Origin: Patescibacteria group bacterium
GTDB taxonomy: Bacteria; Patescibacteriota; Patescibacteriia; 2-12-FULL-60-25
Length of the DNA stretch: 53,911 bases
Assembly (NCBI GenBank): GCA_038065635.1
Contig: JBBTQP010000067.1
Coordinates: 1 to 53,911 of the forward strand
Reading direction: 5' to 3'
In this document: positions 1-53,911 of the stretch, piece by piece
Position numbering within the stretch: position 1 is the stretch's first letter
Layout: every line of letters starts with the position of its first letter
Notes under the pieces: model-generated
What the model saw: the letters and a program-made list of their open reading frames with translations, nothing else
The model's database searches: none
Told to the model about the DNA's origin: nothing
Program-made: the position numbers and the translations under genes

Positions 1-145
1 ATTTTACTCTAATAGATTCGAGTGGACGAGTTTCACCGCGTCCCCAATTTACATAAATCTCGGCTATCTGACAGATCATGTCACCAAGATCACTGTTCCT
101 TGCTAGTACGCGATCGTACGTCACGGCTTTTTTTGATGGGGTGGC

Positions 146-697
146 TCATGGCTTGTAATTTAAACTTTCCAGCAAAATCAAAGCAGACAAGCCGAGATAC
201 AGCAAAGGCCAAATTATGAGAGAGAACCAGAAAAAATTATTTATTGACGGTTTAATAATCTCAGAGAGCGGATCACCCATAATCATACGTTTTCGTAATG
301 AATTATCCTCAATAAGGGCGACCTCAGCCTTCTTGCCGTAGCTTTCAAACTGTTGAGGTTCCAGAGCTGCGATATGTCGAACCTTGGAAAGTTTTGTTGT
401 TCTTTCCTGCTTCTTCAGTGCGCTGCCCGAGTCTAAATCATTCCTGATAAGCTCAATGACCATGACGGTAAAAGCGACAACGACAATCAATGATAAAGCA
501 GAGTTGAACCGATCTGAAAAGTCGCTCTTGTTAGCAGACACGACGGTAAAAAAAACGCCAACGAAGGCAACAAAGGATAGCCGAACTTTCCAGTGCGTAT
601 CTTCATTTTTCTGTTGATACTCAAACAGCGCCTTGAAATTTTTCGCTTTCTCTAAAAAGTCTTTTTCTGTTTGCGCGATCCGTTCCTCTTCGTTCAT
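146..697 (-). CDS. hypothetical membrane protein
   Basis: 183-aa ATG ORF with three or four hydrophobic helices (LSFVAFVGVFFTVV, ALSLIVVVAFTVMVIEL, FFWFSLIIWPLLYLGLSALILL). Its ATG overlaps the stop of the truncated vsr (ATGA at 694-697). No family recognised. Confidence 0.5.
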   Translation of the reverse strand: MNEEERIAQTEKDFLEKAKNFKALFEYQQKNEDTHWKVRLSFVAFVGVFFTVVSANKSDFSDRFNSALSLIVVVAFTVMVIELIRNDLDSGSALKKQERTTKLSKVRHIAALEPQQFESYGKKAEVALIEDNSLRKRMIMGDPLSEIIKPSINNFFWFSLIIWPLLYLGLSALILLESLNYKP

Positions 698-891
698 ATC
701 AGAATAAAAATTACCATTTCATATTTCGGCAAAACAATATCAGGTTTACCAAAATATTTTGCGGAATCTTTACTGTACCGAAATCCTTCCGCCCAAAACT
801 TTTTCTGAAACTCAACCTCGATCTTACTGTCCATATTTTTGACAGCACTCATCATCTGACTCCTTCTCTTTTTTGAAACTGTATCAGTCAT
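694..891 (-). pseudogene. vsr: very-short-patch repair endonuclease (Vsr) N-terminal fragment, truncated before the HGCFWH/zinc region
   Basis: MTDTVSKKRRSQMMSAVKNMDSKIEVEFQKKFWAEGFRYSKDSAKYFGKPDIVLPKYEMVIF matches the N-terminal half of Vsr proteins but stops 3 codons later. The ATG at 889-891 overlaps the MTase stop (884-886) by 8 nt, as in dcm-vsr pairs. Confidence 0.6.
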
Positions 892-1969
892 TTTCGTTGA
901 GCGAGGGTAGTCCGTCGAAAGCCTCACAAACAGAAACATGAGGTCTTGTGCCAAAAAGGGATTCTCCTTGTCCATGCGTCGGCTCAGGCATTTTTATTTT
1001 AGGGAGTCCTTTCCGTGATCCGATAAAAAGTAACCTCCTTCTCATTTGGGGCGCTCCATAATCCGCCGCAAGCAGAATCCCATTCGTGACAGAATATCCG
1101 GCGGCCTCGGCTTTTTCTACAATCTGTTTATACAACCTGCCGCCCCCAACTCCTTTTAGATTAGACACATTCTCCATCACAAAAAACGACGGTTTTATTT
1201 TCTCAACGAAACGTAAAAATTCAAAAATTAGCAACCCTCTATCATCGTCTAATCCTTTCTGCTTTCCGGCTTGGCTAAAAGATTGACAGGGCGGTCCACC
1301 ATGTACAATATCCGGGCGGTCATTTGTCCCAGAGTGTTCTTTCCAAAATTTTAGTGGATCGGCAATTTCCGTAATATCTCTACATACCACTTTTGCTTTA
1401 TTCTTTGGATAACTATCCAGTGTATCGCAGGCGTCTTTCCATTTGTCCAAAGCAACGCGAGTTATGATTTTTTTTGTCAATTCCGCACCGATATCCAAAC
1501 CGCCTATGCCGGAAAACAAACTAAACGCTGTCAGTGTTTTCTTTCCCGCCGCCTTAAGCCCTTGTTTTACAATTTGATCAAAAACCGCGTTTGCAAGAGG
1601 AACGGGGACGGCATTCCCTACTTGTTGCTGGGTACTAGTCAACGTTCCTTTTAATTCGAGACTGTCGGGGAAACCCTGCAAGCGTAACGCTTCTCTGACG
1701 GTTATATAACGATTCTCAAACGGGTGGACGAATTTGTTAAAAATAAAACCCGTAACCGTTAGCGATGGTTTTTTAGGATCAAGCCTGATAATCCTCAAAT
1801 TTGGTCCGCCAACTCTGTTTTCGTCATGCTTGACATAGTACTTAAAACTCTCGTGCCAGAGTTCTTCGGGCAAATCCTGCATTCGCTGACCAATGCCCAA
1901 AGCGTCAATCCGCTTTTGAGATTCGGAGCCGACCTTTCGGGCGATGTGGTTATTTACGATTATTTGCAT
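884..1969 (-). CDS. DNA (cytosine-5)-methyltransferase with circularly permuted motif order (IX-X-I-IV-VI-VIII)
   Basis: TVREALRLQGFPD (motif IX) and QQVGNAVPVPLA (X) lie near the N-terminus. They are followed by FSLFSGIGGLDIG (I), GGPPCQSFSQAGK (IV), ENV (VI) and QMRRRLLFIG (VIII). Confidence 0.9.
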   Translation of the reverse strand: MQIIVNNHIARKVGSESQKRIDALGIGQRMQDLPEELWHESFKYYVKHDENRVGGPNLRIIRLDPKKPSLTVTGFIFNKFVHPFENRYITVREALRLQGFPDSLELKGTLTSTQQQVGNAVPVPLANAVFDQIVKQGLKAAGKKTLTAFSLFSGIGGLDIGAELTKKIITRVALDKWKDACDTLDSYPKNKAKVVCRDITEIADPLKFWKEHSGTNDRPDIVHGGPPCQSFSQAGKQKGLDDDRGLLIFEFLRFVEKIKPSFFVMENVSNLKGVGGGRLYKQIVEKAEAAGYSVTNGILLAADYGAPQMRRRLLFIGSRKGLPKIKMPEPTHGQGESLFGTRPHVSVCEAFDGLPSLNEND

Positions 1970-1972
1970 AGA

Positions 1973-2737
1973 TCAGAATGAAAAATTTTCTTTAATCCAT
2001 TCGTCCCGAGCATATGTGAACGAAAAAGACACAATGCCGTCGTAGAGATTATATAAAGGCACGTTTGGAGGAAGGTCTTTTGCCCGTTTCGCTTTGCCCG
2101 TTTCGTCTTTCGTCCAGATGACATCTTTCAAGTCTTGCAAATATTCATCAAAATGTCTGATGGCGTGAAGATTTGAAATGAGTCCGGTTTTAATGTTAAT
2201 TCCATCAATTTTTGGTTTATTTGTTGCTCCAAGTTTTAGGACTTGATATGTTCCTTTTTTGATATCATCGGTTCTATCCATTCCAACGCTGGATTTGCTG
2301 TCTGAAATTGACTCATATCCACCTGCTCCGACTCCGCGTTGAGGCCAATTTTCCGGTATTGGCCGGGGTTGCCCGCATGCGTTGGTCATCCAATAAATTG
2401 CGTCAATGCCATTGCCGGATAATTTTCCTTTACTTTCGTATGTCTTGAAAGCGTGCGACCAGAATGAATGGTACTGCTTAAAAAAATCCATTTTCATTAA
2501 ACCAATTATCCCCTTGTATGCCCACCCCTGTTTAGACTTCGGATCAATCGTTCCTATATCAAAAATCTTGTACGATTTGATCTGTTTATCTTTTTCACCA
2601 ATAAGAGGTAAGAAGATTCCCAGTTTGTCGGACGATAAATTTGTATTATTTAAGGCCAAATGTCCCGATTCAACTTCGCGGTCTTCTTTCTCCTCGGTTT
2701 GCTTTTCAGTAGTTGTCGCCAACGGCAACGTTACCAA
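1973..2737 (-). CDS. hypothetical protein; probable C-terminal part of a split restriction-endonuclease candidate
   Basis: 254-aa ORF with only a TTG start. Its frame stays open upstream through the T10 tract. Its stop lies 3 nt before the MTase ATG. No family recognised. Confidence 0.35.
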   Translation of the reverse strand: MVTLPLATTTEKQTEEKEDREVESGHLALNNTNLSSDKLGIFLPLIGEKDKQIKSYKIFDIGTIDPKSKQGWAYKGIIGLMKMDFFKQYHSFWSHAFKTYESKGKLSGNGIDAIYWMTNACGQPRPIPENWPQRGVGAGGYESISDSKSSVGMDRTDDIKKGTYQVLKLGATNKPKIDGINIKTGLISNLHAIRHFDEYLQDLKDVIWTKDETGKAKRAKDLPPNVPLYNLYDGIVSFSFTYARDEWIKENFSF

Positions 2738-2748
2738 CGGAGATGATT

Positions 2749-3219
2749 TTACTTCTGCAAAAAAAAAACAATTTGCTTGCTTTTTTCATAGAATATTAAG
2801 TCCGCCGGTTCAGACGCTTTGTAAATTTCAATTTTTCTTCCATGTTTCTCAAATAAGATTTTTAACATTAGCCCCAAGAGATCTACGGCGATGCTACCAA
2901 TGCTCCCGGAGCTCGGTTTATTTGATTTATGGTATTTGAATTTTCCGTCTAGGTTGCAACGCGGACAGATGTTGGTGTAAGAAAAGAGAAGCAGCGGATC
3001 GCCCTTATGCGGGCAGTAAATCCATCCTCTGTTCGCTACGCGACTGTAATATTCGGCGGATACCAACAAATCAAAAGCCGCGCCCAACGATAAGCCAATT
3101 TCTTTCTTTGGCATCTTGTACGCCTCTTCCACAAGTCTTTTTGCCAATTCCGCCTTTTCTGAATTTATGGAAATCGGCGTGGAGTTATCTATAATATTTT
3201 GAATGTCTTTGGGCAGCAT
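2749..3219 (-). CDS. hypothetical protein; probable N-terminal part of the same split gene
   Basis: 156-aa ATG ORF whose stop lies within 10 nt downstream of a T10 tract (plus-strand A10). Contains cysteine pairs CPHKGD...CPRC. Sits at the head of the R-M operon. Confidence 0.4.
   Translation of the reverse strand: MLPKDIQNIIDNSTPISINSEKAELAKRLVEEAYKMPKKEIGLSLGAAFDLLVSAEYYSRVANRGWIYCPHKGDPLLLFSYTNICPRCNLDGKFKYHKSNKPSSGSIGSIAVDLLGLMLKILFEKHGRKIEIYKASEPADLIFYEKSKQIVFFLQK
2759..2768. repeat. A10/T10 homopolymer tract at the junction of the two ORFs
   Basis: Counted directly: aa at 2759-2760 plus aaaaaaaa at 2761-2768. Confidence 0.95.
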
Positions 3220-3279
3220 ATTTATTAAATCAATTACCTAGCGGCAGAGCCGGCGGGGTATCGCCGGTTGCATATTTTA

Positions 3280-3495
3280 TCACTCCCATTCCCCAAACCT
3301 CTCCTTAATTTCCTTTACCTTATTTTCCGCCAAATCCAACCGCTTTCGCAGAGCATCCGCGATTTCCATTGCGCGTTCGAATTTCTGAAGGCCTTGGTCG
3401 AGATCGCCATCGCCTTTTTCAAACCAACCGGTAAGAGCTTCGAGTTCCTCGAAACTTTTAGCGACGTCAATTTGTTTGGTTTCCTTTTTGGGCAT
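3280..3495 (-). CDS. xseB: exodeoxyribonuclease VII small subunit
   Basis: 71 aa. FEELEALTGWFEKGDGDLDQGLQKFERAMEIADALRKRLDLAENKV is the typical XseB helical hairpin pattern. xseA lies upstream. Confidence 0.85.
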   Translation of the reverse strand: MPKKETKQIDVAKSFEELEALTGWFEKGDGDLDQGLQKFERAMEIADALRKRLDLAENKVKEIKERFGEWE

Positions 3496-3602
3496 ATTTC
3501 AATATATTTGGTATTTGCATATTCTATTCAATGCTTCATTTATCCACGACTATTTGGTGATAAATTCAAGTTATTGACTTAATATCTTTCATCCGCTATA
3601 TT

Positions 3603-4154
3603 TTATTTATCACCACGAAAAAGACCCCTGCCGGGCTCGTCCCTGCCGGGGGCTTTTTCATTTAGTGATTCTAGTAGATTCTTTTGATCTTTAATATAAG
3701 CAATGGAAGCATCGGTACGTTTTAAAAGAATTGAGCACTTTTCTACCGGGGCAGGCGAAAGTATTGTCAAAAGCTGCTTTTTTTCCAACCAAAATTTAAC
3801 TAGCGGCGCATAGTCCCCATCGCTAGTTACCAACACGACACGCCTAGCCATACCTTCATATGAATCACGCATCGCTTGAGTAACTAGATCTGCGTCACAA
3901 TTGCCCTTTGCTCTTCCGTTACCATCATAAATAACTTCTTTATATACGAGCGTAAAACCATCCTTCTGTAGTTGAGTATACCTATCTTTATATTTTGGAA
4001 TAAGACCAACGAACAGATAAACAAGTCCTACTCCGTATTTATCCGAAAGCCAAATTCGAAATCTGGAATAATCAAGACGCCAACCGAGAGATAGGACTCC
4101 GCGATGTAAATTCGCCCCGTCTATATATGCTATAGTTTTATTCTCTGGCAGCAT
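3603..4154 (-). CDS. NYN (LabA/DUF88-like) domain protein, putative RNase
   Basis: IAYIDGANLHRG ... VVLVTSDGDYAPLV are NYN/PIN-like acidic motifs. The ORF track starts at a TTG (4160); the first ATG is at 4154. About 37% GC in a counted line versus about 50% for xseB. Confidence 0.75.
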   Translation of the reverse strand: MLPENKTIAYIDGANLHRGVLSLGWRLDYSRFRIWLSDKYGVGLVYLFVGLIPKYKDRYTQLQKDGFTLVYKEVIYDGNGRAKGNCDADLVTQAMRDSYEGMARRVVLVTSDGDYAPLVKFWLEKKQLLTILSPAPVEKCSILLKRTDASIAYIKDQKNLLESLNEKAPGRDEPGRGLFRGDK

Positions 4155-4223
4155 AATCAAAAACTCATTCTTTTTGTTTGGCTTCCTTTTTTTGCATAGT
4201 TAGTTGGCTAATTAACGAATCAG

Positions 4224-4325
4224 ATTACGAATTATACGAATTGTATCGAATGTACTTCGTCAACAATTCGTATAATTCGTACGATTCATTCGTAATTCGT
4301 CATTTGTTCATTCGTAATTCGTTAA
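4224..4325. repeat. word-repeat palindrome built from acgaatt/aattcgt units
   Basis: tacgaattatacgaattg (4226-4243) is the exact reverse complement of caattcgtataattcgta (4264-4281). Two further ttcattcgtaattcgt copies follow and run into the last codons of xseA. Confidence 0.85.
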
Positions 4326-5475
4326 TGGTAGTCTCCGCTTCTCCGTCGCGCAATACGAGAGCGACGGATTGTCCGACGCTTAATCCGGTGACAGAGGAAA
4401 TCGTGTTACCGGACGCGTCGCGAATAATAGCATACCCGCGCGAAAGCACTGACGTTGGGTCGAGCGATGCCAGTAAGCGAACTCGATTGGAGATGCGTTC
4501 ACGCAATGACGCAATCCATTGCTCAACAAGCCGCAGACACTTTTCGTTCACTCGCGACAGTGCATCGCGCTTTGAAGCAAGCCAAATACTCGGAGCGCTT
4601 AGGGCGTGAGTGATTGCGTCTCGCCGATCTTCGATTAAACGGATAAAACGTGAATCAATCCCAGACACCAGAGTTGAAAGTTCGTACTGCACATCTCGTC
4701 TGTCAGGGACCAATCGTCGCGCGCAATCAGTTGGAGTTGATGCGCGAACATCAGCGGCTTCTTCCGCCAAGGTTATGTCGCGCTCATGACCGATTGCGAC
4801 GAGCGTTGGAATCTTCGACGCATACACCGCGCGAACAACCTGTTCGTCATTGAACGCCATCAGCTCTTCAAGAGATCCGCCGCCGCGCGTCAAAATAAGC
4901 GCGTCGTAATTTTTCGATTGCGCGGTTTGAATCGCGCGAACAATATCTTTTGGCGCGCGCTCGCCTTGGACGAGAACGTGATAAAGATCTATTTCAACTC
5001 CGCCCCAACGTTCGGACATTATTCGAATGAAGTCGCCGTAAGCAGCACTCTCTCGCGAGGCAACAAGCGCGATGCGTTGCGGGAATCTCGGCAATTCGCG
5101 CTTGCGAGACGGATCAAAAATCCCTTCTTTTTCAAGTCGCGCCCGAAGTAACGCCAGCGCTTTTTTCAAAGCCCCTTCGCCCGCAAGCTCTATTCTTTCA
5201 GCGGAAAGTGAGAATTTCCCGTACTTCGGATACACACGCGGCAATCCTATGACGCGAACCTTGATTCCATCTTCAATCGGAACACGAAGATTCCAAACCG
5301 GAAGAAACACGTTCACCAGCGCCTTATCATCTTTCAAATCAAACGAAACCCACTGCCCTTGCGACACGCGATATCCCGAAACCTCCCCCTCGACTCCAAC
5401 TTCTTCCGTACCCCAAGACTCCTTCAGCACGAAGTTGACTGTCTCGATAAATTCGGAAACTTGGAGGATGCGCAT
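4300..5475 (-). CDS. xseA: exodeoxyribonuclease VII large subunit
   Basis: OB-fold N-terminus (VEGEVSGYRVSQGQWVSFDLKD) and catalytic core (RIALVASRESAAYGDF, LTRGGGSLEELMAFNDE, IGHERD). Start taken at MRILQVSEF (ATG 5473-5475), right after the upstream stop; the 468-aa track ORF is an extension. Confidence 0.9.
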   Translation of the reverse strand: MRILQVSEFIETVNFVLKESWGTEEVGVEGEVSGYRVSQGQWVSFDLKDDKALVNVFLPVWNLRVPIEDGIKVRVIGLPRVYPKYGKFSLSAERIELAGEGALKKALALLRARLEKEGIFDPSRKRELPRFPQRIALVASRESAAYGDFIRIMSERWGGVEIDLYHVLVQGERAPKDIVRAIQTAQSKNYDALILTRGGGSLEELMAFNDEQVVRAVYASKIPTLVAIGHERDITLAEEAADVRASTPTDCARRLVPDRRDVQYELSTLVSGIDSRFIRLIEDRRDAITHALSAPSIWLASKRDALSRVNEKCLRLVEQWIASLRERISNRVRLLASLDPTSVLSRGYAIIRDASGNTISSVTGLSVGQSVALVLRDGEAETTINELRMNK

Positions 5476-5477
5476 GC

Positions 5478-7280
5478 TCACTTCATCAACAACCCTCCCC
5501 ATTCGACCAACGTGAATCCGCGACGAACAGGAGTTTCGATCTTTGGTTCGGGAATGGAGATCGGCGCTTTGAGTTTTTGCCAGTCCATAAAAATGCGGAT
5601 GGACGTCGCCGGTGCTGGCGACACATACAGAGGTGCCGCCTTCGACCATGCGCTCGTCAGGAACGACACACGGTAATACGGCGCGCCAGTCATCTTCGGC
5701 ACCCAAAATTCTCGGAACTCGCGAGACTCGGTCTGATTCAAACCGTATTGCTTCAAAATCTCCGCCAATCTCGAATCCACTTCGCCATCCTTCAAAATAA
5801 ATCCGTCTTTAGGAGCTTTATACCCAACTCCGGTTCCCTCCCAATACAATGAACCAAAACGTGCTCCATCGCGCATAACAAGCTGACCGTCGGGACTTGC
5901 TGTCACGTTCCAACCGGACACGGGATACGTCGGCTCGCTTTCAGTTACGTTAATAAAAGACGGAAGACGAACCGAAACGTTCGTAACCTTTTCGGGATAA
6001 AGATAGATGACGGGTTTGCCACACTCAACCTGTGGCTGAACGTCCATAACGCTATACTGAACCCAACGACCTAATGCGTCGCGCCAAAAAAACACAGGAA
6101 TTGGATGCTTATTGATGAATTCCTCAAATGAGGGTTTTTCACCAGTAGCCCTATCGTAACCGATCCAACTTTCATACATCTCCTTAACTTGTTTAAGATT
6201 GGCAGGATCTTTTGCGATGTAAACGTCATCGCCATTAGGAGCTTTGCCACCGAGAGTCAGAGCGCCCTGCAATTCTGTGTCTGAAACAATCTCCGCGCAA
6301 CCATGAAATCCGCATCCGCTCATTTCATAAGGGAGGTAATATCCTTTAAGATTTGAATTTGCGACCTTCCAAGTCACCCTATCTGCTGAAATAGCGCTCT
6401 CAATACCTTCGGCTGACGTTCCCTTCAAATCTTCACGCTTGGACGGAATAAGCGACGCATAGCGATATCCTGTTCCATCCGGCCCGAAAACGAGTAGACA
6501 ACCGATTGGATCGCTGAAATTAACATCGGTTAAAGTTGAAGAATATAAATTCCAGCCATCTGTAGTTGATGCGACTTTTATTCTTCCTGGACAACCCTCG
6601 CGTGTACAACTTGGATCAGGAACTACTCCACTAAATTCACTCGTAAGTACTATCTTAGCTCCATTTTGAAGCACTGATTCGGACGGCGGAGCGTTTAATT
6701 TTACTGAGTATTTGACATCGAGCGTAAAAAAATAAGTGGAAAGCCATGTTTTATCTTCCATTCCCCGTTGCGAATAAACCCGATCACCGTTTGGCGAAAT
6801 AAATATAAGCGTCTTTTCTCTTGTGGTCCCCAGTCCTTGCTCGTCATACATCATTGCGTAAACTTTATAGCCACCAAGATTCTTCGTGCCACGCACAACA
6901 CCCTTTTCCCAAAAAACAAAATTCGCGGTAAGACCTATCGACCCTTCCGGAAACGGAATGGGAGATGGAACAGACGGATCATGGTTCAAGTTCGCGAAAA
7001 TTACATTCGGATCAACTTTTTTCGGCTGTGAATTCCAATCTACGTCAATTGCAATTCCTGGAGAGGAGGAAGCGGATTCTTCAACCGGAGGCGTTGGTAT
7101 GCCTGTAAGCGGTGGCGGCACATTAGCTGCATCCGGCGGACCGTTAATAATCTTTGTGACCGGAGGTTTTACTATAAACTGCAACGCCACAATTACCACC
7201 AGCACTCCGAATACCACTCCGGAGACAAACAATAGCGGGAAAAGGAAGCATTGAGATGAGAGCTTGGATGTGAGTTTCAT
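5478..7280 (-). CDS. hypothetical membrane-anchored extracytoplasmic protein
   Basis: Start taken at MKLTSKLSS. N-terminal TM (FLFPLLFVSGVVFGVLVVIVAL), a Pro-rich linker, then about 520 aa with no recognised family. The upstream part of the track ORF lies in repeat A. Confidence 0.6.
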   Translation of the reverse strand: MKLTSKLSSQCFLFPLLFVSGVVFGVLVVIVALQFIVKPPVTKIINGPPDAANVPPPLTGIPTPPVEESASSSPGIAIDVDWNSQPKKVDPNVIFANLNHDPSVPSPIPFPEGSIGLTANFVFWEKGVVRGTKNLGGYKVYAMMYDEQGLGTTREKTLIFISPNGDRVYSQRGMEDKTWLSTYFFTLDVKYSVKLNAPPSESVLQNGAKIVLTSEFSGVVPDPSCTREGCPGRIKVASTTDGWNLYSSTLTDVNFSDPIGCLLVFGPDGTGYRYASLIPSKREDLKGTSAEGIESAISADRVTWKVANSNLKGYYLPYEMSGCGFHGCAEIVSDTELQGALTLGGKAPNGDDVYIAKDPANLKQVKEMYESWIGYDRATGEKPSFEEFINKHPIPVFFWRDALGRWVQYSVMDVQPQVECGKPVIYLYPEKVTNVSVRLPSFINVTESEPTYPVSGWNVTASPDGQLVMRDGARFGSLYWEGTGVGYKAPKDGFILKDGEVDSRLAEILKQYGLNQTESREFREFWVPKMTGAPYYRVSFLTSAWSKAAPLYVSPAPATSIRIFMDWQKLKAPISIPEPKIETPVRRGFTLVEWGGLLMK

Positions 7281-7314
7281 ATATACGACACAGGGATGGG
7301 TTATATCTTTTTTC

Positions 7315-7407
7315 GTCATTGCGAGCATCAGCAGAGGCGTGGCAATCTAATCAGAGGAGAGAACCCTCTTACTAGATTGCCACGTCGTTGCTACTCCTCG
7401 CAATGAC
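7315..7407. repeat. family A palindromic repeat (gtcattgcgag...ggcaatct / agattgcc...ctcgcaatgac), complete copy
   Basis: Left arm 7315-7348 and right arm 7374-7407. The right arm is identical to the one at 17175-17208. Confidence 0.9.
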
Positions 7408-7410
7408 ATC

Positions 7411-9252
7411 TTAGTATAACAGATGAATGACGCCGGCTCGAATCTGCGTTGAGAGTTCCGGTTTGGAGATTTCGGCTATATGTTCAAGCCGGGCTTTGCG
7501 TTCATCTCCAGTCAATAATTGCGGCTGACTCGCAGTGATCTTGATCGGAAAAAGATGCATCTCGCTCCCCTTGTCCGAGAGCTCCAATCCTACCACCAAA
7601 CCGAGATTTGTTTCTTCGGACCAATCCTGATCGAAAATAAAATTGCCAAGCGAGTATGCGATCGGATGACCTCGATATTCTTCCACGGACTGAACCCAGT
7701 GAGGATGCGAACCGATAACCGCGTCCACTCCCTGATCGATAAACCAATGCGCGAGCTCAACCTGCGCCGTGTCCGGTTTCGCCTTGTACTCCTGACCCCA
7801 GTGCATAAACACGACAGTATGTCCCGCCTGACGCTTGGCGGATTCAATCGCCGCGCTCGCAGCATCGCGATCAAACGGATTGTCCGTGGTATTGAATCCG
7901 AGAAGCGCAACTTTCTGCCCGCGCGATTCTATCACAGCCAGTGACGACGCTTCATCGTCCATCACCTCGTCGCCAAACGAGACAATTCCCGCTTCGTGCA
8001 GCAAACGCTTGGATTCCTCGGCGCCCTGTCGTCCTTGATCAAGCGTATGATTGTTCGCCTGCGATACCGCATCGATTCCGATGTCGCGCAAAGTTTTCAA
8101 AATAATCGGATCAAACGCAAAATCGATAGACTTCTCCGGCGGTCGACGAACGGGCGTCACAGGCCCTTCGAGATTTGCGATCACCGCATCTTGCCCGTTG
8201 AAAAATCGATCCTCCTGACCGCGTATTTTCTCAAAGGTATATTCCGAATCTTTGGATCTACTTACACGATCCGCAACGTGACGATCAAACATCATGTCGC
8301 CTAAAAACAACAAGTTCACGACTCGTTGCTTGATGATGGGTCCCGGTGCGAAGGATGCCAAAACGTGACTCGTGGATTCTTGCGCGATCGTCGCATGCAA
8401 TAATCGCAAAGAATTTGTATGATCGTGAATCGTAACGTCTCCCAATTCCAAATTACGCGCAACGTTAAGCGCCACCCCTAACGCTCCGGGTGAATCGATC
8501 TCTACTAGATCAGCTTCACGATCCGCGAGCGAGCGTACGACGTCTAGCGCGAGTTCATCATGAAAATCCGCGACCTCGGCCGGAAGGTAATGGGAAAAAT
8601 CTATACTCGCGATAATCAACGCGTTCGGATCGGCAGTGAGTTGTTCCGTTAGAGCTTTCGCCAGCGCCTCGCGGTCACTGATAGAAGCGTCGAGACGCAC
8701 GATTACCGGCACGACCGAAACGCGCGGCCACGCGGACGCGATGAACGGTACGATATTGGAAATGCCATGTTCTTTTTCAAAAGGGTGATCATCAAGCCGC
8801 ATTCCTGTTACGCCATCGAGAAGTTGCCTAACTTTTTTTGAAGATCCGCTAACGTCCCCGGCTACTGTCGAGAAATCCTTGTCCGTAGCCGTGAATGCAG
8901 ATGTCCCCTGTGTGAAATGATCCGGAGCGATGAGATAGACGACTGATGGCGCCTTCGTTGCGGAAATAAGCGAAGCGATTTCACGCGCGGCAACGAGATG
9001 ATGTGGCAGGATAAGAATGCGCGTGCCTTCTTTCGCTTTCCAATGACGAATCACGCCGAAAGATTGTTCGAGCAAATCGGATGAGACGTTCGGCGTCTGT
9101 AGCAGTTCGGATACGGGAGATTCGGATACTTGGATCGGAGATTTTTCCGAAGCTGACGTACGCAAAATATTCGGCGCTACGACAACTCCCACGCCAAGAC
9201 CGATCCAAAGTCCAAGAGCCGCAGTAAACGCTACGCGACGGCGGTGAACCAT
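7411..9252 (-). CDS. membrane-anchored fusion protein: Memo-like (AmmeMemoRadiSam B-type) domain plus CapA/PGA_cap metallophosphatase-like domain
   Basis: N-terminal half: ILILPHHLVAAREIA..LIAPDHF, EHGISNIVPFIA, ASIDFSHYLP (Memo-like). C-terminal half: LLFLGDMMFDRHV, ANLEGPV, SQANNHTLDQG, MHWGQEY, GSHPHWVQ, YSLGNFIFDQ (CapA-like). Start at MVHRRR followed by a TM helix. Confidence 0.75.
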   Translation of the reverse strand: MVHRRRVAFTAALGLWIGLGVGVVVAPNILRTSASEKSPIQVSESPVSELLQTPNVSSDLLEQSFGVIRHWKAKEGTRILILPHHLVAAREIASLISATKAPSVVYLIAPDHFTQGTSAFTATDKDFSTVAGDVSGSSKKVRQLLDGVTGMRLDDHPFEKEHGISNIVPFIASAWPRVSVVPVIVRLDASISDREALAKALTEQLTADPNALIIASIDFSHYLPAEVADFHDELALDVVRSLADREADLVEIDSPGALGVALNVARNLELGDVTIHDHTNSLRLLHATIAQESTSHVLASFAPGPIIKQRVVNLLFLGDMMFDRHVADRVSRSKDSEYTFEKIRGQEDRFFNGQDAVIANLEGPVTPVRRPPEKSIDFAFDPIILKTLRDIGIDAVSQANNHTLDQGRQGAEESKRLLHEAGIVSFGDEVMDDEASSLAVIESRGQKVALLGFNTTDNPFDRDAASAAIESAKRQAGHTVVFMHWGQEYKAKPDTAQVELAHWFIDQGVDAVIGSHPHWVQSVEEYRGHPIAYSLGNFIFDQDWSEETNLGLVVGLELSDKGSEMHLFPIKITASQPQLLTGDERKARLEHIAEISKPELSTQIRAGVIHLLY

Positions 9253-9677
9253 ACAGCCATGATCCCGTAGAAAAGCATTCCCCAAAAGACGCAAGAAAGA
9301 AGCAGGTCGACCGGAAACCATGCGTCTTCTTTTACGCCGAAAAGACCATGACCCTCAAGCGGCAACAGAATGCCGCCGATAATAAGCGTCAAAATCATTG
9401 ACCAGCCGAGCAACGGAAAAAGCCCGAACCCGGAGACCACGCCGATATCCACTAAAAAACCGTAACCTACACCGGCAATGGCGGAAACCAAAAGATGAAC
9501 GAACATTCCGACGAAGTGCGCCTCTCGCCTGTCCATAGCCTTCCCAAAAAAATGCGGACGATCAAGGTCTCTGATGAAATTTCCTGCGCCAATATACGGA
9601 GCGACGTGCGAAATGAACAGCAAAATAGCGCCGGCTGAAACGCCTGCCGCGAGAGATGAAAAGAGAAGTTCGGACAT
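9231..9677 (-). CDS. hypothetical integral membrane protein (4 TM)
   Basis: 148-aa ATG ORF that is very hydrophobic. It overlaps the next gene start by 22 nt. Confidence 0.6.
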   Translation of the reverse strand: MSELLFSSLAAGVSAGAILLFISHVAPYIGAGNFIRDLDRPHFFGKAMDRREAHFVGMFVHLLVSAIAGVGYGFLVDIGVVSGFGLFPLLGWSMILTLIIGGILLPLEGHGLFGVKEDAWFPVDLLLSCVFWGMLFYGIMAVWFTAVA

Positions 9678-9689
9678 ATCGGAACAAGA

Positions 9690-9782
9690 GTTATCAAACC
9701 ATGAAAAAAACTTATCGAAGCGAGGACTGTTTGAGCGAAGCGAGTTCCGCAGCGAGAGAAGTTTTTTTCATGGTTTGATAAC
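9690..9782. repeat. long perfect hairpin, copy 1: 24-bp stem enclosing a conserved 41-nt GCGAG-rich loop core
   Basis: 9690-9713 gttatcaaaccatgaaaaaaactt is the exact reverse complement of 9759-9782. The loop core at 9717-9757 is identical to 29663-29703. Confidence 0.9.
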
Positions 9783-9797
9783 GATTACTGCCACCGA

Positions 9798-10664
9798 CTA
9801 ATTCGGCAACACAACTATCATATACGCTTTTCCGGACGAGACCGTATCTTTAGAACCGGTCCAATCGTGCGCCGCGTTCATGATAGTCAGCGGATCGTAC
9901 AAATATCCTTCTCCCTTTCGCGTTCCCGGATCGTTCGTTATGAACTTCTCTCCGGTATATCCGCGAATCACCAACATGTGGTACGGAGGCCCTCCGTTTT
10001 TATAATTCGGATTGCCCAGCATCTTTCCGGCAAACGGTATGATTACAGGATAGCCGAGCGCTAGAGGTTTCTTTATTTCTTCAACGCTCGTGAGCGGCTT
10101 CACGATGACGCGAGTATAACCGTAAGCTTCTTTGATGAACTTCGCCGTCTGTTCCGCAGTCGTGTCTTCGTAAAATCCGTAGTTCTTTTTTTCAAAAGCC
10201 ACGAGATCCAAAATCGCCTTGTCCGCGCGATCTACCGGAATCTTCCCGTGTTCTCCGCGATAATAGCCGTCAACCATTATTGCAGACGCCTCCTCGCACG
10301 CTTCCTGATAAGGCATGTCCCAATTGGAATTCGGCGCCTGCGTCGTGAATGGTACGTCCAAGTTAACTTCGGCCGGAAGTTTTCCTGTAAACGCGAGCGG
10401 ATCGCCAGCTGCTTTTTTTGCCGTCGGATTGGTTTCGAGTGCGTAATGCTCGGACGCGGACAATCCTCCCTCCACCGGAGACGGAGCTGATGGAACGACT
10501 TCGTTTGCTGTTTCTTTTTCTGGCACGAACGCAGTGGCCGTAGGAAGTTTTGGCGCGCGCCATTCTTCCCACGCATCGCGAATAGCAACGCGCGAAAAAT
10601 ATCCGAACGTCGCTGCCGCGATTATCGCGACCGCAAGTAATAACTTTACTCTTCGTGCAATCAT
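9798..10664 (-). CDS. secreted peptidase C39-like domain protein
   Basis: N-terminal TM/signal. LDVPFTTQAPNSNWDMPYQEACEEAS (Cys), PPYHMLVIRGY (His) and ITNDPG follow the Peptidase_C39_2 pattern. Confidence 0.6.
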   Translation of the reverse strand: MIARRVKLLLAVAIIAAATFGYFSRVAIRDAWEEWRAPKLPTATAFVPEKETANEVVPSAPSPVEGGLSASEHYALETNPTAKKAAGDPLAFTGKLPAEVNLDVPFTTQAPNSNWDMPYQEACEEASAIMVDGYYRGEHGKIPVDRADKAILDLVAFEKKNYGFYEDTTAEQTAKFIKEAYGYTRVIVKPLTSVEEIKKPLALGYPVIIPFAGKMLGNPNYKNGGPPYHMLVIRGYTGEKFITNDPGTRKGEGYLYDPLTIMNAAHDWTGSKDTVSSGKAYMIVVLPN

Positions 10665-11383
10665 TATTTTTTCTTCTCAATCTTAACTTCCAACATCTTG
10701 TCTCCAACCGCAATCTTATCGACAACGTCTTGTCCGGAAATCACGCGCCCAAAAATGGAATAAGCAGGAGGAAGCGGTGTGTCTCCAAGCATAATAAAGA
10801 ATTGCGAACCGTTCGTATTAGGCCCAGAATTCGCCATCGCCACGATTCCCTTATTATACGGAAGTTTCACGGCATCGTCTCCAAACTGATAACCAGGACC
10901 GCCTGTTCCGTATCGACGCAACGCATCCTCCGGACCGCGCGTATTCGGATCTCCACCTTGGATTACGAATCCAGATTCCACGCGATGGAACATTAAACCG
11001 TCGTAAAATTTCAACTTCGCGAGATAAACAAAGTTGGACGCGGCGTTCGGCCCTTCTTTCGGAAGAATCTCAAACTTGATGTCGCCTTTATCCGTATGGA
11101 TCGTGGCGACCATATTAGCTGTTTCTGATTCAGGAAGAACCCCGGGAAACGCAAGTGTTTCTTGTGTCATGGATTTTTCATTAGTTTGTGATTCGGATGT
11201 TGATGTTGCCGGTTCCGGCGTAGGATCAGGAGCTGGCTGCTCTGCAGGAGGTGTTGCTTCGGGTATTACGGTTTCTAGTGGCTGAACAATCACTTCCGGC
11301 GGACCCCAGCAACCTGCACCGACAAGAGCGATGGTGGTTAGAATGATAGAAAACGGGACTAAACGGGATGTTGAGCTTTTCAT
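10664..11383 (-). CDS. peptidyl-prolyl cis-trans isomerase, cyclophilin type, probable lipoprotein
   Basis: FHRVESGFVIQGGDP, GTGGPGYQFGDD, GIVAMANSGPNTNGSQFFI. Signal peptide ending LVGAGC. Confidence 0.9.
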   Translation of the reverse strand: MKSSTSRLVPFSIILTTIALVGAGCWGPPEVIVQPLETVIPEATPPAEQPAPDPTPEPATSTSESQTNEKSMTQETLAFPGVLPESETANMVATIHTDKGDIKFEILPKEGPNAASNFVYLAKLKFYDGLMFHRVESGFVIQGGDPNTRGPEDALRRYGTGGPGYQFGDDAVKLPYNKGIVAMANSGPNTNGSQFFIMLGDTPLPPAYSIFGRVISGQDVVDKIAVGDKMLEVKIEKKK

Positions 11384-11477
11384 ATTATGAAGAAAATCAT
11401 ACCACTAATACAGGTATTTTTACATCGTTAATACGCTTGAATCCGAAAAAAACAAGCTAGTCTATGTTATCAAAAAA

Positions 11478-11708
11478 CTAGTTCGTATCTTCAGGCTTCC
11501 TTTTTAATTTCTCGACTTGTTCTGTACTAAACTCATAACACTTCTCTGCTAATTCCCTCAAACCTCCTCCGGCCATTGCCCCGAGTAACGAATGAAGAAC
11601 GACCGCTAAAGCTTTTTGATCGCTTTTCTCCGCTTCATTGACCAGCTTCTTGAGTTCTCCCCTAAAATAGGCAGCATCTTTATTTTCCGGAGACTTAGGT
11701 CTTTCCAT
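11478..11708 (-). CDS. hypothetical small protein
   Basis: 76-aa ATG ORF, helical and charged. No family recognised. Confidence 0.4.
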   Translation of the reverse strand: MERPKSPENKDAAYFRGELKKLVNEAEKSDQKALAVVLHSLLGAMAGGGLRELAEKCYEFSTEQVEKLKRKPEDTN

Positions 11709-11784
11709 ATATTCTTATAGTTAAATGATTTATTAATATAAGCATATCATATTTATTTATTCATTCACACGGTAGTCTGTTTCT

Positions 11785-11862
11785 GTCATCCTCGCGTAGG
11801 CGGGGATCCAGACAGTGAACAATACACAATTTTATCTGGATTCCCGCCTACGCGGGAATGAC
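11785..11862. repeat. family B palindromic repeat (gtcatcctcgcg...ggatccaga / tctggattcccgc...gggaatgac), complete copy
   Basis: Arms at 11785-11812 and 11835-11862 are near reverse complements. Confidence 0.85.
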
Positions 11863-11885
11863 ACGGTCGGGTGTCCAACACCCTA

Positions 11886-12872
11886 CTATGCCTCCCACGG
11901 CAATCCCGCCTCACCCGCAAATCCCCAAAGCGCGGCTTCGTAATTCAATCCGGGACGTAGCCAGTCGCGGACGCGTGCGAGATTCAAATCTTCTTTTTGC
12001 AACTTGGACGAGCAATCGCGTCCGCGTTCATCTTTAGCGAGAATAAATATCGGATTTTCATCACCGGGATTGTATACGAGCTGAACCAAGGCGGCTCGCG
12101 CTCCGTCGCGAACGATCTTCAGCGCGGCCGCTCGCGCAATCCACGCTCCGGCTTTTTCCACGCTCATGGCATCGTGTCCCGATGTCGAAACATTAAACGG
12201 AACCAGAGATCCATACGGAGAAACTCCGCGGCCGGATGATCCCGTCTGTCCTGCCAATCCCCTTTGCTCGCGCGGACCGGTAGGATTTACTTCGAGCTTC
12301 TCGTTTTCGAAAAGCGATGCGAGTTCCGTAGCCACGCGTTCGCGCACAATTTCCAATGGTTCGTTTCCGTGTTCAACGGAAACTATGACGTGCGACGGAC
12401 GTGAATCCTCTGCCTGAACTGTAACCTCTGCATCCGGTCCAAGCCAAAACCATTCCGGATCATTCGATCGTTTTTCTTGAAGGCGTTTCGCTACGCGGCG
12501 AGCAAGAGCCGCAGGAAGCGGAATGAGTTCTTGAGTTTCAGATGTCGCATATCCGGTAACCGTAACTGGAGTGTCGCAAGCCAAACGACGTTCTGCGACT
12601 TGCGGCGCTGCAACCGGTTCGATAGACACAAATGGTTCAAGTTCTTCCGTGATACCGAGCGACCCTGCCGCGCGTTTTGCAATTGCGGAAACATCAAAAT
12701 CCGCCTGCGATAAAACATCGCCTGCGATAAAAAGCAGTCCGCGCCCACCGGAAACCGAAAGCCGAATCCGCGCTTCGGCATCGCGGCGCGCATATTCGTC
12801 AACAATCGCCTCGGCGATAAGCTCGCAGGCATGATCCGGATGGCCAGGTAGTCGCGCTGTTGCTGTTCGCAT
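11886..12872 (-). CDS. S-adenosylmethionine synthetase (MetK)-like protein with degenerate signature motifs
   Basis: Collinear with MetK: GHPDHACELIAEAIVDE, VTGYATSETQELIPLPAALARRV, NPTGP, TSGHDAMSVEKAGAWIARAAALKIV, GLPWE. GAGDQG is absent and several motif lysines are replaced. The track start (12881) is a TTG; the first ATG is at 12872. Confidence 0.65.
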   Translation of the reverse strand: MRTATARLPGHPDHACELIAEAIVDEYARRDAEARIRLSVSGGRGLLFIAGDVLSQADFDVSAIAKRAAGSLGITEELEPFVSIEPVAAPQVAERRLACDTPVTVTGYATSETQELIPLPAALARRVAKRLQEKRSNDPEWFWLGPDAEVTVQAEDSRPSHVIVSVEHGNEPLEIVRERVATELASLFENEKLEVNPTGPREQRGLAGQTGSSGRGVSPYGSLVPFNVSTSGHDAMSVEKAGAWIARAAALKIVRDGARAALVQLVYNPGDENPIFILAKDERGRDCSSKLQKEDLNLARVRDWLRPGLNYEAALWGFAGEAGLPWEA

Positions 12873-12925
12873 AAGAACCAAACGTTAGCGCGAATTGGGA
12901 TTTTTTTCAACTGTGCGGGTTACAA

Positions 12926-12999
12926 AACCTCCCCTAACCCCTCCTTCGTAAGGAGGGGGATTAATCCTCCCCCTTGCGAAGGGGGAGTTAGAGGGGGTT
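12926..12999. repeat. family C G/C-rich compound palindrome (cctcccctaac..ccctccttcgtaaggaggg..tcccccttgcgaaggggga..gttagaggggg)
   Basis: Two internal hairpins flanked by an outer imperfect stem. Related copies at 17882-17935 and 36146-36200. Confidence 0.85.
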
Positions 13000-13010
13000 A
13001 TTCCCCGTAT

Positions 13011-15116
13011 TTATGAATTCGGCGGCAGCTTCTTCATTGTCGACTTGAAGACCGTCTTCGTAGCCGCTCTTTCTTGCCTCGGCGCGTTCCCGTACCCGTC
13101 GATTCGTATTGTTTTCTCCTGATAAAAATCATCGCCGTCCCAACGAGACTCTCGTTCCGGTGGACGCAAAAATCCGGATCCGAATGAATCCCGCACCTCT
13201 ATTCGCTCAGTGAGATACGGCGGTAGTTCTTGCAAAAAAATTGATGGTGGCGCGAATGAAAGTCCTTCACCCGCTCGTGTTGCCGAGTAAGTAAGATAGA
13301 GATTTCTTCGAGCGCGAGTTACGGCGACGTAAAAAAGCCGCCTCTCCTCTTCCATCTGCGCATCATCATCCATGGCGTATCTACTAGGAAACGCGGATTC
13401 CATAAGATGCATCACGAAAACCGTGTCCCACTCAAGGCCTTTTGCTTGATGAACCGTCGATAGAACCATGCGTTCGTCATTCGGACTCGCTCCGCGCGAC
13501 GAACCGATAGCATCGTCGAACAACGCGATATCGCCAAGAAAAGAATTGGCGTCCTTATAACCTTCTGCGAACACCGCGAGCTGTTCAAGATCATCCATTC
13601 GTTCTCGCCAATCCGGAAATTCGCGTTCGAGATAGTCCGCATATGTGGACTTGATGATGGCTCGTACGATTCGCGAAGGATCGCTTTCAGCATTCGCGGT
13701 TCTTATCATCGCCAAACACGATTCCATCCCACCACGCGCTCGATCCGGAAGCGCTAGAGAATTCCCGCCTTCCAAAACTTCTCCGATCGTTCCTACCTCT
13801 CGCGTCATCGCTGCTATTCTCGCGGCCATGGTCGCGCCGATCCCCTGTTGCATTTGCAAAAGCCGAAGCCACGCGGATTCGTCGCGCGGATTTTGTATGA
13901 CGCGAAGACACGCTAAAACGTCTTTGATATGCGCGCGTCCGAAAAACCTGACGCCGCCGCGATAATCATAAGGGATATCGCGCTTCATCAACTCCATTTC
14001 CAAAATATGGGAGTGCGCGGAACTGCGAAACAACACCGCCATTCCTGCGAGCGCAGCTCCCTCGTTACGAAGTCGCAAAACCTGTTCCGCGATAAATCGC
14101 GCTTCCTGATGCGCCGTGCCGAACGATCCTACGATCGGTTTTTTTCCGCGAGGTAAAAGTCCTATCAAATCTTTTTGAAACTGCGCACGATTTTGCGAAA
14201 GAGAAGCGTTTGCCAAATCAAGAATATCCGGAGTTGAACGATAATTAGTTAAAAGCTTATGCACTTTCGCGTCCGGCCATTCTTCCGGAAAACGGAGTAT
14301 GTTCTTAATATCCGCGCCACGAAAAGAATAAATAGATTGCGCATCGTCCCCCACCACGAAAGCATTGCGATGAGTCCGCGCGAGTCCTGACACTATATTC
14401 GCTTGAAGCGCGTTCGTGTCCTGATATTCGTCAACAAGGATGTGTCGAAAACGCGCGGACATTGCAACTCCGATTTCCGGATGGTGAATTAACGTGAGCC
14501 AATTACCGAGAAGATCGTCGAAATCCATTGCCTGCGAAGCGCGTTTGCGTTCTTCATACAAACGTCGGACCTCCGTGATTTCGGTTAGACGATCTTCAAG
14601 ATGCGGATACCTCTCTTCAAGAACTTTCTCCATCGGCTGAACCGTATTTTTGCAAAAAGAAATCACGTCCTGCAAAACCGCCGGCGATGGGAACCTTCGC
14701 GAAGTTACGTCAAACGACGCGTCTTTCAAAATCGCTTTGAGCAAACTCCGCGAATCTTCCTGATCAAGAATCGTGAACGCGGACGAGTATCCGCAGGCGG
14801 CGGCGGAACCACGAAGGATTCTGTGCGCGATAGAGTGGAAAGTCCCGGCCCACAAACCATGAGCGATCGTACCGAGACGTGATCCGACTCGCTCGCGCAT
14901 TTCCCTCGCCGCTTTATTCGTAAAAGTTAGAAGCAATATTGATGACGGATCTTCTCCGCGTTCCAAAAGATGCGCTACTCGATACAAAATAGTCCGCGTT
15001 TTTCCAGATCCTGCACCGGCAAGAACAAGGCACGGTCCGTCGCCGTTTATCACCGCGTTCAGTTGCTCTTGATTCAGCTCTTGCGAGTATGAAATGGGAC
15101 GAAGATTCGTTTGCAT
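13011..15116 (-). CDS. ATP-dependent DNA helicase, UvrD/PcrA/Rep family
   Basis: LAGAGSGKTRT (Walker A), ILLLTFTNKAAREM, HILVDEYQDTN, VGDDAQSIYSFRGA, TVHQAKGLEWD, YVAVTRAR. Start taken at MQTNLRPISY (ATG 15114-15116); the upstream track extension runs through repeat A. Confidence 0.9.
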   Translation of the reverse strand: MQTNLRPISYSQELNQEQLNAVINGDGPCLVLAGAGSGKTRTILYRVAHLLERGEDPSSILLLTFTNKAAREMRERVGSRLGTIAHGLWAGTFHSIAHRILRGSAAACGYSSAFTILDQEDSRSLLKAILKDASFDVTSRRFPSPAVLQDVISFCKNTVQPMEKVLEERYPHLEDRLTEITEVRRLYEERKRASQAMDFDDLLGNWLTLIHHPEIGVAMSARFRHILVDEYQDTNALQANIVSGLARTHRNAFVVGDDAQSIYSFRGADIKNILRFPEEWPDAKVHKLLTNYRSTPDILDLANASLSQNRAQFQKDLIGLLPRGKKPIVGSFGTAHQEARFIAEQVLRLRNEGAALAGMAVLFRSSAHSHILEMELMKRDIPYDYRGGVRFFGRAHIKDVLACLRVIQNPRDESAWLRLLQMQQGIGATMAARIAAMTREVGTIGEVLEGGNSLALPDRARGGMESCLAMIRTANAESDPSRIVRAIIKSTYADYLEREFPDWRERMDDLEQLAVFAEGYKDANSFLGDIALFDDAIGSSRGASPNDERMVLSTVHQAKGLEWDTVFVMHLMESAFPSRYAMDDDAQMEEERRLFYVAVTRARRNLYLTYSATRAGEGLSFAPPSIFLQELPPYLTERIEVRDSFGSGFLRPPERESRWDGDDFYQEKTIRIDGYGNAPRQERAATKTVFKSTMKKLPPNS

Positions 15117-15141
15117 TGCCAAAGGGTACATTAAAAAATGT

Positions 15142-15176
15142 GTCATTGCGAGGAGGATTGTGCGACGCGGCAATCT
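15142..15176. repeat. family A repeat, solo arm
   Basis: gtcattgcgaggaggattgtgcgacgcggcaatct. Confidence 0.85.
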
Positions 15177-15180
15177 TCGT

Positions 15181-15220
15181 ATAAAGAAACAGCCCGCCGA
15201 GAACATCTCGACGGGCGTTT
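15181..15220 (-). terminator. probable intrinsic terminator of the 146-aa gene
   Basis: On the minus strand: aaacgcccgtcgag-atgtt-ctcggcgggctgttt (imperfect stem) followed by tctttat. Confidence 0.45.
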
Positions 15221-15237
15221 CCTCCTGCAAGGAGCTG

Positions 15238-15678
15238 TTAGGCGGCCACGCGCTTGCCGGCCGCCTTTGAATAAATGATGTTTCCGCGGACGATGCGCGT
15301 AAGTGCGCCTTCGCGGCGGATACGGAGTCGGAACAGGCGCCACACCTCTTCACGGAAATACGCCGGTTGCCAGACGCCGTCACACATCCGAATGGCCGCG
15401 TTCAAACGAGCCTTTGCCTCATACGTCCAGAATCCAGTCTGAGCGTAAAGGAACTTTTCCAGCGTCACGTGACACGCAAGAAGCGTGATCGCGTCTTGGG
15501 TCACGCTACCCTGCAGCACCATGCTACGCAGAGCCCAATCGAGCGTACGCGCCTTGTCGAACTCGGCAGCGCGTTTCAATACCTTCAGTCCGTCTTCCTC
15601 GTCTGGCTGCCCAGACGAATTCGAATCAACAAGCGAGGCATGAATCATTGGAACGTTCATCGTTCCCTCGAAAGACAT
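15238..15678 (-). CDS. hypothetical protein (orphan)
   Basis: 146-aa ATG ORF preceded by a strong SD (agaaggaggaagagATG) and followed by a hairpin. No family recognised. Confidence 0.55.
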   Translation of the reverse strand: MSFEGTMNVPMIHASLVDSNSSGQPDEEDGLKVLKRAAEFDKARTLDWALRSMVLQGSVTQDAITLLACHVTLEKFLYAQTGFWTYEAKARLNAAIRMCDGVWQPAYFREEVWRLFRLRIRREGALTRIVRGNIIYSKAAGKRVAA

Positions 15679-15771
15679 CTCTTCCTCCTTCTAACTTTCT
15701 TGTAAGCGTTCCTATTTCCCACCGAGGGGCTCAACGAGAACCGCGTAATAAACCATGTTTTGACGTTTCTG

Positions 15772-16560
15772 TCAAGGTATGTTGACCGCGCGCCGGTTTG
15801 CCGCGTGCCCTTCGAGATTCTTTGCAAACAGCGCGATTCCGTCTTTATTGGTCAAAAAATACCAAAAATCAGTCTTTGCTGGGTGAAATGCCGCCTCAAG
15901 CGATGCTAACCCCGGGTTGGAAATAGGACCCGGAGGAAGTTCCCTGTGTTGGTAACTGTTGTATGGAGAATCGTTTTTCAACTCTTCTGCGTTAAGGCGA
16001 TCGCGACCGCTGCGAATCACATAATTTAACGTGGCATCAGACTGCAGCGCCATTCCAACTGACAAACGATTCGCAAAAATTCCAGCCACAATCGGACGAT
16101 CTTTGTCTTGCCGCGCCTCTTTTTCGATGATGGAAGCTAGAATCACAACGTCCCGTGTAGTTGTACCAAACGTTTCCGTCTTCTCCGAAAACTCGGCGAG
16201 CTGTTTTCGAAAAAGCCCGTCCGGAAGTTCGTCTTTCCAGACGCGATAAGTATCCGGAAACAAATAGCCCTCCAGTGTCGCTCCTGGCGGCAAATTTTTC
16301 AAAAAATAAAAATCTTCGACGAATCTCTCCGCCAAAAAATCGCTTGGCTGCATATCCAAACCAAAACCTTCGAGCTCTTTTTGGATATCGTAGATAGTCC
16401 ATCCTTCGATAATACGAATCGTTACCTCTTCGCGTACAGGGACCTTCACGGCATTTTTCGCTTCAGTTACTTTGCGGATATACGTTGAAGCGGCAAAATA
16501 AACGACAAGCGAAGCAACTGCAATACACAACAAACTAAACACTATAAAAAAACGCTTCAT
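15772..16560 (-). CDS. mltG: endolytic murein transglycosylase MltG/YceG-like
   Basis: N-terminal TM, LEGYLFPDTY, ASIIEKEA, IAGIFANRL, LQSDATLNYV, SPYNSYQHRELPPGPISNPG. Confidence 0.85.
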   Translation of the reverse strand: MKRFFIVFSLLCIAVASLVVYFAASTYIRKVTEAKNAVKVPVREEVTIRIIEGWTIYDIQKELEGFGLDMQPSDFLAERFVEDFYFLKNLPPGATLEGYLFPDTYRVWKDELPDGLFRKQLAEFSEKTETFGTTTRDVVILASIIEKEARQDKDRPIVAGIFANRLSVGMALQSDATLNYVIRSGRDRLNAEELKNDSPYNSYQHRELPPGPISNPGLASLEAAFHPAKTDFWYFLTNKDGIALFAKNLEGHAANRRAVNIP

Positions 16561-17123
16561 ACGTGGCTGTGCCTTTTCGCGGCGCGTTCCATGTCTCGCG
16601 CGCGCAACCTTTCATGACAATAACGTACTGCCGCAAACGACGCCAAGCCCACAAAAATCCCCGCGACAACATCCGTCGGATAATGAACTCCGACCGCGAT
16701 TCTGGCGAAACCGATTATGAGAGCAATAAGATATGCAACGATGCCCAGTCTGCGATTTACGAAAAATACCGCCGAAGCGAGCGCGAATGCCGTGGCCGTA
16801 TGGCCGGATGGAAACGACGTTGTTATCGGAGGAGGAATAAGCGCGTGCACCGAAAGAAGATTCTCCGGTGATTGAAGAAAAGGACGTTCGCGCAAAACGA
16901 ACAATGCTACCAAATTCGTTACCAAGAGAGCCGTCAAAAATGACCAAACCATCTCACCCGCCGCATGCCGCAATCGCCGATCGTGCGTAACAAAAAACGC
17001 TACGGCGATGAAAGCGAAAACCAAAATCAACCACCGCGCAGCGAAAACCGCGGAAGAAGCGGTAAAAGGATTGTCTAAAACGTACCGCTGCAATGCGTAA
17101 ACAAATTGGTAATCTGAAAGCAT
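16557..17123 (-). CDS. PAP2-family phosphatase (undecaprenyl-diphosphatase-like)
   Basis: SFPSGHTATAFALASA and RIAVGVHYPTDVVAG. Start taken at MLSDYQ (ATG 17121-17123), outside repeat A. Confidence 0.8.
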   Translation of the reverse strand: MLSDYQFVYALQRYVLDNPFTASSAVFAARWLILVFAFIAVAFFVTHDRRLRHAAGEMVWSFLTALLVTNLVALFVLRERPFLQSPENLLSVHALIPPPITTSFPSGHTATAFALASAVFFVNRRLGIVAYLIALIIGFARIAVGVHYPTDVVAGIFVGLASFAAVRYCHERLRARDMERAAKRHSHV

Positions 17124-17130
17124 ATTTTCT

Positions 17131-17208
17131 GTCATTGCGAGGAGGCTTGTGCGACGTGGCAATCTTGTCTGATTAGATTGCCACGTCGTTGCTACTCCTC
17201 GCAATGAC
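17131..17208. repeat. family A palindromic repeat, complete copy
   Basis: Left arm 17131-17165, 9-nt loop, right arm 17175-17208. Confidence 0.9.
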
Positions 17209-17227
17209 ATTATTTAAGTATACCCTC

Positions 17228-17869
17228 TCACGGTTTTTCAGTCTTGTGTTTATATCCGCACGATTTCGCCACAGGACAACGCCAACATTGCGGAGTTCGT
17301 GACACACAGATATCGCGACCGAACCTGACCATGCTGTGATTTATATCATTCCAATAGCGTTTAGGAACAAGCTCCATAATATCTTTTTCAACCAACTCAG
17401 GTGTTTTTCCGCTACTCCATCCGAGACGTCTCGCAATGCGAAACACATGCGTATCTACCGCAACTGCAGGCACTTTAAAAACGTATGAGAGAACGCAGCT
17501 CGCCGTCTTCCTGCCAACACCCGGGAGCGACACAAGTTCTTCGATAGTCCCTGGAACTTTCCCATCGAAATCCTTCAAAATCATCCGCGCAAGCCCCTTT
17601 ATAGACTTGGCTTTTGTACGATATAAACCAATCGTATTAATGCTTTTTGCGATCGTATTCACGTTAGCGGATGCCAAAAATTCCCAAGTAGGAAAAGTTT
17701 TGCGAAACGATGGAAAAACACGAAGAACCTGAACGTCGGTAGTTCGCGCGCTCATAAGAACGCCGAGCAAAGTATCATCCGCATTCCCCAAATCCATATC
17801 CCCTTTTTGGGGATACAACTTGTTAAGAATCTTCAAGACTTTGACGGCATTTTCGGATGTTATTTTCAT
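17228..17869 (-). CDS. nth: endonuclease III
   Basis: HhH-GPD (LVSLPGVGRKTASCVL), catalytic AVDTHV, and a 4Fe-4S cluster CVSRTPQCWRCPVAKSC. Confidence 0.9.
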   Translation of the reverse strand: MKITSENAVKVLKILNKLYPQKGDMDLGNADDTLLGVLMSARTTDVQVLRVFPSFRKTFPTWEFLASANVNTIAKSINTIGLYRTKAKSIKGLARMILKDFDGKVPGTIEELVSLPGVGRKTASCVLSYVFKVPAVAVDTHVFRIARRLGWSSGKTPELVEKDIMELVPKRYWNDINHSMVRFGRDICVSRTPQCWRCPVAKSCGYKHKTEKP

Positions 17870-17881
17870 ATCTAAACAAAC

Positions 17882-17935
17882 ACCCTCCTCTAATCCCCCT
17901 CCGACCCCCTCTAACTCCCCCTTCGTAAGGGGGAG
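17882..17935. repeat. family C repeat, partial copy in opposite orientation
   Basis: ccccctctaactcccccttcgtaaggggga is the near reverse complement of 12969-12998. Confidence 0.8.
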
Positions 17936-17943
17936 AAAAAAAT

Positions 17944-19521
17944 CTAAACCAGCGGCCTCCCCGTCATGTCTTTCGGGATCGGCAGCTCCATGATTTTCAA
18001 AATCGTAGCTGAAACGTCCGCGAGCATTCCGACCGCCGGGGTCATAGACAAATCGCCGCCTATCACGTCGCCGGTTGGCGCTTTCAATCCTTCGTATTGC
18101 TTTCCGACGACGATTAACGGAACAGGATTTGTGGAGTGTTCTTTATCAATCTCGCCTGTAGTCAAATTTTTCACCTCTTCCGCATTTCCGTGATCAGCCG
18201 TAATGACGACTACGCCGCCGACAGCGAGAGCGGCGTCAATGATTTGCCCCATGGCTTTATCAACCGTTTCACACGCGACAATCGTAGCTTTCTCGTCTCC
18301 TGTGTGCGCGACCATGTCAGGATTTGCGAAGTTCAAAACAATGAAATCATACGTCGATTTTGATATTTCCTGCACCACGCGCTCCGATATCTGCAACGCG
18401 GACATTTCCGGCGCTTTATCATACGTTGACACCCGCGGACTCGGAATAATTACGCGATCCTCTCCTGTAAATTCAACCTCAACCATACCGTTCAAAAAGA
18501 AAGTTACGTGCGCGTATTTTTCCGTTTCAGCTATATGAAGCTGGCGGAGTCCGGCGTCTGCGATAACTCGCGCCAAACAAGTTTCGATGATCTGTGGAGG
18601 ATACGCGACCTGAACCGGAAGATCCTTTTCATACTCCGTAAACGAAGTAAAAAAAAGATTGGAAATCGGCGCGCGCGTAAACTTGTCGAAACTCGGAAGC
18701 ACGAAAGCTTTGGTCAATTCGCGCGCGCGATCCGGACGGAAGTTGAAAAAAATACACGCGTCGCCTTCCTTCACGGTCGCAACGGGCTTTCCGTTTTTTT
18801 GAATTACGGTCGGTACGAACTCCTCGTCAAAAACAGACTTCGCATACGACGCATTTACCGCATCAACCGCGTTAGTCGCAACGCTGTCGCTATAACCTCG
18901 CGCGATCGCGTTGTACGCCTTCTCGATTCTGTCCCATCGGTTGTCGCGATCCATCGCATAATACCGTCCGGAAATCGTCGCGATTTTTCCGACTTTAAGC
19001 GACGCAATACGTTCTTCAAGCGCCGTGATAAATCCAATTCCGCTGTTGAAAATCGAGTCGCGCCCGTCTAAAAAAGCGTGAACCGCAACATCTTCCACTT
19101 TTTCGCGCCTGCACAATTCCAAAAGCGCAAACAAGTGTTCGTCAGCCGCGTGCACAGCGCCCGGAGAATCCAATCCCATGAGATGCAACGTGCCTTTTGA
19201 TTTCTTCGCGTGCTCGATCGCGCCGAGCAACGCCGGATTCTTGAAGAACTCCCCGTTTTCGATTGATATGGAAATGCGCGGATAGCTCTGATAAAAAATT
19301 CTTCCTGCCCCGATCGTGATGTGACCGACCTCGGAATTACCCATTTCGCCCCAAGAAAGTCCCACAGATTCTGCCGATGCCAAAACCGTCATAGCAGGAT
19401 AGGAGGTAACTAATTGCTGGAAAACAGGCATTTTTGCCGAATGAACCGCATTGCCTTCTGCCGTTGGAGCAATGCCGAAACCATCGATAATCATGAGAAT
19501 AACTGGCTTTGGACGAGGCAT
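17944..19521 (-). CDS. gpmI: 2,3-bisphosphoglycerate-independent phosphoglycerate mutase
   Basis: MPRPKPVILMIIDGFG, GNSEVGHITIGAGR, and ADHGNAE near the C-terminus. Start at ATG 19519-19521; the track extension to 19677 is non-coding. Confidence 0.92.
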   Translation of the reverse strand: MPRPKPVILMIIDGFGIAPTAEGNAVHSAKMPVFQQLVTSYPAMTVLASAESVGLSWGEMGNSEVGHITIGAGRIFYQSYPRISISIENGEFFKNPALLGAIEHAKKSKGTLHLMGLDSPGAVHAADEHLFALLELCRREKVEDVAVHAFLDGRDSIFNSGIGFITALEERIASLKVGKIATISGRYYAMDRDNRWDRIEKAYNAIARGYSDSVATNAVDAVNASYAKSVFDEEFVPTVIQKNGKPVATVKEGDACIFFNFRPDRARELTKAFVLPSFDKFTRAPISNLFFTSFTEYEKDLPVQVAYPPQIIETCLARVIADAGLRQLHIAETEKYAHVTFFLNGMVEVEFTGEDRVIIPSPRVSTYDKAPEMSALQISERVVQEISKSTYDFIVLNFANPDMVAHTGDEKATIVACETVDKAMGQIIDAALAVGGVVVITADHGNAEEVKNLTTGEIDKEHSTNPVPLIVVGKQYEGLKAPTGDVIGGDLSMTPAVGMLADVSATILKIMELPIPKDMTGRPLV

Positions 19522-19581
19522 AGAGTGCGAATACGCGTCCGTAAGGATACGGCTTGGGTGAAAAGGACACAAGACGGGGAT

Positions 19582-19610
19582 TTGACAAAAACCCCATTTT
19601 CTGCTATATT
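19582..19610 (+). promoter_or_regulatory. sigma70-type promoter TTGACA-17 nt-TATATT
   Basis: ttgaca at 19582-19587, a 17-nt spacer, then tatatt at 19605-19610, about 120 nt upstream of the 19730 ATG in the gpmI-divergent intergenic region. Confidence 0.45.
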
Positions 19611-19729
19611 TCGCTGTTCCGATTCTGTCACAAACGTTCGACAAAGTCGGGCAAAATTTCGCACATACACAATCCAAACCAAGGACTTACAGCCCGCTGT
19701 TTTTTCGCGGGAGGGAGAAGGAAAAAGAG

Positions 19730-21346
19730 ATGACACACAATGACGACGAGCTCGAAACGATCGTGGCACTAGGCGAAGATGAGCAGATGAATCTGCTCAA
19801 CAAGATCCTGTTGGCGCACGGCGCCACGAAGCAAGAGAGCATCTCCGTGCTCTCGAACGAGGAACTCGGCGCCATCTTCGAAGGCGTCGCCGACCTCACC
19901 GAGCTGTACTCCGCGCTCTTCAACGACGTGGCCCCGCATCTCACGGGGATCCGCAAGGACTTCGTGGACGCGCTGCTCATCGAAATCGGCGTGAAGCAAC
20001 ACAGGGCGACGGCCAGCAAGAAGACGACGAAGGGCAATGAGTCGCCCACTCGACTCGACAAGCCAAGACCGAAGAGGAGCAAGAAAGGGACCGCGCCCAA
20101 TATCTCGACACCCGCGACACCACCACCGGCCGGAACGTCGGAGATTCCGGTCTCCGCGAACTCGGAGATTCCGGTCTCGGTGGAGTCCGCGAACTTCTTC
20201 GCCGAGATCGACTCGCTCGGGAAAGCGACCTCAGAGCCACCACCAAGCGTCGATCCGGAAGAAGACAGCAGGGCGACGCAACTGAAGGTGGCGCGAGGCC
20301 CGCATGGCATCGCGCTCCCGACCAACCCTGAGTTCGACGACAAACCGACCGCCGCTGGCGTCACGCTCGCGCGTGCCACGAAGGCACCACTCGCGACTCC
20401 GTCGTCGTCGACTACACTCGCGCCTCCTGCCAATACGAAGTCGGACATGCCGACCACGCCGGACGGTACCGCCGCACCAACGGCTGGGGTGCTGGCGGTG
20501 GCAGTAGCAGTCAACGCACCGTCGACGCCATCGCAACCGGTCCCCCCCGTCTCGATCAGGGTCGATGGCGGAACAGGCACCGCTCCCACGAGTCTGCAGG
20601 GCGAGCCGACGGCACCGATCCCGATTCCGCCGCCGCCTCCGAAAGAAACTGCACCGCCTGCAGCGAATGGGAGGCCGCTCCCTGTGCCGAAGCCGCCAAA
20701 AAAACAACACAGTGACATCCCGCTTCTGCAGGACATGTCACCGGAAGCGATCGAGGCGGTACGGCTCTACGAGGGCGCTGGAGCTGTCGCTCAACCGCCG
20801 GCAGTGGAGCCACGGATGTTCCCGTCGCCTCCTCCGGATCCGCCGGCAGCTGCACCGGAACCCTCAGGCGGCAGCCTGAGCGAAGCTGAACGCCAACGCT
20901 ACGCGGCGGAGGCGATGGCGGACAGGGCAAGCCGCAACGGGTCACCGCCTCCAGAGAAGAAGCCGGAGGCGAAAAAGGAGGAGACCAAGGCGAAAGCCGA
21001 GACTTCCGCCAAGAAGAAGCCGGCAAAACGCGATCTACTTGGCTGGATATTGCCGACACTGTTCGCGGTCGCCATCGGCGCCGGCGTGGTGGGCACCATC
21101 CACATCGCCACGAAGCCGCGGGCGCCATCCGTGGCGCGGGTCAAGCCCACGAACGAGATCTTGGCGGAGATCTCCAAGGCGTGGGGTAACGGTTCCGGAA
21201 CCGTTACTTGTTGGGTCGCGGAGTGGACGCAGAGTCCGCCCGCCGCGAACAGCAACGCTCCGTGGCTCGACTGCCGCGGAGACAAGGAGCAGTGCGACAA
21301 TGAGTGCTGCGACGTCAGTGAGTGCGTCGCAGTGGTTACGAAGTAG
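19730..21346 (+). CDS. GC-rich proline/alanine/threonine-rich protein with a C-terminal TM helix and a Cys-rich tail
   Basis: 538-aa ATG ORF preceded by a purine-rich SD (gggagggagaaggaaaaagagATG). TM helix LLGWILPTLFAVAIGAGVVGTIHIA. Tail CWVAEW..CRGDKEQCDNECCDVSEC. Counted lines give 62-75% GC. Longest of many overlapping open frames. Confidence 0.65.
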   Translation: MTHNDDELETIVALGEDEQMNLLNKILLAHGATKQESISVLSNEELGAIFEGVADLTELYSALFNDVAPHLTGIRKDFVDALLIEIGVKQHRATASKKTTKGNESPTRLDKPRPKRSKKGTAPNISTPATPPPAGTSEIPVSANSEIPVSVESANFFAEIDSLGKATSEPPPSVDPEEDSRATQLKVARGPHGIALPTNPEFDDKPTAAGVTLARATKAPLATPSSSTTLAPPANTKSDMPTTPDGTAAPTAGVLAVAVAVNAPSTPSQPVPPVSIRVDGGTGTAPTSLQGEPTAPIPIPPPPPKETAPPAANGRPLPVPKPPKKQHSDIPLLQDMSPEAIEAVRLYEGAGAVAQPPAVEPRMFPSPPPDPPAAAPEPSGGSLSEAERQRYAAEAMADRASRNGSPPPEKKPEAKKEETKAKAETSAKKKPAKRDLLGWILPTLFAVAIGAGVVGTIHIATKPRAPSVARVKPTNEILAEISKAWGNGSGTVTCWVAEWTQSPPAANSNAPWLDCRGDKEQCDNECCDVSECVAVVTK

Positions 21347-21361
21347 AGACTCACAACCAAA

Positions 21362-21428
21362 GGGGCGCATCACCATGCGCCCCTGCGGACTCCCGAGCCC
21401 CGATGCGTTCTTGCATCGGGGCTCTTTT
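21362..21428 (+). terminator. tandem GC-rich hairpins, the second a canonical intrinsic terminator
   Basis: ggggcgcat-cacc-atgcgcccc (21362-21383), then gagccccgatgc-gttctt-gcatcggggctc (21395-21424) followed by tttt. Confidence 0.75.
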
Positions 21429-21452
21429 AATTATGCTACTATTGTCTACGTT

Positions 21453-22595
21453 ATGATGAACATTCGTATTAAACTCTTTACGTCAACCGCGCTTTTTTCA
21501 TTACTTTTCAGCTTTAACGCTCACGCATCGGAACTCCCCTTCTCCGTTCACCAAGCATCGGTTTGGGTGCATTGCGGAAACCGCCAGGGATCGGGGGTCA
21601 TGATAAACGCGGAAAAAGGATACGTACTCACGAACGCACATATTCTCCTGAATTGGACGACCTTGATTCCTGACTCATGCGAAGTGGGACTCGTAAACGA
21701 CCTTACGTTAAAACCAAAACTTTTTTACAAAGCTAAATATGTTAGATATCTTTTTGATGAAACCAACAATAAGGATTTCGCAATTCTGGTTCTTGGAGAT
21801 CCGAAGCAACAAGAAAAACTTTCTTCTTTCCCGATTCTGAAAACCGATGAGTTCTCAGTCGTTAACGATCCAATTACGATTCTCGCATTTCCTTCTACGA
21901 ATAAAGGCGTGCAAAAAGCTTCAGAAGGAACAATAAGCGGTCTTGAAAATGGAATCGTTAAAACCGACGCAATTATTTCATCGGGCGCTTCAGGTGGCGC
22001 TGGATTGGACGCATCTAGCAATCTGGTCGGGATCGCGACTCGAATTCTGTTGCGTGAAATCGGCGGCGTCGAGGAAGTTGTAGACTATGAACTGATCGAC
22101 ATTCGAGCGATACTCACATGGCTTGATACTTACGGAGAAGACGCGCACGACCAATACGTCACGCACGCGGATTTTGATCGTTACCACGGACCGACGAAAT
22201 ATTTCACGATGAAAAATTTAAGCTGTTCCATGCTCGCGAAAATCGAGGAATCGAACACGGTCTACTGTTTGCACGCCGACGGAACGCGCGCTGTATTCCC
22301 AAATGACGCGACATACCACACGTGGTTTGGAGATTTCTCTGGCGTAATGACCGTCCAACCGGAACAACTGGCATCATATCAACTGACGCAAAACGTTACT
22401 ATGAAACCCGGGACAATGGTGAAAATTCAAACCGATCCTAAAGTTTATATGGTCTCCAACGTTGGAGGAACATTACGCTGGATCGAAAACGAAAACCGCG
22501 CGATTGAGCTTTATGGCGAGGGTTGGGCCGGTTTCGTTCAAGACGTCCCGGACACGTTTTTTATCAACTATAAAGTTGGAGTGCCGATACAATGA
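21453..22595 (+). CDS. secreted trypsin-like (S1/Trypsin_2) serine protease with an uncharacterised C-terminal domain
   Basis: Start MMNIRIKLF plus signal peptide. GSGVMINAEKGYVLTNAHIL (His), DFAILVL (Asp), ISSGASGGAGLD (Ser). The track ORF from 21039 is an artefact of the GC-rich upstream region. Confidence 0.8.
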   Translation: MMNIRIKLFTSTALFSLLFSFNAHASELPFSVHQASVWVHCGNRQGSGVMINAEKGYVLTNAHILLNWTTLIPDSCEVGLVNDLTLKPKLFYKAKYVRYLFDETNNKDFAILVLGDPKQQEKLSSFPILKTDEFSVVNDPITILAFPSTNKGVQKASEGTISGLENGIVKTDAIISSGASGGAGLDASSNLVGIATRILLREIGGVEEVVDYELIDIRAILTWLDTYGEDAHDQYVTHADFDRYHGPTKYFTMKNLSCSMLAKIEESNTVYCLHADGTRAVFPNDATYHTWFGDFSGVMTVQPEQLASYQLTQNVTMKPGTMVKIQTDPKVYMVSNVGGTLRWIENENRAIELYGEGWAGFVQDVPDTFFINYKVGVPIQ

Positions 22596-22656
22596 TAGTT
22601 AGATTTTATTATAAATTTTCTTACAATAAAAACGCCCTTTTGTGGACGTTTTTATG

Positions 22657-22734
22657 TGGCGGGTGCGAAGGGATTCGAACCCTCGATCTTCTCCGTGACA
22701 GGGAGACGTGTTAACCGGGCTACACCACACACCC
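22657..22734 (-). tRNA. tRNA-Asp (anticodon GTC), CCA encoded
   Basis: Minus strand: GGGTGTG..acceptor..CGCACCC-G-CCA. Anticodon arm TCTCC-CTGTCAC-GGAGA. T arm GAGGGTTCGAATCCCTT. 78 nt. Confidence 0.9.
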
Positions 22735-22805
22735 ATGCGTGAATGTGGCAGGAAGATAACATGGATTTATCGAGTTTGGCAAGCGTCAAAACGCATGGCT
22801 CGTAA

Positions 22806-22834
22806 TTGACGAACACGCGAGTACTTTGATAAGA
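22806..22834 (+). promoter_or_regulatory. possible promoter TTGACG-17 nt-ATAAGA for the TA/EVE operon
   Basis: ttgacg at 22806-22811, a 17-nt spacer, then ataaga at 22829-22834, about 30 nt upstream of the 22863 ATG. Confidence 0.3.
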
Positions 22835-22862
22835 TTGGATCATTAATAAGTATTATATCGGT

Positions 22863-23087
22863 ATGCGCACATCAGCAATTGTTACTATTTCTCTGCCGTC
22901 ACGTTTAGCAAGAGCATCCGAACAGGCGGCAAAAAGGCGTCACATAACAAGATCCGAACTGATGCGGACGGCGCTACGTAATTATTTGGAAGAGCAAGCC
23001 GCACTTGAAACGATTCGCATCTACGAGATAGAACGCGGTGGAAAAAAACTTAAAAAGCTCCGTTCGCTTGCCGAACTAATGAGCTAA
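22863..23087 (+). CDS. ribbon-helix-helix (CopG/RHH) antitoxin
   Basis: 74 aa. TISLPSRLARASEQAAKRRHITRSELMRTALRNYL is the RHH pattern. The stop lies 1 nt before the toxin ATG. Confidence 0.75.
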   Translation: MRTSAIVTISLPSRLARASEQAAKRRHITRSELMRTALRNYLEEQAALETIRIYEIERGGKKLKKLRSLAELMS

Positions 23088-23088
23088 T

Positions 23089-23364
23089 ATGGAAGCGCAG
23101 CGAATCCAAGAGATTCTCTATACATCACACTTCAAACGCGCAATCAAAACCCTGTCAAAGACGCATCTACAGACAATCACGGAACGAGAAGTGATTTTCC
23201 GTGCAAACTGTTTTGACCAAAGACTGAAAACACACAAACTGCAAGGTAAACTAAAAGACTGTTGGTCATTTTCGATCACCTATTCACATCGCATAATGTT
23301 CAAATTCCTGAAAAAAGACTGCGTTGTTTTCATTGATATCGGAGATCATTCGATCTACTTATGA
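23089..23364 (+). CDS. RelE/YafQ-family mRNA interferase toxin
   Basis: 91 aa. FKRAIKTL..., HKLQGKLKDCWSFSITYSHRIMFKF...VVFIDIGDHSIY is the RelE/YafQ pattern. Confidence 0.75.
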   Translation: MEAQRIQEILYTSHFKRAIKTLSKTHLQTITEREVIFRANCFDQRLKTHKLQGKLKDCWSFSITYSHRIMFKFLKKDCVVFIDIGDHSIYL

Positions 23365-23774
23365 GCTACTGGCTTCTAAAAACCGAACCGGAGATCTACT
23401 CTTGGGAGCGGCTTAAGCAGGATAAGAAAACCATGTGGGAAGGCGTGCGGAATTATCAGGCGCGGAATAATTTGCGCGAGATTAAGGTGGGCGACCTTGT
23501 TTTAATTTATCACAGCGGCGAAGAAAAAATGATTATGGGCGTAGCACGAGCAACAAAAGAAGCATACGACGATCCGACCGTGCACGAAGGAAATTGGTCT
23601 GTTATTGATATTGAAGCGGTAAAACCGCTAGTACGTCCGGTCAGTCTCGAAGAAATAAAATACACGTATCTGCTAAACGTAATGCCGCTCGCGACGCAAT
23701 CGCGCTTATCCGTTCAACCGGTGACCGAACAACAGTGGAATTTGATATTGAAAATAGCGAAGACGGAGGTTTGA
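23361..23774 (+). CDS. EVE (PUA-like) domain protein
   Basis: MSYWLLKTEPEIYSWERL...WEGVRNYQARNNLREIKVGDLVLIYHS is the canonical EVE N-terminus. The ATG overlaps the toxin stop (ATGA). Confidence 0.85.
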   Translation: MSYWLLKTEPEIYSWERLKQDKKTMWEGVRNYQARNNLREIKVGDLVLIYHSGEEKMIMGVARATKEAYDDPTVHEGNWSVIDIEAVKPLVRPVSLEEIKYTYLLNVMPLATQSRLSVQPVTEQQWNLILKIAKTEV

Positions 23775-23813
23775 CCATGTTTACAAACACGGTGTACACT
23801 TCGGGTACACTGT

Positions 23814-24077
23814 ATGGTCACAAAATTCATAGGACTCAAAGAGTTGCGCCAAAACATGGCCGGCATCACGCGCGAGGCGACAAAAAAACGCCATCGTGTG
23901 ATTGTACTTAAAAAAAACTCGCCGCTTTTTGAGCTGCGCCCGTTGTCGGGAGCCGACACCATTCTTTGGACGTTTCAACGCGAACTGGAAGAAGCTCGCG
24001 AATCAGCGCGAAAAGGAGATACTTATTCAACAAAAGAAGTGCGCAAAATGCTAGGCCTGAAGCCTTATGAGATATGA
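23814..24077 (+). CDS. antitoxin (Phd/YefM-like by position and size)
   Basis: 87 aa, overlapping the downstream RelE/ParE toxin by 11 nt. Preceded by the palindromic gtgtac..gtacac (23793-23810), a possible operator. Confidence 0.55.
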   Translation: MVTKFIGLKELRQNMAGITREATKKRHRVIVLKKNSPLFELRPLSGADTILWTFQRELEEARESARKGDTYSTKEVRKMLGLKPYEI

Positions 24078-24336
24078 GCATCAGTGGACCGTCGATGCCG
24101 TACGTGATCTTGAGCGGTTTGACAGCAACATCGCGGATCGAATCACGAAAAAAGTCTCTTGGTTTTGTAATCAAAACAATCCGTTACGCCACGCGGAACA
24201 ATTAACCGGTCAATATAAAGGTGTATATCGTTTTCGCGTCGGTGACTATCGCACGCTTTTTGAAAAAAATGAACGAGGCCAGTTAGTTATTTTAATGATC
24301 TTGCGCGTAAAACACCGACGTGAGGCGTATAAATAA
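24067..24336 (+). CDS. RelE/ParE-family toxin
   Basis: 89 aa. LTGQYKGVYRFRVGDYRTLFEKNERGQLVILMILRVKHRREAY is the RelE/ParE signature. Confidence 0.8.
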   Translation: MRYEHQWTVDAVRDLERFDSNIADRITKKVSWFCNQNNPLRHAEQLTGQYKGVYRFRVGDYRTLFEKNERGQLVILMILRVKHRREAYK

Positions 24337-24414
24337 ACGGTCGCGTTAAACGTTCAGCCGGTTACGGAACAGCAGTGGAATCTGATATCGAAGATCGCGA
24401 AGACGGGGGGTTAA
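24337..24414 (+). pseudogene. relic 3' end of a second EVE-domain gene
   Basis: Encodes ..NVQPVTEQQWNLISKIAKTGG* versus SVQPVTEQQWNLILKIAKTEV* at the end of the intact EVE gene (23709-23774). Most nucleotide differences are at synonymous third positions. Confidence 0.6.
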
Positions 24415-26591
24415 GCGGCTTGCTTGAGCGAGGCGAGCTCCTCTTGAATCTTTTTCTGGATTTCTTCATAATCCTTTTGTTCGTAAACATCCTTTGATTT
24501 GCCTTTCCCTGACGCTGCCGCGCGTTCAAGGTTTGCTAGAATTTGTCCCCTCGCATCGGTATTGGGTATGTTTTTCGCATCGTCTAAGAAGCGCTTCAGA
24601 GTATAGGCTATGTCCAGCCCTTTCCATGTAGCTTTTTCCGCAAAATTCGATACTGCCTCGGCATAATTCAAAAGACTGGCTTCAAACGCAGCTTCTCCTT
24701 TTGGACCGATCTTCTTCAACGCATCTCCATACTTCCCCATGTGATCTTTTGCACTTTTCCAACGGTTATCCGCCGCATACAACTCATGTTCCTCTTTTTT
24801 AACCGGCGTATCAAGAACATCTCCTTCAAAATCCTTAGCAAGCTTCGCGATCTCGTCCTTATTTAACTTAAAACCTCCGGGTTCCGCCTCTCTTCCCATC
24901 CCATTCGCTCTGGCTTGCTCGAGAACCTTGGTCATAAATTTTTTATCGGATCTTGCCTTTTCTTTAAATGAACTGACCAGGCGCTTTTCTTCTGCCTCTT
25001 CAAGCGTTGTCAGGCTTTCTTTAGCTCTATCTGCAAACTCGTCAATCTTTTCCGGGTTCTTATCAACGTAGTTCAACGCATTCCGCTCAAAATTATAAAA
25101 ACGTTCACTACCACTCCCACGCTTTTTATTTGCTTCCACAAAATTCCTCATTAAGCTATTTTCTAAGGTTTTTTGTTGCTCCGTCGTGAGAAGTGACTTT
25201 TTCAAATCTGACAATCGTTCTGAAAATAAAGCTGGGTCTAAATTTTGAACCGCAGATTCCACTGTCATCTCACTTGCCATCCCTCTTGGCAACTTATTCT
25301 CCATGGCCATTCGATAAAGTACGGCTTCGGCCAACTCACCTTTTTGGAGTCGCTCGTCGAATCCTTGGTCCACAATCTTCATATACTCAGCACGAGGAAT
25401 TGACGTTTCTCCTTCTTTAATTTTTCCTTCTTTTTGCAGCTTCGCAAGGATATCAGGCCGCTCTTGTTTCCAGTCATTATCCACTTTATCAAAAGAGGCG
25501 TCCTGGATTTTTTCTTTTTCTAAATCCGATGGAATTTTTTCAGCGGCGGCTTCTGGCTTAACTTCCGTAGATTTTTCTGCTTCCACAGCTTCAACCGGAG
25601 TTTCCGCGGGTTTTTCCTGTACGTCTTCTATGGGAACTCCAGCGGGAGCTTCAACTGGCGCCTCGGCTACGACGGCTTCAACTGGAACTTCCACAGCCGC
25701 CTCAGCAGGCGCTTCAACCGATACTTGAGCGGCTTTTATATCCTCCAACCTAGCGTCTCGAGATAATTTGAATGACTCGAGACTCTCTCCGCTCTTTATA
25801 GAATCCCCAAAATCTTTTCCGCTTTCAGTAGTGCCGTCAGGTGCTGTGAGAATATCTGGAAACTTCGCATCCTTCATCTGATCCAACATGGCGACTCTGG
25901 CCTTAAAAACATCCTCGATCTCCTCGGCGGTTTTCGCTTTAACGGACTTATCCTCCAACGCCTCCATTTGTCGCACAAATTCTACTACCTGTTCATTGGT
26001 CAATTCTTGCGCCTCCACGGCCTCGGCCTGAGCTTCGTCCGATGGAATTTTTTCAGCGGCGGCTTCTGGCTTAACTTCCGTAGATTTTTCTGCTTCCACA
26101 GCTTCAACCGGAGTTTCCGCGGGTTTTTCCTGTACGTCTTCTATGGGAACTCCAGCGGGAGCTGCTTCGACCGTAGCTTCTGCTACGGTCTCAACTGCAG
26201 CAACTTCAGACGCAGCTTCGACATGCCCCACTTCAGTAATTCCAGCTTCTCCGCCTTCTAACGCAGATAGTTCTTGATCAAGTGTCGCTAAACGAACCTT
26301 CAAAGCTTCATAACTATCTTTTTCTTGTTGCGCCTCCTGCTTAATCGTTGCCATCTCGCTCTGTACTTCGGGATTACCCTCTGCCTGACTTTCCATCTCC
26401 GCTATCTGCTGTAACGCTTGTACATTTTCCTGGTATTCGTTTTCCCGAGCGGCTAATTCAAATGTTATCTTCTCTCGATCCGCGACCTTTGCCTCTTTTT
26501 CAGCCTTTGCTTTTTCCGTTTCAGCTTTTTGTTTTTCTGCATCTGCAAGCTTTGCCCTGACTCCGGCTAGGCGATCCATTGGTCCTGCCAT
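24411..26591 (-). CDS. acidic Glu/Ala/Lys-rich coiled-coil protein with an internal duplication
   Basis: 726-aa ATG ORF with no TM or signal peptide seen. The 42-aa block PAGVPIEDVQEKPAETPVEAVEAEKSTEVKPEAAAEKIPSD occurs twice. Confidence 0.6.
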   Translation of the reverse strand: MAGPMDRLAGVRAKLADAEKQKAETEKAKAEKEAKVADREKITFELAARENEYQENVQALQQIAEMESQAEGNPEVQSEMATIKQEAQQEKDSYEALKVRLATLDQELSALEGGEAGITEVGHVEAASEVAAVETVAEATVEAAPAGVPIEDVQEKPAETPVEAVEAEKSTEVKPEAAAEKIPSDEAQAEAVEAQELTNEQVVEFVRQMEALEDKSVKAKTAEEIEDVFKARVAMLDQMKDAKFPDILTAPDGTTESGKDFGDSIKSGESLESFKLSRDARLEDIKAAQVSVEAPAEAAVEVPVEAVVAEAPVEAPAGVPIEDVQEKPAETPVEAVEAEKSTEVKPEAAAEKIPSDLEKEKIQDASFDKVDNDWKQERPDILAKLQKEGKIKEGETSIPRAEYMKIVDQGFDERLQKGELAEAVLYRMAMENKLPRGMASEMTVESAVQNLDPALFSERLSDLKKSLLTTEQQKTLENSLMRNFVEANKKRGSGSERFYNFERNALNYVDKNPEKIDEFADRAKESLTTLEEAEEKRLVSSFKEKARSDKKFMTKVLEQARANGMGREAEPGGFKLNKDEIAKLAKDFEGDVLDTPVKKEEHELYAADNRWKSAKDHMGKYGDALKKIGPKGEAAFEASLLNYAEAVSNFAEKATWKGLDIAYTLKRFLDDAKNIPNTDARGQILANLERAAASGKGKSKDVYEQKDYEEIQKKIQEELASLKQAA
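25525..25650. repeat. 126-bp perfect direct repeat, copy 1
   Basis: tccgatggaattttttcagcgg...ggaactccagcgggagct is identical to 26038-26163. Confidence 0.9.
26038..26163. repeat. 126-bp perfect direct repeat, copy 2
   Basis: Identical to 25525-25650. The 513-bp offset is in frame. Confidence 0.9.
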
Positions 26592-26664
26592 ACTATTTTC
26601 TTTAATAGAGTAATATTTGACTACAATACACCATTAAGGCACTATTTGAGAAGTAAATGTAATT

Positions 26665-26841
26665 ATGGCCAAAAAGAAAGAGGAACTACTTGCTGAGATG
26701 AAAAAGATTCTTTCTGAAATCAAAGAATCACAACGACATCTTCGAGATATTACGAAACGCGCAAAAACCGTGTACGTTAAGCTGAATAATATCGAAGACA
26801 CGAAGCACGTCGACGCTATACGAAAAAAATTAGGACTTTAA
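26665..26841 (+). CDS. possible small helical protein (58 aa)
   Basis: ATG ORF MAKKKEELLAEMKKILSEIKESQRHLRDITKRAKTVYVKLNNIEDTKHVDAIRKKLGL, below the track cutoff. ttgact lies 43 nt upstream, but the -10 is weak. Confidence 0.3.
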   Translation: MAKKKEELLAEMKKILSEIKESQRHLRDITKRAKTVYVKLNNIEDTKHVDAIRKKLGL

Positions 26842-26882
26842 ACAGATCCGAATCCAGAACAATTTTTTTTATTTCGAGGAAA

Positions 26883-26908
26883 TGGATTCCCGTCTTCACG
26901 GGAATGAC
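26883..26908. repeat. family B repeat, solo arm
   Basis: tggattcccgtcttcacgggaatgac. Confidence 0.8.
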
Positions 26909-26933
26909 AGAGTAGTCGGATGATAACAGTATC

Positions 26934-28346
26934 CTAAATCTTCAAAATCTCTATCTTATTCGCGCTACCCGGTTTTCCGCTTGGCGAGCCGGTCACGACC
27001 ACTACGCGATTCCCGTGTTTCAATTTTCTTTCTTTTCGTAGAAGTTCGATTCCGGCTTTAGCCATAAGTTCCGGGGTTTTCTTTTTTGATAAGAGATACG
27101 GCTCAATCCCCCACACAAGACGCAGAACTCGCTGAACATGCGGATCGAAAGTGCATGCGTAAAGCGGAACTTCCGGACGGAATGAGCTGATTTCTCTCGC
27201 CGTCGTTCCGCTTGCGGTTGCGATCACGACTGGCGCGCCGCCTAACGCTTCGACTACCACTCTTACTGTCGCGCCGATAACTTCCGGAACGTCGCGAGGC
27301 GCCGTAAAATTCACGTCTTTCAAATCGTCAAAATGAGATGCCTCGCACACTTCGATAGTTTCGGACATTATCTTAACCGCGCCGACGGGATTTACGCCTG
27401 TCGCACTTTCTCCCGAAAGCATCACCGCGTCCGCGTGGTCGATCACCGCGTTTGCGACGTCACTCACTTCCGCGCGTGTCGGGCGCGGATTTCTAATCAT
27501 CGAATCAAGCATCTGCGTCGCAACGATCACAGGAACTGCGCGTTCGCGGCAAGCGGCGATCAACTGCTTTTGGATGACCGGGACGTTCGCGGCCGGCGTC
27601 TCAATTCCCAAATCACCGCGCGCGACCATAACTGCGTCAACCAACGGTAGAATCTCGCTGAATCGATCGACCGCCTCCTGTTTCTCAATCTTTACAACGA
27701 TCCGAATCTTGCGGCCCGCCGGTCCCCTTTTCTCCAATATTGCACGCAAATCCTTCACGTCTTCAGGAGAACGAACGAAAGACAGTGCCATAAAATCAAC
27801 ACCGAGCTTAGTTCCAAAGATCGCGTCATCTCGATCTTTTTCCGACAAGGCAGGTAAACGAAGTTTCGTTCCAGGAAGATTAAATCCCTTGTGTGATGTC
27901 AGTAACCCTCCCTGTACGACCTCCGTAAAAATCCGACGGCCTTCCACTTTTTCTATCTTAACTTCCAGCAAACCGTCATCAAGCAAAATACTCTCTCCTT
28001 TTTTCACATCCTGATGAAGCGACTGAAGCGTTACTGGAATGTCACCAGGCAGCAAATCGGATCCTGTAGAAAAAACCGCACGTTTTCCTGAAACGAGTTT
28101 TATTCCTTCTTTTGGCAAATCTCCCACGCGAATTTTCGGTCCCTGCAAATCTTGAAGAATTCCGAAAGGTCGACCGAGGCGCTTCCCGACAAGTCCTAAA
28201 GTTTTTACGAGCCGCGCGTGATCCTCGTGAGTGCCATGTGAAAAATTCAAACGAGCCACGTCCATTCCAGCGCGTCCCATTCGGTAGAGAGTGGAGGGAT
28301 CGTGCGACGCGGGCCCGATGGTACAAACAATCTTTGTTCGTTTCAT
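26934..28346 (-). CDS. pyk: pyruvate kinase
   Basis: MKRTKIVCTIGPAS, ARLNFSHG, MVARGDLGIE, ATQMLDSM. Confidence 0.95.
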   Translation of the reverse strand: MKRTKIVCTIGPASHDPSTLYRMGRAGMDVARLNFSHGTHEDHARLVKTLGLVGKRLGRPFGILQDLQGPKIRVGDLPKEGIKLVSGKRAVFSTGSDLLPGDIPVTLQSLHQDVKKGESILLDDGLLEVKIEKVEGRRIFTEVVQGGLLTSHKGFNLPGTKLRLPALSEKDRDDAIFGTKLGVDFMALSFVRSPEDVKDLRAILEKRGPAGRKIRIVVKIEKQEAVDRFSEILPLVDAVMVARGDLGIETPAANVPVIQKQLIAACRERAVPVIVATQMLDSMIRNPRPTRAEVSDVANAVIDHADAVMLSGESATGVNPVGAVKIMSETIEVCEASHFDDLKDVNFTAPRDVPEVIGATVRVVVEALGGAPVVIATASGTTAREISSFRPEVPLYACTFDPHVQRVLRLVWGIEPYLLSKKKTPELMAKAGIELLRKERKLKHGNRVVVVTGSPSGKPGSANKIEILKI

Positions 28347-28357
28347 ATTTTTTTGTT

Positions 28358-29584
28358 TTATGGTTTGTCCGCGGTGGAAGTGGCGAATTCCCCTAAAGTT
28401 ACTGAAACATCCCTTTCTTCTCCATGGCGCAAAATACGAACATTTATTACGTCGCCTGGAGAATGCCTTCCGATCAATGAACTCAAACTGTATTCTTCAT
28501 TGATCTTCGTTCCATTCAAAGAAAGAATTACATCATTTTCAACAATCCCCGCTTTATCCGCCGGTGAACCAGGAATAACCGCGAGATCCGTTCTATCCGC
28601 GCCTCGCGAAATCAAAACACCGTAATCAACAGTAAGCTGATTTTTCTTTACGAGATCTTCATTTATTACTATATAGCGAATCCCCAAAAACGAACGCGTA
28701 ACGCGACCAAACTTCTGCACCTGCTCCAAATCGCGTTTCGCCAAATTTGCCGGAAGAGCGAACCCGATCAACTGTCCGGAAAATGATGTCGCGGTATTCA
28801 CTCCAACAACTCTTCCCTCAAGATCTATGAGAGGACCGCCTGAATTTCCTGGGTTTATAGCGGCATCGGTCTGTATAGCTTCTTCGATAGTTTCCGTATC
28901 CATATTGTTTTGCGCTTGAAGATGCCGATTCAATCCTGAAACTATTCCTTTCGTAACTGTATTACGAAATTCATCGAGCGCATTACCTATCGCTATAACC
29001 GTTTGTCCTGTTTTCAAAGCATCTGAATCACCGAATGTCACGTATGGAAATCCGTCGCCCTCTATATCGAGAATCGCGAGATCCAATACGGGGTCGCGCG
29101 CAAGAACTTTAGCGATTTTTGTTTCACCATTGCGAAGAATCACGGAGTATTCCGCATTTACATCTTCAACAACGTGCTTGTTCGTCACGATCAGTCCGTC
29201 AGAAGAAACCAAAAATCCGGATCCGCCTCCAATTTTCTTCATCCCCTGTTGCGATGGAACGCCTTGAGGAAAAATCTGTTCGCCTGTAAACGGATCGATA
29301 TATTGCGGTTGCGGAATTTTTGATAAATCTTTCGTGATTGCAATGGAGACGACTGATGGAAGAATTCGCTCTACTACCGCAACTGTCTGCGCATTTTCAG
29401 CAAGCGCTTGTTCTGAAAGAGGAACCGGAGCCGGAGGGGTTAAAACTCCGCTTCGATCTCCGCCGACTTCCCGAAAAAACCTGAACTGCGGTGTGAACGC
29501 CGTTCCCACGACGCCGCCGACAAAACCGGCAAGCAACGACCCGAGAAGCACGAGAACCGAAAAAGAAATATGAGAACGTTTCAT
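28358..29584 (-). CDS. HtrA/DegP-family serine protease with a PDZ domain
   Basis: GSGFLVSSDGLIVTNKHVV (His), DLAILDI (Asp), GNSGGPLIDLEGRVVGVNTA (Ser), and a C-terminal PDZ. Start taken at MKRSHISFSV; an upstream in-frame ATG at 29620 is possible. Confidence 0.9.
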   Translation of the reverse strand: MKRSHISFSVLVLLGSLLAGFVGGVVGTAFTPQFRFFREVGGDRSGVLTPPAPVPLSEQALAENAQTVAVVERILPSVVSIAITKDLSKIPQPQYIDPFTGEQIFPQGVPSQQGMKKIGGGSGFLVSSDGLIVTNKHVVEDVNAEYSVILRNGETKIAKVLARDPVLDLAILDIEGDGFPYVTFGDSDALKTGQTVIAIGNALDEFRNTVTKGIVSGLNRHLQAQNNMDTETIEEAIQTDAAINPGNSGGPLIDLEGRVVGVNTATSFSGQLIGFALPANLAKRDLEQVQKFGRVTRSFLGIRYIVINEDLVKKNQLTVDYGVLISRGADRTDLAVIPGSPADKAGIVENDVILSLNGTKINEEYSLSSLIGRHSPGDVINVRILRHGEERDVSVTLGEFATSTADKP

Positions 29585-29634
29585 GGCGTTATAATACTCC
29601 ACGCGGTTTTCCGTGACCATAGCTATCTCTAAAA

Positions 29635-29729
29635 GTTATCGCACTATAATATTTGGCTTATTGAAGCGAGGACTGTTTGAGCGAAGCGAGTTCCGCAGCG
29701 AGATAAGCCAAATATTATAGTGCGATAAC
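29635..29729. repeat. long perfect hairpin, copy 2: 27-bp stem enclosing the same 41-nt loop core
   Basis: 29635-29661 gttatcgcactataatatttggcttat is the exact reverse complement of 29703-29729. The core at 29663-29703 is identical to 9717-9757. Confidence 0.9.
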
Positions 29730-29735
29730 AAACAC

Positions 29736-30182
29736 TCACTTCAACTCATCCAATTCCTTCTTAAAAGATTTAACATCCTCGAACGAGCGATAGACAGACG
29801 CGAAACGAATGTATGCGACTTGGTCAAAGTTCTTTAATTGATTCATTACAATCTCCCCTATTGCTTGGCTCGTGATTTCATTTGAAGCGATACGCTGTAT
29901 ATCGCGCTCAATGGCGTGTACGAGTCCTCGAAATTCGGATTGCGTGTGCGACCGTTTTTCAAGAGCACGCTTTAATCCGCTTTCAATCTTATCGCGAAGA
30001 TACGCCTCGCGTCCGCCATCACGCTTTACCACCATCAAATCCAAAAGCTCCATCACTTCGTTGGTTGAAAAACGATGCTCGCAAGATTCGCACTCACGTC
30101 TTCGACGAACCGAAGCCCCGTCCGTCGCAAGACGCGTATCAAGAACTTTGGTGTCTTCATGATTACAAACGGGACAGTGCAT
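29736..30182 (-). CDS. nrdR: transcriptional repressor NrdR
   Basis: MHCPVCNHEDTKVLDTR...RRRRECESCEHRFST zinc ribbon plus an ATP-cone. Confidence 0.95.
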   Translation of the reverse strand: MHCPVCNHEDTKVLDTRLATDGASVRRRRECESCEHRFSTNEVMELLDLMVVKRDGGREAYLRDKIESGLKRALEKRSHTQSEFRGLVHAIERDIQRIASNEITSQAIGEIVMNQLKNFDQVAYIRFASVYRSFEDVKSFKKELDELK

Positions 30183-30198
30183 GAAAAAAGTCTATCAA

Positions 30199-30290
30199 GT
30201 CCATAAAGTCTGTAAAGTCCATAAAGACTAAAATATCAAATCTTATTTCCACGACCTTATGGACTTTATAGACTTTCGACTTTATGGACT
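30199..30290. repeat. word-repeat inverted repeat built from gtccataaag/ctttatggac units
   Basis: Left arm gtccataaagtctgtaaagtccataaagac and right arm ccttatggactttatagactttcgactttatggac, separated by a loop of about 26 nt. Confidence 0.8.
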
Positions 30291-30295
30291 ATTAC

Positions 30296-31600
30296 TCACA
30301 TCATCTTTTTTCTTATGAAAGCAGGGATTTCCAAATCGTTTTCTCCTTCTTCTTTTTCTGATACGCGCGGTTGCTGAGGAGCCGCCGGTCGCGACTGTTG
30401 TACCGGCGCATACGACGGCGTCTGTACGTGAGGCTGGCGCGGAGCGGGATTTGATTCAACTGGTTGCTGTGTGGCCGGTTCGATGACAGGTGCTTGAGTC
30501 ACGGGTTGCTGTCTTGGTTCCGGAGAAGCGTGGCGCGGAATCGGAGCTTGGCGAGCGGAAAACGGTAGACGTTCCAGTGCCTCCGGCTGGCGAGGTGGCG
30601 CATAACTTCCTGATGACAAAACGGATTTGATTTTCGGTCGATCAGAACGCGTTTCAAAACCGGTTGCGATAACCGTAACCTTCACTTCGTCCTTCATGGT
30701 CTCATCGATAATTGCTCCCAAAATAATTTTCGCTTGAGGATCCGCGGACTGCGTGATGACTTTCGCGGCTTCCGAAACTTCGTACATGCCGAGATTCGAA
30801 CCGCCGGTTATCGTGAACAAAACCCCTTTCGCTCCGTCAATGGAAACTTCCAGCAATGGAGATGCGATCGCACTCTTTGCCGCTTCCGCCGCGCGATTAT
30901 CGCCACTGCCTCGACCAATTCCCATAAGAGAGGATCCGCGATTGGACATGATGGAACGTACGTCTGCGAAATCTACGTTGATGAGACCCGGAACCGTAAT
31001 CAATTCTGAAATACCTTGGACACCCTGGCGGAGCACGTCGTCAACGATTTCGAAGGCATCCAAAAGGGATGTTTTGCGATCTACGATTTGCAAAATGCGA
31101 TCGTTCGGAATCGTTATCATCGTATCAACGCATTCCTCCATTTGATCATACGCATCGTCAGCGATGGTTTTGCGTTGCGCTCCTTCGAAAACGAAGGGAC
31201 GCGTTACCACGGCAACCGTTAAAGCGCCGATCTCTTTCGCCATCGCCGCGATCTTCGGTCCAGCACCTGAACCAGTTCCTCCACCGAGTCCGCAAGTTAT
31301 AAAAACCATGTCAGCTCCCTTGAGAGCTTCTCGAATTTCATTTTGGCTCTCTTCTGCGGCGCGAGCTCCGACTTCAGGATCCATTCCGGCGCCAAGCCCG
31401 CGAGTTACGGTTTTACCGATATGAATTTTCACGCTCGCCTGACAATGATGAAGCGCCTGCACGTCCGTGTTCATGGCAATAAATTCCACACCTCGAATTT
31501 TCGAGGTTATCATCCGGTTCACAGCCGAACCTCCGGATCCTCCAATTCCGACAACCTTAATCTTTACAAACGTTTCGACCGGCGGGTTTATCTCTGCCAT
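30296..31600 (-). CDS. ftsZ: cell division protein FtsZ
   Basis: [42 protein letters not shown]. Start at MAEINPP (ATG 31598-31600). Confidence 0.95.
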
Positions 31601-31706
31601 ATGCTTTGAATAAAATTTGTAATCATTCAGGACTCTTATGAGCCCAAAAAGTGTTCTCTCACCAAAGAACGATACAAACGCAACCAAAGATCGTCAAGCC
31701 GTCAAA

Positions 31707-31795
31707 TAGAATCTAGTATCTAGAATCTAGGTCTAAAACAAAAAAGTCCATTTCCATGCATTTTCCAAGATTCTAGATTCCAATCCCTAGATTCT
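31707..31795. repeat. word-repeat inverted repeat built from tctagaatc/gattctaga units
   Basis: tagaatctagtatctagaatctagg ... agattctagattccaatccctagattct, separated by a loop of about 36 nt. Confidence 0.8.
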
Positions 31796-31798
31796 TCT

Positions 31799-33064
31799 TC
31801 AAGGCATGAAACTTTTTCCTATTTTTTTTATCGGACCGATGATAGATTGTAATATTCCTTTTTTATGCGATCCGCTATTCCAATTTGGACGAAATGTTTC
31901 TTGATTTCTTATTGACTCAAATCCCCACTGTACGAGTCCAACCGCCGTGCTATACGCAGGATCATGTGCCAACTCAGGAAGCGAGCTTTGAACTTGCGCT
32001 TGCCCTACGAACGCTGGCAACTGAAGAATGCGTTTGGCGACATGAATCAGTCCCGACAATTTTGCGCCGCCTCCGGTAAAGACAATCCCTGCCGGAAGCA
32101 TTCCAGAACGATCAATTTTTTTCAGTTCATCTTCAACTTTTTCCAAAAGCTCTTCTACTCTCGCTTCTATTATCTCGCTGATGTATTGAATTGAAACTAT
32201 CTCGGATTGATCGGCTCCGTATTCTTGAACGTCGATTTCGTCTCGTCGCCCGACATCTTCCGGAACCGCGCTACCACGTTCACGTTTAATAACTTCCGCC
32301 ACGTCTAACGCAACGCGCAAACCGATCGCAACATCTGAAGTGATGTGATCTGAACCGATTCCTATGGTGGTCGCGTGCAATAACTCCCCGTCTTCATATA
32401 CCGTTAGACCGCTGGTTGAAGCTCCTATGCAAAGCACGCACACCCCAAGCTCCTTCTGGCGCGACGTCAAAACCGCCTCCGCTGCCGCTAATGGCGCATA
32501 AACCAACTCATCAATATCCAATCGCGTACGAAAAACGGCGCGCGTAATATTTTTTACGTGACTGGTCAATCCCTGAACCACCAACACATCCGCCTCGAGC
32601 CGAATCCCCTGCATGCCGATGGGATCCTTGATGTCTTTTTGACCATCAACCGTGAACCGTTGCGGAAGAAGATGTAGGATCTCCATGTTTGCCGGATTAG
32701 CACCTGCGCGAGCGGATTCTATGGCGCGATCAACGTCTTCCTTGCGTATCTCGCCGTCCGGACGCGAAACGCCAATTACGCCCTTTGCCTTGCTTGCGGT
32801 GATATGAGATCCTCCGATTCCGACTAATGCGCTTTGAATAGGAACGCCAACAAGCCGCTCCGTCTGCTCCAATGAACTCGAAATCGCACTAACAGCATCT
32901 TCGAGAGATGTAATGCACCCCTTTGAAAAACCATTTGACGGTGATTCCGTAAGACCAATGATATTAACGGATGTCCTGCGATTGTCTGAAAGCGAAACCT
33001 GACCCACGGCAATTCGTATGCGTGAGCTCCCCAGGTCAATACCAACTAAAATTTCGTCTTTCAT
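31799..33064 (-). CDS. ftsA: cell division protein FtsA
   Basis: Actin-fold motifs VGIDLGSSRIRIAVG and FTGGGAKLSGL. Immediately upstream of ftsZ. Confidence 0.9.
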   Translation of the reverse strand: MKDEILVGIDLGSSRIRIAVGQVSLSDNRRTSVNIIGLTESPSNGFSKGCITSLEDAVSAISSSLEQTERLVGVPIQSALVGIGGSHITASKAKGVIGVSRPDGEIRKEDVDRAIESARAGANPANMEILHLLPQRFTVDGQKDIKDPIGMQGIRLEADVLVVQGLTSHVKNITRAVFRTRLDIDELVYAPLAAAEAVLTSRQKELGVCVLCIGASTSGLTVYEDGELLHATTIGIGSDHITSDVAIGLRVALDVAEVIKRERGSAVPEDVGRRDEIDVQEYGADQSEIVSIQYISEIIEARVEELLEKVEDELKKIDRSGMLPAGIVFTGGGAKLSGLIHVAKRILQLPAFVGQAQVQSSLPELAHDPAYSTAVGLVQWGFESIRNQETFRPNWNSGSHKKGILQSIIGPIKKIGKSFMP

Positions 33065-33069
33065 AAAAG

Positions 33070-33438
33070 CTAAAACAAATCTTTCAAGTACGGTCCTAGA
33101 ATTGCTACACCTATCAAAGCTGAACAGATCGACGCAAGAAGGACGGCCCCTGCCATGAGATCTTTTACGTCTCTGGCGTATTCGTGGAGCCGCGGCTTGA
33201 ACAGATCAACCAGGCGCTCGACCGAGCTGTTCAACAATTCTAGCACAAGAACCCCGCCTACGCATAAAAAAAGCAAAAACTGTTCAACTCTAGTTACTGG
33301 AAAAATAAAAGAAACTGCGACGACAACTAAACCTACAAATAATTGCACTCTAAAACTTCGCTCTGTACGAAACGCTAAAAATATTCCTTTAGAAGCATTT
33401 GAAAAACTTTTCACTGTCTGATGAAATGGTGTGGGCAT
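33070..33438 (-). CDS. dgkA: diacylglycerol/undecaprenol kinase family protein
   Basis: 122 aa, 3 TM. ELLNSSVERLVDL and KDLMAGAVL motifs. Confidence 0.8.
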   Translation of the reverse strand: MPTPFHQTVKSFSNASKGIFLAFRTERSFRVQLFVGLVVVAVSFIFPVTRVEQFLLFLCVGGVLVLELLNSSVERLVDLFKPRLHEYARDVKDLMAGAVLLASICSALIGVAILGPYLKDLF

Positions 33439-33440
33439 AC

Positions 33441-33887
33441 CTACAAAACATCTACTACTACGCGCTCTTGCAACGAAAACATTCGTTTCTCCTGCTGCTT
33501 CGTGCGATGATCGAACCCGAACAGATGAAGCATCCCGTGAGCGACGAGACGAACCACTTCTTCTTTAAACGAAACTCCGCGTTCCGCAGACTGACGTTTT
33601 GTTGTTGTCGCTGAAATCAGAATGTCTCCCCACTCCTTTTTGCGATCCTTTCTCGGCCGCGCATCGGGGACTCTCGCGTCAGACGAAAACGACAAAACAT
33701 CGGTTGGCGCATCCTTTCCGAGGTATTTTTTATTCAGTTCACGAATCTCCTTATCGCTTAAAAAACAAACTGCAACATATCCCGTCGGACGGCGACGCGC
33801 CACGCTAAAAACACATTCCACCGTCCGTTGAATCAACGGACGGCTGATGGAGCTCGGCAATTTTCCATAATTGACCACGTCGATCAT
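33441..33887 (-). CDS. ybeY: rRNA maturation RNase YbeY
   Basis: VAHGMLHLFGFDH zinc motif, 148 aa. Confidence 0.85.
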   Translation of the reverse strand: MIDVVNYGKLPSSISRPLIQRTVECVFSVARRRPTGYVAVCFLSDKEIRELNKKYLGKDAPTDVLSFSSDARVPDARPRKDRKKEWGDILISATTTKRQSAERGVSFKEEVVRLVAHGMLHLFGFDHRTKQQEKRMFSLQERVVVDVL

Positions 33888-35209
33888 GGCGTTGGAGTCG
33901 GTTGTTCGGCGCTGGATGTTGTGGCGGCTTCCGTTTCGACAGGAACGGGTTGCGCGATCACGCCGCTAGTGGTTGCGGACGGCTCAAATGGCAGTGGAGC
34001 TCCGGTTTCGGGTACGCTCATCTTCGGTAAACCACTAAGCACAAGCGAATTCAGTATCATCGAGTAAGTCGTCCGATAATTGATGAATGTTTGTCCGTCG
34101 AGATCATAAGTCATAACAAACACACGATCGCCCCAAGGAATAAACGTGCTAAGAAGATCCGCGCCGATCACGCCTTCGTATCCTCCCTTCGAGCGATATT
34201 TCAAAACTTGCGTGGCTACTACGCTCGGATGAGTATCCAGATACCATTGCAGTATCGGTTTCTTTTCCGAATTATTCTCGATCGTGATCTTAAACAATTC
34301 CCCGTGTTTAGTGTCTATGGTTGCGCGCGAACCATCCGTACTATCCATCGCAATGCTCCAAGACGCTGGAATGCTCATAACCCAACCGATCGACGCGGTA
34401 ACTATTTTTACGAGAGACGAATCGAGAAGACGGACGGGGGCTTGTCCGGCGGGATTGTAGAGATGGAAAACTTCGTTGCCGTCCAAAAAACCGTCGCCGT
34501 CCGTATCCGGAGTCCGCGCGTCAGTGACGTACAACACCTCCTCAAGATCCGTTATGCCATCGGAATCCGAATCCAAACCGGCTGGAGGAAGGGTCGGGGC
34601 AGGAGGCAATTCCGGAGGAAGATTCGGAACGGTCGCGAACGTAGCATCGCTCGGCGAGGATTCTCCGGCGATGTTCAACGCGATCACGCGGTATGAGTAC
34701 GATTTTCCCGGCTCAACCGAGGCATCGAGAAACGACGTGCTGTTCGGCGGAAGATTCGTGACCGGAGTAAAACTCCCTGTCCCTTGATCGCGCTCGATAC
34801 GAAATCCAGACTCGTTGTCCGACTTGTCCGTCCAGTTCAAAATCACGCTTTGCGGGTTTGTGGATGTCGCCGCGGCATCAGTAGGAGCTGCCGGCGATTG
34901 CGGAGTCGGCGGCGGCGGCGTTTCGACGACTACTGGCGCGGGCTTTGGAAAAATCAAATCGCGATTGAAATAAACGAAACCTCCTGAAACCGCCAAAAGC
35001 AAAACAACGCCAACGATTACGGGCGCCATGATGCTTCGTTTTTTTGTTTCAGGCGACGGAGCTACGGGCGCCTCCACTTTTTTTTCTTCTATCCGCGTCT
35101 TCAAAGCGGCGCCGTAAAATTTGTCCGGTATTGTGTGGATCTCCGGTTCTTGTACGGATCCGGAAGTTGATCCTTGCGTTTGTATTTCTTCAGTCATAGG
35201 GCCTGTCAT
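33884..35209 (-). CDS. membrane-anchored protein with an FN3 domain, two TSP3-like calcium-binding repeats and a C-terminal uncharacterised domain
   Basis: TM helix IMAPVIVGVVLLLAVSGGFVYF. FN3: VILNWTDKSDNESGFRIERD...YSYRVIALN. DSDSDGITDLEE and DTDGDGFLDGNE. ATGA overlaps at both ends (35206-35209 and 33884-33887). Confidence 0.6.
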   Translation of the reverse strand: MTGPMTEEIQTQGSTSGSVQEPEIHTIPDKFYGAALKTRIEEKKVEAPVAPSPETKKRSIMAPVIVGVVLLLAVSGGFVYFNRDLIFPKPAPVVVETPPPPTPQSPAAPTDAAATSTNPQSVILNWTDKSDNESGFRIERDQGTGSFTPVTNLPPNSTSFLDASVEPGKSYSYRVIALNIAGESSPSDATFATVPNLPPELPPAPTLPPAGLDSDSDGITDLEEVLYVTDARTPDTDGDGFLDGNEVFHLYNPAGQAPVRLLDSSLVKIVTASIGWVMSIPASWSIAMDSTDGSRATIDTKHGELFKITIENNSEKKPILQWYLDTHPSVVATQVLKYRSKGGYEGVIGADLLSTFIPWGDRVFVMTYDLDGQTFINYRTTYSMILNSLVLSGLPKMSVPETGAPLPFEPSATTSGVIAQPVPVETEAATTSSAEQPTPTP

Positions 35210-36249
35210 TCTTTCAACGTGTCAACAAACATTCCGTAAAGAGCGCGGAAATCCACTGATGCGGCGTCGTTTACGCCGTATCGGACTATGAACGCTTCGG
35301 CTCCCGCAATTACGACGGTAACTAGACCGTCAGAGGATCGCCACGCGTTATATCCCGCGCTCGTAGTAAACGGAGTGAGTTCGCTTACGGGTAATGCCGA
35401 TTCGGACAACACCCAGTTCTCGAAGGTCAAATCGTCCGGTTTATCGGCAAGAGACAAAATTGAAATCAAGAAAAGCGCCGGTGTGTACGTGTTGATCGTT
35501 ATACCGACTTCCGTTTCAGCAGACGTCCAAGTTTCCGGAATGAGCGCGGAATTAACGCTGCCGATTTTTACAGTCTGAAAACGATCCGACGACGCGAGCT
35601 TGGTTTTAGCTATCGCCGGATCATAAAGACTCTTCGCCTCGCTGCCATCAGCGAAACCGTCGCCGTCGCTATCCGTGACGGATTTGTCTGTTCCGAATAT
35701 CGTCTCTTCCGCGTCCGTCAAACCGTCGCCGTCGCTATCCACGCCATTCGGAGGGACAACCGCTACTTCGGATGACTCGTTTGGCGCAGGAGTAGTTATT
35801 GAAACCGGCGGTGGAATTTCCGGTTGCGGCTCTGGAAGCGCTGGCGGTACTTCGACTATGGGCTCGGATTCTGCCGGAACTACTGCCTGTGCGGATGATG
35901 GAGCGACCGTCTTTTCAGTAGCTACTGACGACGAACGAACGAAAAAATACCAAATCGCTCCTCCGATAAGCCCAACGACCGCCAAGATCAAAACCAAAAG
36001 AATAATAATTTTTATTGGAGATCTACGCGACTCCTCCACGACCGGTCGCACCGTGGTTGTAGCAGGTGCTGATTTATCCAACTCCGCAAAAATATCCTCC
36101 GGCTCTTTTTTCCCGGTACCTGGTACCTTATCCACATTTGGGGAGACCTCCCCTAACCCCTCCTTCGTAAGGAGGGGGACGGGGGGAGTTAGAGGGGGTT
36201 TTGGCTGCGTCGGCTCTACAGGAAGATTGGATGGAGGCGTGTCGAACAT
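35206..36249 (-). CDS. membrane-anchored protein with two TSP3-like calcium-binding repeats; paralog of the downstream gene
   Basis: TM helix IKIIILLVLILAVVGLIGGAIWYFF. DSDGDGLTDAEE and DSDGDGFADGSE. The N-terminal coding region contains repeat C. Confidence 0.6.
   Translation of the reverse strand: MFDTPPSNLPVEPTQPKPPLTPPVPLLTKEGLGEVSPNVDKVPGTGKKEPEDIFAELDKSAPATTTVRPVVEESRRSPIKIIILLVLILAVVGLIGGAIWYFFVRSSSVATEKTVAPSSAQAVVPAESEPIVEVPPALPEPQPEIPPPVSITTPAPNESSEVAVVPPNGVDSDGDGLTDAEETIFGTDKSVTDSDGDGFADGSEAKSLYDPAIAKTKLASSDRFQTVKIGSVNSALIPETWTSAETEVGITINTYTPALFLISILSLADKPDDLTFENWVLSESALPVSELTPFTTSAGYNAWRSSDGLVTVVIAGAEAFIVRYGVNDAASVDFRALYGMFVDTLKE
36146..36200. repeat. family C repeat, short copy inside a coding region
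   Basis: acctcccctaacccctccttcgtaaggagggggacggggggagttagagggggtt, read in frame as PPLTPPVPLLTKEGLGEV. Confidence 0.85.
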
Positions 36250-36258
36250 ATGTGTGTG

Positions 36259-36507
36259 TTATTCAATTAAACCTTCGTTGAGCTCTTCGGTGGTTGGAAC
36301 CGGATCCCCCGCCTGCCAAGGTCGCTCAACTTGATATGAATCCAACGGCTTGGTATCGGACGTTGCCGCGGACTGTGAAGAAGATCCGCCAACAACGCGA
36401 GGCGCAATCTCTGTTTGGCGCTTCCTTAGCAATAATACACCGACAACCACTAAAGCGACCACGATGATAGCTAGAATAATTGAGTAGATTCGTGTACGAA
36501 GTTCCAT
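36259..36507 (-). CDS. small single-pass membrane protein
   Basis: 82-aa ATG ORF starting 6 nt after the giant gene's stop. TM helix IYSIILAIIVVALVVVGVLLL. Confidence 0.45.
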   Translation of the reverse strand: MELRTRIYSIILAIIVVALVVVGVLLLRKRQTEIAPRVVGGSSSQSAATSDTKPLDSYQVERPWQAGDPVPTTEELNEGLIE

Positions 36508-36512
36508 ATTTG

Positions 36513-39500
36513 TTAATAGTTAGCTTGAGACCATGCCTTCCATTGTTTGCCTTTTTGTTTGTAAGCCACGCATTTATAACCATAATCTTTCATTGCATTA
36601 CAATCTGCATCAGTACTACACGTCTTATACAATGTCGCTTCGTTGCCCGAACCAGGAATTGCGCAATACTTCCCTGTCCTCCAAAAACCATCGAATCCAT
36701 GTTCGTATACAGCCACACCTTCTGTATTTTCCGATAAAAAACGCCCCCACTTCAAGGCATTTCGCACGATCACTGATCCGTCTCCGGAATACAGATCAGC
36801 GATGTGCCAAAATTTACAATCTCCGCCGCAGTTTCCTCCCTTCAAGTCTTTCGCATTCACCTCGAGGATTTGTTTATCCGTCGAAATCACGGCCGTATAA
36901 CCTTTATCGATCAAATGCGATTTGAGAACGTTTGTTTTGTCATTATTTATTGGCGCTACGGACTTCCCGACTTGGTAATCCCAGAACATTCGCAACGGCT
37001 CTTGAGCGTATCCGAACGCCGAGTAACGGAAGTACGTTGTAAGTGGGCCTTCCTTATAAAAATCGCAGTTGTCCCACCATTCCTTGCCGCATGATTGAAT
37101 ACATTTTATTGCAGGCGCTCCACAAAATTCATTGTCATATTTACCATTCTTCATACAATCTTTCCCAGGATTACTCGGACTCTTATCAGAACAGTTCGGT
37201 ATAGAATTATTATTCACACATGAATCATTCTTTTCAGTACATTCTGCGTCTGAAATGCATTGCTTGTTTGTTTTATAACAATATCCATAATCTTGACAAA
37301 ACTGCTCAGTGCATTCTCCATCATTTAAACATTCTTTTCCGCTGTTTTTTCCGCTTTCACAAGTATTTCCGAATCCGCACTCTATCTGTGATTTTCCTGA
37401 AGCAAGGCACTTTGCGTTTCCTTCAACCGGACAGCTGTTCCAAGTGGCGCCATAAGATCCAGAATAACCTCCAACTTTTTCACCCGCATTATGCAAACAG
37501 AGCAGATACGCGTACGGTAATTGTGAAACGTCGAGATTCCCGCGCGTTGCGCTGCTCCATGTGATATCGCGCGCGCACTGTTGGGTGCTTGCCGGGCGAT
37601 TCGCGTAATTACAAGATTTTATATTCTCCACCTTGGATGTAGCTGTGTATGCGTATGCTTCCGGAATTACCAAGTGATTGTTAAATCCTCCGCTGATTCC
37701 GTTCGTCATCGTGGTCCATGGCTTTTCCCAGAGAACCGTGAAATACGCCTCGCCTTTGCCTGGACGTGGGAATAAATAAATCTTCCCGTCTTTTTTCTGA
37801 CTCACGACATCTAGATAATTATCAACTCCGAATGTAGGCGTTGTTAGCGGCCAATATCCACCTCGAATCCCTTCGTCAATCGTATACGCATACTGCCATC
37901 CTGGAGCTTTTGGATATCCGCAACTCGGTCGGTTCGGTTGGTTTCCGGTGCACGGATTGTCGTCGTATTTGTCGACTATCAACTTATATTGCGCACATTC
38001 CGAACGATTATTTAGTCCGTCGATCTGGAAATTGCCATTGTCATCGCTTGATGTTTGTTTCACCAAAACACCCTTATAGAACAACGAAACTTTTGCGAGT
38101 GGAACAACTTGGTTGTATACCGCATCAAGAAGCTGACCCTTAATAACGCCTGTACCGACATCATCGCTGCACTTTCCGCATCCGCCGAATGAACAGGATG
38201 AATTACACGAAACTATAGCCGGAGTATCGATGCCTTTTATTCCTACGCCGAGCGCCGGACCTTTTTCTCTGACGCATGTCCAAAAATCATTTGAGGAAGG
38301 AGGCGGTTTAGGATATGTAAAATATCCCTTACCACACGTTGTTCCCATGCACTGTTTCAGCATTATGTTTTCGTACTTCTTCAATTTCACATCGCCGCAT
38401 GTAACTGTCTGATTCAATTCCGTATCTAACGGATAAATTGCCGGATTGATTGTATTCAATGAAAAATCGTATCCGAGAGATTTGCATGTGATGTTATTTT
38501 CCGTTGTGGTGATACACGGAGTTTTTACGCACTGCGCGTTCAAAATGGAACATGCTTCCGGCGAAAGTCCGGTCGCTATTCCGCATAATTGTACGGTCAG
38601 ATCTTTCTTCTGCTTATCTTCGGATAATTCAACGTTTCCATCGCATTGCTCCGGCCCGTTCTTTTTCGCGTCTCCGCAATATCCCCCCGCGGTCGTGAGG
38701 AACTTGCACTGCGTACTGCAAGATGCGCAAGTTGAATTGTAATCCGCGGAGCATGTAACTTTTCCGTTCTGCGTCCCCGCGTCGCAATCCTCAACTCCCA
38801 TGAGCGGTTTTCCGTCGCCGCACACGTTCTTTTTGCAGGATGAAGTACACGCCTTGGTATCTCCGTTTCCTGATCCGTCATCGCACTCCTCAGACGGTTT
38901 GTCGATAATTCCATCGCCGCAGAAATTAAGAACCTCGCAGCCCGACCAGCTGGTATACGAACACTGGCTGGACCCGGACGTGTTGCACGTGCGAATGTGA
39001 GCCGTAGGATATTCCTGACATATGCCCGGTATTGTTGGCAGCGAACATTGGACATCGGATGAACATTTGCTCACGAAGTCCTGAACCGAACGGCAGGCCG
39101 TTTTTCCTCCGGATTCTTTCTCGCAGTCCACATTTTCCTTACACGTTTTAAATATCGTGGGATCGTGTTTTTCCGTTTCAAACGTCGGCGTCACGCACTG
39201 CTTTAGCGTTCCCGCGCATCGCTTGATCTTCGTGTTTTCACACGACGCGAGAGGATCCTTTTCTTCCGCCTTCGCGCATTTTCCATTCACTCCGCAATCC
39301 GCGTCGACCGCGCATGGTTCGTCCTGCGCGCTCCCCGCCTTACAAATCCCTTTGGTCGTCGTTTGCGTCTGTCCGTCGCATTTTTCCGGCGCGGTCACGA
39401 CAGTATCGCCGCAGTACGGAGCGATGCCCTTACAATCGAGACTGCAGCTGTTAGTGATTGTGCACGCCGCATTCGTGTCGCAATAATCTCCATTTCCGGT

Positions 39501-42500
39501 TCCTTGCAGGTTCGCCGGACCATTGTCACAGATTTCTCCGGGGGAAATTTGGCTGTCGCCGCAATATGCCGCGTATCCGTTGCATTTGATGTTGCAGTGC
39601 CCGTACGATCCGTTAAGGATTCCGTCGTCGCAAAGTTCACCGGAGGAAACGCACTTTCCGTCAGCGATGTTGCCGCCGTCACCCTTACACTCCGAATCAA
39701 CGAGACATCCGAGCGCGTTGCGAACTCCGCCGCTACACACCTTGTCGATCCTTCCGTTTCCGCACGCGACCGAAGCGTTGCACTGGCTTAAATTAACGTC
39801 GTCAAGAAACTCTTTGCATTCATTGCAAATCTGAAGTTTCAGTCCGTCCGGATTTATTGGATTTTTGTTATTTGGATCCTTGGTATCGCAGTCCGTCAAC
39901 TTCGTCTGTCCGATTTCGCAAACTTCATTTGCCGTGCATGATCCGGGTGGACTGCCAGGACAATCCTTGTCTGTAACACAAGGATTCTTGTCATTGGACC
40001 CACCGCTACACGCTTGTCCGATTTTCCCGTCTCCGCAAGTTCCGCTCTGTCCGATGGGTTGGTTCGTACAAACGTCTCTGTAGATAAAACGACCGCCTAC
40101 AAACCTGCAAGAGCCGGCGGTCACGGGATACTTGTTTTCAGGGCAGGAAACTATGTTTTTCGGATCAGGACACGGTCGGCAATCCTTATCTTCCTCGCAC
40201 AAGAATCCGAGAGTTTCGGAATTGGCGCACCGCTTGATCTCCGTCATGAGGGTTGGCGACCACCAAGCGGCGTTCTTCGTTGTCGGCGGCGGCACTTCAA
40301 ATTCGCTAGAGAGTTCGTATCTCTGTCCGCCATTCAGAGAGTGGTACTGATAGACGCGCGACGGAGAAATCCCGATTCGCGGACAAACGAATTTTCTCTC
40401 ATCCACGTTCCAGCAAGTCAGCGGTTCCGTTGAAGTCGTAGTTATGAAATCATTTCCTTTAACCGTCACGCCGGTGCAAGATTCGTCCGAAGAACAATCC
40501 TGATTGCCTCCGCACGGTGTTCCGAATTTGGAGCATTTTCCGCACGTAACGAATTCGTTCACCGGATCGGTTGGCTGCTTGCCTCCGACGGACTTGGAGA
40601 ACTCCGCATCCCAAGACGGCCAACGAGAGTTCGTGTAGCTGAAAAGGAATGTTCCTGCTAACAGTTTCGGATATGTCTCGTCTTTTGATTTAGCGGCTTC
40701 TATGACGCGCGACATCGACTGAAAATCCGCCACGCGCTCCGTGTCGCGAGATAATTTCAGCTTGTAGCTTCCGCAGTGGAAATCCGTCCCGAGCTTCAAG
40801 CAATCAAAGTCGCTCGAGCAGGTTACTGTATTTCCTTTGTCGTCAAAATGCGGCTCTGCCGGCTCGAAATTCGGATTGTTCCCCTTCTCGCACGCGTTGC
40901 CCACGCCGTCTTTCAAATTGATGTTGAATGCGAGAGTCTGCACCATTTGATCGTAAATTCCAACGGTGACTGGCGACGCATCTGGATTGCGCGAGATGAG
41001 ATAGATGTTCGAGTAAATCGACGTACCCTGTCCGTCCGTGTTTGCCGCGGCTACGTACGTGGTGTTCCCATCCTGCAAAGCGCGATATCCGTCAATCATT
41101 TTGGACTTCGGTTTGCCGCCGAAACCGCGCCACTTGTACCAGTCCTCCGGAGAATAATGAAGAGGATTCGATGCCACGCGTATACCGATTCCATCCTTTT
41201 TCAACGCCTTATTTTCATCTCCGTAAGTGAAAAGGTATTGCCGTAAAATTCCTTCTTTTTGATCCGTGGCTGTAAAAGGAACCGGATTGATCGTGAGTTT
41301 CGGCAAATCGTCTTCAATACCGGCCTCGCCTGCGTCACGACAATACATTGTTGAGAAGTTGTAGAAATACGGGCTCGTCTCAAAAATCGTTCCCTTCAAA
41401 CTTGAATCCTGACCGTTCCCTGTTGGCTTTTTGTCGCGGAACGGAGCTATCGGTCCCGGTCCTTCCAAGTTCGGCCACGGATTTTCACAAAGGGAGACTG
41501 TCACTGGCGCGCTTCCATGTATTGAGGATTCCGTGGTCGGCGGATTGCTTACAGTATCGGACGTTATCTTGAGCCATGCCATAACAAACGCGTTGCCGTT
41601 TTTATTCTCCGGCTGGATCGAAGCAGTAGTCTGCTTCGGCTGCGGATTCAAAACGGTCACGATGGTTTTTTCGCTCGTACTCCACGGAAGCCAGTCCCAC
41701 GCGTATTCTTTGACCGACACTATCGGAACTGCGGTGTTATTGTTTAACGCGATAGCTTGAGCCTGAAACGGATGAATGTCGCTTTGCCTTACGAACAAGA
41801 GCGGGTGCGCCTTTTCCGTTTTCGTGTCCACGCTCGTATCCGTCACCTGTATAAAATTAACAATACAAATTTTCTTTCCGGTAGTAAACGAGAAAGTGAG
41901 CGGCCCGCTTTCCGCTGACGCATCGTATTCAGCGACAACGCCTTTCGCTGTCTTTATACCATGCTTCTTCGATAGATCGGCGTTATCGGAAAACGGATCC
42001 GTCGTTGTGGAATTGTCGCCGAAAAACTTCACGCGGTATTTCGTATCCGGCTCAAGCGCGGAATCGAGTTTGAATTTATAGGATGCCGTGCCGATGGCAG
42101 AGGCGGGAACCCAAGACCCTGTAACCGATCCTTTGCACCAAACCGCGGCAATAGCAGGATCGCCCGTCCACCAAGCAACGATGCGATGCCAAACGCGCTC
42201 AAACCATCCTACGATTCCGTCATGCAAAGGACGAAAATTATCCGTGACGATCGTGGTTCCGTCCGGACACTTTCCGGTTCCGCTAACATCTTCCTTCGCG
42301 ATCTGTACGTTCGCCGAAACGCTGTCTCCAATCATCGGAGCATTAAACGTCGTGCTGATTTCCACATTCCTGCAAACTCCGGTTCCGCTCGGATATGAAG
42401 TCGCGATTCCAGGCCGGAGCGAACAGCATCCCTTGTCGGTCAATCCCATCGCTTTGCCCTGTGCGTTCGGCTTGCACGTCTTCTCGTCAGTAAACGCGCA

Positions 42501-45500
42501 CTGCAAACCGTATGTGGCCTCGCCTGTTTTTCCTTCCACTAACGATGAAATTTTCGATGACATTATCCCGTTCTCATCAGGATCCGCATCGCCTACGATG
42601 TACGCGAGTTGAACATTATCAACGAGCCCGTTCCCTTTCGCCGTTCCAACCGGAGGCACGGGCGCGGAGTTTTTCGGCGTGTTCTGTAAAGATTTGTCGC
42701 TGGAAGGAAGTCCGGCGTCGCACTGTTCGCCGATTCCAACGATACCGTCGCTGCAAAAACTCGGAGTTAGATATTTTACGGACGATCCTTCCAAGAAACA
42801 GGACGCATTACATCCGTCGCCTCCCATTTTATTTCCATCTTCGCAATCTTCGCCCGCATCAATAACTCCGTTTCCGCAAGTATTGGAGTTACCGATATGC
42901 AAACAGGTCTTTCCGTTACATCCTGCGGGGAAAGTCGGATCGGATACGCTTTGCTTCTCACAGGTTTCACCCGGTTCGAGAAGCGCATTTCCACATACTG
43001 AAGCTACGCTCGGAGATGAGCCGGTATGTAAACATTGGTTGGAACATCCGTCATTGCTGGTTAGATTTCCATCGTCGCAATCTTCACCGTCCGCAAGATC
43101 GCCATTTCCGCAGGTACTCTTGGCTGAAAGCGATCCTGTGTGACGGCAGAACGACGAGCAACCGCGATATTGCCGAGGCTCGCACGTACCACCGTTCTTT
43201 TCACAAGCCGCCTTATCCGACGGCTTTGTACAGAACGATCCGTCGGGCGTATTGGATTCGGCAGGAGCACCCTGGCATTGGGAGCCGAAATCGCAAGCTT
43301 CCCCAAAATCCAACTTTTTGCCGTCCTCGTCCCCATTTCCGCATGTTCCTGACGGAATCTGCGATACCGGCTTCCATAAACATGTATTCGGATCACACTG
43401 ACCAACATTACTCGGAACTCCCGGATCGCACTGCTCGCCGGATGTGGCGCCTGACGGGAGTACGGAACACGCGTCGCCGTAAGGAGTTACACCGACATTA
43501 TTCGAGATCTTACAGTACACTGCGTCCGTTGTTTCTATTATCCCATTTCCGCACACCGCGACTTTTCCGTACTGCGCCTGGCTTCCCATTGCGAGACAAA
43601 TGGCGCTGCATTGTGGCGGCAGTTGAGCCCCCGTATCAATCGATCCGAGTCCCACGAAATCCGCGACCTTCTTATCCGAAGTCGCCCAAGAAGCATCCTG
43701 CGTCTGAATAAGCGCTTGTCCAACCGCGCTGCACTCGTCGGCTTTTCCGAAAGGAGTGGCGACAAACAGCTGGCGCGCGTCGATCGCTGTCTCGTATTTT
43801 TCAATTGGCGCGACGTCAACCGACTCCGCTTTACAGTACGAATCCGGTCCCAGTTTTGTTCGGAACGTCCAAACGAATCCTTCCGGATCGTTCAGTCCTG
43901 TCATGAGCACGCCGTTCATTCCCTTGATGCCGCTGTCCGTTCCCCCTTTCAATAACACGCGATAATATTTTCCGGGTTGTAAAAGTAAATCCTTCTGGCC
44001 CTTCTGTTGGCCTGGCTTTGCCGGTTCGATGCTCAAAAACCGCTTGGACGTTTCCATTGTTTTCGGAACAGTCACGACTGTAATGGAATTCGCAGGAATC
44101 TCAAGCGGCGCTCCAAGCTCCGTCAAAACGCAATTCTCGTTGGTGCATGGACGCACTTCCACGTTTCCGGCTATGGACTTTGGATCAAGCTCCTGCGAGA
44201 ATCTCGCCCAAAGAAGAGCGTTGATGCAAGCGAGCTGACAACGTGGCGCGTAATCCTCGACTCTCGGCGGAATGAATTTTACATACAACTGCGCGATTCC
44301 CTTCACGTTATCGGGATTCGCGATTGCGTTCATGTTCACCGGGACGTTTCCGGTTTCCGTAATCGCGATGCCAGTCTGCTTACAGCTCACTTTCCCCTGT
44401 TCCACGTTAAACGGCGTATCGAATATCGCGCGTCCGTCGCCGTTCGCGTCGCCATGCAGCCATTCCCAATCGTATTTTTCGCATTGCAAAACCACGCAAG
44501 CGTCATCTTTCGAAATCGGAGACGCTAGATACGGAACCTTGCCGCCTGCTTCGTTCAATTCATAAGGATGCGGAGAAACGCTGACCGATCCGATTGCGCA
44601 CGGAGCGTTGGAACTTCTCGTCGTGAATTTGAAACAATATCCGATTCCTTTGCCGCAAGTGTCGCTTTCATCCATGTTGTCTCCGCCAACCCCAGCGCCT
44701 TTCACTCCGGTTAAAATTTGAATTAGATATGTGGTGCCTATTTCCAAGTCCGCTTTAGGCAGAATACGAACCAAGTCCTGATCAGGCGCCGCGACTTGAA
44801 GCAGTGGCGATCCTCCGGATTGCTCAACGTCCGTCGTGGTAGAACACGCTTCGTTCGTACATTTCTTCAATAGGAAATTCGTTTTAGTTACAGTCGTCGG
44901 ATCAAGATGCGCGGTAAAACGCGCGATAATAGCGGCATTAACGCAAACATTGTCCCCTCCGGTGCGAGAATTCCATGGCGACGGCGACGGAACCGGCGCC
45001 GGAATATTTTTCGGTGCGCACTCTTCAACCACGCGCGGCGCCACCGGAATGAGTCCCGTCGAAGACTGCCACGCGAACATGGCGGACTGCGTCACGACTC
45101 CGCAGGATTGTTCCTTTGGAACGCAGGTGCCGTTTCCGCAACACTGTTCGCTCGAGCTGCAAACGCCAGATTCTTCATTGCAATTTCTAACTTGAAAGTT
45201 CACGCCGTTGGAGAGAGTGCCTTGCGCGGAAAGCGTAACCGGTCCGGTCACGGCTCCGGCAGGAACCGTGGTCTTCACTTCACCGTTCGCCCATGCAGAA
45301 GAGATCGCGGCTTTATTATCATAAAATGAGACCGAACCAACGCTCGAACCGAAGCGCTCCCCTATTAGCGAGACGTCCGTTCCTATAGGTCCTACGCTCG
45401 GAACAACCGTGCAGATTCCCGGCTTTGCATTCGCGGATGTGATTGAAAAACTTACGGCATTTGATTCTGCATTATCGGAACGTATCAAGCGGACGGTGTA

Positions 45501-47591
45501 TGCGCCCGGTTGAATCTGTTGCTTGTTAAGAAATTCCTGCGGAACTTTCACTGTCACGTTGGTCTGCTTCCAGTACCCGGCCGAACAAGCCGAAGGAAAC
45601 GATGTGTCACCGAGCGCTTCATATCCGCTGGAAATCTGTTTGAAACGAACGGTACCGACGCTGGAGCCGAAATTTTTTCCGGTCAACGTAACGTACTCGC
45701 TTTTAGGACCTTCCGTAGGATCTACGCTTGCGATACTCGGAGGGCCTGCGACCGCTTTGTTCTGTACTAAAAAAGTAACGGGATTGCTGAATATTAAACC
45801 AACCTTCACTTTAATGGACTGTTTCCCATTTCCAACCACCGGAACGTTCGCCACGATCTCCGCATCCATCCAAGAAGAAAACGAGGTTATCGTAGATGGG
45901 CCGAAAACCACTTGAGCCGGCGACGTTCCAAATCCACCCCCGCTAATCTTGAACTGATCACCGACAAAACCGGAAGTCGGAGACAACCCGCAAATCCCCG
46001 GATATGACGAGTCGTCTACGACAAAGTCGGGAATTTGAGGACCGCGATTGTCGTTCGTCTGATCCGAAAGACTACTGGCGCCGTTGGTCAAACCGATTGG
46101 TCCGCTTGCCGCGCCATCAGGAACGGAAACGATAACTTGTGAAGAACTCCACACCGTAAATCCGTTTTGTATGCACGCTTGCGGAGGAGATGCGATCTTG
46201 TCGTCGCCGGCGCCTGGCCCGCCAAAAAAAGTCACGTTGCCGGAGTTGCCGAAATTTGCGCCGGTGATAGTCACGAAAGTTCCGGGCTTTCCGTTTAGAG
46301 GACTAACTGCAGTGATAGTCGGTTGTTCAACGCACACGTTATTCTGACAAACGCTGGAAGCGCACTGGCTGTTAGACGTACAGCTGCCGCCGGAACAAAC
46401 TCCGCAATATCCGGCTGTGTTTGGAGTTCCGCCGCAATCGATATCGGTCTCATCGCCATCTTTCACGCCATTAAAACACGATAGCGGACGAACCACGACG
46501 CTAATCGGAGAGCTGTTTGTTTCATGCGTATCAATATCAAAAGCAATGGCGCGCAATTCACGAACGGATTGCAGAGGAATACCGGCCGTATCCCATTGGA
46601 TTTCCGCATTATAAACAAGAGGAGAGCTTGAGGCGCTTGGTCCGGCTTGGTCGACAAAATTCCCGTTATCCGTAAACGAAACGTACGAAATTCCGCTGTC
46701 ATCCGTAGAATTTGCGCGAAGAGTAACGAGACTGTCGGCAGGGACGGCTTGTCCATCCAGAGGATCGAAAATTGAAACCGTTGGAGGCGTCGTGTCGATC
46801 AAATTTCCGGTATGAAATTTCGCAGTGCACGCTGGTGCGAATCCTCCGCATACGATGGATTGTCCCGTGTTGGAACGCAGACCGGAACCGATTGTTATCG
46901 TAAAATTACCGTCTCCGTCAAAACAAAACAGCTTATCGTTCGGAGTAGGACACGGATCAGCCGGAGTGAACAAAACGACCGCGCCGTTTACCGCAAACGT
47001 TCCGCCGACAGTAGACCCTCCGTCTTTCGTCACGACGATAGCGGAAACCGATTTGTCATCCACGGTTCGAGTGAAAAGCAATTTGACTTGAACGTTTCGA
47101 ATCGGAACCGCGCCTTGCGGAGAAATCGTCTTGACTTGAAAAGATTTCGACCCGCCCGCGCCTCCGAATCCGCCTGCCGCGCCGCTACCGCCTCCTCCGT
47201 CAACTCCTCCGCCGCCTTCTTGTGTCGCTTTCAAAAGACTATCAATCACAAACCGTGCGATCGCCCACGACGACAAAACTATAATTAGTCCGATGATGGC
47301 ATTGCGAATTATTCTTTTTGCGCTATTAACTTTATCCGGATCCCCTCCTGCGGTCATGTATACGAACCCTCCGTACAAAATCAAAACGACTATGATGATA
47401 CCGATCAAACCGAGCGCGACATTGATGATGTTGGTTGCGATTATTCGCGGATCAGTCGCCGAAAGCTTTGCGGTCTGACCAACGGCATTCAAACCCGTAT
47501 CAACTTGAGCCGAAACCGGAGATGCAAAAAACAAAGCTCCAGCTCCGAGGAGCATTGCAAGAAGTGAGAAGATGAGGAGAGCTTTGCGCAT
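36513..47591 (-). CDS. giant (3,692 aa) cysteine-rich surface protein: VirB2/TrbC-like pilin N-terminal module, Ig-like (SbsA/Big_5-type) domains, 4 IPT/TIG domains, two arrays of CGNG...C(D/E)DGN cysteine-rich repeats, and a carboxypeptidase-regulatory-like domain
   Basis: Uninterrupted 11,079-nt ORF under the standard code. Signal peptide MRKALLIFSLLAMLLGAGALFFASPVSA. IPT-like PTITAVSPLNGKPGTFVTITGANFG, plus three similar copies. Repeats such as CGNGDLADGEDCDDGNLTSNDGCSNQC and CGNGVIDAGEDCEDGNKMGGDGCNASC. Confidence 0.85.
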   Translation of the reverse strand: MRKALLIFSLLAMLLGAGALFFASPVSAQVDTGLNAVGQTAKLSATDPRIIATNIINVALGLIGIIIVVLILYGGFVYMTAGGDPDKVNSAKRIIRNAIIGLIIVLSSWAIARFVIDSLLKATQEGGGGVDGGGGSGAAGGFGGAGGSKSFQVKTISPQGAVPIRNVQVKLLFTRTVDDKSVSAIVVTKDGGSTVGGTFAVNGAVVLFTPADPCPTPNDKLFCFDGDGNFTITIGSGLRSNTGQSIVCGGFAPACTAKFHTGNLIDTTPPTVSIFDPLDGQAVPADSLVTLRANSTDDSGISYVSFTDNGNFVDQAGPSASSSPLVYNAEIQWDTAGIPLQSVRELRAIAFDIDTHETNSSPISVVVRPLSCFNGVKDGDETDIDCGGTPNTAGYCGVCSGGSCTSNSQCASSVCQNNVCVEQPTITAVSPLNGKPGTFVTITGANFGNSGNVTFFGGPGAGDDKIASPPQACIQNGFTVWSSSQVIVSVPDGAASGPIGLTNGASSLSDQTNDNRGPQIPDFVVDDSSYPGICGLSPTSGFVGDQFKISGGGFGTSPAQVVFGPSTITSFSSWMDAEIVANVPVVGNGKQSIKVKVGLIFSNPVTFLVQNKAVAGPPSIASVDPTEGPKSEYVTLTGKNFGSSVGTVRFKQISSGYEALGDTSFPSACSAGYWKQTNVTVKVPQEFLNKQQIQPGAYTVRLIRSDNAESNAVSFSITSANAKPGICTVVPSVGPIGTDVSLIGERFGSSVGSVSFYDNKAAISSAWANGEVKTTVPAGAVTGPVTLSAQGTLSNGVNFQVRNCNEESGVCSSSEQCCGNGTCVPKEQSCGVVTQSAMFAWQSSTGLIPVAPRVVEECAPKNIPAPVPSPSPWNSRTGGDNVCVNAAIIARFTAHLDPTTVTKTNFLLKKCTNEACSTTTDVEQSGGSPLLQVAAPDQDLVRILPKADLEIGTTYLIQILTGVKGAGVGGDNMDESDTCGKGIGYCFKFTTRSSNAPCAIGSVSVSPHPYELNEAGGKVPYLASPISKDDACVVLQCEKYDWEWLHGDANGDGRAIFDTPFNVEQGKVSCKQTGIAITETGNVPVNMNAIANPDNVKGIAQLYVKFIPPRVEDYAPRCQLACINALLWARFSQELDPKSIAGNVEVRPCTNENCVLTELGAPLEIPANSITVVTVPKTMETSKRFLSIEPAKPGQQKGQKDLLLQPGKYYRVLLKGGTDSGIKGMNGVLMTGLNDPEGFVWTFRTKLGPDSYCKAESVDVAPIEKYETAIDARQLFVATPFGKADECSAVGQALIQTQDASWATSDKKVADFVGLGSIDTGAQLPPQCSAICLAMGSQAQYGKVAVCGNGIIETTDAVYCKISNNVGVTPYGDACSVLPSGATSGEQCDPGVPSNVGQCDPNTCLWKPVSQIPSGTCGNGDEDGKKLDFGEACDFGSQCQGAPAESNTPDGSFCTKPSDKAACEKNGGTCEPRQYRGCSSFCRHTGSLSAKSTCGNGDLADGEDCDDGNLTSNDGCSNQCLHTGSSPSVASVCGNALLEPGETCEKQSVSDPTFPAGCNGKTCLHIGNSNTCGNGVIDAGEDCEDGNKMGGDGCNASCFLEGSSVKYLTPSFCSDGIVGIGEQCDAGLPSSDKSLQNTPKNSAPVPPVGTAKGNGLVDNVQLAYIVGDADPDENGIMSSKISSLVEGKTGEATYGLQCAFTDEKTCKPNAQGKAMGLTDKGCCSLRPGIATSYPSGTGVCRNVEISTTFNAPMIGDSVSANVQIAKEDVSGTGKCPDGTTIVTDNFRPLHDGIVGWFERVWHRIVAWWTGDPAIAAVWCKGSVTGSWVPASAIGTASYKFKLDSALEPDTKYRVKFFGDNSTTTDPFSDNADLSKKHGIKTAKGVVAEYDASAESGPLTFSFTTGKKICIVNFIQVTDTSVDTKTEKAHPLLFVRQSDIHPFQAQAIALNNNTAVPIVSVKEYAWDWLPWSTSEKTIVTVLNPQPKQTTASIQPENKNGNAFVMAWLKITSDTVSNPPTTESSIHGSAPVTVSLCENPWPNLEGPGPIAPFRDKKPTGNGQDSSLKGTIFETSPYFYNFSTMYCRDAGEAGIEDDLPKLTINPVPFTATDQKEGILRQYLFTYGDENKALKKDGIGIRVASNPLHYSPEDWYKWRGFGGKPKSKMIDGYRALQDGNTTYVAAANTDGQGTSIYSNIYLISRNPDASPVTVGIYDQMVQTLAFNINLKDGVGNACEKGNNPNFEPAEPHFDDKGNTVTCSSDFDCLKLGTDFHCGSYKLKLSRDTERVADFQSMSRVIEAAKSKDETYPKLLAGTFLFSYTNSRWPSWDAEFSKSVGGKQPTDPVNEFVTCGKCSKFGTPCGGNQDCSSDESCTGVTVKGNDFITTTSTEPLTCWNVDERKFVCPRIGISPSRVYQYHSLNGGQRYELSSEFEVPPPTTKNAAWWSPTLMTEIKRCANSETLGFLCEEDKDCRPCPDPKNIVSCPENKYPVTAGSCRFVGGRFIYRDVCTNQPIGQSGTCGDGKIGQACSGGSNDKNPCVTDKDCPGSPPGSCTANEVCEIGQTKLTDCDTKDPNNKNPINPDGLKLQICNECKEFLDDVNLSQCNASVACGNGRIDKVCSGGVRNALGCLVDSECKGDGGNIADGKCVSSGELCDDGILNGSYGHCNIKCNGYAAYCGDSQISPGEICDNGPANLQGTGNGDYCDTNAACTITNSCSLDCKGIAPYCGDTVVTAPEKCDGQTQTTTKGICKAGSAQDEPCAVDADCGVNGKCAKAEEKDPLASCENTKIKRCAGTLKQCVTPTFETEKHDPTIFKTCKENVDCEKESGGKTACRSVQDFVSKCSSDVQCSLPTIPGICQEYPTAHIRTCNTSGSSQCSYTSWSGCEVLNFCGDGIIDKPSEECDDGSGNGDTKACTSSCKKNVCGDGKPLMGVEDCDAGTQNGKVTCSADYNSTCASCSTQCKFLTTAGGYCGDAKKNGPEQCDGNVELSEDKQKKDLTVQLCGIATGLSPEACSILNAQCVKTPCITTTENNITCKSLGYDFSLNTINPAIYPLDTELNQTVTCGDVKLKKYENIMLKQCMGTTCGKGYFTYPKPPPSSNDFWTCVREKGPALGVGIKGIDTPAIVSCNSSCSFGGCGKCSDDVGTGVIKGQLLDAVYNQVVPLAKVSLFYKGVLVKQTSSDDNGNFQIDGLNNRSECAQYKLIVDKYDDNPCTGNQPNRPSCGYPKAPGWQYAYTIDEGIRGGYWPLTTPTFGVDNYLDVVSQKKDGKIYLFPRPGKGEAYFTVLWEKPWTTMTNGISGGFNNHLVIPEAYAYTATSKVENIKSCNYANRPASTQQCARDITWSSATRGNLDVSQLPYAYLLCLHNAGEKVGGYSGSYGATWNSCPVEGNAKCLASGKSQIECGFGNTCESGKNSGKECLNDGECTEQFCQDYGYCYKTNKQCISDAECTEKNDSCVNNNSIPNCSDKSPSNPGKDCMKNGKYDNEFCGAPAIKCIQSCGKEWWDNCDFYKEGPLTTYFRYSAFGYAQEPLRMFWDYQVGKSVAPINNDKTNVLKSHLIDKGYTAVISTDKQILEVNAKDLKGGNCGGDCKFWHIADLYSGDGSVIVRNALKWGRFLSENTEGVAVYEHGFDGFWRTGKYCAIPGSGNEATLYKTCSTDADCNAMKDYGYKCVAYKQKGKQWKAWSQANY
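47217..47591 (-). other. pilin-like N-terminal module of the giant protein (aa 1-125)
   Basis: IIATNIINVALGLIGIIIVVLILYGGFVYMTAGGDPDKVNSAKRIIRNAIIGLIIVLSSWAIARFVIDSLL: two hydrophobic helices around MTAGGxPxK, followed by a Gly-rich linker. Confidence 0.7.
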
Positions 47592-47634
47592 GTGACTTTA
47601 TAGACTTTATGGACTTGCGACTTTATGGACTTTG
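47592..47634. repeat. gactttatggac word repeat, one-armed copy
   Basis: gtgactttatagactttatggacttgcgactttatggactttg abuts the giant gene's ATG. Related to the right arm at 30255-30289. Confidence 0.8.
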
Positions 47635-47640
47635 CAGTTT

Positions 47641-49470
47641 TTACGGCTTGAACGAGCAATCCTGTCCCTTCGGGGAGTTATTGCAACAATTCGGCGCGCC
47701 TTTGCACACGGCAGACGTTGCCGGATTGAAACAATTCTGAAACGCGTCTTGAATGTCGGAGAGCAGGAACGGATTGTAATAATTGAGCTCCTCCTTCGGT
47801 TTCAATCCTGATGGTTGATACGGCCTATGTTTTATTATGACAGCCGCGCGATCCGCCACTTCGTTCGGCTTGATTGGCGTGTTATTCGCGGTCATAAGTT
47901 CCATGCCAACGCTGTACCAAAACGTATCCGGATTTGTTTCTGCCGGCCCAAGCGGTTCGATGCGAGCCGCCTCACTGGTCAAAGTCGACGATTGCAAAAG
48001 CGTGTCGAAGATCGCGGATACCGGTTCGTCCAAAGGTCGGTTCGACTGCCCCTGGCCTGGAGAAGCATCCGGTACGGTTTCAAGTATTTTCGGCGGTGTA
48101 AGTTTTACAACATTCGACGTTCCGAACGTCCAGACGTAACCATCTTGAGGCGATCCTTCGGAAATTTTATTCGCGTTCCCATCCAACGAATTGCCTACGA
48201 CATCAGTAATTCCGTCAAAACCCTGCGACGTAAATTGCGCCATTGGCGGCTGAGAAGAAAGAGTGGCGGCCTTGACCGCAACTTCAAGAGTCGCATCCGG
48301 CGGCAGGCAAAACACGTCCTTTCCGCACGAATTCACGCCGCACTTGTCAGTTGTGAGAAATTCTACGGTCTTATACTTGTTTGAAATTTTATACTCTCCA
48401 TCAAGCGGAGTTCCCAACCCACCGTTCGGACGGATGGACATATTGGTGAACCCCGAACCGTTTTGAAACAAACCTGTTGCGCCGGTCGGATCGACCGCCT
48501 CATTAAAAGTAACTTGAATTACGATGTTTCGAGGATACTTCCCTCCCGCATATGGTATTGCCGCCAAAACCTGCGGCGGTGTCGTATCCGTAAACGTTGA
48601 AACTTCAAACATCCACTCATATCCTTGCCCGTATGCCCCGCCGAACGCAGGACCTCCGTTTTGAAGCAAAATACCGGAATTTCCTCCTCTTAACTTCACG
48701 CTGTATTTCACGTTATTCGTCGGCGATCCTAGCAAATCCACAGGACGGATAACGAAAATTTTGCGATCCTGCGTGAACGAAACGCGCGCAGCCGATGAAG
48801 CGAGCGCCGTCTTTGGATCGTCCGATCGATAAAGTTGGATATTCGCGCTATTCAATCCGGTGACGGTTCCGCTCGTGGATTCGGTCCATCCTTCAATAAA
48901 GGAGGCGGGCTGAATCGCTTCCTTAAATGTGATGATTACCGGCGTGTTTCGAGGAACGTCCGTGGCATTACGTTCCGGAAGGTGATATTCGATAATCCCC
49001 GCGCCTAGCGACCCGGAAGAGCCGACAAGACCGATGCCGCCGGCACCGCTACCAAAAACTCCGCCACCGCCAGTCGCGTCTACGAGAGCGTTCAAAATAA
49101 ATGCGGTAATTGCCCAAGCCGATGCGATGATAACCAAACCGATGACCGCGTTTCGAATCGTCTTCTTCGCAGATTCAACTTTTTCAGGCGCGCCTCCGGC
49201 AGTCATCCATGTATAACCGGCATACAGCAACAACACTAAAAAAATGACTCCAAGAAACCCAAGAAAAATATTAATGATCCGTCCAATTATTTGGACGAGA
49301 TCCCCACCGCCAGCGACTCCGGCGGCGGCAGTGGTCTTTTGTACCGCATTAACCGCACCTGTCAGCTGCGCGCCTACGACAGTCGGAAAAGTAAAAATCG
49401 CCGCCAGCGTTAGCGCTTCGGACAAGATATTTCGAAGGGATCTTTTTTTCGTGCGCGTCTCTTTCTGCAT
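47641..49470 (-). CDS. pilin-headed surface protein (609 aa): VirB2/TrbC-like pilin module plus three Ig-like (SbsA/Big_5-type) domains and a Cys-rich C-terminus
   Basis: QIIGRIINIFLGFLGVIFLVLLLYAGYTWMTAGGAPEKVESAKKTIRNAVIGLVIIASAWAITAFILNALV. Ig-type starts LPERNATDVPRNTPVIITF, PPQVLAAIPYAGGKYPRNIVIQVTF and PPKILETVPDASPG. Tail CFNPATSAVCKGAPNCCNNSPKGQDC. Confidence 0.8.
   Translation of the reverse strand: MQKETRTKKRSLRNILSEALTLAAIFTFPTVVGAQLTGAVNAVQKTTAAAGVAGGGDLVQIIGRIINIFLGFLGVIFLVLLLYAGYTWMTAGGAPEKVESAKKTIRNAVIGLVIIASAWAITAFILNALVDATGGGGVFGSGAGGIGLVGSSGSLGAGIIEYHLPERNATDVPRNTPVIITFKEAIQPASFIEGWTESTSGTVTGLNSANIQLYRSDDPKTALASSAARVSFTQDRKIFVIRPVDLLGSPTNNVKYSVKLRGGNSGILLQNGGPAFGGAYGQGYEWMFEVSTFTDTTPPQVLAAIPYAGGKYPRNIVIQVTFNEAVDPTGATGLFQNGSGFTNMSIRPNGGLGTPLDGEYKISNKYKTVEFLTTDKCGVNSCGKDVFCLPPDATLEVAVKAATLSSQPPMAQFTSQGFDGITDVVGNSLDGNANKISEGSPQDGYVWTFGTSNVVKLTPPKILETVPDASPGQGQSNRPLDEPVSAIFDTLLQSSTLTSEAARIEPLGPAETNPDTFWYSVGMELMTANNTPIKPNEVADRAAVIIKHRPYQPSGLKPKEELNYYNPFLLSDIQDAFQNCFNPATSAVCKGAPNCCNNSPKGQDCSFKP
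49072..49470 (-). other. pilin-like N-terminal module of the 609-aa protein (aa 1-133)
   Basis: Aligns residue for residue with aa 50-125 of the giant protein (LYxG(F/Y)xxMTAGGxPxKVxSAKxxIRNAxIGLxI). Confidence 0.7.
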
Positions 49471-49503
49471 GGGAAGAAAAGCGGCCTAATTTAACCTTTG
49501 ATT

Positions 49504-49532
49504 ATTTTACTCTCCCAGCAGTCTTTGGACAA
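49504..49532 (-). promoter_or_regulatory. possible promoter TTGTCC-17 nt-TAAAAT for the pilin/giant operon, inside the yqeY 3' end
   Basis: Minus strand reads ttgtcc aaagactgctgggagag taaaat; the -10 lies about 33 nt upstream of the 49470 ATG. Confidence 0.3.
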
Positions 49533-49950
49533 TGGCCCGCACAGTGTTTCCATCCACACGTCCCCCAAGCTCCTTCATCACGCGTCCCATTACTTTGCCG
49601 ATGTCTGCTGACGTGGCCTTATCTTCCTCGATAACACGCTTCGCGACAGCTTCGACTTCCTCATCCGACAGTGCCGCTGGAAGATACTTCGAAAGGACGC
49701 CGATCTCTAATCGTTGTCTGCTGGCAAGATCGTCACGTCCGGCTTTTGTAAAATCCGAAAGCGCGTCGCGATATTGCTTGACCATGCTCCGAATCACCGC
49801 TTCCGACTCTTCATCGGACAATGCGTGCTGCAATTCAATCTGTTTGTTCTTGAGAGAAGATCGCACAAGACGAAGCGCGGACAACGTGAGCTCGTCCTTC
49901 GCTTTCATCGCCTGTACCAAATCTTGCTCAATGCGTTCGTAAAGGAGCAT
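49507..49950 (-). CDS. GatB/YqeY domain protein
   Basis: MLLYERIEQDLVQAMKAKDELTLSALRLVRSSLKNKQIE is a typical YqeY N-terminus, 147 aa. Confidence 0.85.
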   Translation of the reverse strand: MLLYERIEQDLVQAMKAKDELTLSALRLVRSSLKNKQIELQHALSDEESEAVIRSMVKQYRDALSDFTKAGRDDLASRQRLEIGVLSKYLPAALSDEEVEAVAKRVIEEDKATSADIGKVMGRVMKELGGRVDGNTVRAIVQRLLGE

Positions 49951-49983
49951 AAGATAGGAACCGAACGTTAATATTTATATTCT

Positions 49984-50104
49984 AGTACTTACGCGTTTGA
50001 GTGAAGTTCTAGGCGGCGGCGAGGAGCGGAGTAAGCCGTACAATGGAGTACGGTGTCGAGCACCGCAGTCGCCAACGACGAAATTCGCCAAACGCGTAAG
50101 TACT
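49984..50104. repeat. 121-nt extended palindrome: perfect 16-bp outer stem and a GC-rich, partly self-pairing interior
   Basis: agtacttacgcgtttg (49984-49999) is the exact reverse complement of 50089-50104. Inner pairings gaagttc/gaaattc, ggcggc/gtcgcc and ccgtac/gtacgg. Overlaps the rpsU stop. Confidence 0.85.
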
Positions 50105-50351
50105 ATCTTCGTTTCGCGTGAGGACGTCGAACATCCGGTTTGATCTTTCCGATGCGAACTTCGTATTCGAACTTTGATTTCATTTCTTCGCGACGCAAAG
50201 CTCCGGCGCGCCGTTTGGTGAGCTTCAGTGGTTTTTCGTGAAAACGAATCTTTTTCGCCTGAATGACTTTTCCGCTGGATTGAATCCGTCTCTGGAACCG
50301 TCGAAACAGTGAATCGAAGGTTTCGCCTTTTTTCCGTTTAACTTCTGCCAT
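50103..50351 (-). CDS. rpsU: 30S ribosomal protein S21
   Basis: MAEVKRKKGETFDSLFRRFQRRIQSSGKVIQAKKIRFHEKP. Preceded by AAGGAG 9 nt upstream of the ATG at 50349-50351. Confidence 0.9.
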   Translation of the reverse strand: MAEVKRKKGETFDSLFRRFQRRIQSSGKVIQAKKIRFHEKPLKLTKRRAGALRREEMKSKFEYEVRIGKIKPDVRRPHAKRR

Positions 50352-50373
50352 AAGCCACACTCCTTTCTTTGGT

Positions 50374-50407
50374 GTCATCCCCCAGAAAGCTTTCGGGGGG
50401 ATCCAGG
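50374..50407. repeat. family B-like repeat, solo arm
   Basis: gtcatcccccagaaagctttcggggggatccagg. Confidence 0.7.
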
Positions 50408-50463
50408 ATAATTAAGATATCCGCGATCGACGTTCGGATGTTACGAGACAACCGACACTTCTG

Positions 50464-51816
50464 TCAATGCTGTATCTCGGTTTTAACTTCCGCGCTTCCT
50501 AGTTTTTTCTTCAATTCATGCACCACTTTGCGAACGTCGACGATTTCCTGCGTACCTGATTCCATGTCGCGCACAATGGCGGTTCCATCCAATACCTCTT
50601 TTTGGCCGATGACTACGGCCCATTTGGCTCCGCGTTTGTTGGCCAACTCCATTTGAGCTTTGATCGAATCCTTTGAAAATGCCTCAGCCGCGCGTATTCC
50701 GGAGCGGCGCAACTCTTCAAACACCGCGAGTGCCTTCTTTCTGCCCTGCTCGCCGAGCTGTGCCACGAAAACGTCAATATGTGTAACCGGAACATTTATC
50801 TTGAGGTCACGCAAAATTGACGCTATTCGGTCGAGACCGAAAGCGAATCCAGCAGCCGGAGTCGGACGGCCGCCCAAAATCTCCGCAAGTCCGTCATATC
50901 GTCCGCCACCGCCAAGTGCGGATTGCGCAGTTTCCGTATCTTCGGTGTTTGCGTAAATTTCAAACACCGTTTTCGTATAATAATCAAGTCCGCGCACGAG
51001 ATACGGATCCAGCTGATACGGAACCGCGACCTCATCCAGATATTCCAACACGCGCATGAAGTGCGCTTTCGATTCCTCGTCCAGCCAATCGACGATCTGC
51101 GGCGCCTCGGATTTCATCTCAACGACCGCAGGATCTTTGGAGTCAAGAAGGCGCAAAGGATTTTTCAACAATCTCTTTTTATCGTCCTCTGGAAGCCTTG
51201 CGCGCTTACTTCGAAAATATGAGACAAGCGCGTTCTTGTAATTTACGCGCGATTCTGGAGTGCCTATGGAATTAATCCGAATGGTCGCATCCACCCCCAT
51301 GTCTTTCAACATTGCATACGCCATCAAAGCAAGCTGCGCATCCGTTACCGCGTCGTCATCGCCTATCACTTCACAGCCGAACTGGTAAAACTGGCGATAT
51401 CGCCCGTGCTGCGGCCTGTCGTGACGAAACATCGGCCCCATGTACCAAAGCTTCACGGGCTGAGGAAGATTTAGCATTCCGTTCGAAATGTACGAACGCA
51501 TGATCGAAGCCGTGCTCTCGGGACGGAGCGTAACCTTTTCGCCGCCGACTGTTTCAAACGAGTACATTTCTTTTTCCACGATATCCGTCTGCTTCCCTAC
51601 GCCGCGAACGAAAAGCGCCGTCTCCTCCAAAATCGGAGTGTCTATTCTCTCAAATCCGTAAGAATTCGCCATGGAACTGCAAGTGGAGCGCATCAAGTCC
51701 CATGCCGGTTGTTCCGACGGAAGGATATCGCGCATACCTCGCGGCAACGCCAATGGTTGTGGCGCTTTTTTCACGGGTGTCACCTCTTTCTTCGAAACTG
51801 GTTTTTTTGACATCAT
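50464..51816 (-). CDS. hisS: histidine--tRNA ligase
   Basis: LPRGMRDILP, TLRPESTAS, MFRHDRPQHGRYRQFYQ, GGGRYDGL, and a C-terminal anticodon-binding domain. Confidence 0.95.
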   Translation of the reverse strand: MMSKKPVSKKEVTPVKKAPQPLALPRGMRDILPSEQPAWDLMRSTCSSMANSYGFERIDTPILEETALFVRGVGKQTDIVEKEMYSFETVGGEKVTLRPESTASIMRSYISNGMLNLPQPVKLWYMGPMFRHDRPQHGRYRQFYQFGCEVIGDDDAVTDAQLALMAYAMLKDMGVDATIRINSIGTPESRVNYKNALVSYFRSKRARLPEDDKKRLLKNPLRLLDSKDPAVVEMKSEAPQIVDWLDEESKAHFMRVLEYLDEVAVPYQLDPYLVRGLDYYTKTVFEIYANTEDTETAQSALGGGGRYDGLAEILGGRPTPAAGFAFGLDRIASILRDLKINVPVTHIDVFVAQLGEQGRKKALAVFEELRRSGIRAAEAFSKDSIKAQMELANKRGAKWAVVIGQKEVLDGTAIVRDMESGTQEIVDVRKVVHELKKKLGSAEVKTEIQH

Positions 51817-51830
51817 ATGTGGAATACAAC

Positions 51831-52430
51831 TTATTGAATCGAATAAACCGGCTTTTCAAATACCTTCCAACGATCGAGCGGCCAACCGCGAAGCCATACG
51901 CGACCGACGATTGCGTCTTTTGTGACGGGACCGAAATATCTGGAATCAAGACTGGCGGTACGATTATCGCCCAGTACGAAATATTCGTTCGACTTTAGCG
52001 TTACGTCACGAGTTGTCGCTGTGACGAGCTGTTCGAGATACTCCTGCTCCGGCAAAGTAAAACCGTTCGGGTCGCTGTCGTTAAAAACCTTCACATTTCC
52101 GTTCGCGATCTCAACCGTTTCACCAGGAAGTCCAATAACGCGCTTGATAAAAAACTGACTCGGATCGTTCGGATAACGGAACACTACTATGTCTCCGCGT
52201 TCAGGCGTTCGAAAGCGATACGAAACTTCGTCGATTATCAAATACTCATGGTCAAAAAAATTCGGCTCCATGGAAGCCCCTTTCACGTAAAACGGCTGGA
52301 TCAGAAAATATCTGACGGGAATGATAATCGCGAGCGAAATAGCGGCGACCTGTATCAATTCAAAAACAAAATGGATCGCCTGTTTTTTACGGCTTACCTC
52401 GATATTGGGATCCTGTTTCCAAAATTTCAT
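51831..52430 (-). CDS. lepB: signal peptidase I
   Basis: GASMEPNF (Ser), RGDIVVF, IKRVIGLPGETV (Lys), VLGDNRTASLDSR. Confidence 0.9.
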   Translation of the reverse strand: MKFWKQDPNIEVSRKKQAIHFVFELIQVAAISLAIIIPVRYFLIQPFYVKGASMEPNFFDHEYLIIDEVSYRFRTPERGDIVVFRYPNDPSQFFIKRVIGLPGETVEIANGNVKVFNDSDPNGFTLPEQEYLEQLVTATTRDVTLKSNEYFVLGDNRTASLDSRYFGPVTKDAIVGRVWLRGWPLDRWKVFEKPVYSIQ

Positions 52431-52503
52431 AAATAATCAGTATCCAGCAGTTTATCCCATGTTATGGTTCTTGTCGATCGGTCGCTCGTTGTTGTCGCTC
52501 GTT

Positions 52504-52584
52504 GTCATCCTCGCGGATGCGGGGATCAATGATACAAAGTGAATTATTCCTTTTGATCTGGATTCCCGTTTTCACGGGAATGAC
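52504..52584. repeat. family B palindromic repeat, complete copy
   Basis: gtcatcctcgcggatgcggggatca (52504-52528) and gatctggattcccgttttcacgggaatgac (52555-52584). Confidence 0.85.
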
Positions 52585-52590
52585 ACCTAT

Positions 52591-53841
52591 TCAACCCCCA
52601 TCCCCTCGCACTGTCCCCGCAATCTGCCTCCTAATCTTCTGCCTGAACATTGTCCGATTAACATACCCTGCCGCAAATACCGTCAAACTTGCCACGATTG
52701 ACTCGGTTGACCCCAATATTGCCAGCACCCAGCCGTTGCCTGTAATGGATCGAAAAAACGTAAACACGATTGCCGCAGCTATCGGTGAGGCAATTGCTCC
52801 TACGAATAATCCGAGTCGCGCCGGGTTAGTAAAATCCTGTATCAGCGCATACTTCAAAAGTCCCTGTCCCTGTCCGAGTTGCAACTTCCCCTCTTGAAGA
52901 AGCTTGGAATACGATTGACGATACATCTTGATCGATTGCAACGCCGTTGTGAGAGACAGAGCGACGGCCGATAATCCGAAAACGGCTCCGGCTAACGCCG
53001 TCCTTCCGGATTCAAGCAACGGTTCGACTTGAAACGCGCCGTATGTCGCGACGATGAATACCGGAATCAAGATACGAGATCTTTTTGCGAGCTGACGCCA
53101 CGTAAACCCTGAACCACGTAAAGCGAACAATTCCGCTGTTTCCGACAGGAGGTCGTCCGCCGTTGCCGCAAAAACTTTTCCGATTCCGGAAAGGAAATGC
53201 TCTAACGCGTGCGTAATCGGACCGATGACGAGAAGTGCTTTTATGATCGTCTGCGCCGTTTCCGTCCGCGTGTGAGCGTTGTCGAAAGTAACGCGATTCA
53301 CGATCGTATCGATTGCGTGCGGATATAAATCTCGATTAACTTCATCCATTATCTCCTGCTCGCGTTCGGTCAAACATTGATTTTCAAGTGCAACGAGCAC
53401 GATCTTCTTGAATTCAAAACGTTTTTCAAGAATAGATTTCGCGTCCTCATACAGATTAATCTCCCTTCCTTCGGCGAGCCGCAACTCTTCTTCGCTAAAA
53501 ACCGGAATCTCCCCGTCGCGCAGTAAACGCGGAAGCCACGGGATAATCGTGTTATGCTGTGTTTCGCGTGAGATGTGATCGACAGCTTTCAAAATTCGTT
53601 CCGGCGTTTTATCCATTGTTCGCACGCCTATACCAAAACCCTTCTCGAGCAACTTACGAAACGTTTCATGACGCGTTTGATTAACGGCCAAGACAAATCT
53701 AATTTCGATCGGCAAAAGCTCCCCGAACTCCAATTCGCGCGGACTCGTAACGACCGTGACATGATATCGATCGATAGACGGAATGCGCTTGAACGGAAAT
53801 ATCCGAGACCAAAACGAGGTCAGTTGTGACATGTAAACCAT
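52591..53841 (-). CDS. hypothetical membrane protein (cytoplasmic N-terminal domain of about 190 aa plus about 5 TM helices)
   Basis: 416-aa ATG ORF. No family recognised. Confidence 0.55.
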   Translation of the reverse strand: MVYMSQLTSFWSRIFPFKRIPSIDRYHVTVVTSPRELEFGELLPIEIRFVLAVNQTRHETFRKLLEKGFGIGVRTMDKTPERILKAVDHISRETQHNTIIPWLPRLLRDGEIPVFSEEELRLAEGREINLYEDAKSILEKRFEFKKIVLVALENQCLTEREQEIMDEVNRDLYPHAIDTIVNRVTFDNAHTRTETAQTIIKALLVIGPITHALEHFLSGIGKVFAATADDLLSETAELFALRGSGFTWRQLAKRSRILIPVFIVATYGAFQVEPLLESGRTALAGAVFGLSAVALSLTTALQSIKMYRQSYSKLLQEGKLQLGQGQGLLKYALIQDFTNPARLGLFVGAIASPIAAAIVFTFFRSITGNGWVLAILGSTESIVASLTVFAAGYVNRTMFRQKIRRQIAGTVRGDGG

Positions 53842-53861
53842 TGTATCACGAAGGCAGCTCT

Positions 53862-53911
53862 GTCATTGCGAGGAGTAGCAACGACGCGGCAATCTAATCA
53901 ACTGTCATTGC
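53862..53911. repeat. family A repeat arm, followed by the start of a second direct copy cut by the window edge
   Basis: gtcattgcgaggagtagcaacgacgcggcaatct (53862-53895), then gtcattgc at 53904-53911. Confidence 0.85.

Follow-up and report, generated by a model that had tools for sequence, protein, structure and literature searches.

Two adjacent genes in a groundwater Patescibacterium of the Uhrbacteria type (class ABY1) encode proteins that both begin like a VirB2-like pilin and then run on into far longer payloads, which raises the question of what a pilin module does at the head of such proteins. VirB2-family pilins are regarded as minimal subunits of about 100 amino acids. We analyzed a window of 53,911 nucleotides (54 kb), meaning the whole stretch of DNA at hand, in which the locus comprises the following features, listed in the direction of transcription:

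47641–49470, minus strand: p609, a pilin-headed predicted surface protein of 609 aa (open reading frame, Pfam, AF2 and Foldseek).
49075–49365, minus strand: mature pilin module of p609, aa 36–132 (PF18895, 43.5 bits; NF045849, 40.1 bits; AF2 hairpin).
47592–47640, minus strand: spacer between p609 and the giant, with tandem 9-bp (C/T)ATAAAGTC repeats immediately 5' of the giant's ATG.
36513–47591, minus strand: the giant, a pilin-headed protein of 3,692 aa with 192 cysteines (open reading frame, Pfam, cysteine density).
47217–47507, minus strand: mature pilin module of the giant, aa 29–125 (PF18895, 51.2 bits when scanned alone; AF2 hairpin).
45192–46322, minus strand: four IPT/TIG modules of the giant, aa 424–800 (PF01833, 4 stretches, 66 bits; PDB sequence matches to CGTase domain D).
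42792–43574, minus strand: first cysteine-rich acidic repeat array, aa ~1340–1600 (TIGR02232, 49.4 bits; DUF4215, 38.5 bits; cysteine density).
40242–41960, minus strand: conserved payload domain, aa ~1878–2450 (orthologue comparison).
38592–40094, minus strand: second cysteine-rich array, aa ~2500–3000 (10–13 cysteines per 100 aa; weak DUF4215 match).
36259–36507, minus strand: single-TM protein of 82 aa, 5 nt downstream of the giant (open reading frame).
35206–36249, minus strand: single-pass membrane protein of 347 aa (Pro-rich stalk, TSP3-type DxDxDG Ca-binding motifs, C-terminal domain).
33884–35209, minus strand: single-pass membrane protein of 441 aa (fn3, TSP3-type motif, C-terminal domain).

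The independent gene call at ENA gave identical lengths of 609 and 3,692 aa, and the recurrence of the same reading frames in independent assemblies and in orthologues rules out an assembly or frameshift artefact. Both pilin-headed frames and the 82-aa frame lie where the initial annotation had placed them, except that the gap after the giant measures 5 nt and not 6 nt. Homologues of the 82-aa frame were found by tblastn in closer relatives only. The 347-aa and 441-aa proteins have a C-terminal domain in common, the 441-aa gene starts with a 4-nt overlap with its upstream neighbor, and the 347-aa gene is retained alongside the p609–giant pair in nearly all loci. A promoter and terminator scan over the locus yielded no more sites than shuffled sequence.

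The GC content of the locus is 46–53%, which corrects the ~53% counted earlier in one line and lies inside the window range of 41–58%, and the expected housekeeping genes were found on either side (YqeY, S21, HisRS and LepB; YbeY, DgkA, FtsA and FtsZ). The string HisRS-S21-YqeY-p609-giant-two TM proteins-YbeY-DgkA-FtsA-FtsZ is kept in 30 species-level genomes wherever the contig extends, comprising 22 complete loci and 8 truncated but consistent ones, each from a different species; a LepB (S26) gene lies four genes upstream in all examined loci reaching that far (L001–L004, L036). The chromosomes bearing the cassette include OY970357.1 (1.08 Mb), JAVHLR010000001.1 (1.24 Mb) and JAJYXM010000016.1 (1.52 Mb). 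This identical gene order bears out the view of a resident, vertically kept locus and, together with the native GC, rules out a mobile island. Occupying the same housekeeping position in at least 30 related species, the pair is a candidate core surface structure.

Public databases contain over 450 homologues of p609, and those of the giant, searched with its mid-region as query, form at least 26 clusters at 50% identity. They carry automatic names such as 'pilin', 'Ig-like domain-containing protein' and 'MMCAP2_0565 family pilin-like conjugal transfer protein'. The earlier description of the architecture as uncharacterised stands insofar as our literature search found no paper describing or characterising a pilin head with a giant payload; with hundreds of database copies, however, the architecture is far from rare. 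Collinearity of the giants extends over more than 3,300 aa and persists where their identity has fallen to 41%, with p609 at 47–50% in those genomes. Most clusters have giants of ~3,300–3,850 aa, within an overall range of 2,435–4,410 aa. In the closest loci (L006–L008) identities amount to 65–68% for p609, 63–65% for the mid-domain of the giant, 62–67% for FtsA and 53–59% for DgkA. Judged by these identities, the evolution of the pair is housekeeping-like and non-diversifying, with a divergence about as slow as that of FtsA, which argues for a structural role rather than for a host-range-variable adhesin.

Within the proteins, conservation peaks at the heads, which are 55–69% identical between species. 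Across 47 orthologues of p609 the two helices of the hairpin showed 78% and 70% identity versus 57% for the Ig region, making the hairpin the most conserved region of p609; in the giant it belongs to the best-conserved stretches. This extent of conservation exceeds what a generic anchor needs, and the conserved loop and helices would fit a partner machine (e.g. a T4SS) equally well as self-assembly in the membrane.

Both N-terminal modules are, by profile matches, real members of the T4SS_pilin family PF18895, as had been proposed. The full-length proteins scored 43.5 bits (p609, aa 57–125) and 42.7 bits (giant, aa 52–115) against a gathering score of 26.6 bits, and 23/23 heads tested matched the family with E-values up to 1e-13. 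The more specific NF045849 profile (Mbov_0395/MMCAP2_0565 pilin-like conjugal transfer protein; NCBI cutoff 40 bits) was borderline for p609 (40.1 bits) and below cutoff for the giant (31.1 bits). Aligned with each other over 126 aa, the N-termini of p609 and the giant show 43% identity (E 8e-19), and both carry the motif LYxG(F/Y)xxMTAGGxPxKVxSAKxxIRNAxIGLxI given in the initial annotation. Shared with stand-alone Patescibacterial pilins of 131–135 aa is the motif YAG..WMTAGG..KV..AK..I.NA.IGL. These pilins stop at '..AT..', precisely where the linker of the fusions starts. PF04956 (TrbC/VirB2) is annotated on ~40% of the nearest small pilins and weakly matched 5/23 heads (best E 7.7e-4); the profile scan also returned weak matches of the heads to other TM families. 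The comparison with VirB2/TrbC pilins suggested at the outset gave nothing significant when the isolated hairpin was searched against the PDB with Foldseek (best E 3.5; the solved pili 8dfu and 8exh only among generic helical hairpins), an uninformative outcome given how simple the fold of two helices is. A head profile searched against PDB sequences gave chance TM matches and no pilin, and with the head as tblastn query 72,556 plasmids gave zero matches.

As read from their sequences, both proteins start with a signal peptide followed by two hydrophobic helices around a short basic loop, and the prepilin-peptidase motif (G|F/M-x-x-x-E) is absent from both, the hairpin following a Sec-type signal peptide. 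In p609 the signal peptide spans aa 1–35, the hairpin aa 58–129 and the Gly linker aa 132–152. The AF2 models showed a confident hairpin (helices 58–90 and 95–129 in p609; pLDDT 83.6 for the hairpin of the giant), leading via a disordered linker to Ig domains with pLDDT above 90. The signal peptide would be cut behind a conserved Ala, directly ahead of a conserved Gln (this Ala-Gln is at least 90% conserved). Helix 1 is then predicted to cross from outside to inside, the short Lys/Arg-rich loop to be cytoplasmic, and helix 2 to return outward; with helix 2 serving as signal-anchor, everything beyond the Gly-rich linker would lie outside the cell.

The payloads are consistent with this topology in their domain content. 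The p609 ectodomain comprises about four Ig-like domains (aa 157–575) and a Cys-rich tail. Big_5, the Ig domain of SbsA type, exceeded the Pfam threshold in both p609 and the giant. Foldseek searches with the p609 model returned as top matches the S-layer protein SbsC (4uj6, 4uic; E 3e-8 to 1e-7) and Sap of B. anthracis, at TM scores of 0.14–0.16, with titin and cadherins scoring nearly as well; phmmer and hmmsearch against PDB sequences found no match for p609. For the giant, Pfam matches above threshold were Big_5 (two), TIG (four), Big_7 and DUF4215, complemented by TIGR02232 Cys-rich repeats. The four TIG modules at nt 45192–46322 and the cysteine-rich arrays of the initial annotation were thereby recovered, while its carboxypeptidase-regulatory-like domain was not sustained, CarboxypepD_reg reaching 18.8–22.2 bits under a threshold of 32.3. 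In searches of the whole giant with phmmer and hmmsearch, PDB sequences gave TIG-level matches only. The domain at aa ~1878–2450, the best conserved of the payload, had no match in Pfam or among PDB sequences; it is the sole payload part retained in the 1,566-aa 'mini-giant' of locus L036. The C-termini of p609 and the giant lack LPXTG, SLH and a TM segment, neither protein has an RTX match in Pfam, and the DNA of the giant contains no long or near-identical tandem repeats. Both the 192 cysteines and the presence of TIG and Big domains suggest that the payloads are extracytoplasmic.

Annotation of the reading frames in the 54-kb window agreed with the earlier statement that VirB4, VirB6, VirD4, a relaxase and a pilus ATPase are missing there. 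Examination of 10 kb past either window end and of the regions flanking more than 30 orthologous loci likewise gave no T4SS gene, VirB3 included, and no type IV pilus gene; no further pilin module was found in the window, 10 kb beyond it or in the flanks of related loci. The nearest small pilins occur in arrays with no VirB4 within 10 kb, and among the small-pilin search matches none was identified on a contig bearing the cassette. A cross-check against the VirB4 table of PMC12102498 matched one cassette-related genome, Athens0714_12, which has one pilin-headed protein, of 1,566 aa, at the corresponding position and is listed as VirB4-positive; a T4SS elsewhere in cassette genomes is therefore possible.

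The explanation that we prefer, and to which we give about an even chance, is that p609 and the giant form surface fibres that are made constitutively, exported by Sec and retained in the membrane through a hairpin of the pilin family, which acts in both assembly and anchoring. The N-terminal ~95 residues, belonging to the Patescibacterial VirB2-like pilin family, would be exported without a T4SS and remain in the membrane, serving there as a module for specific assembly and for anchoring by packing with one another and possibly with small pilins. They would hold two fibres at the cell surface, with a putative function in contact or as a coat: a short one, the ~450-aa rod of Ig-like domains of p609, and a very long one, the giant's chain of ~3,550 aa, which is rich in disulphides and composed of Ig, TIG and Cys-repeat modules and one conserved domain. 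The polymerising stalk and the episymbiont adhesin suggested in the initial annotation are likewise putative. The two co-conserved single-pass proteins with Ca-binding motifs encoded downstream may work alongside these fibres.

The main rival to membrane-anchored fibres, which we consider possible but doubtful, would make the pair modular VirB2-type pilins, equivalent for T4SSs to what modular minor pilins are for type IV pili. A T4SS encoded elsewhere would extract the heads from the membrane and make them rare or tip-located subunits of a pilus of small PF18895 pilins, which would display the Ig rod and the giant for adhesion. The head is indistinguishable from stand-alone pilins and the most conserved part. 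The C-terminus of VirB2/TraA-type pilins faces the pilus exterior, as known from the F-pilus structure and from C-terminal epitope display, so that a tethered C-terminal payload is topologically allowed. The T4SSs reported for Patescibacteria come without any recognisable adhesin (PMC12102498), pilin arrays are essential in Southlakia (PMC10633639), modular pilins have a precedent in type IV pili (PMC8179133), and Athens0714_12 is VirB4-positive. Against this reading, no T4SS gene or small pilin adjoins the pair in the window, its flanks or the more than 30 loci, and several ~1-Mb Uhrbacteria genomes, which may or may not carry the cassette, are listed as VirB4-negative. Moreover, a 3,550-aa payload is impossible on every subunit, and T4SS-linked pilin arrays are highly divergent (mean identity 25%; PMC12102498), compared with 55–69% for the heads studied here.

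A membrane-anchored S-layer-like coat, in which p609 would form the lattice through its Ig-like domains, the hairpin the anchor and the giant a spacer or accessory, appears unlikely. TM-anchored S-layers exist in archaea, SbsC and Sap lead the Foldseek matches of p609, Big_5 belongs to the SbsA type, and p609 is single-copy, highly conserved and housekeeping-like. However, the likeness is one that generic Ig strings show as well, titin and cadherins having nearly equal scores, and both the pilin-family hairpin and the second, giant paralogous head would be left unexplained. Still less probable is that the head serves as leader and transient anchor only, the payload being cut near the Gly linker and released or passed to the wall. 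The analogy is the C-terminal trimming of TrbC and VirB2; P-type pilins are trimmed in this way by a LepB-like peptidase (RP4 TraF on TrbC), the head gives way to the payload exactly at the point where stand-alone pilins terminate, and LepB is encoded four genes upstream; but LepB may be a plain housekeeping enzyme, no conserved cleavage motif besides Gly runs is present, and a payload with neither LPXTG, SLH nor a C-terminal TM segment would have nothing else attaching it to the cell. A generic signal-anchor matching PF18895 through hydrophobic composition alone is very improbable and already disfavoured, since the searches without a pilin match and the weak hits to other TM families stand against matches above threshold in both window proteins and in the full set of 23 heads, a specific motif that heads and 130-aa pilins have in common, polar loop included, the PF04956 matches of both groups, and a head more strongly conserved than the ectodomain.

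For a lineage with almost no functional data so far, the pair would provide concrete candidates for the surface fibres or coat observed on ultra-small groundwater bacteria. Being fixed near ftsA/ftsZ and evolving in a housekeeping-like manner, it is a good marker and a good target for antibodies, proteomics and cryo-ET. To our knowledge, no pilus-borne adhesin is known for Gram-positive-type T4SSs, including the essential Patescibacterial ones. A conserved single-copy pair with this pilin module at the head of very large payloads would bring the concept of 'modular pilins', so far one of type IV pili, into the T4SS pilin family. If the modular-pilin reading were true, two conserved subunits, one with an Ig rod of 450 aa and one with a fibre of 3,550 aa, would decorate or cap a pilus or membrane pilin platform that ABY1 members build from small pilins; they would be the first modular VirB2-type pilins and supply the host-contact adhesin missing from surveys of Patescibacterial T4SSs.

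Compared with known systems, the heads are closest to the Patescibacterial VirB2-like pilins (PF18895, NF045849; Quinonero-Coronel et al. 2025, PMC12102498; Wang et al. 2023, PMC10633639), with which they share signal peptide, two helices, basic loop and motif, and also the tandem arrangement, here of two divergent heads (43–47% mutual identity). Those pilins have 110–180 aa and end after helix 2, whereas here 480 and 3,570 more residues follow; the heads are also far more conserved across species than array pilins, and their genes are fixed in a housekeeping string, not beside virB4. The modular minor pilins PilB and PilC of S. sanguinis (PMC8179133, PMC9934059) embody the same concept of a pilin module displaying a C-terminal adhesive or lectin module; their class III signal peptide, single N-terminal helix, pilin fold and machinery are, however, unrelated to p609 and the giant, which have a Sec/LepB-type hairpin, no G/FTLIE-type prepilin motif and a payload up to about ten times larger. 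The Big_5-type string of the p609 ectodomain has its best structural matches, at the generic level described above, in the Ig strings of the S-layer proteins SbsC and SbsA (Geobacillus) and Sap (B. anthracis), which lack a pilin hairpin and are anchored via domains of the SLH or SCWP-binding type. Like the giant fibrous adhesins of the Bap/RTX type and the LPXTG-anchored Ig-repeat proteins, the giant strings Ig, TIG and Cys-rich modules into a multi-kilodalton chain that is predicted to be extracellular, but it has no T1SS signal, LPXTG or near-identical tandem repeats and is distinguished from them by its N-terminal anchor, its collinear domain order and its stable length across species.

Two adjacent pilin-headed genes, p609 and the giant, are followed by a small ORF, all consecutive on one strand:
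47641-49470, minus strand: p609, an ORF of 609 aa
36513-47591, minus strand: the giant, an ORF of 3,692 aa
36259-36507, minus strand: an 82-aa ORF

Both pilin-headed genes have identical lengths in an independent ENA assembly (Hainich groundwater, well H41). The collection's gene call for p609 (P0004, on a 409-kb contig) starts at Met89 and yields 521 aa, losing the signal peptide and helix 1; the 609-aa start is backed by the ENA call and by all orthologues. PF18895 (T4SS_pilin) matched p609 with 43.5 bits and the giant with 42.7 bits in Pfam, and their N-termini aligned over 126 residues with 43% identity. Big_5 was above threshold in both, and the giant additionally exhibited Big_7, a second Big_5, DUF4215/TIGR02232 cysteine-rich acidic repeats (Pfam, NCBIfam) and, in agreement with the initial annotation, four TIG modules (aa 424-800), all above threshold. 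Its 192 cysteines lie in two dense arrays, and a repeat search of the gene found no long tandem DNA repeats. The initial description of both proteins, whose ORFs, PF18895 matches and domains we re-found, thus required only trivial corrections: the gap between the giant and the 82-aa ORF is 5 nt instead of 6 nt, and the match to a carboxypeptidase-regulatory-like domain falls below threshold. Downstream of the 82-aa ORF are two further genes:
33884-36249, minus strand: paralogous, single-pass membrane proteins of 347 aa and 441 aa

Each comprises a Pro-rich stalk, TSP3-type DxDxDG motifs of the Ca-binding type and a C-terminal domain in common, with an additional fn3 domain in the 441-aa protein. 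Nearly all loci with the pilin-headed pair also keep these two genes.

All 23 heads (the N-terminal pilin modules) tested matched PF18895 (best E 1e-13), and five of them weakly matched PF04956 (TrbC/VirB2). Of 1.84 billion searched, 54,010 representative proteins matched a two-head profile at E ≤ 1e-3. At a length of 131-135 aa, the nearest stand-alone members share the motif YAG..WMTAGG..KV..AK..I.NA.IGL with the heads and end at '..AT..', the exact start of the Gly linker in the fusions; PF18895 and PF04956 are both annotated on about 40% of the nearest small pilins, and VirB2 is the JGI name for some. By sequence, therefore, the heads belong to PF18895, with p609 and the giant departing from the small stand-alone size usual in this family; structural and other checks gave no confirmation. 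Foldseek of the hairpin returned solved conjugative pili only among generic helical hairpins, and neither a profile search of PDB sequences with the heads nor tblastn of the head against plasmids gave a match. Kinship of the heads to experimentally solved pilins is thus weakly supported.

The AlphaFold2 model of p609 (48-sequence alignment, mean pLDDT 81) exhibits a signal-peptide helix, a short helix and the hairpin H58-90/H95-129, followed by a disordered Gly-rich linker (aa 132-152) and a β-rich region (aa ~157-575, mostly pLDDT >90) that we read as about four Ig-like domains. The giant's head modelled alone adopts the same hairpin (pLDDT 83.6). The Ala-Gln pair closing the signal peptide is at least 90% conserved. 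Based on the positive-inside rule, the Lys/Arg-rich inter-helix loop together with the Cys-rich, extracellular-type payload would put the loop in the cytoplasm, with the mature N-terminus and all residues past helix 2 outside. As p609 and the giant contain no LPXTG, SLH or C-terminal TM segment, the hairpin is the sole visible anchor.

The best-conserved part of the giant's payload is the following:
40242-41960, minus strand: the conserved mid-domain, aa ~2113-2432

Neither Pfam nor the PDB returned a match for this mid-domain. In ~1,000-1,340-aa proteins of other bacteria (P0124-P0131) it comes immediately after an ordinary signal peptide; it is hence a portable extracellular module.

We found more than 450 p609 homologues, the best 120 of which stem from Uhrbacteria/Patescibacteria MAGs, span 521-695 aa with 45-93% identity to the window protein and, in all but one case, contain both PF18895 and PF13205. 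In four relatives (p609 identity 47-69%) a pilin-headed giant of 3,552-3,711 aa directly follows p609, aligning with the window giant as one collinear segment of >3,300 aa at 41-57% identity. Using the mid-domain as query against one genome per species, we obtained 31 loci, on which the window's neighbour genes were placed by tblastn. The string HisRS-S21-YqeY-p609-giant-347aa-441aa-YbeY-DgkA-FtsA-FtsZ is complete in 22 loci and consistent in eight truncated by contig ends, corroborating the earlier proposal of a resident, vertically kept locus in a housekeeping string. In the most distant locus (Athens0714_12, L036 7733-12433) the slot holds one 1,566-aa 'mini-giant', which keeps only the head and, as its sole payload, the mid-domain, here matching giant aa 1878-2434. 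Ten species-representative records carrying the cassette (L011, L014, L017, L019, L020, L026, L028, L033-L035) are titled 'uncultured Gammaproteobacteria bacterium', evidently a mislabel.

The pair evolves slowly: in the closest loci (L006-L008) identities were 65-68% for p609 and 63-65% for the giant's mid-domain, and 62-67% for FtsA, 53-59% for DgkA and 40-47% for YbeY. The strongest constraint lies on the hairpin, the most conserved region of both proteins, with 78% and 70% identity for the p609 helices versus 57% for the Ig region, and giant conservation scores of 0.66-0.68 for aa 51-150 versus ~0.5 overall. This conservation suggests that the helices assemble with one another in a specific way and do more than anchor the proteins.

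We classified the 147 proteins (P0134-P0280) retrieved of the 150 best representatives from the head-profile search. In 49, one head at the N-terminus precedes more than ~100 additional residues; nearly all of these are orthologues or fragments of the p609 and giant families, and they include 26 clusters of 2,435-4,410 aa. Another 79 are 'poly-pilins' (e.g. P0134, P0166, P0183, P0185) with several tandem hairpin modules per polypeptide (2-9 by head HMM, up to 17 stretches in the original search), which suggests polyprotein processing or multi-hairpin membrane proteins.

Further features of the window were observed as follows:
47594-47640, minus strand: tandem 9-bp motif (C/T)ATAAAGTC, immediately before the giant's start codon
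30185-30278, both strands: divergent arrays of the same motif in the ftsZ-nrdR spacer
~19700-21400, both strands: long overlapping ORFs at the window's GC maximum (58.5%)
24411-26591, minus strand: 726-aa, highly acidic Glu/Ala/Lys-rich protein with a long internal duplication (...PAGVPIEDVQEKPAETPVEAVEAEKSTEVKPEAAAEKIPSD... twice)

The 9-bp motif yielded eight matches at up to 2 mismatches versus 0 expected; no related locus contains it, which makes it a possible operator or iteron specific to this species. Neither the ORFs at the GC maximum nor the 726-aa protein had Pfam matches. The trypsin-like protein downstream of the GC maximum probably starts much further in than annotated, at MMNIRIK.

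No gene for VirB4, VirB6, VirD4, a relaxase or a pilus ATPase is among the window's ORFs, as already stated in the initial annotation, and none occurs within 10 kb past either end. The head HMM detected no further pilin modules in the window or L001-L005. The small pilins most similar to the heads are encoded in tandem arrays, one of 6 genes and one of 9 (L046 9535-12346; L047 7496-12200), with no VirB4 within 10 kb. Both arrays come after an NTP_transferase gene and an SBP_bac_1 gene. In a survey of Patescibacterial T4SSs, some Uhrbacteria genomes are listed with VirB4 and others without it; Athens0714_12, the sole cassette-related genome matched to its listing, is VirB4-positive, and no adhesin such as PrgB was found for these systems (PMC12102498). 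A potential processing enzyme is encoded four genes upstream of p609:
51831-52430, minus strand: signal peptidase I (S26) gene

The gene keeps this position in all examined loci that extend far enough upstream (L001-L004, L036), which may be chance or reflect a functional tie to pilin processing.

In the literature on PF18895, Uhrbacteria/CPR pilins and Patescibacterial S-layers we found no description of the fusion architecture; the T4SS survey (PMC12102498), a T4SS review (PMC12857230) and Southlakia genetics (PMC10633639) cover small pilins or pilin arrays only. The initial view of an uncharacterised architecture thus stands for the searchable literature; the sequences themselves are not new, as hundreds of fusions are in databases under automatic names.

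Together, these data describe a conserved, vertically inherited pair combining real PF18895 heads with large extracellular-type payloads. Both proteins would be exported by Sec and cut by signal peptidase, the hairpin being retained in the membrane with the payload outside. We favour, at about even odds, a constitutive, hairpin-anchored surface fibre module whose export is independent of a T4SS. Less probable, though a serious contender, is a reading in which a VirB2-type pilus of small pilins takes up the heads as low-stoichiometry subunits; this is topologically allowed but receives no support from local gene content. An S-layer-like lattice of p609 is unlikely: the best PDB matches of its model were the S-layer proteins SbsC (E 3e-8) and Sap (Foldseek), but with low TM-scores of ~0.15 and with titin and cadherin Ig strings close behind. 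Somewhat less likely still is cleavage of the payload from its linker-joined head. A spurious pilin match is highly improbable, as PF18895 exceeded its gathering score of 26.6 bits in both proteins, the part of the initial pilin claim that held, whereas the Foldseek hairpin comparison gave no significant match. Compared with known systems, the 'modular pilins' implied by incorporation into a VirB2-type pilus would parallel PilB and PilC from the type IV pili of S. sanguinis (PMC8179133).
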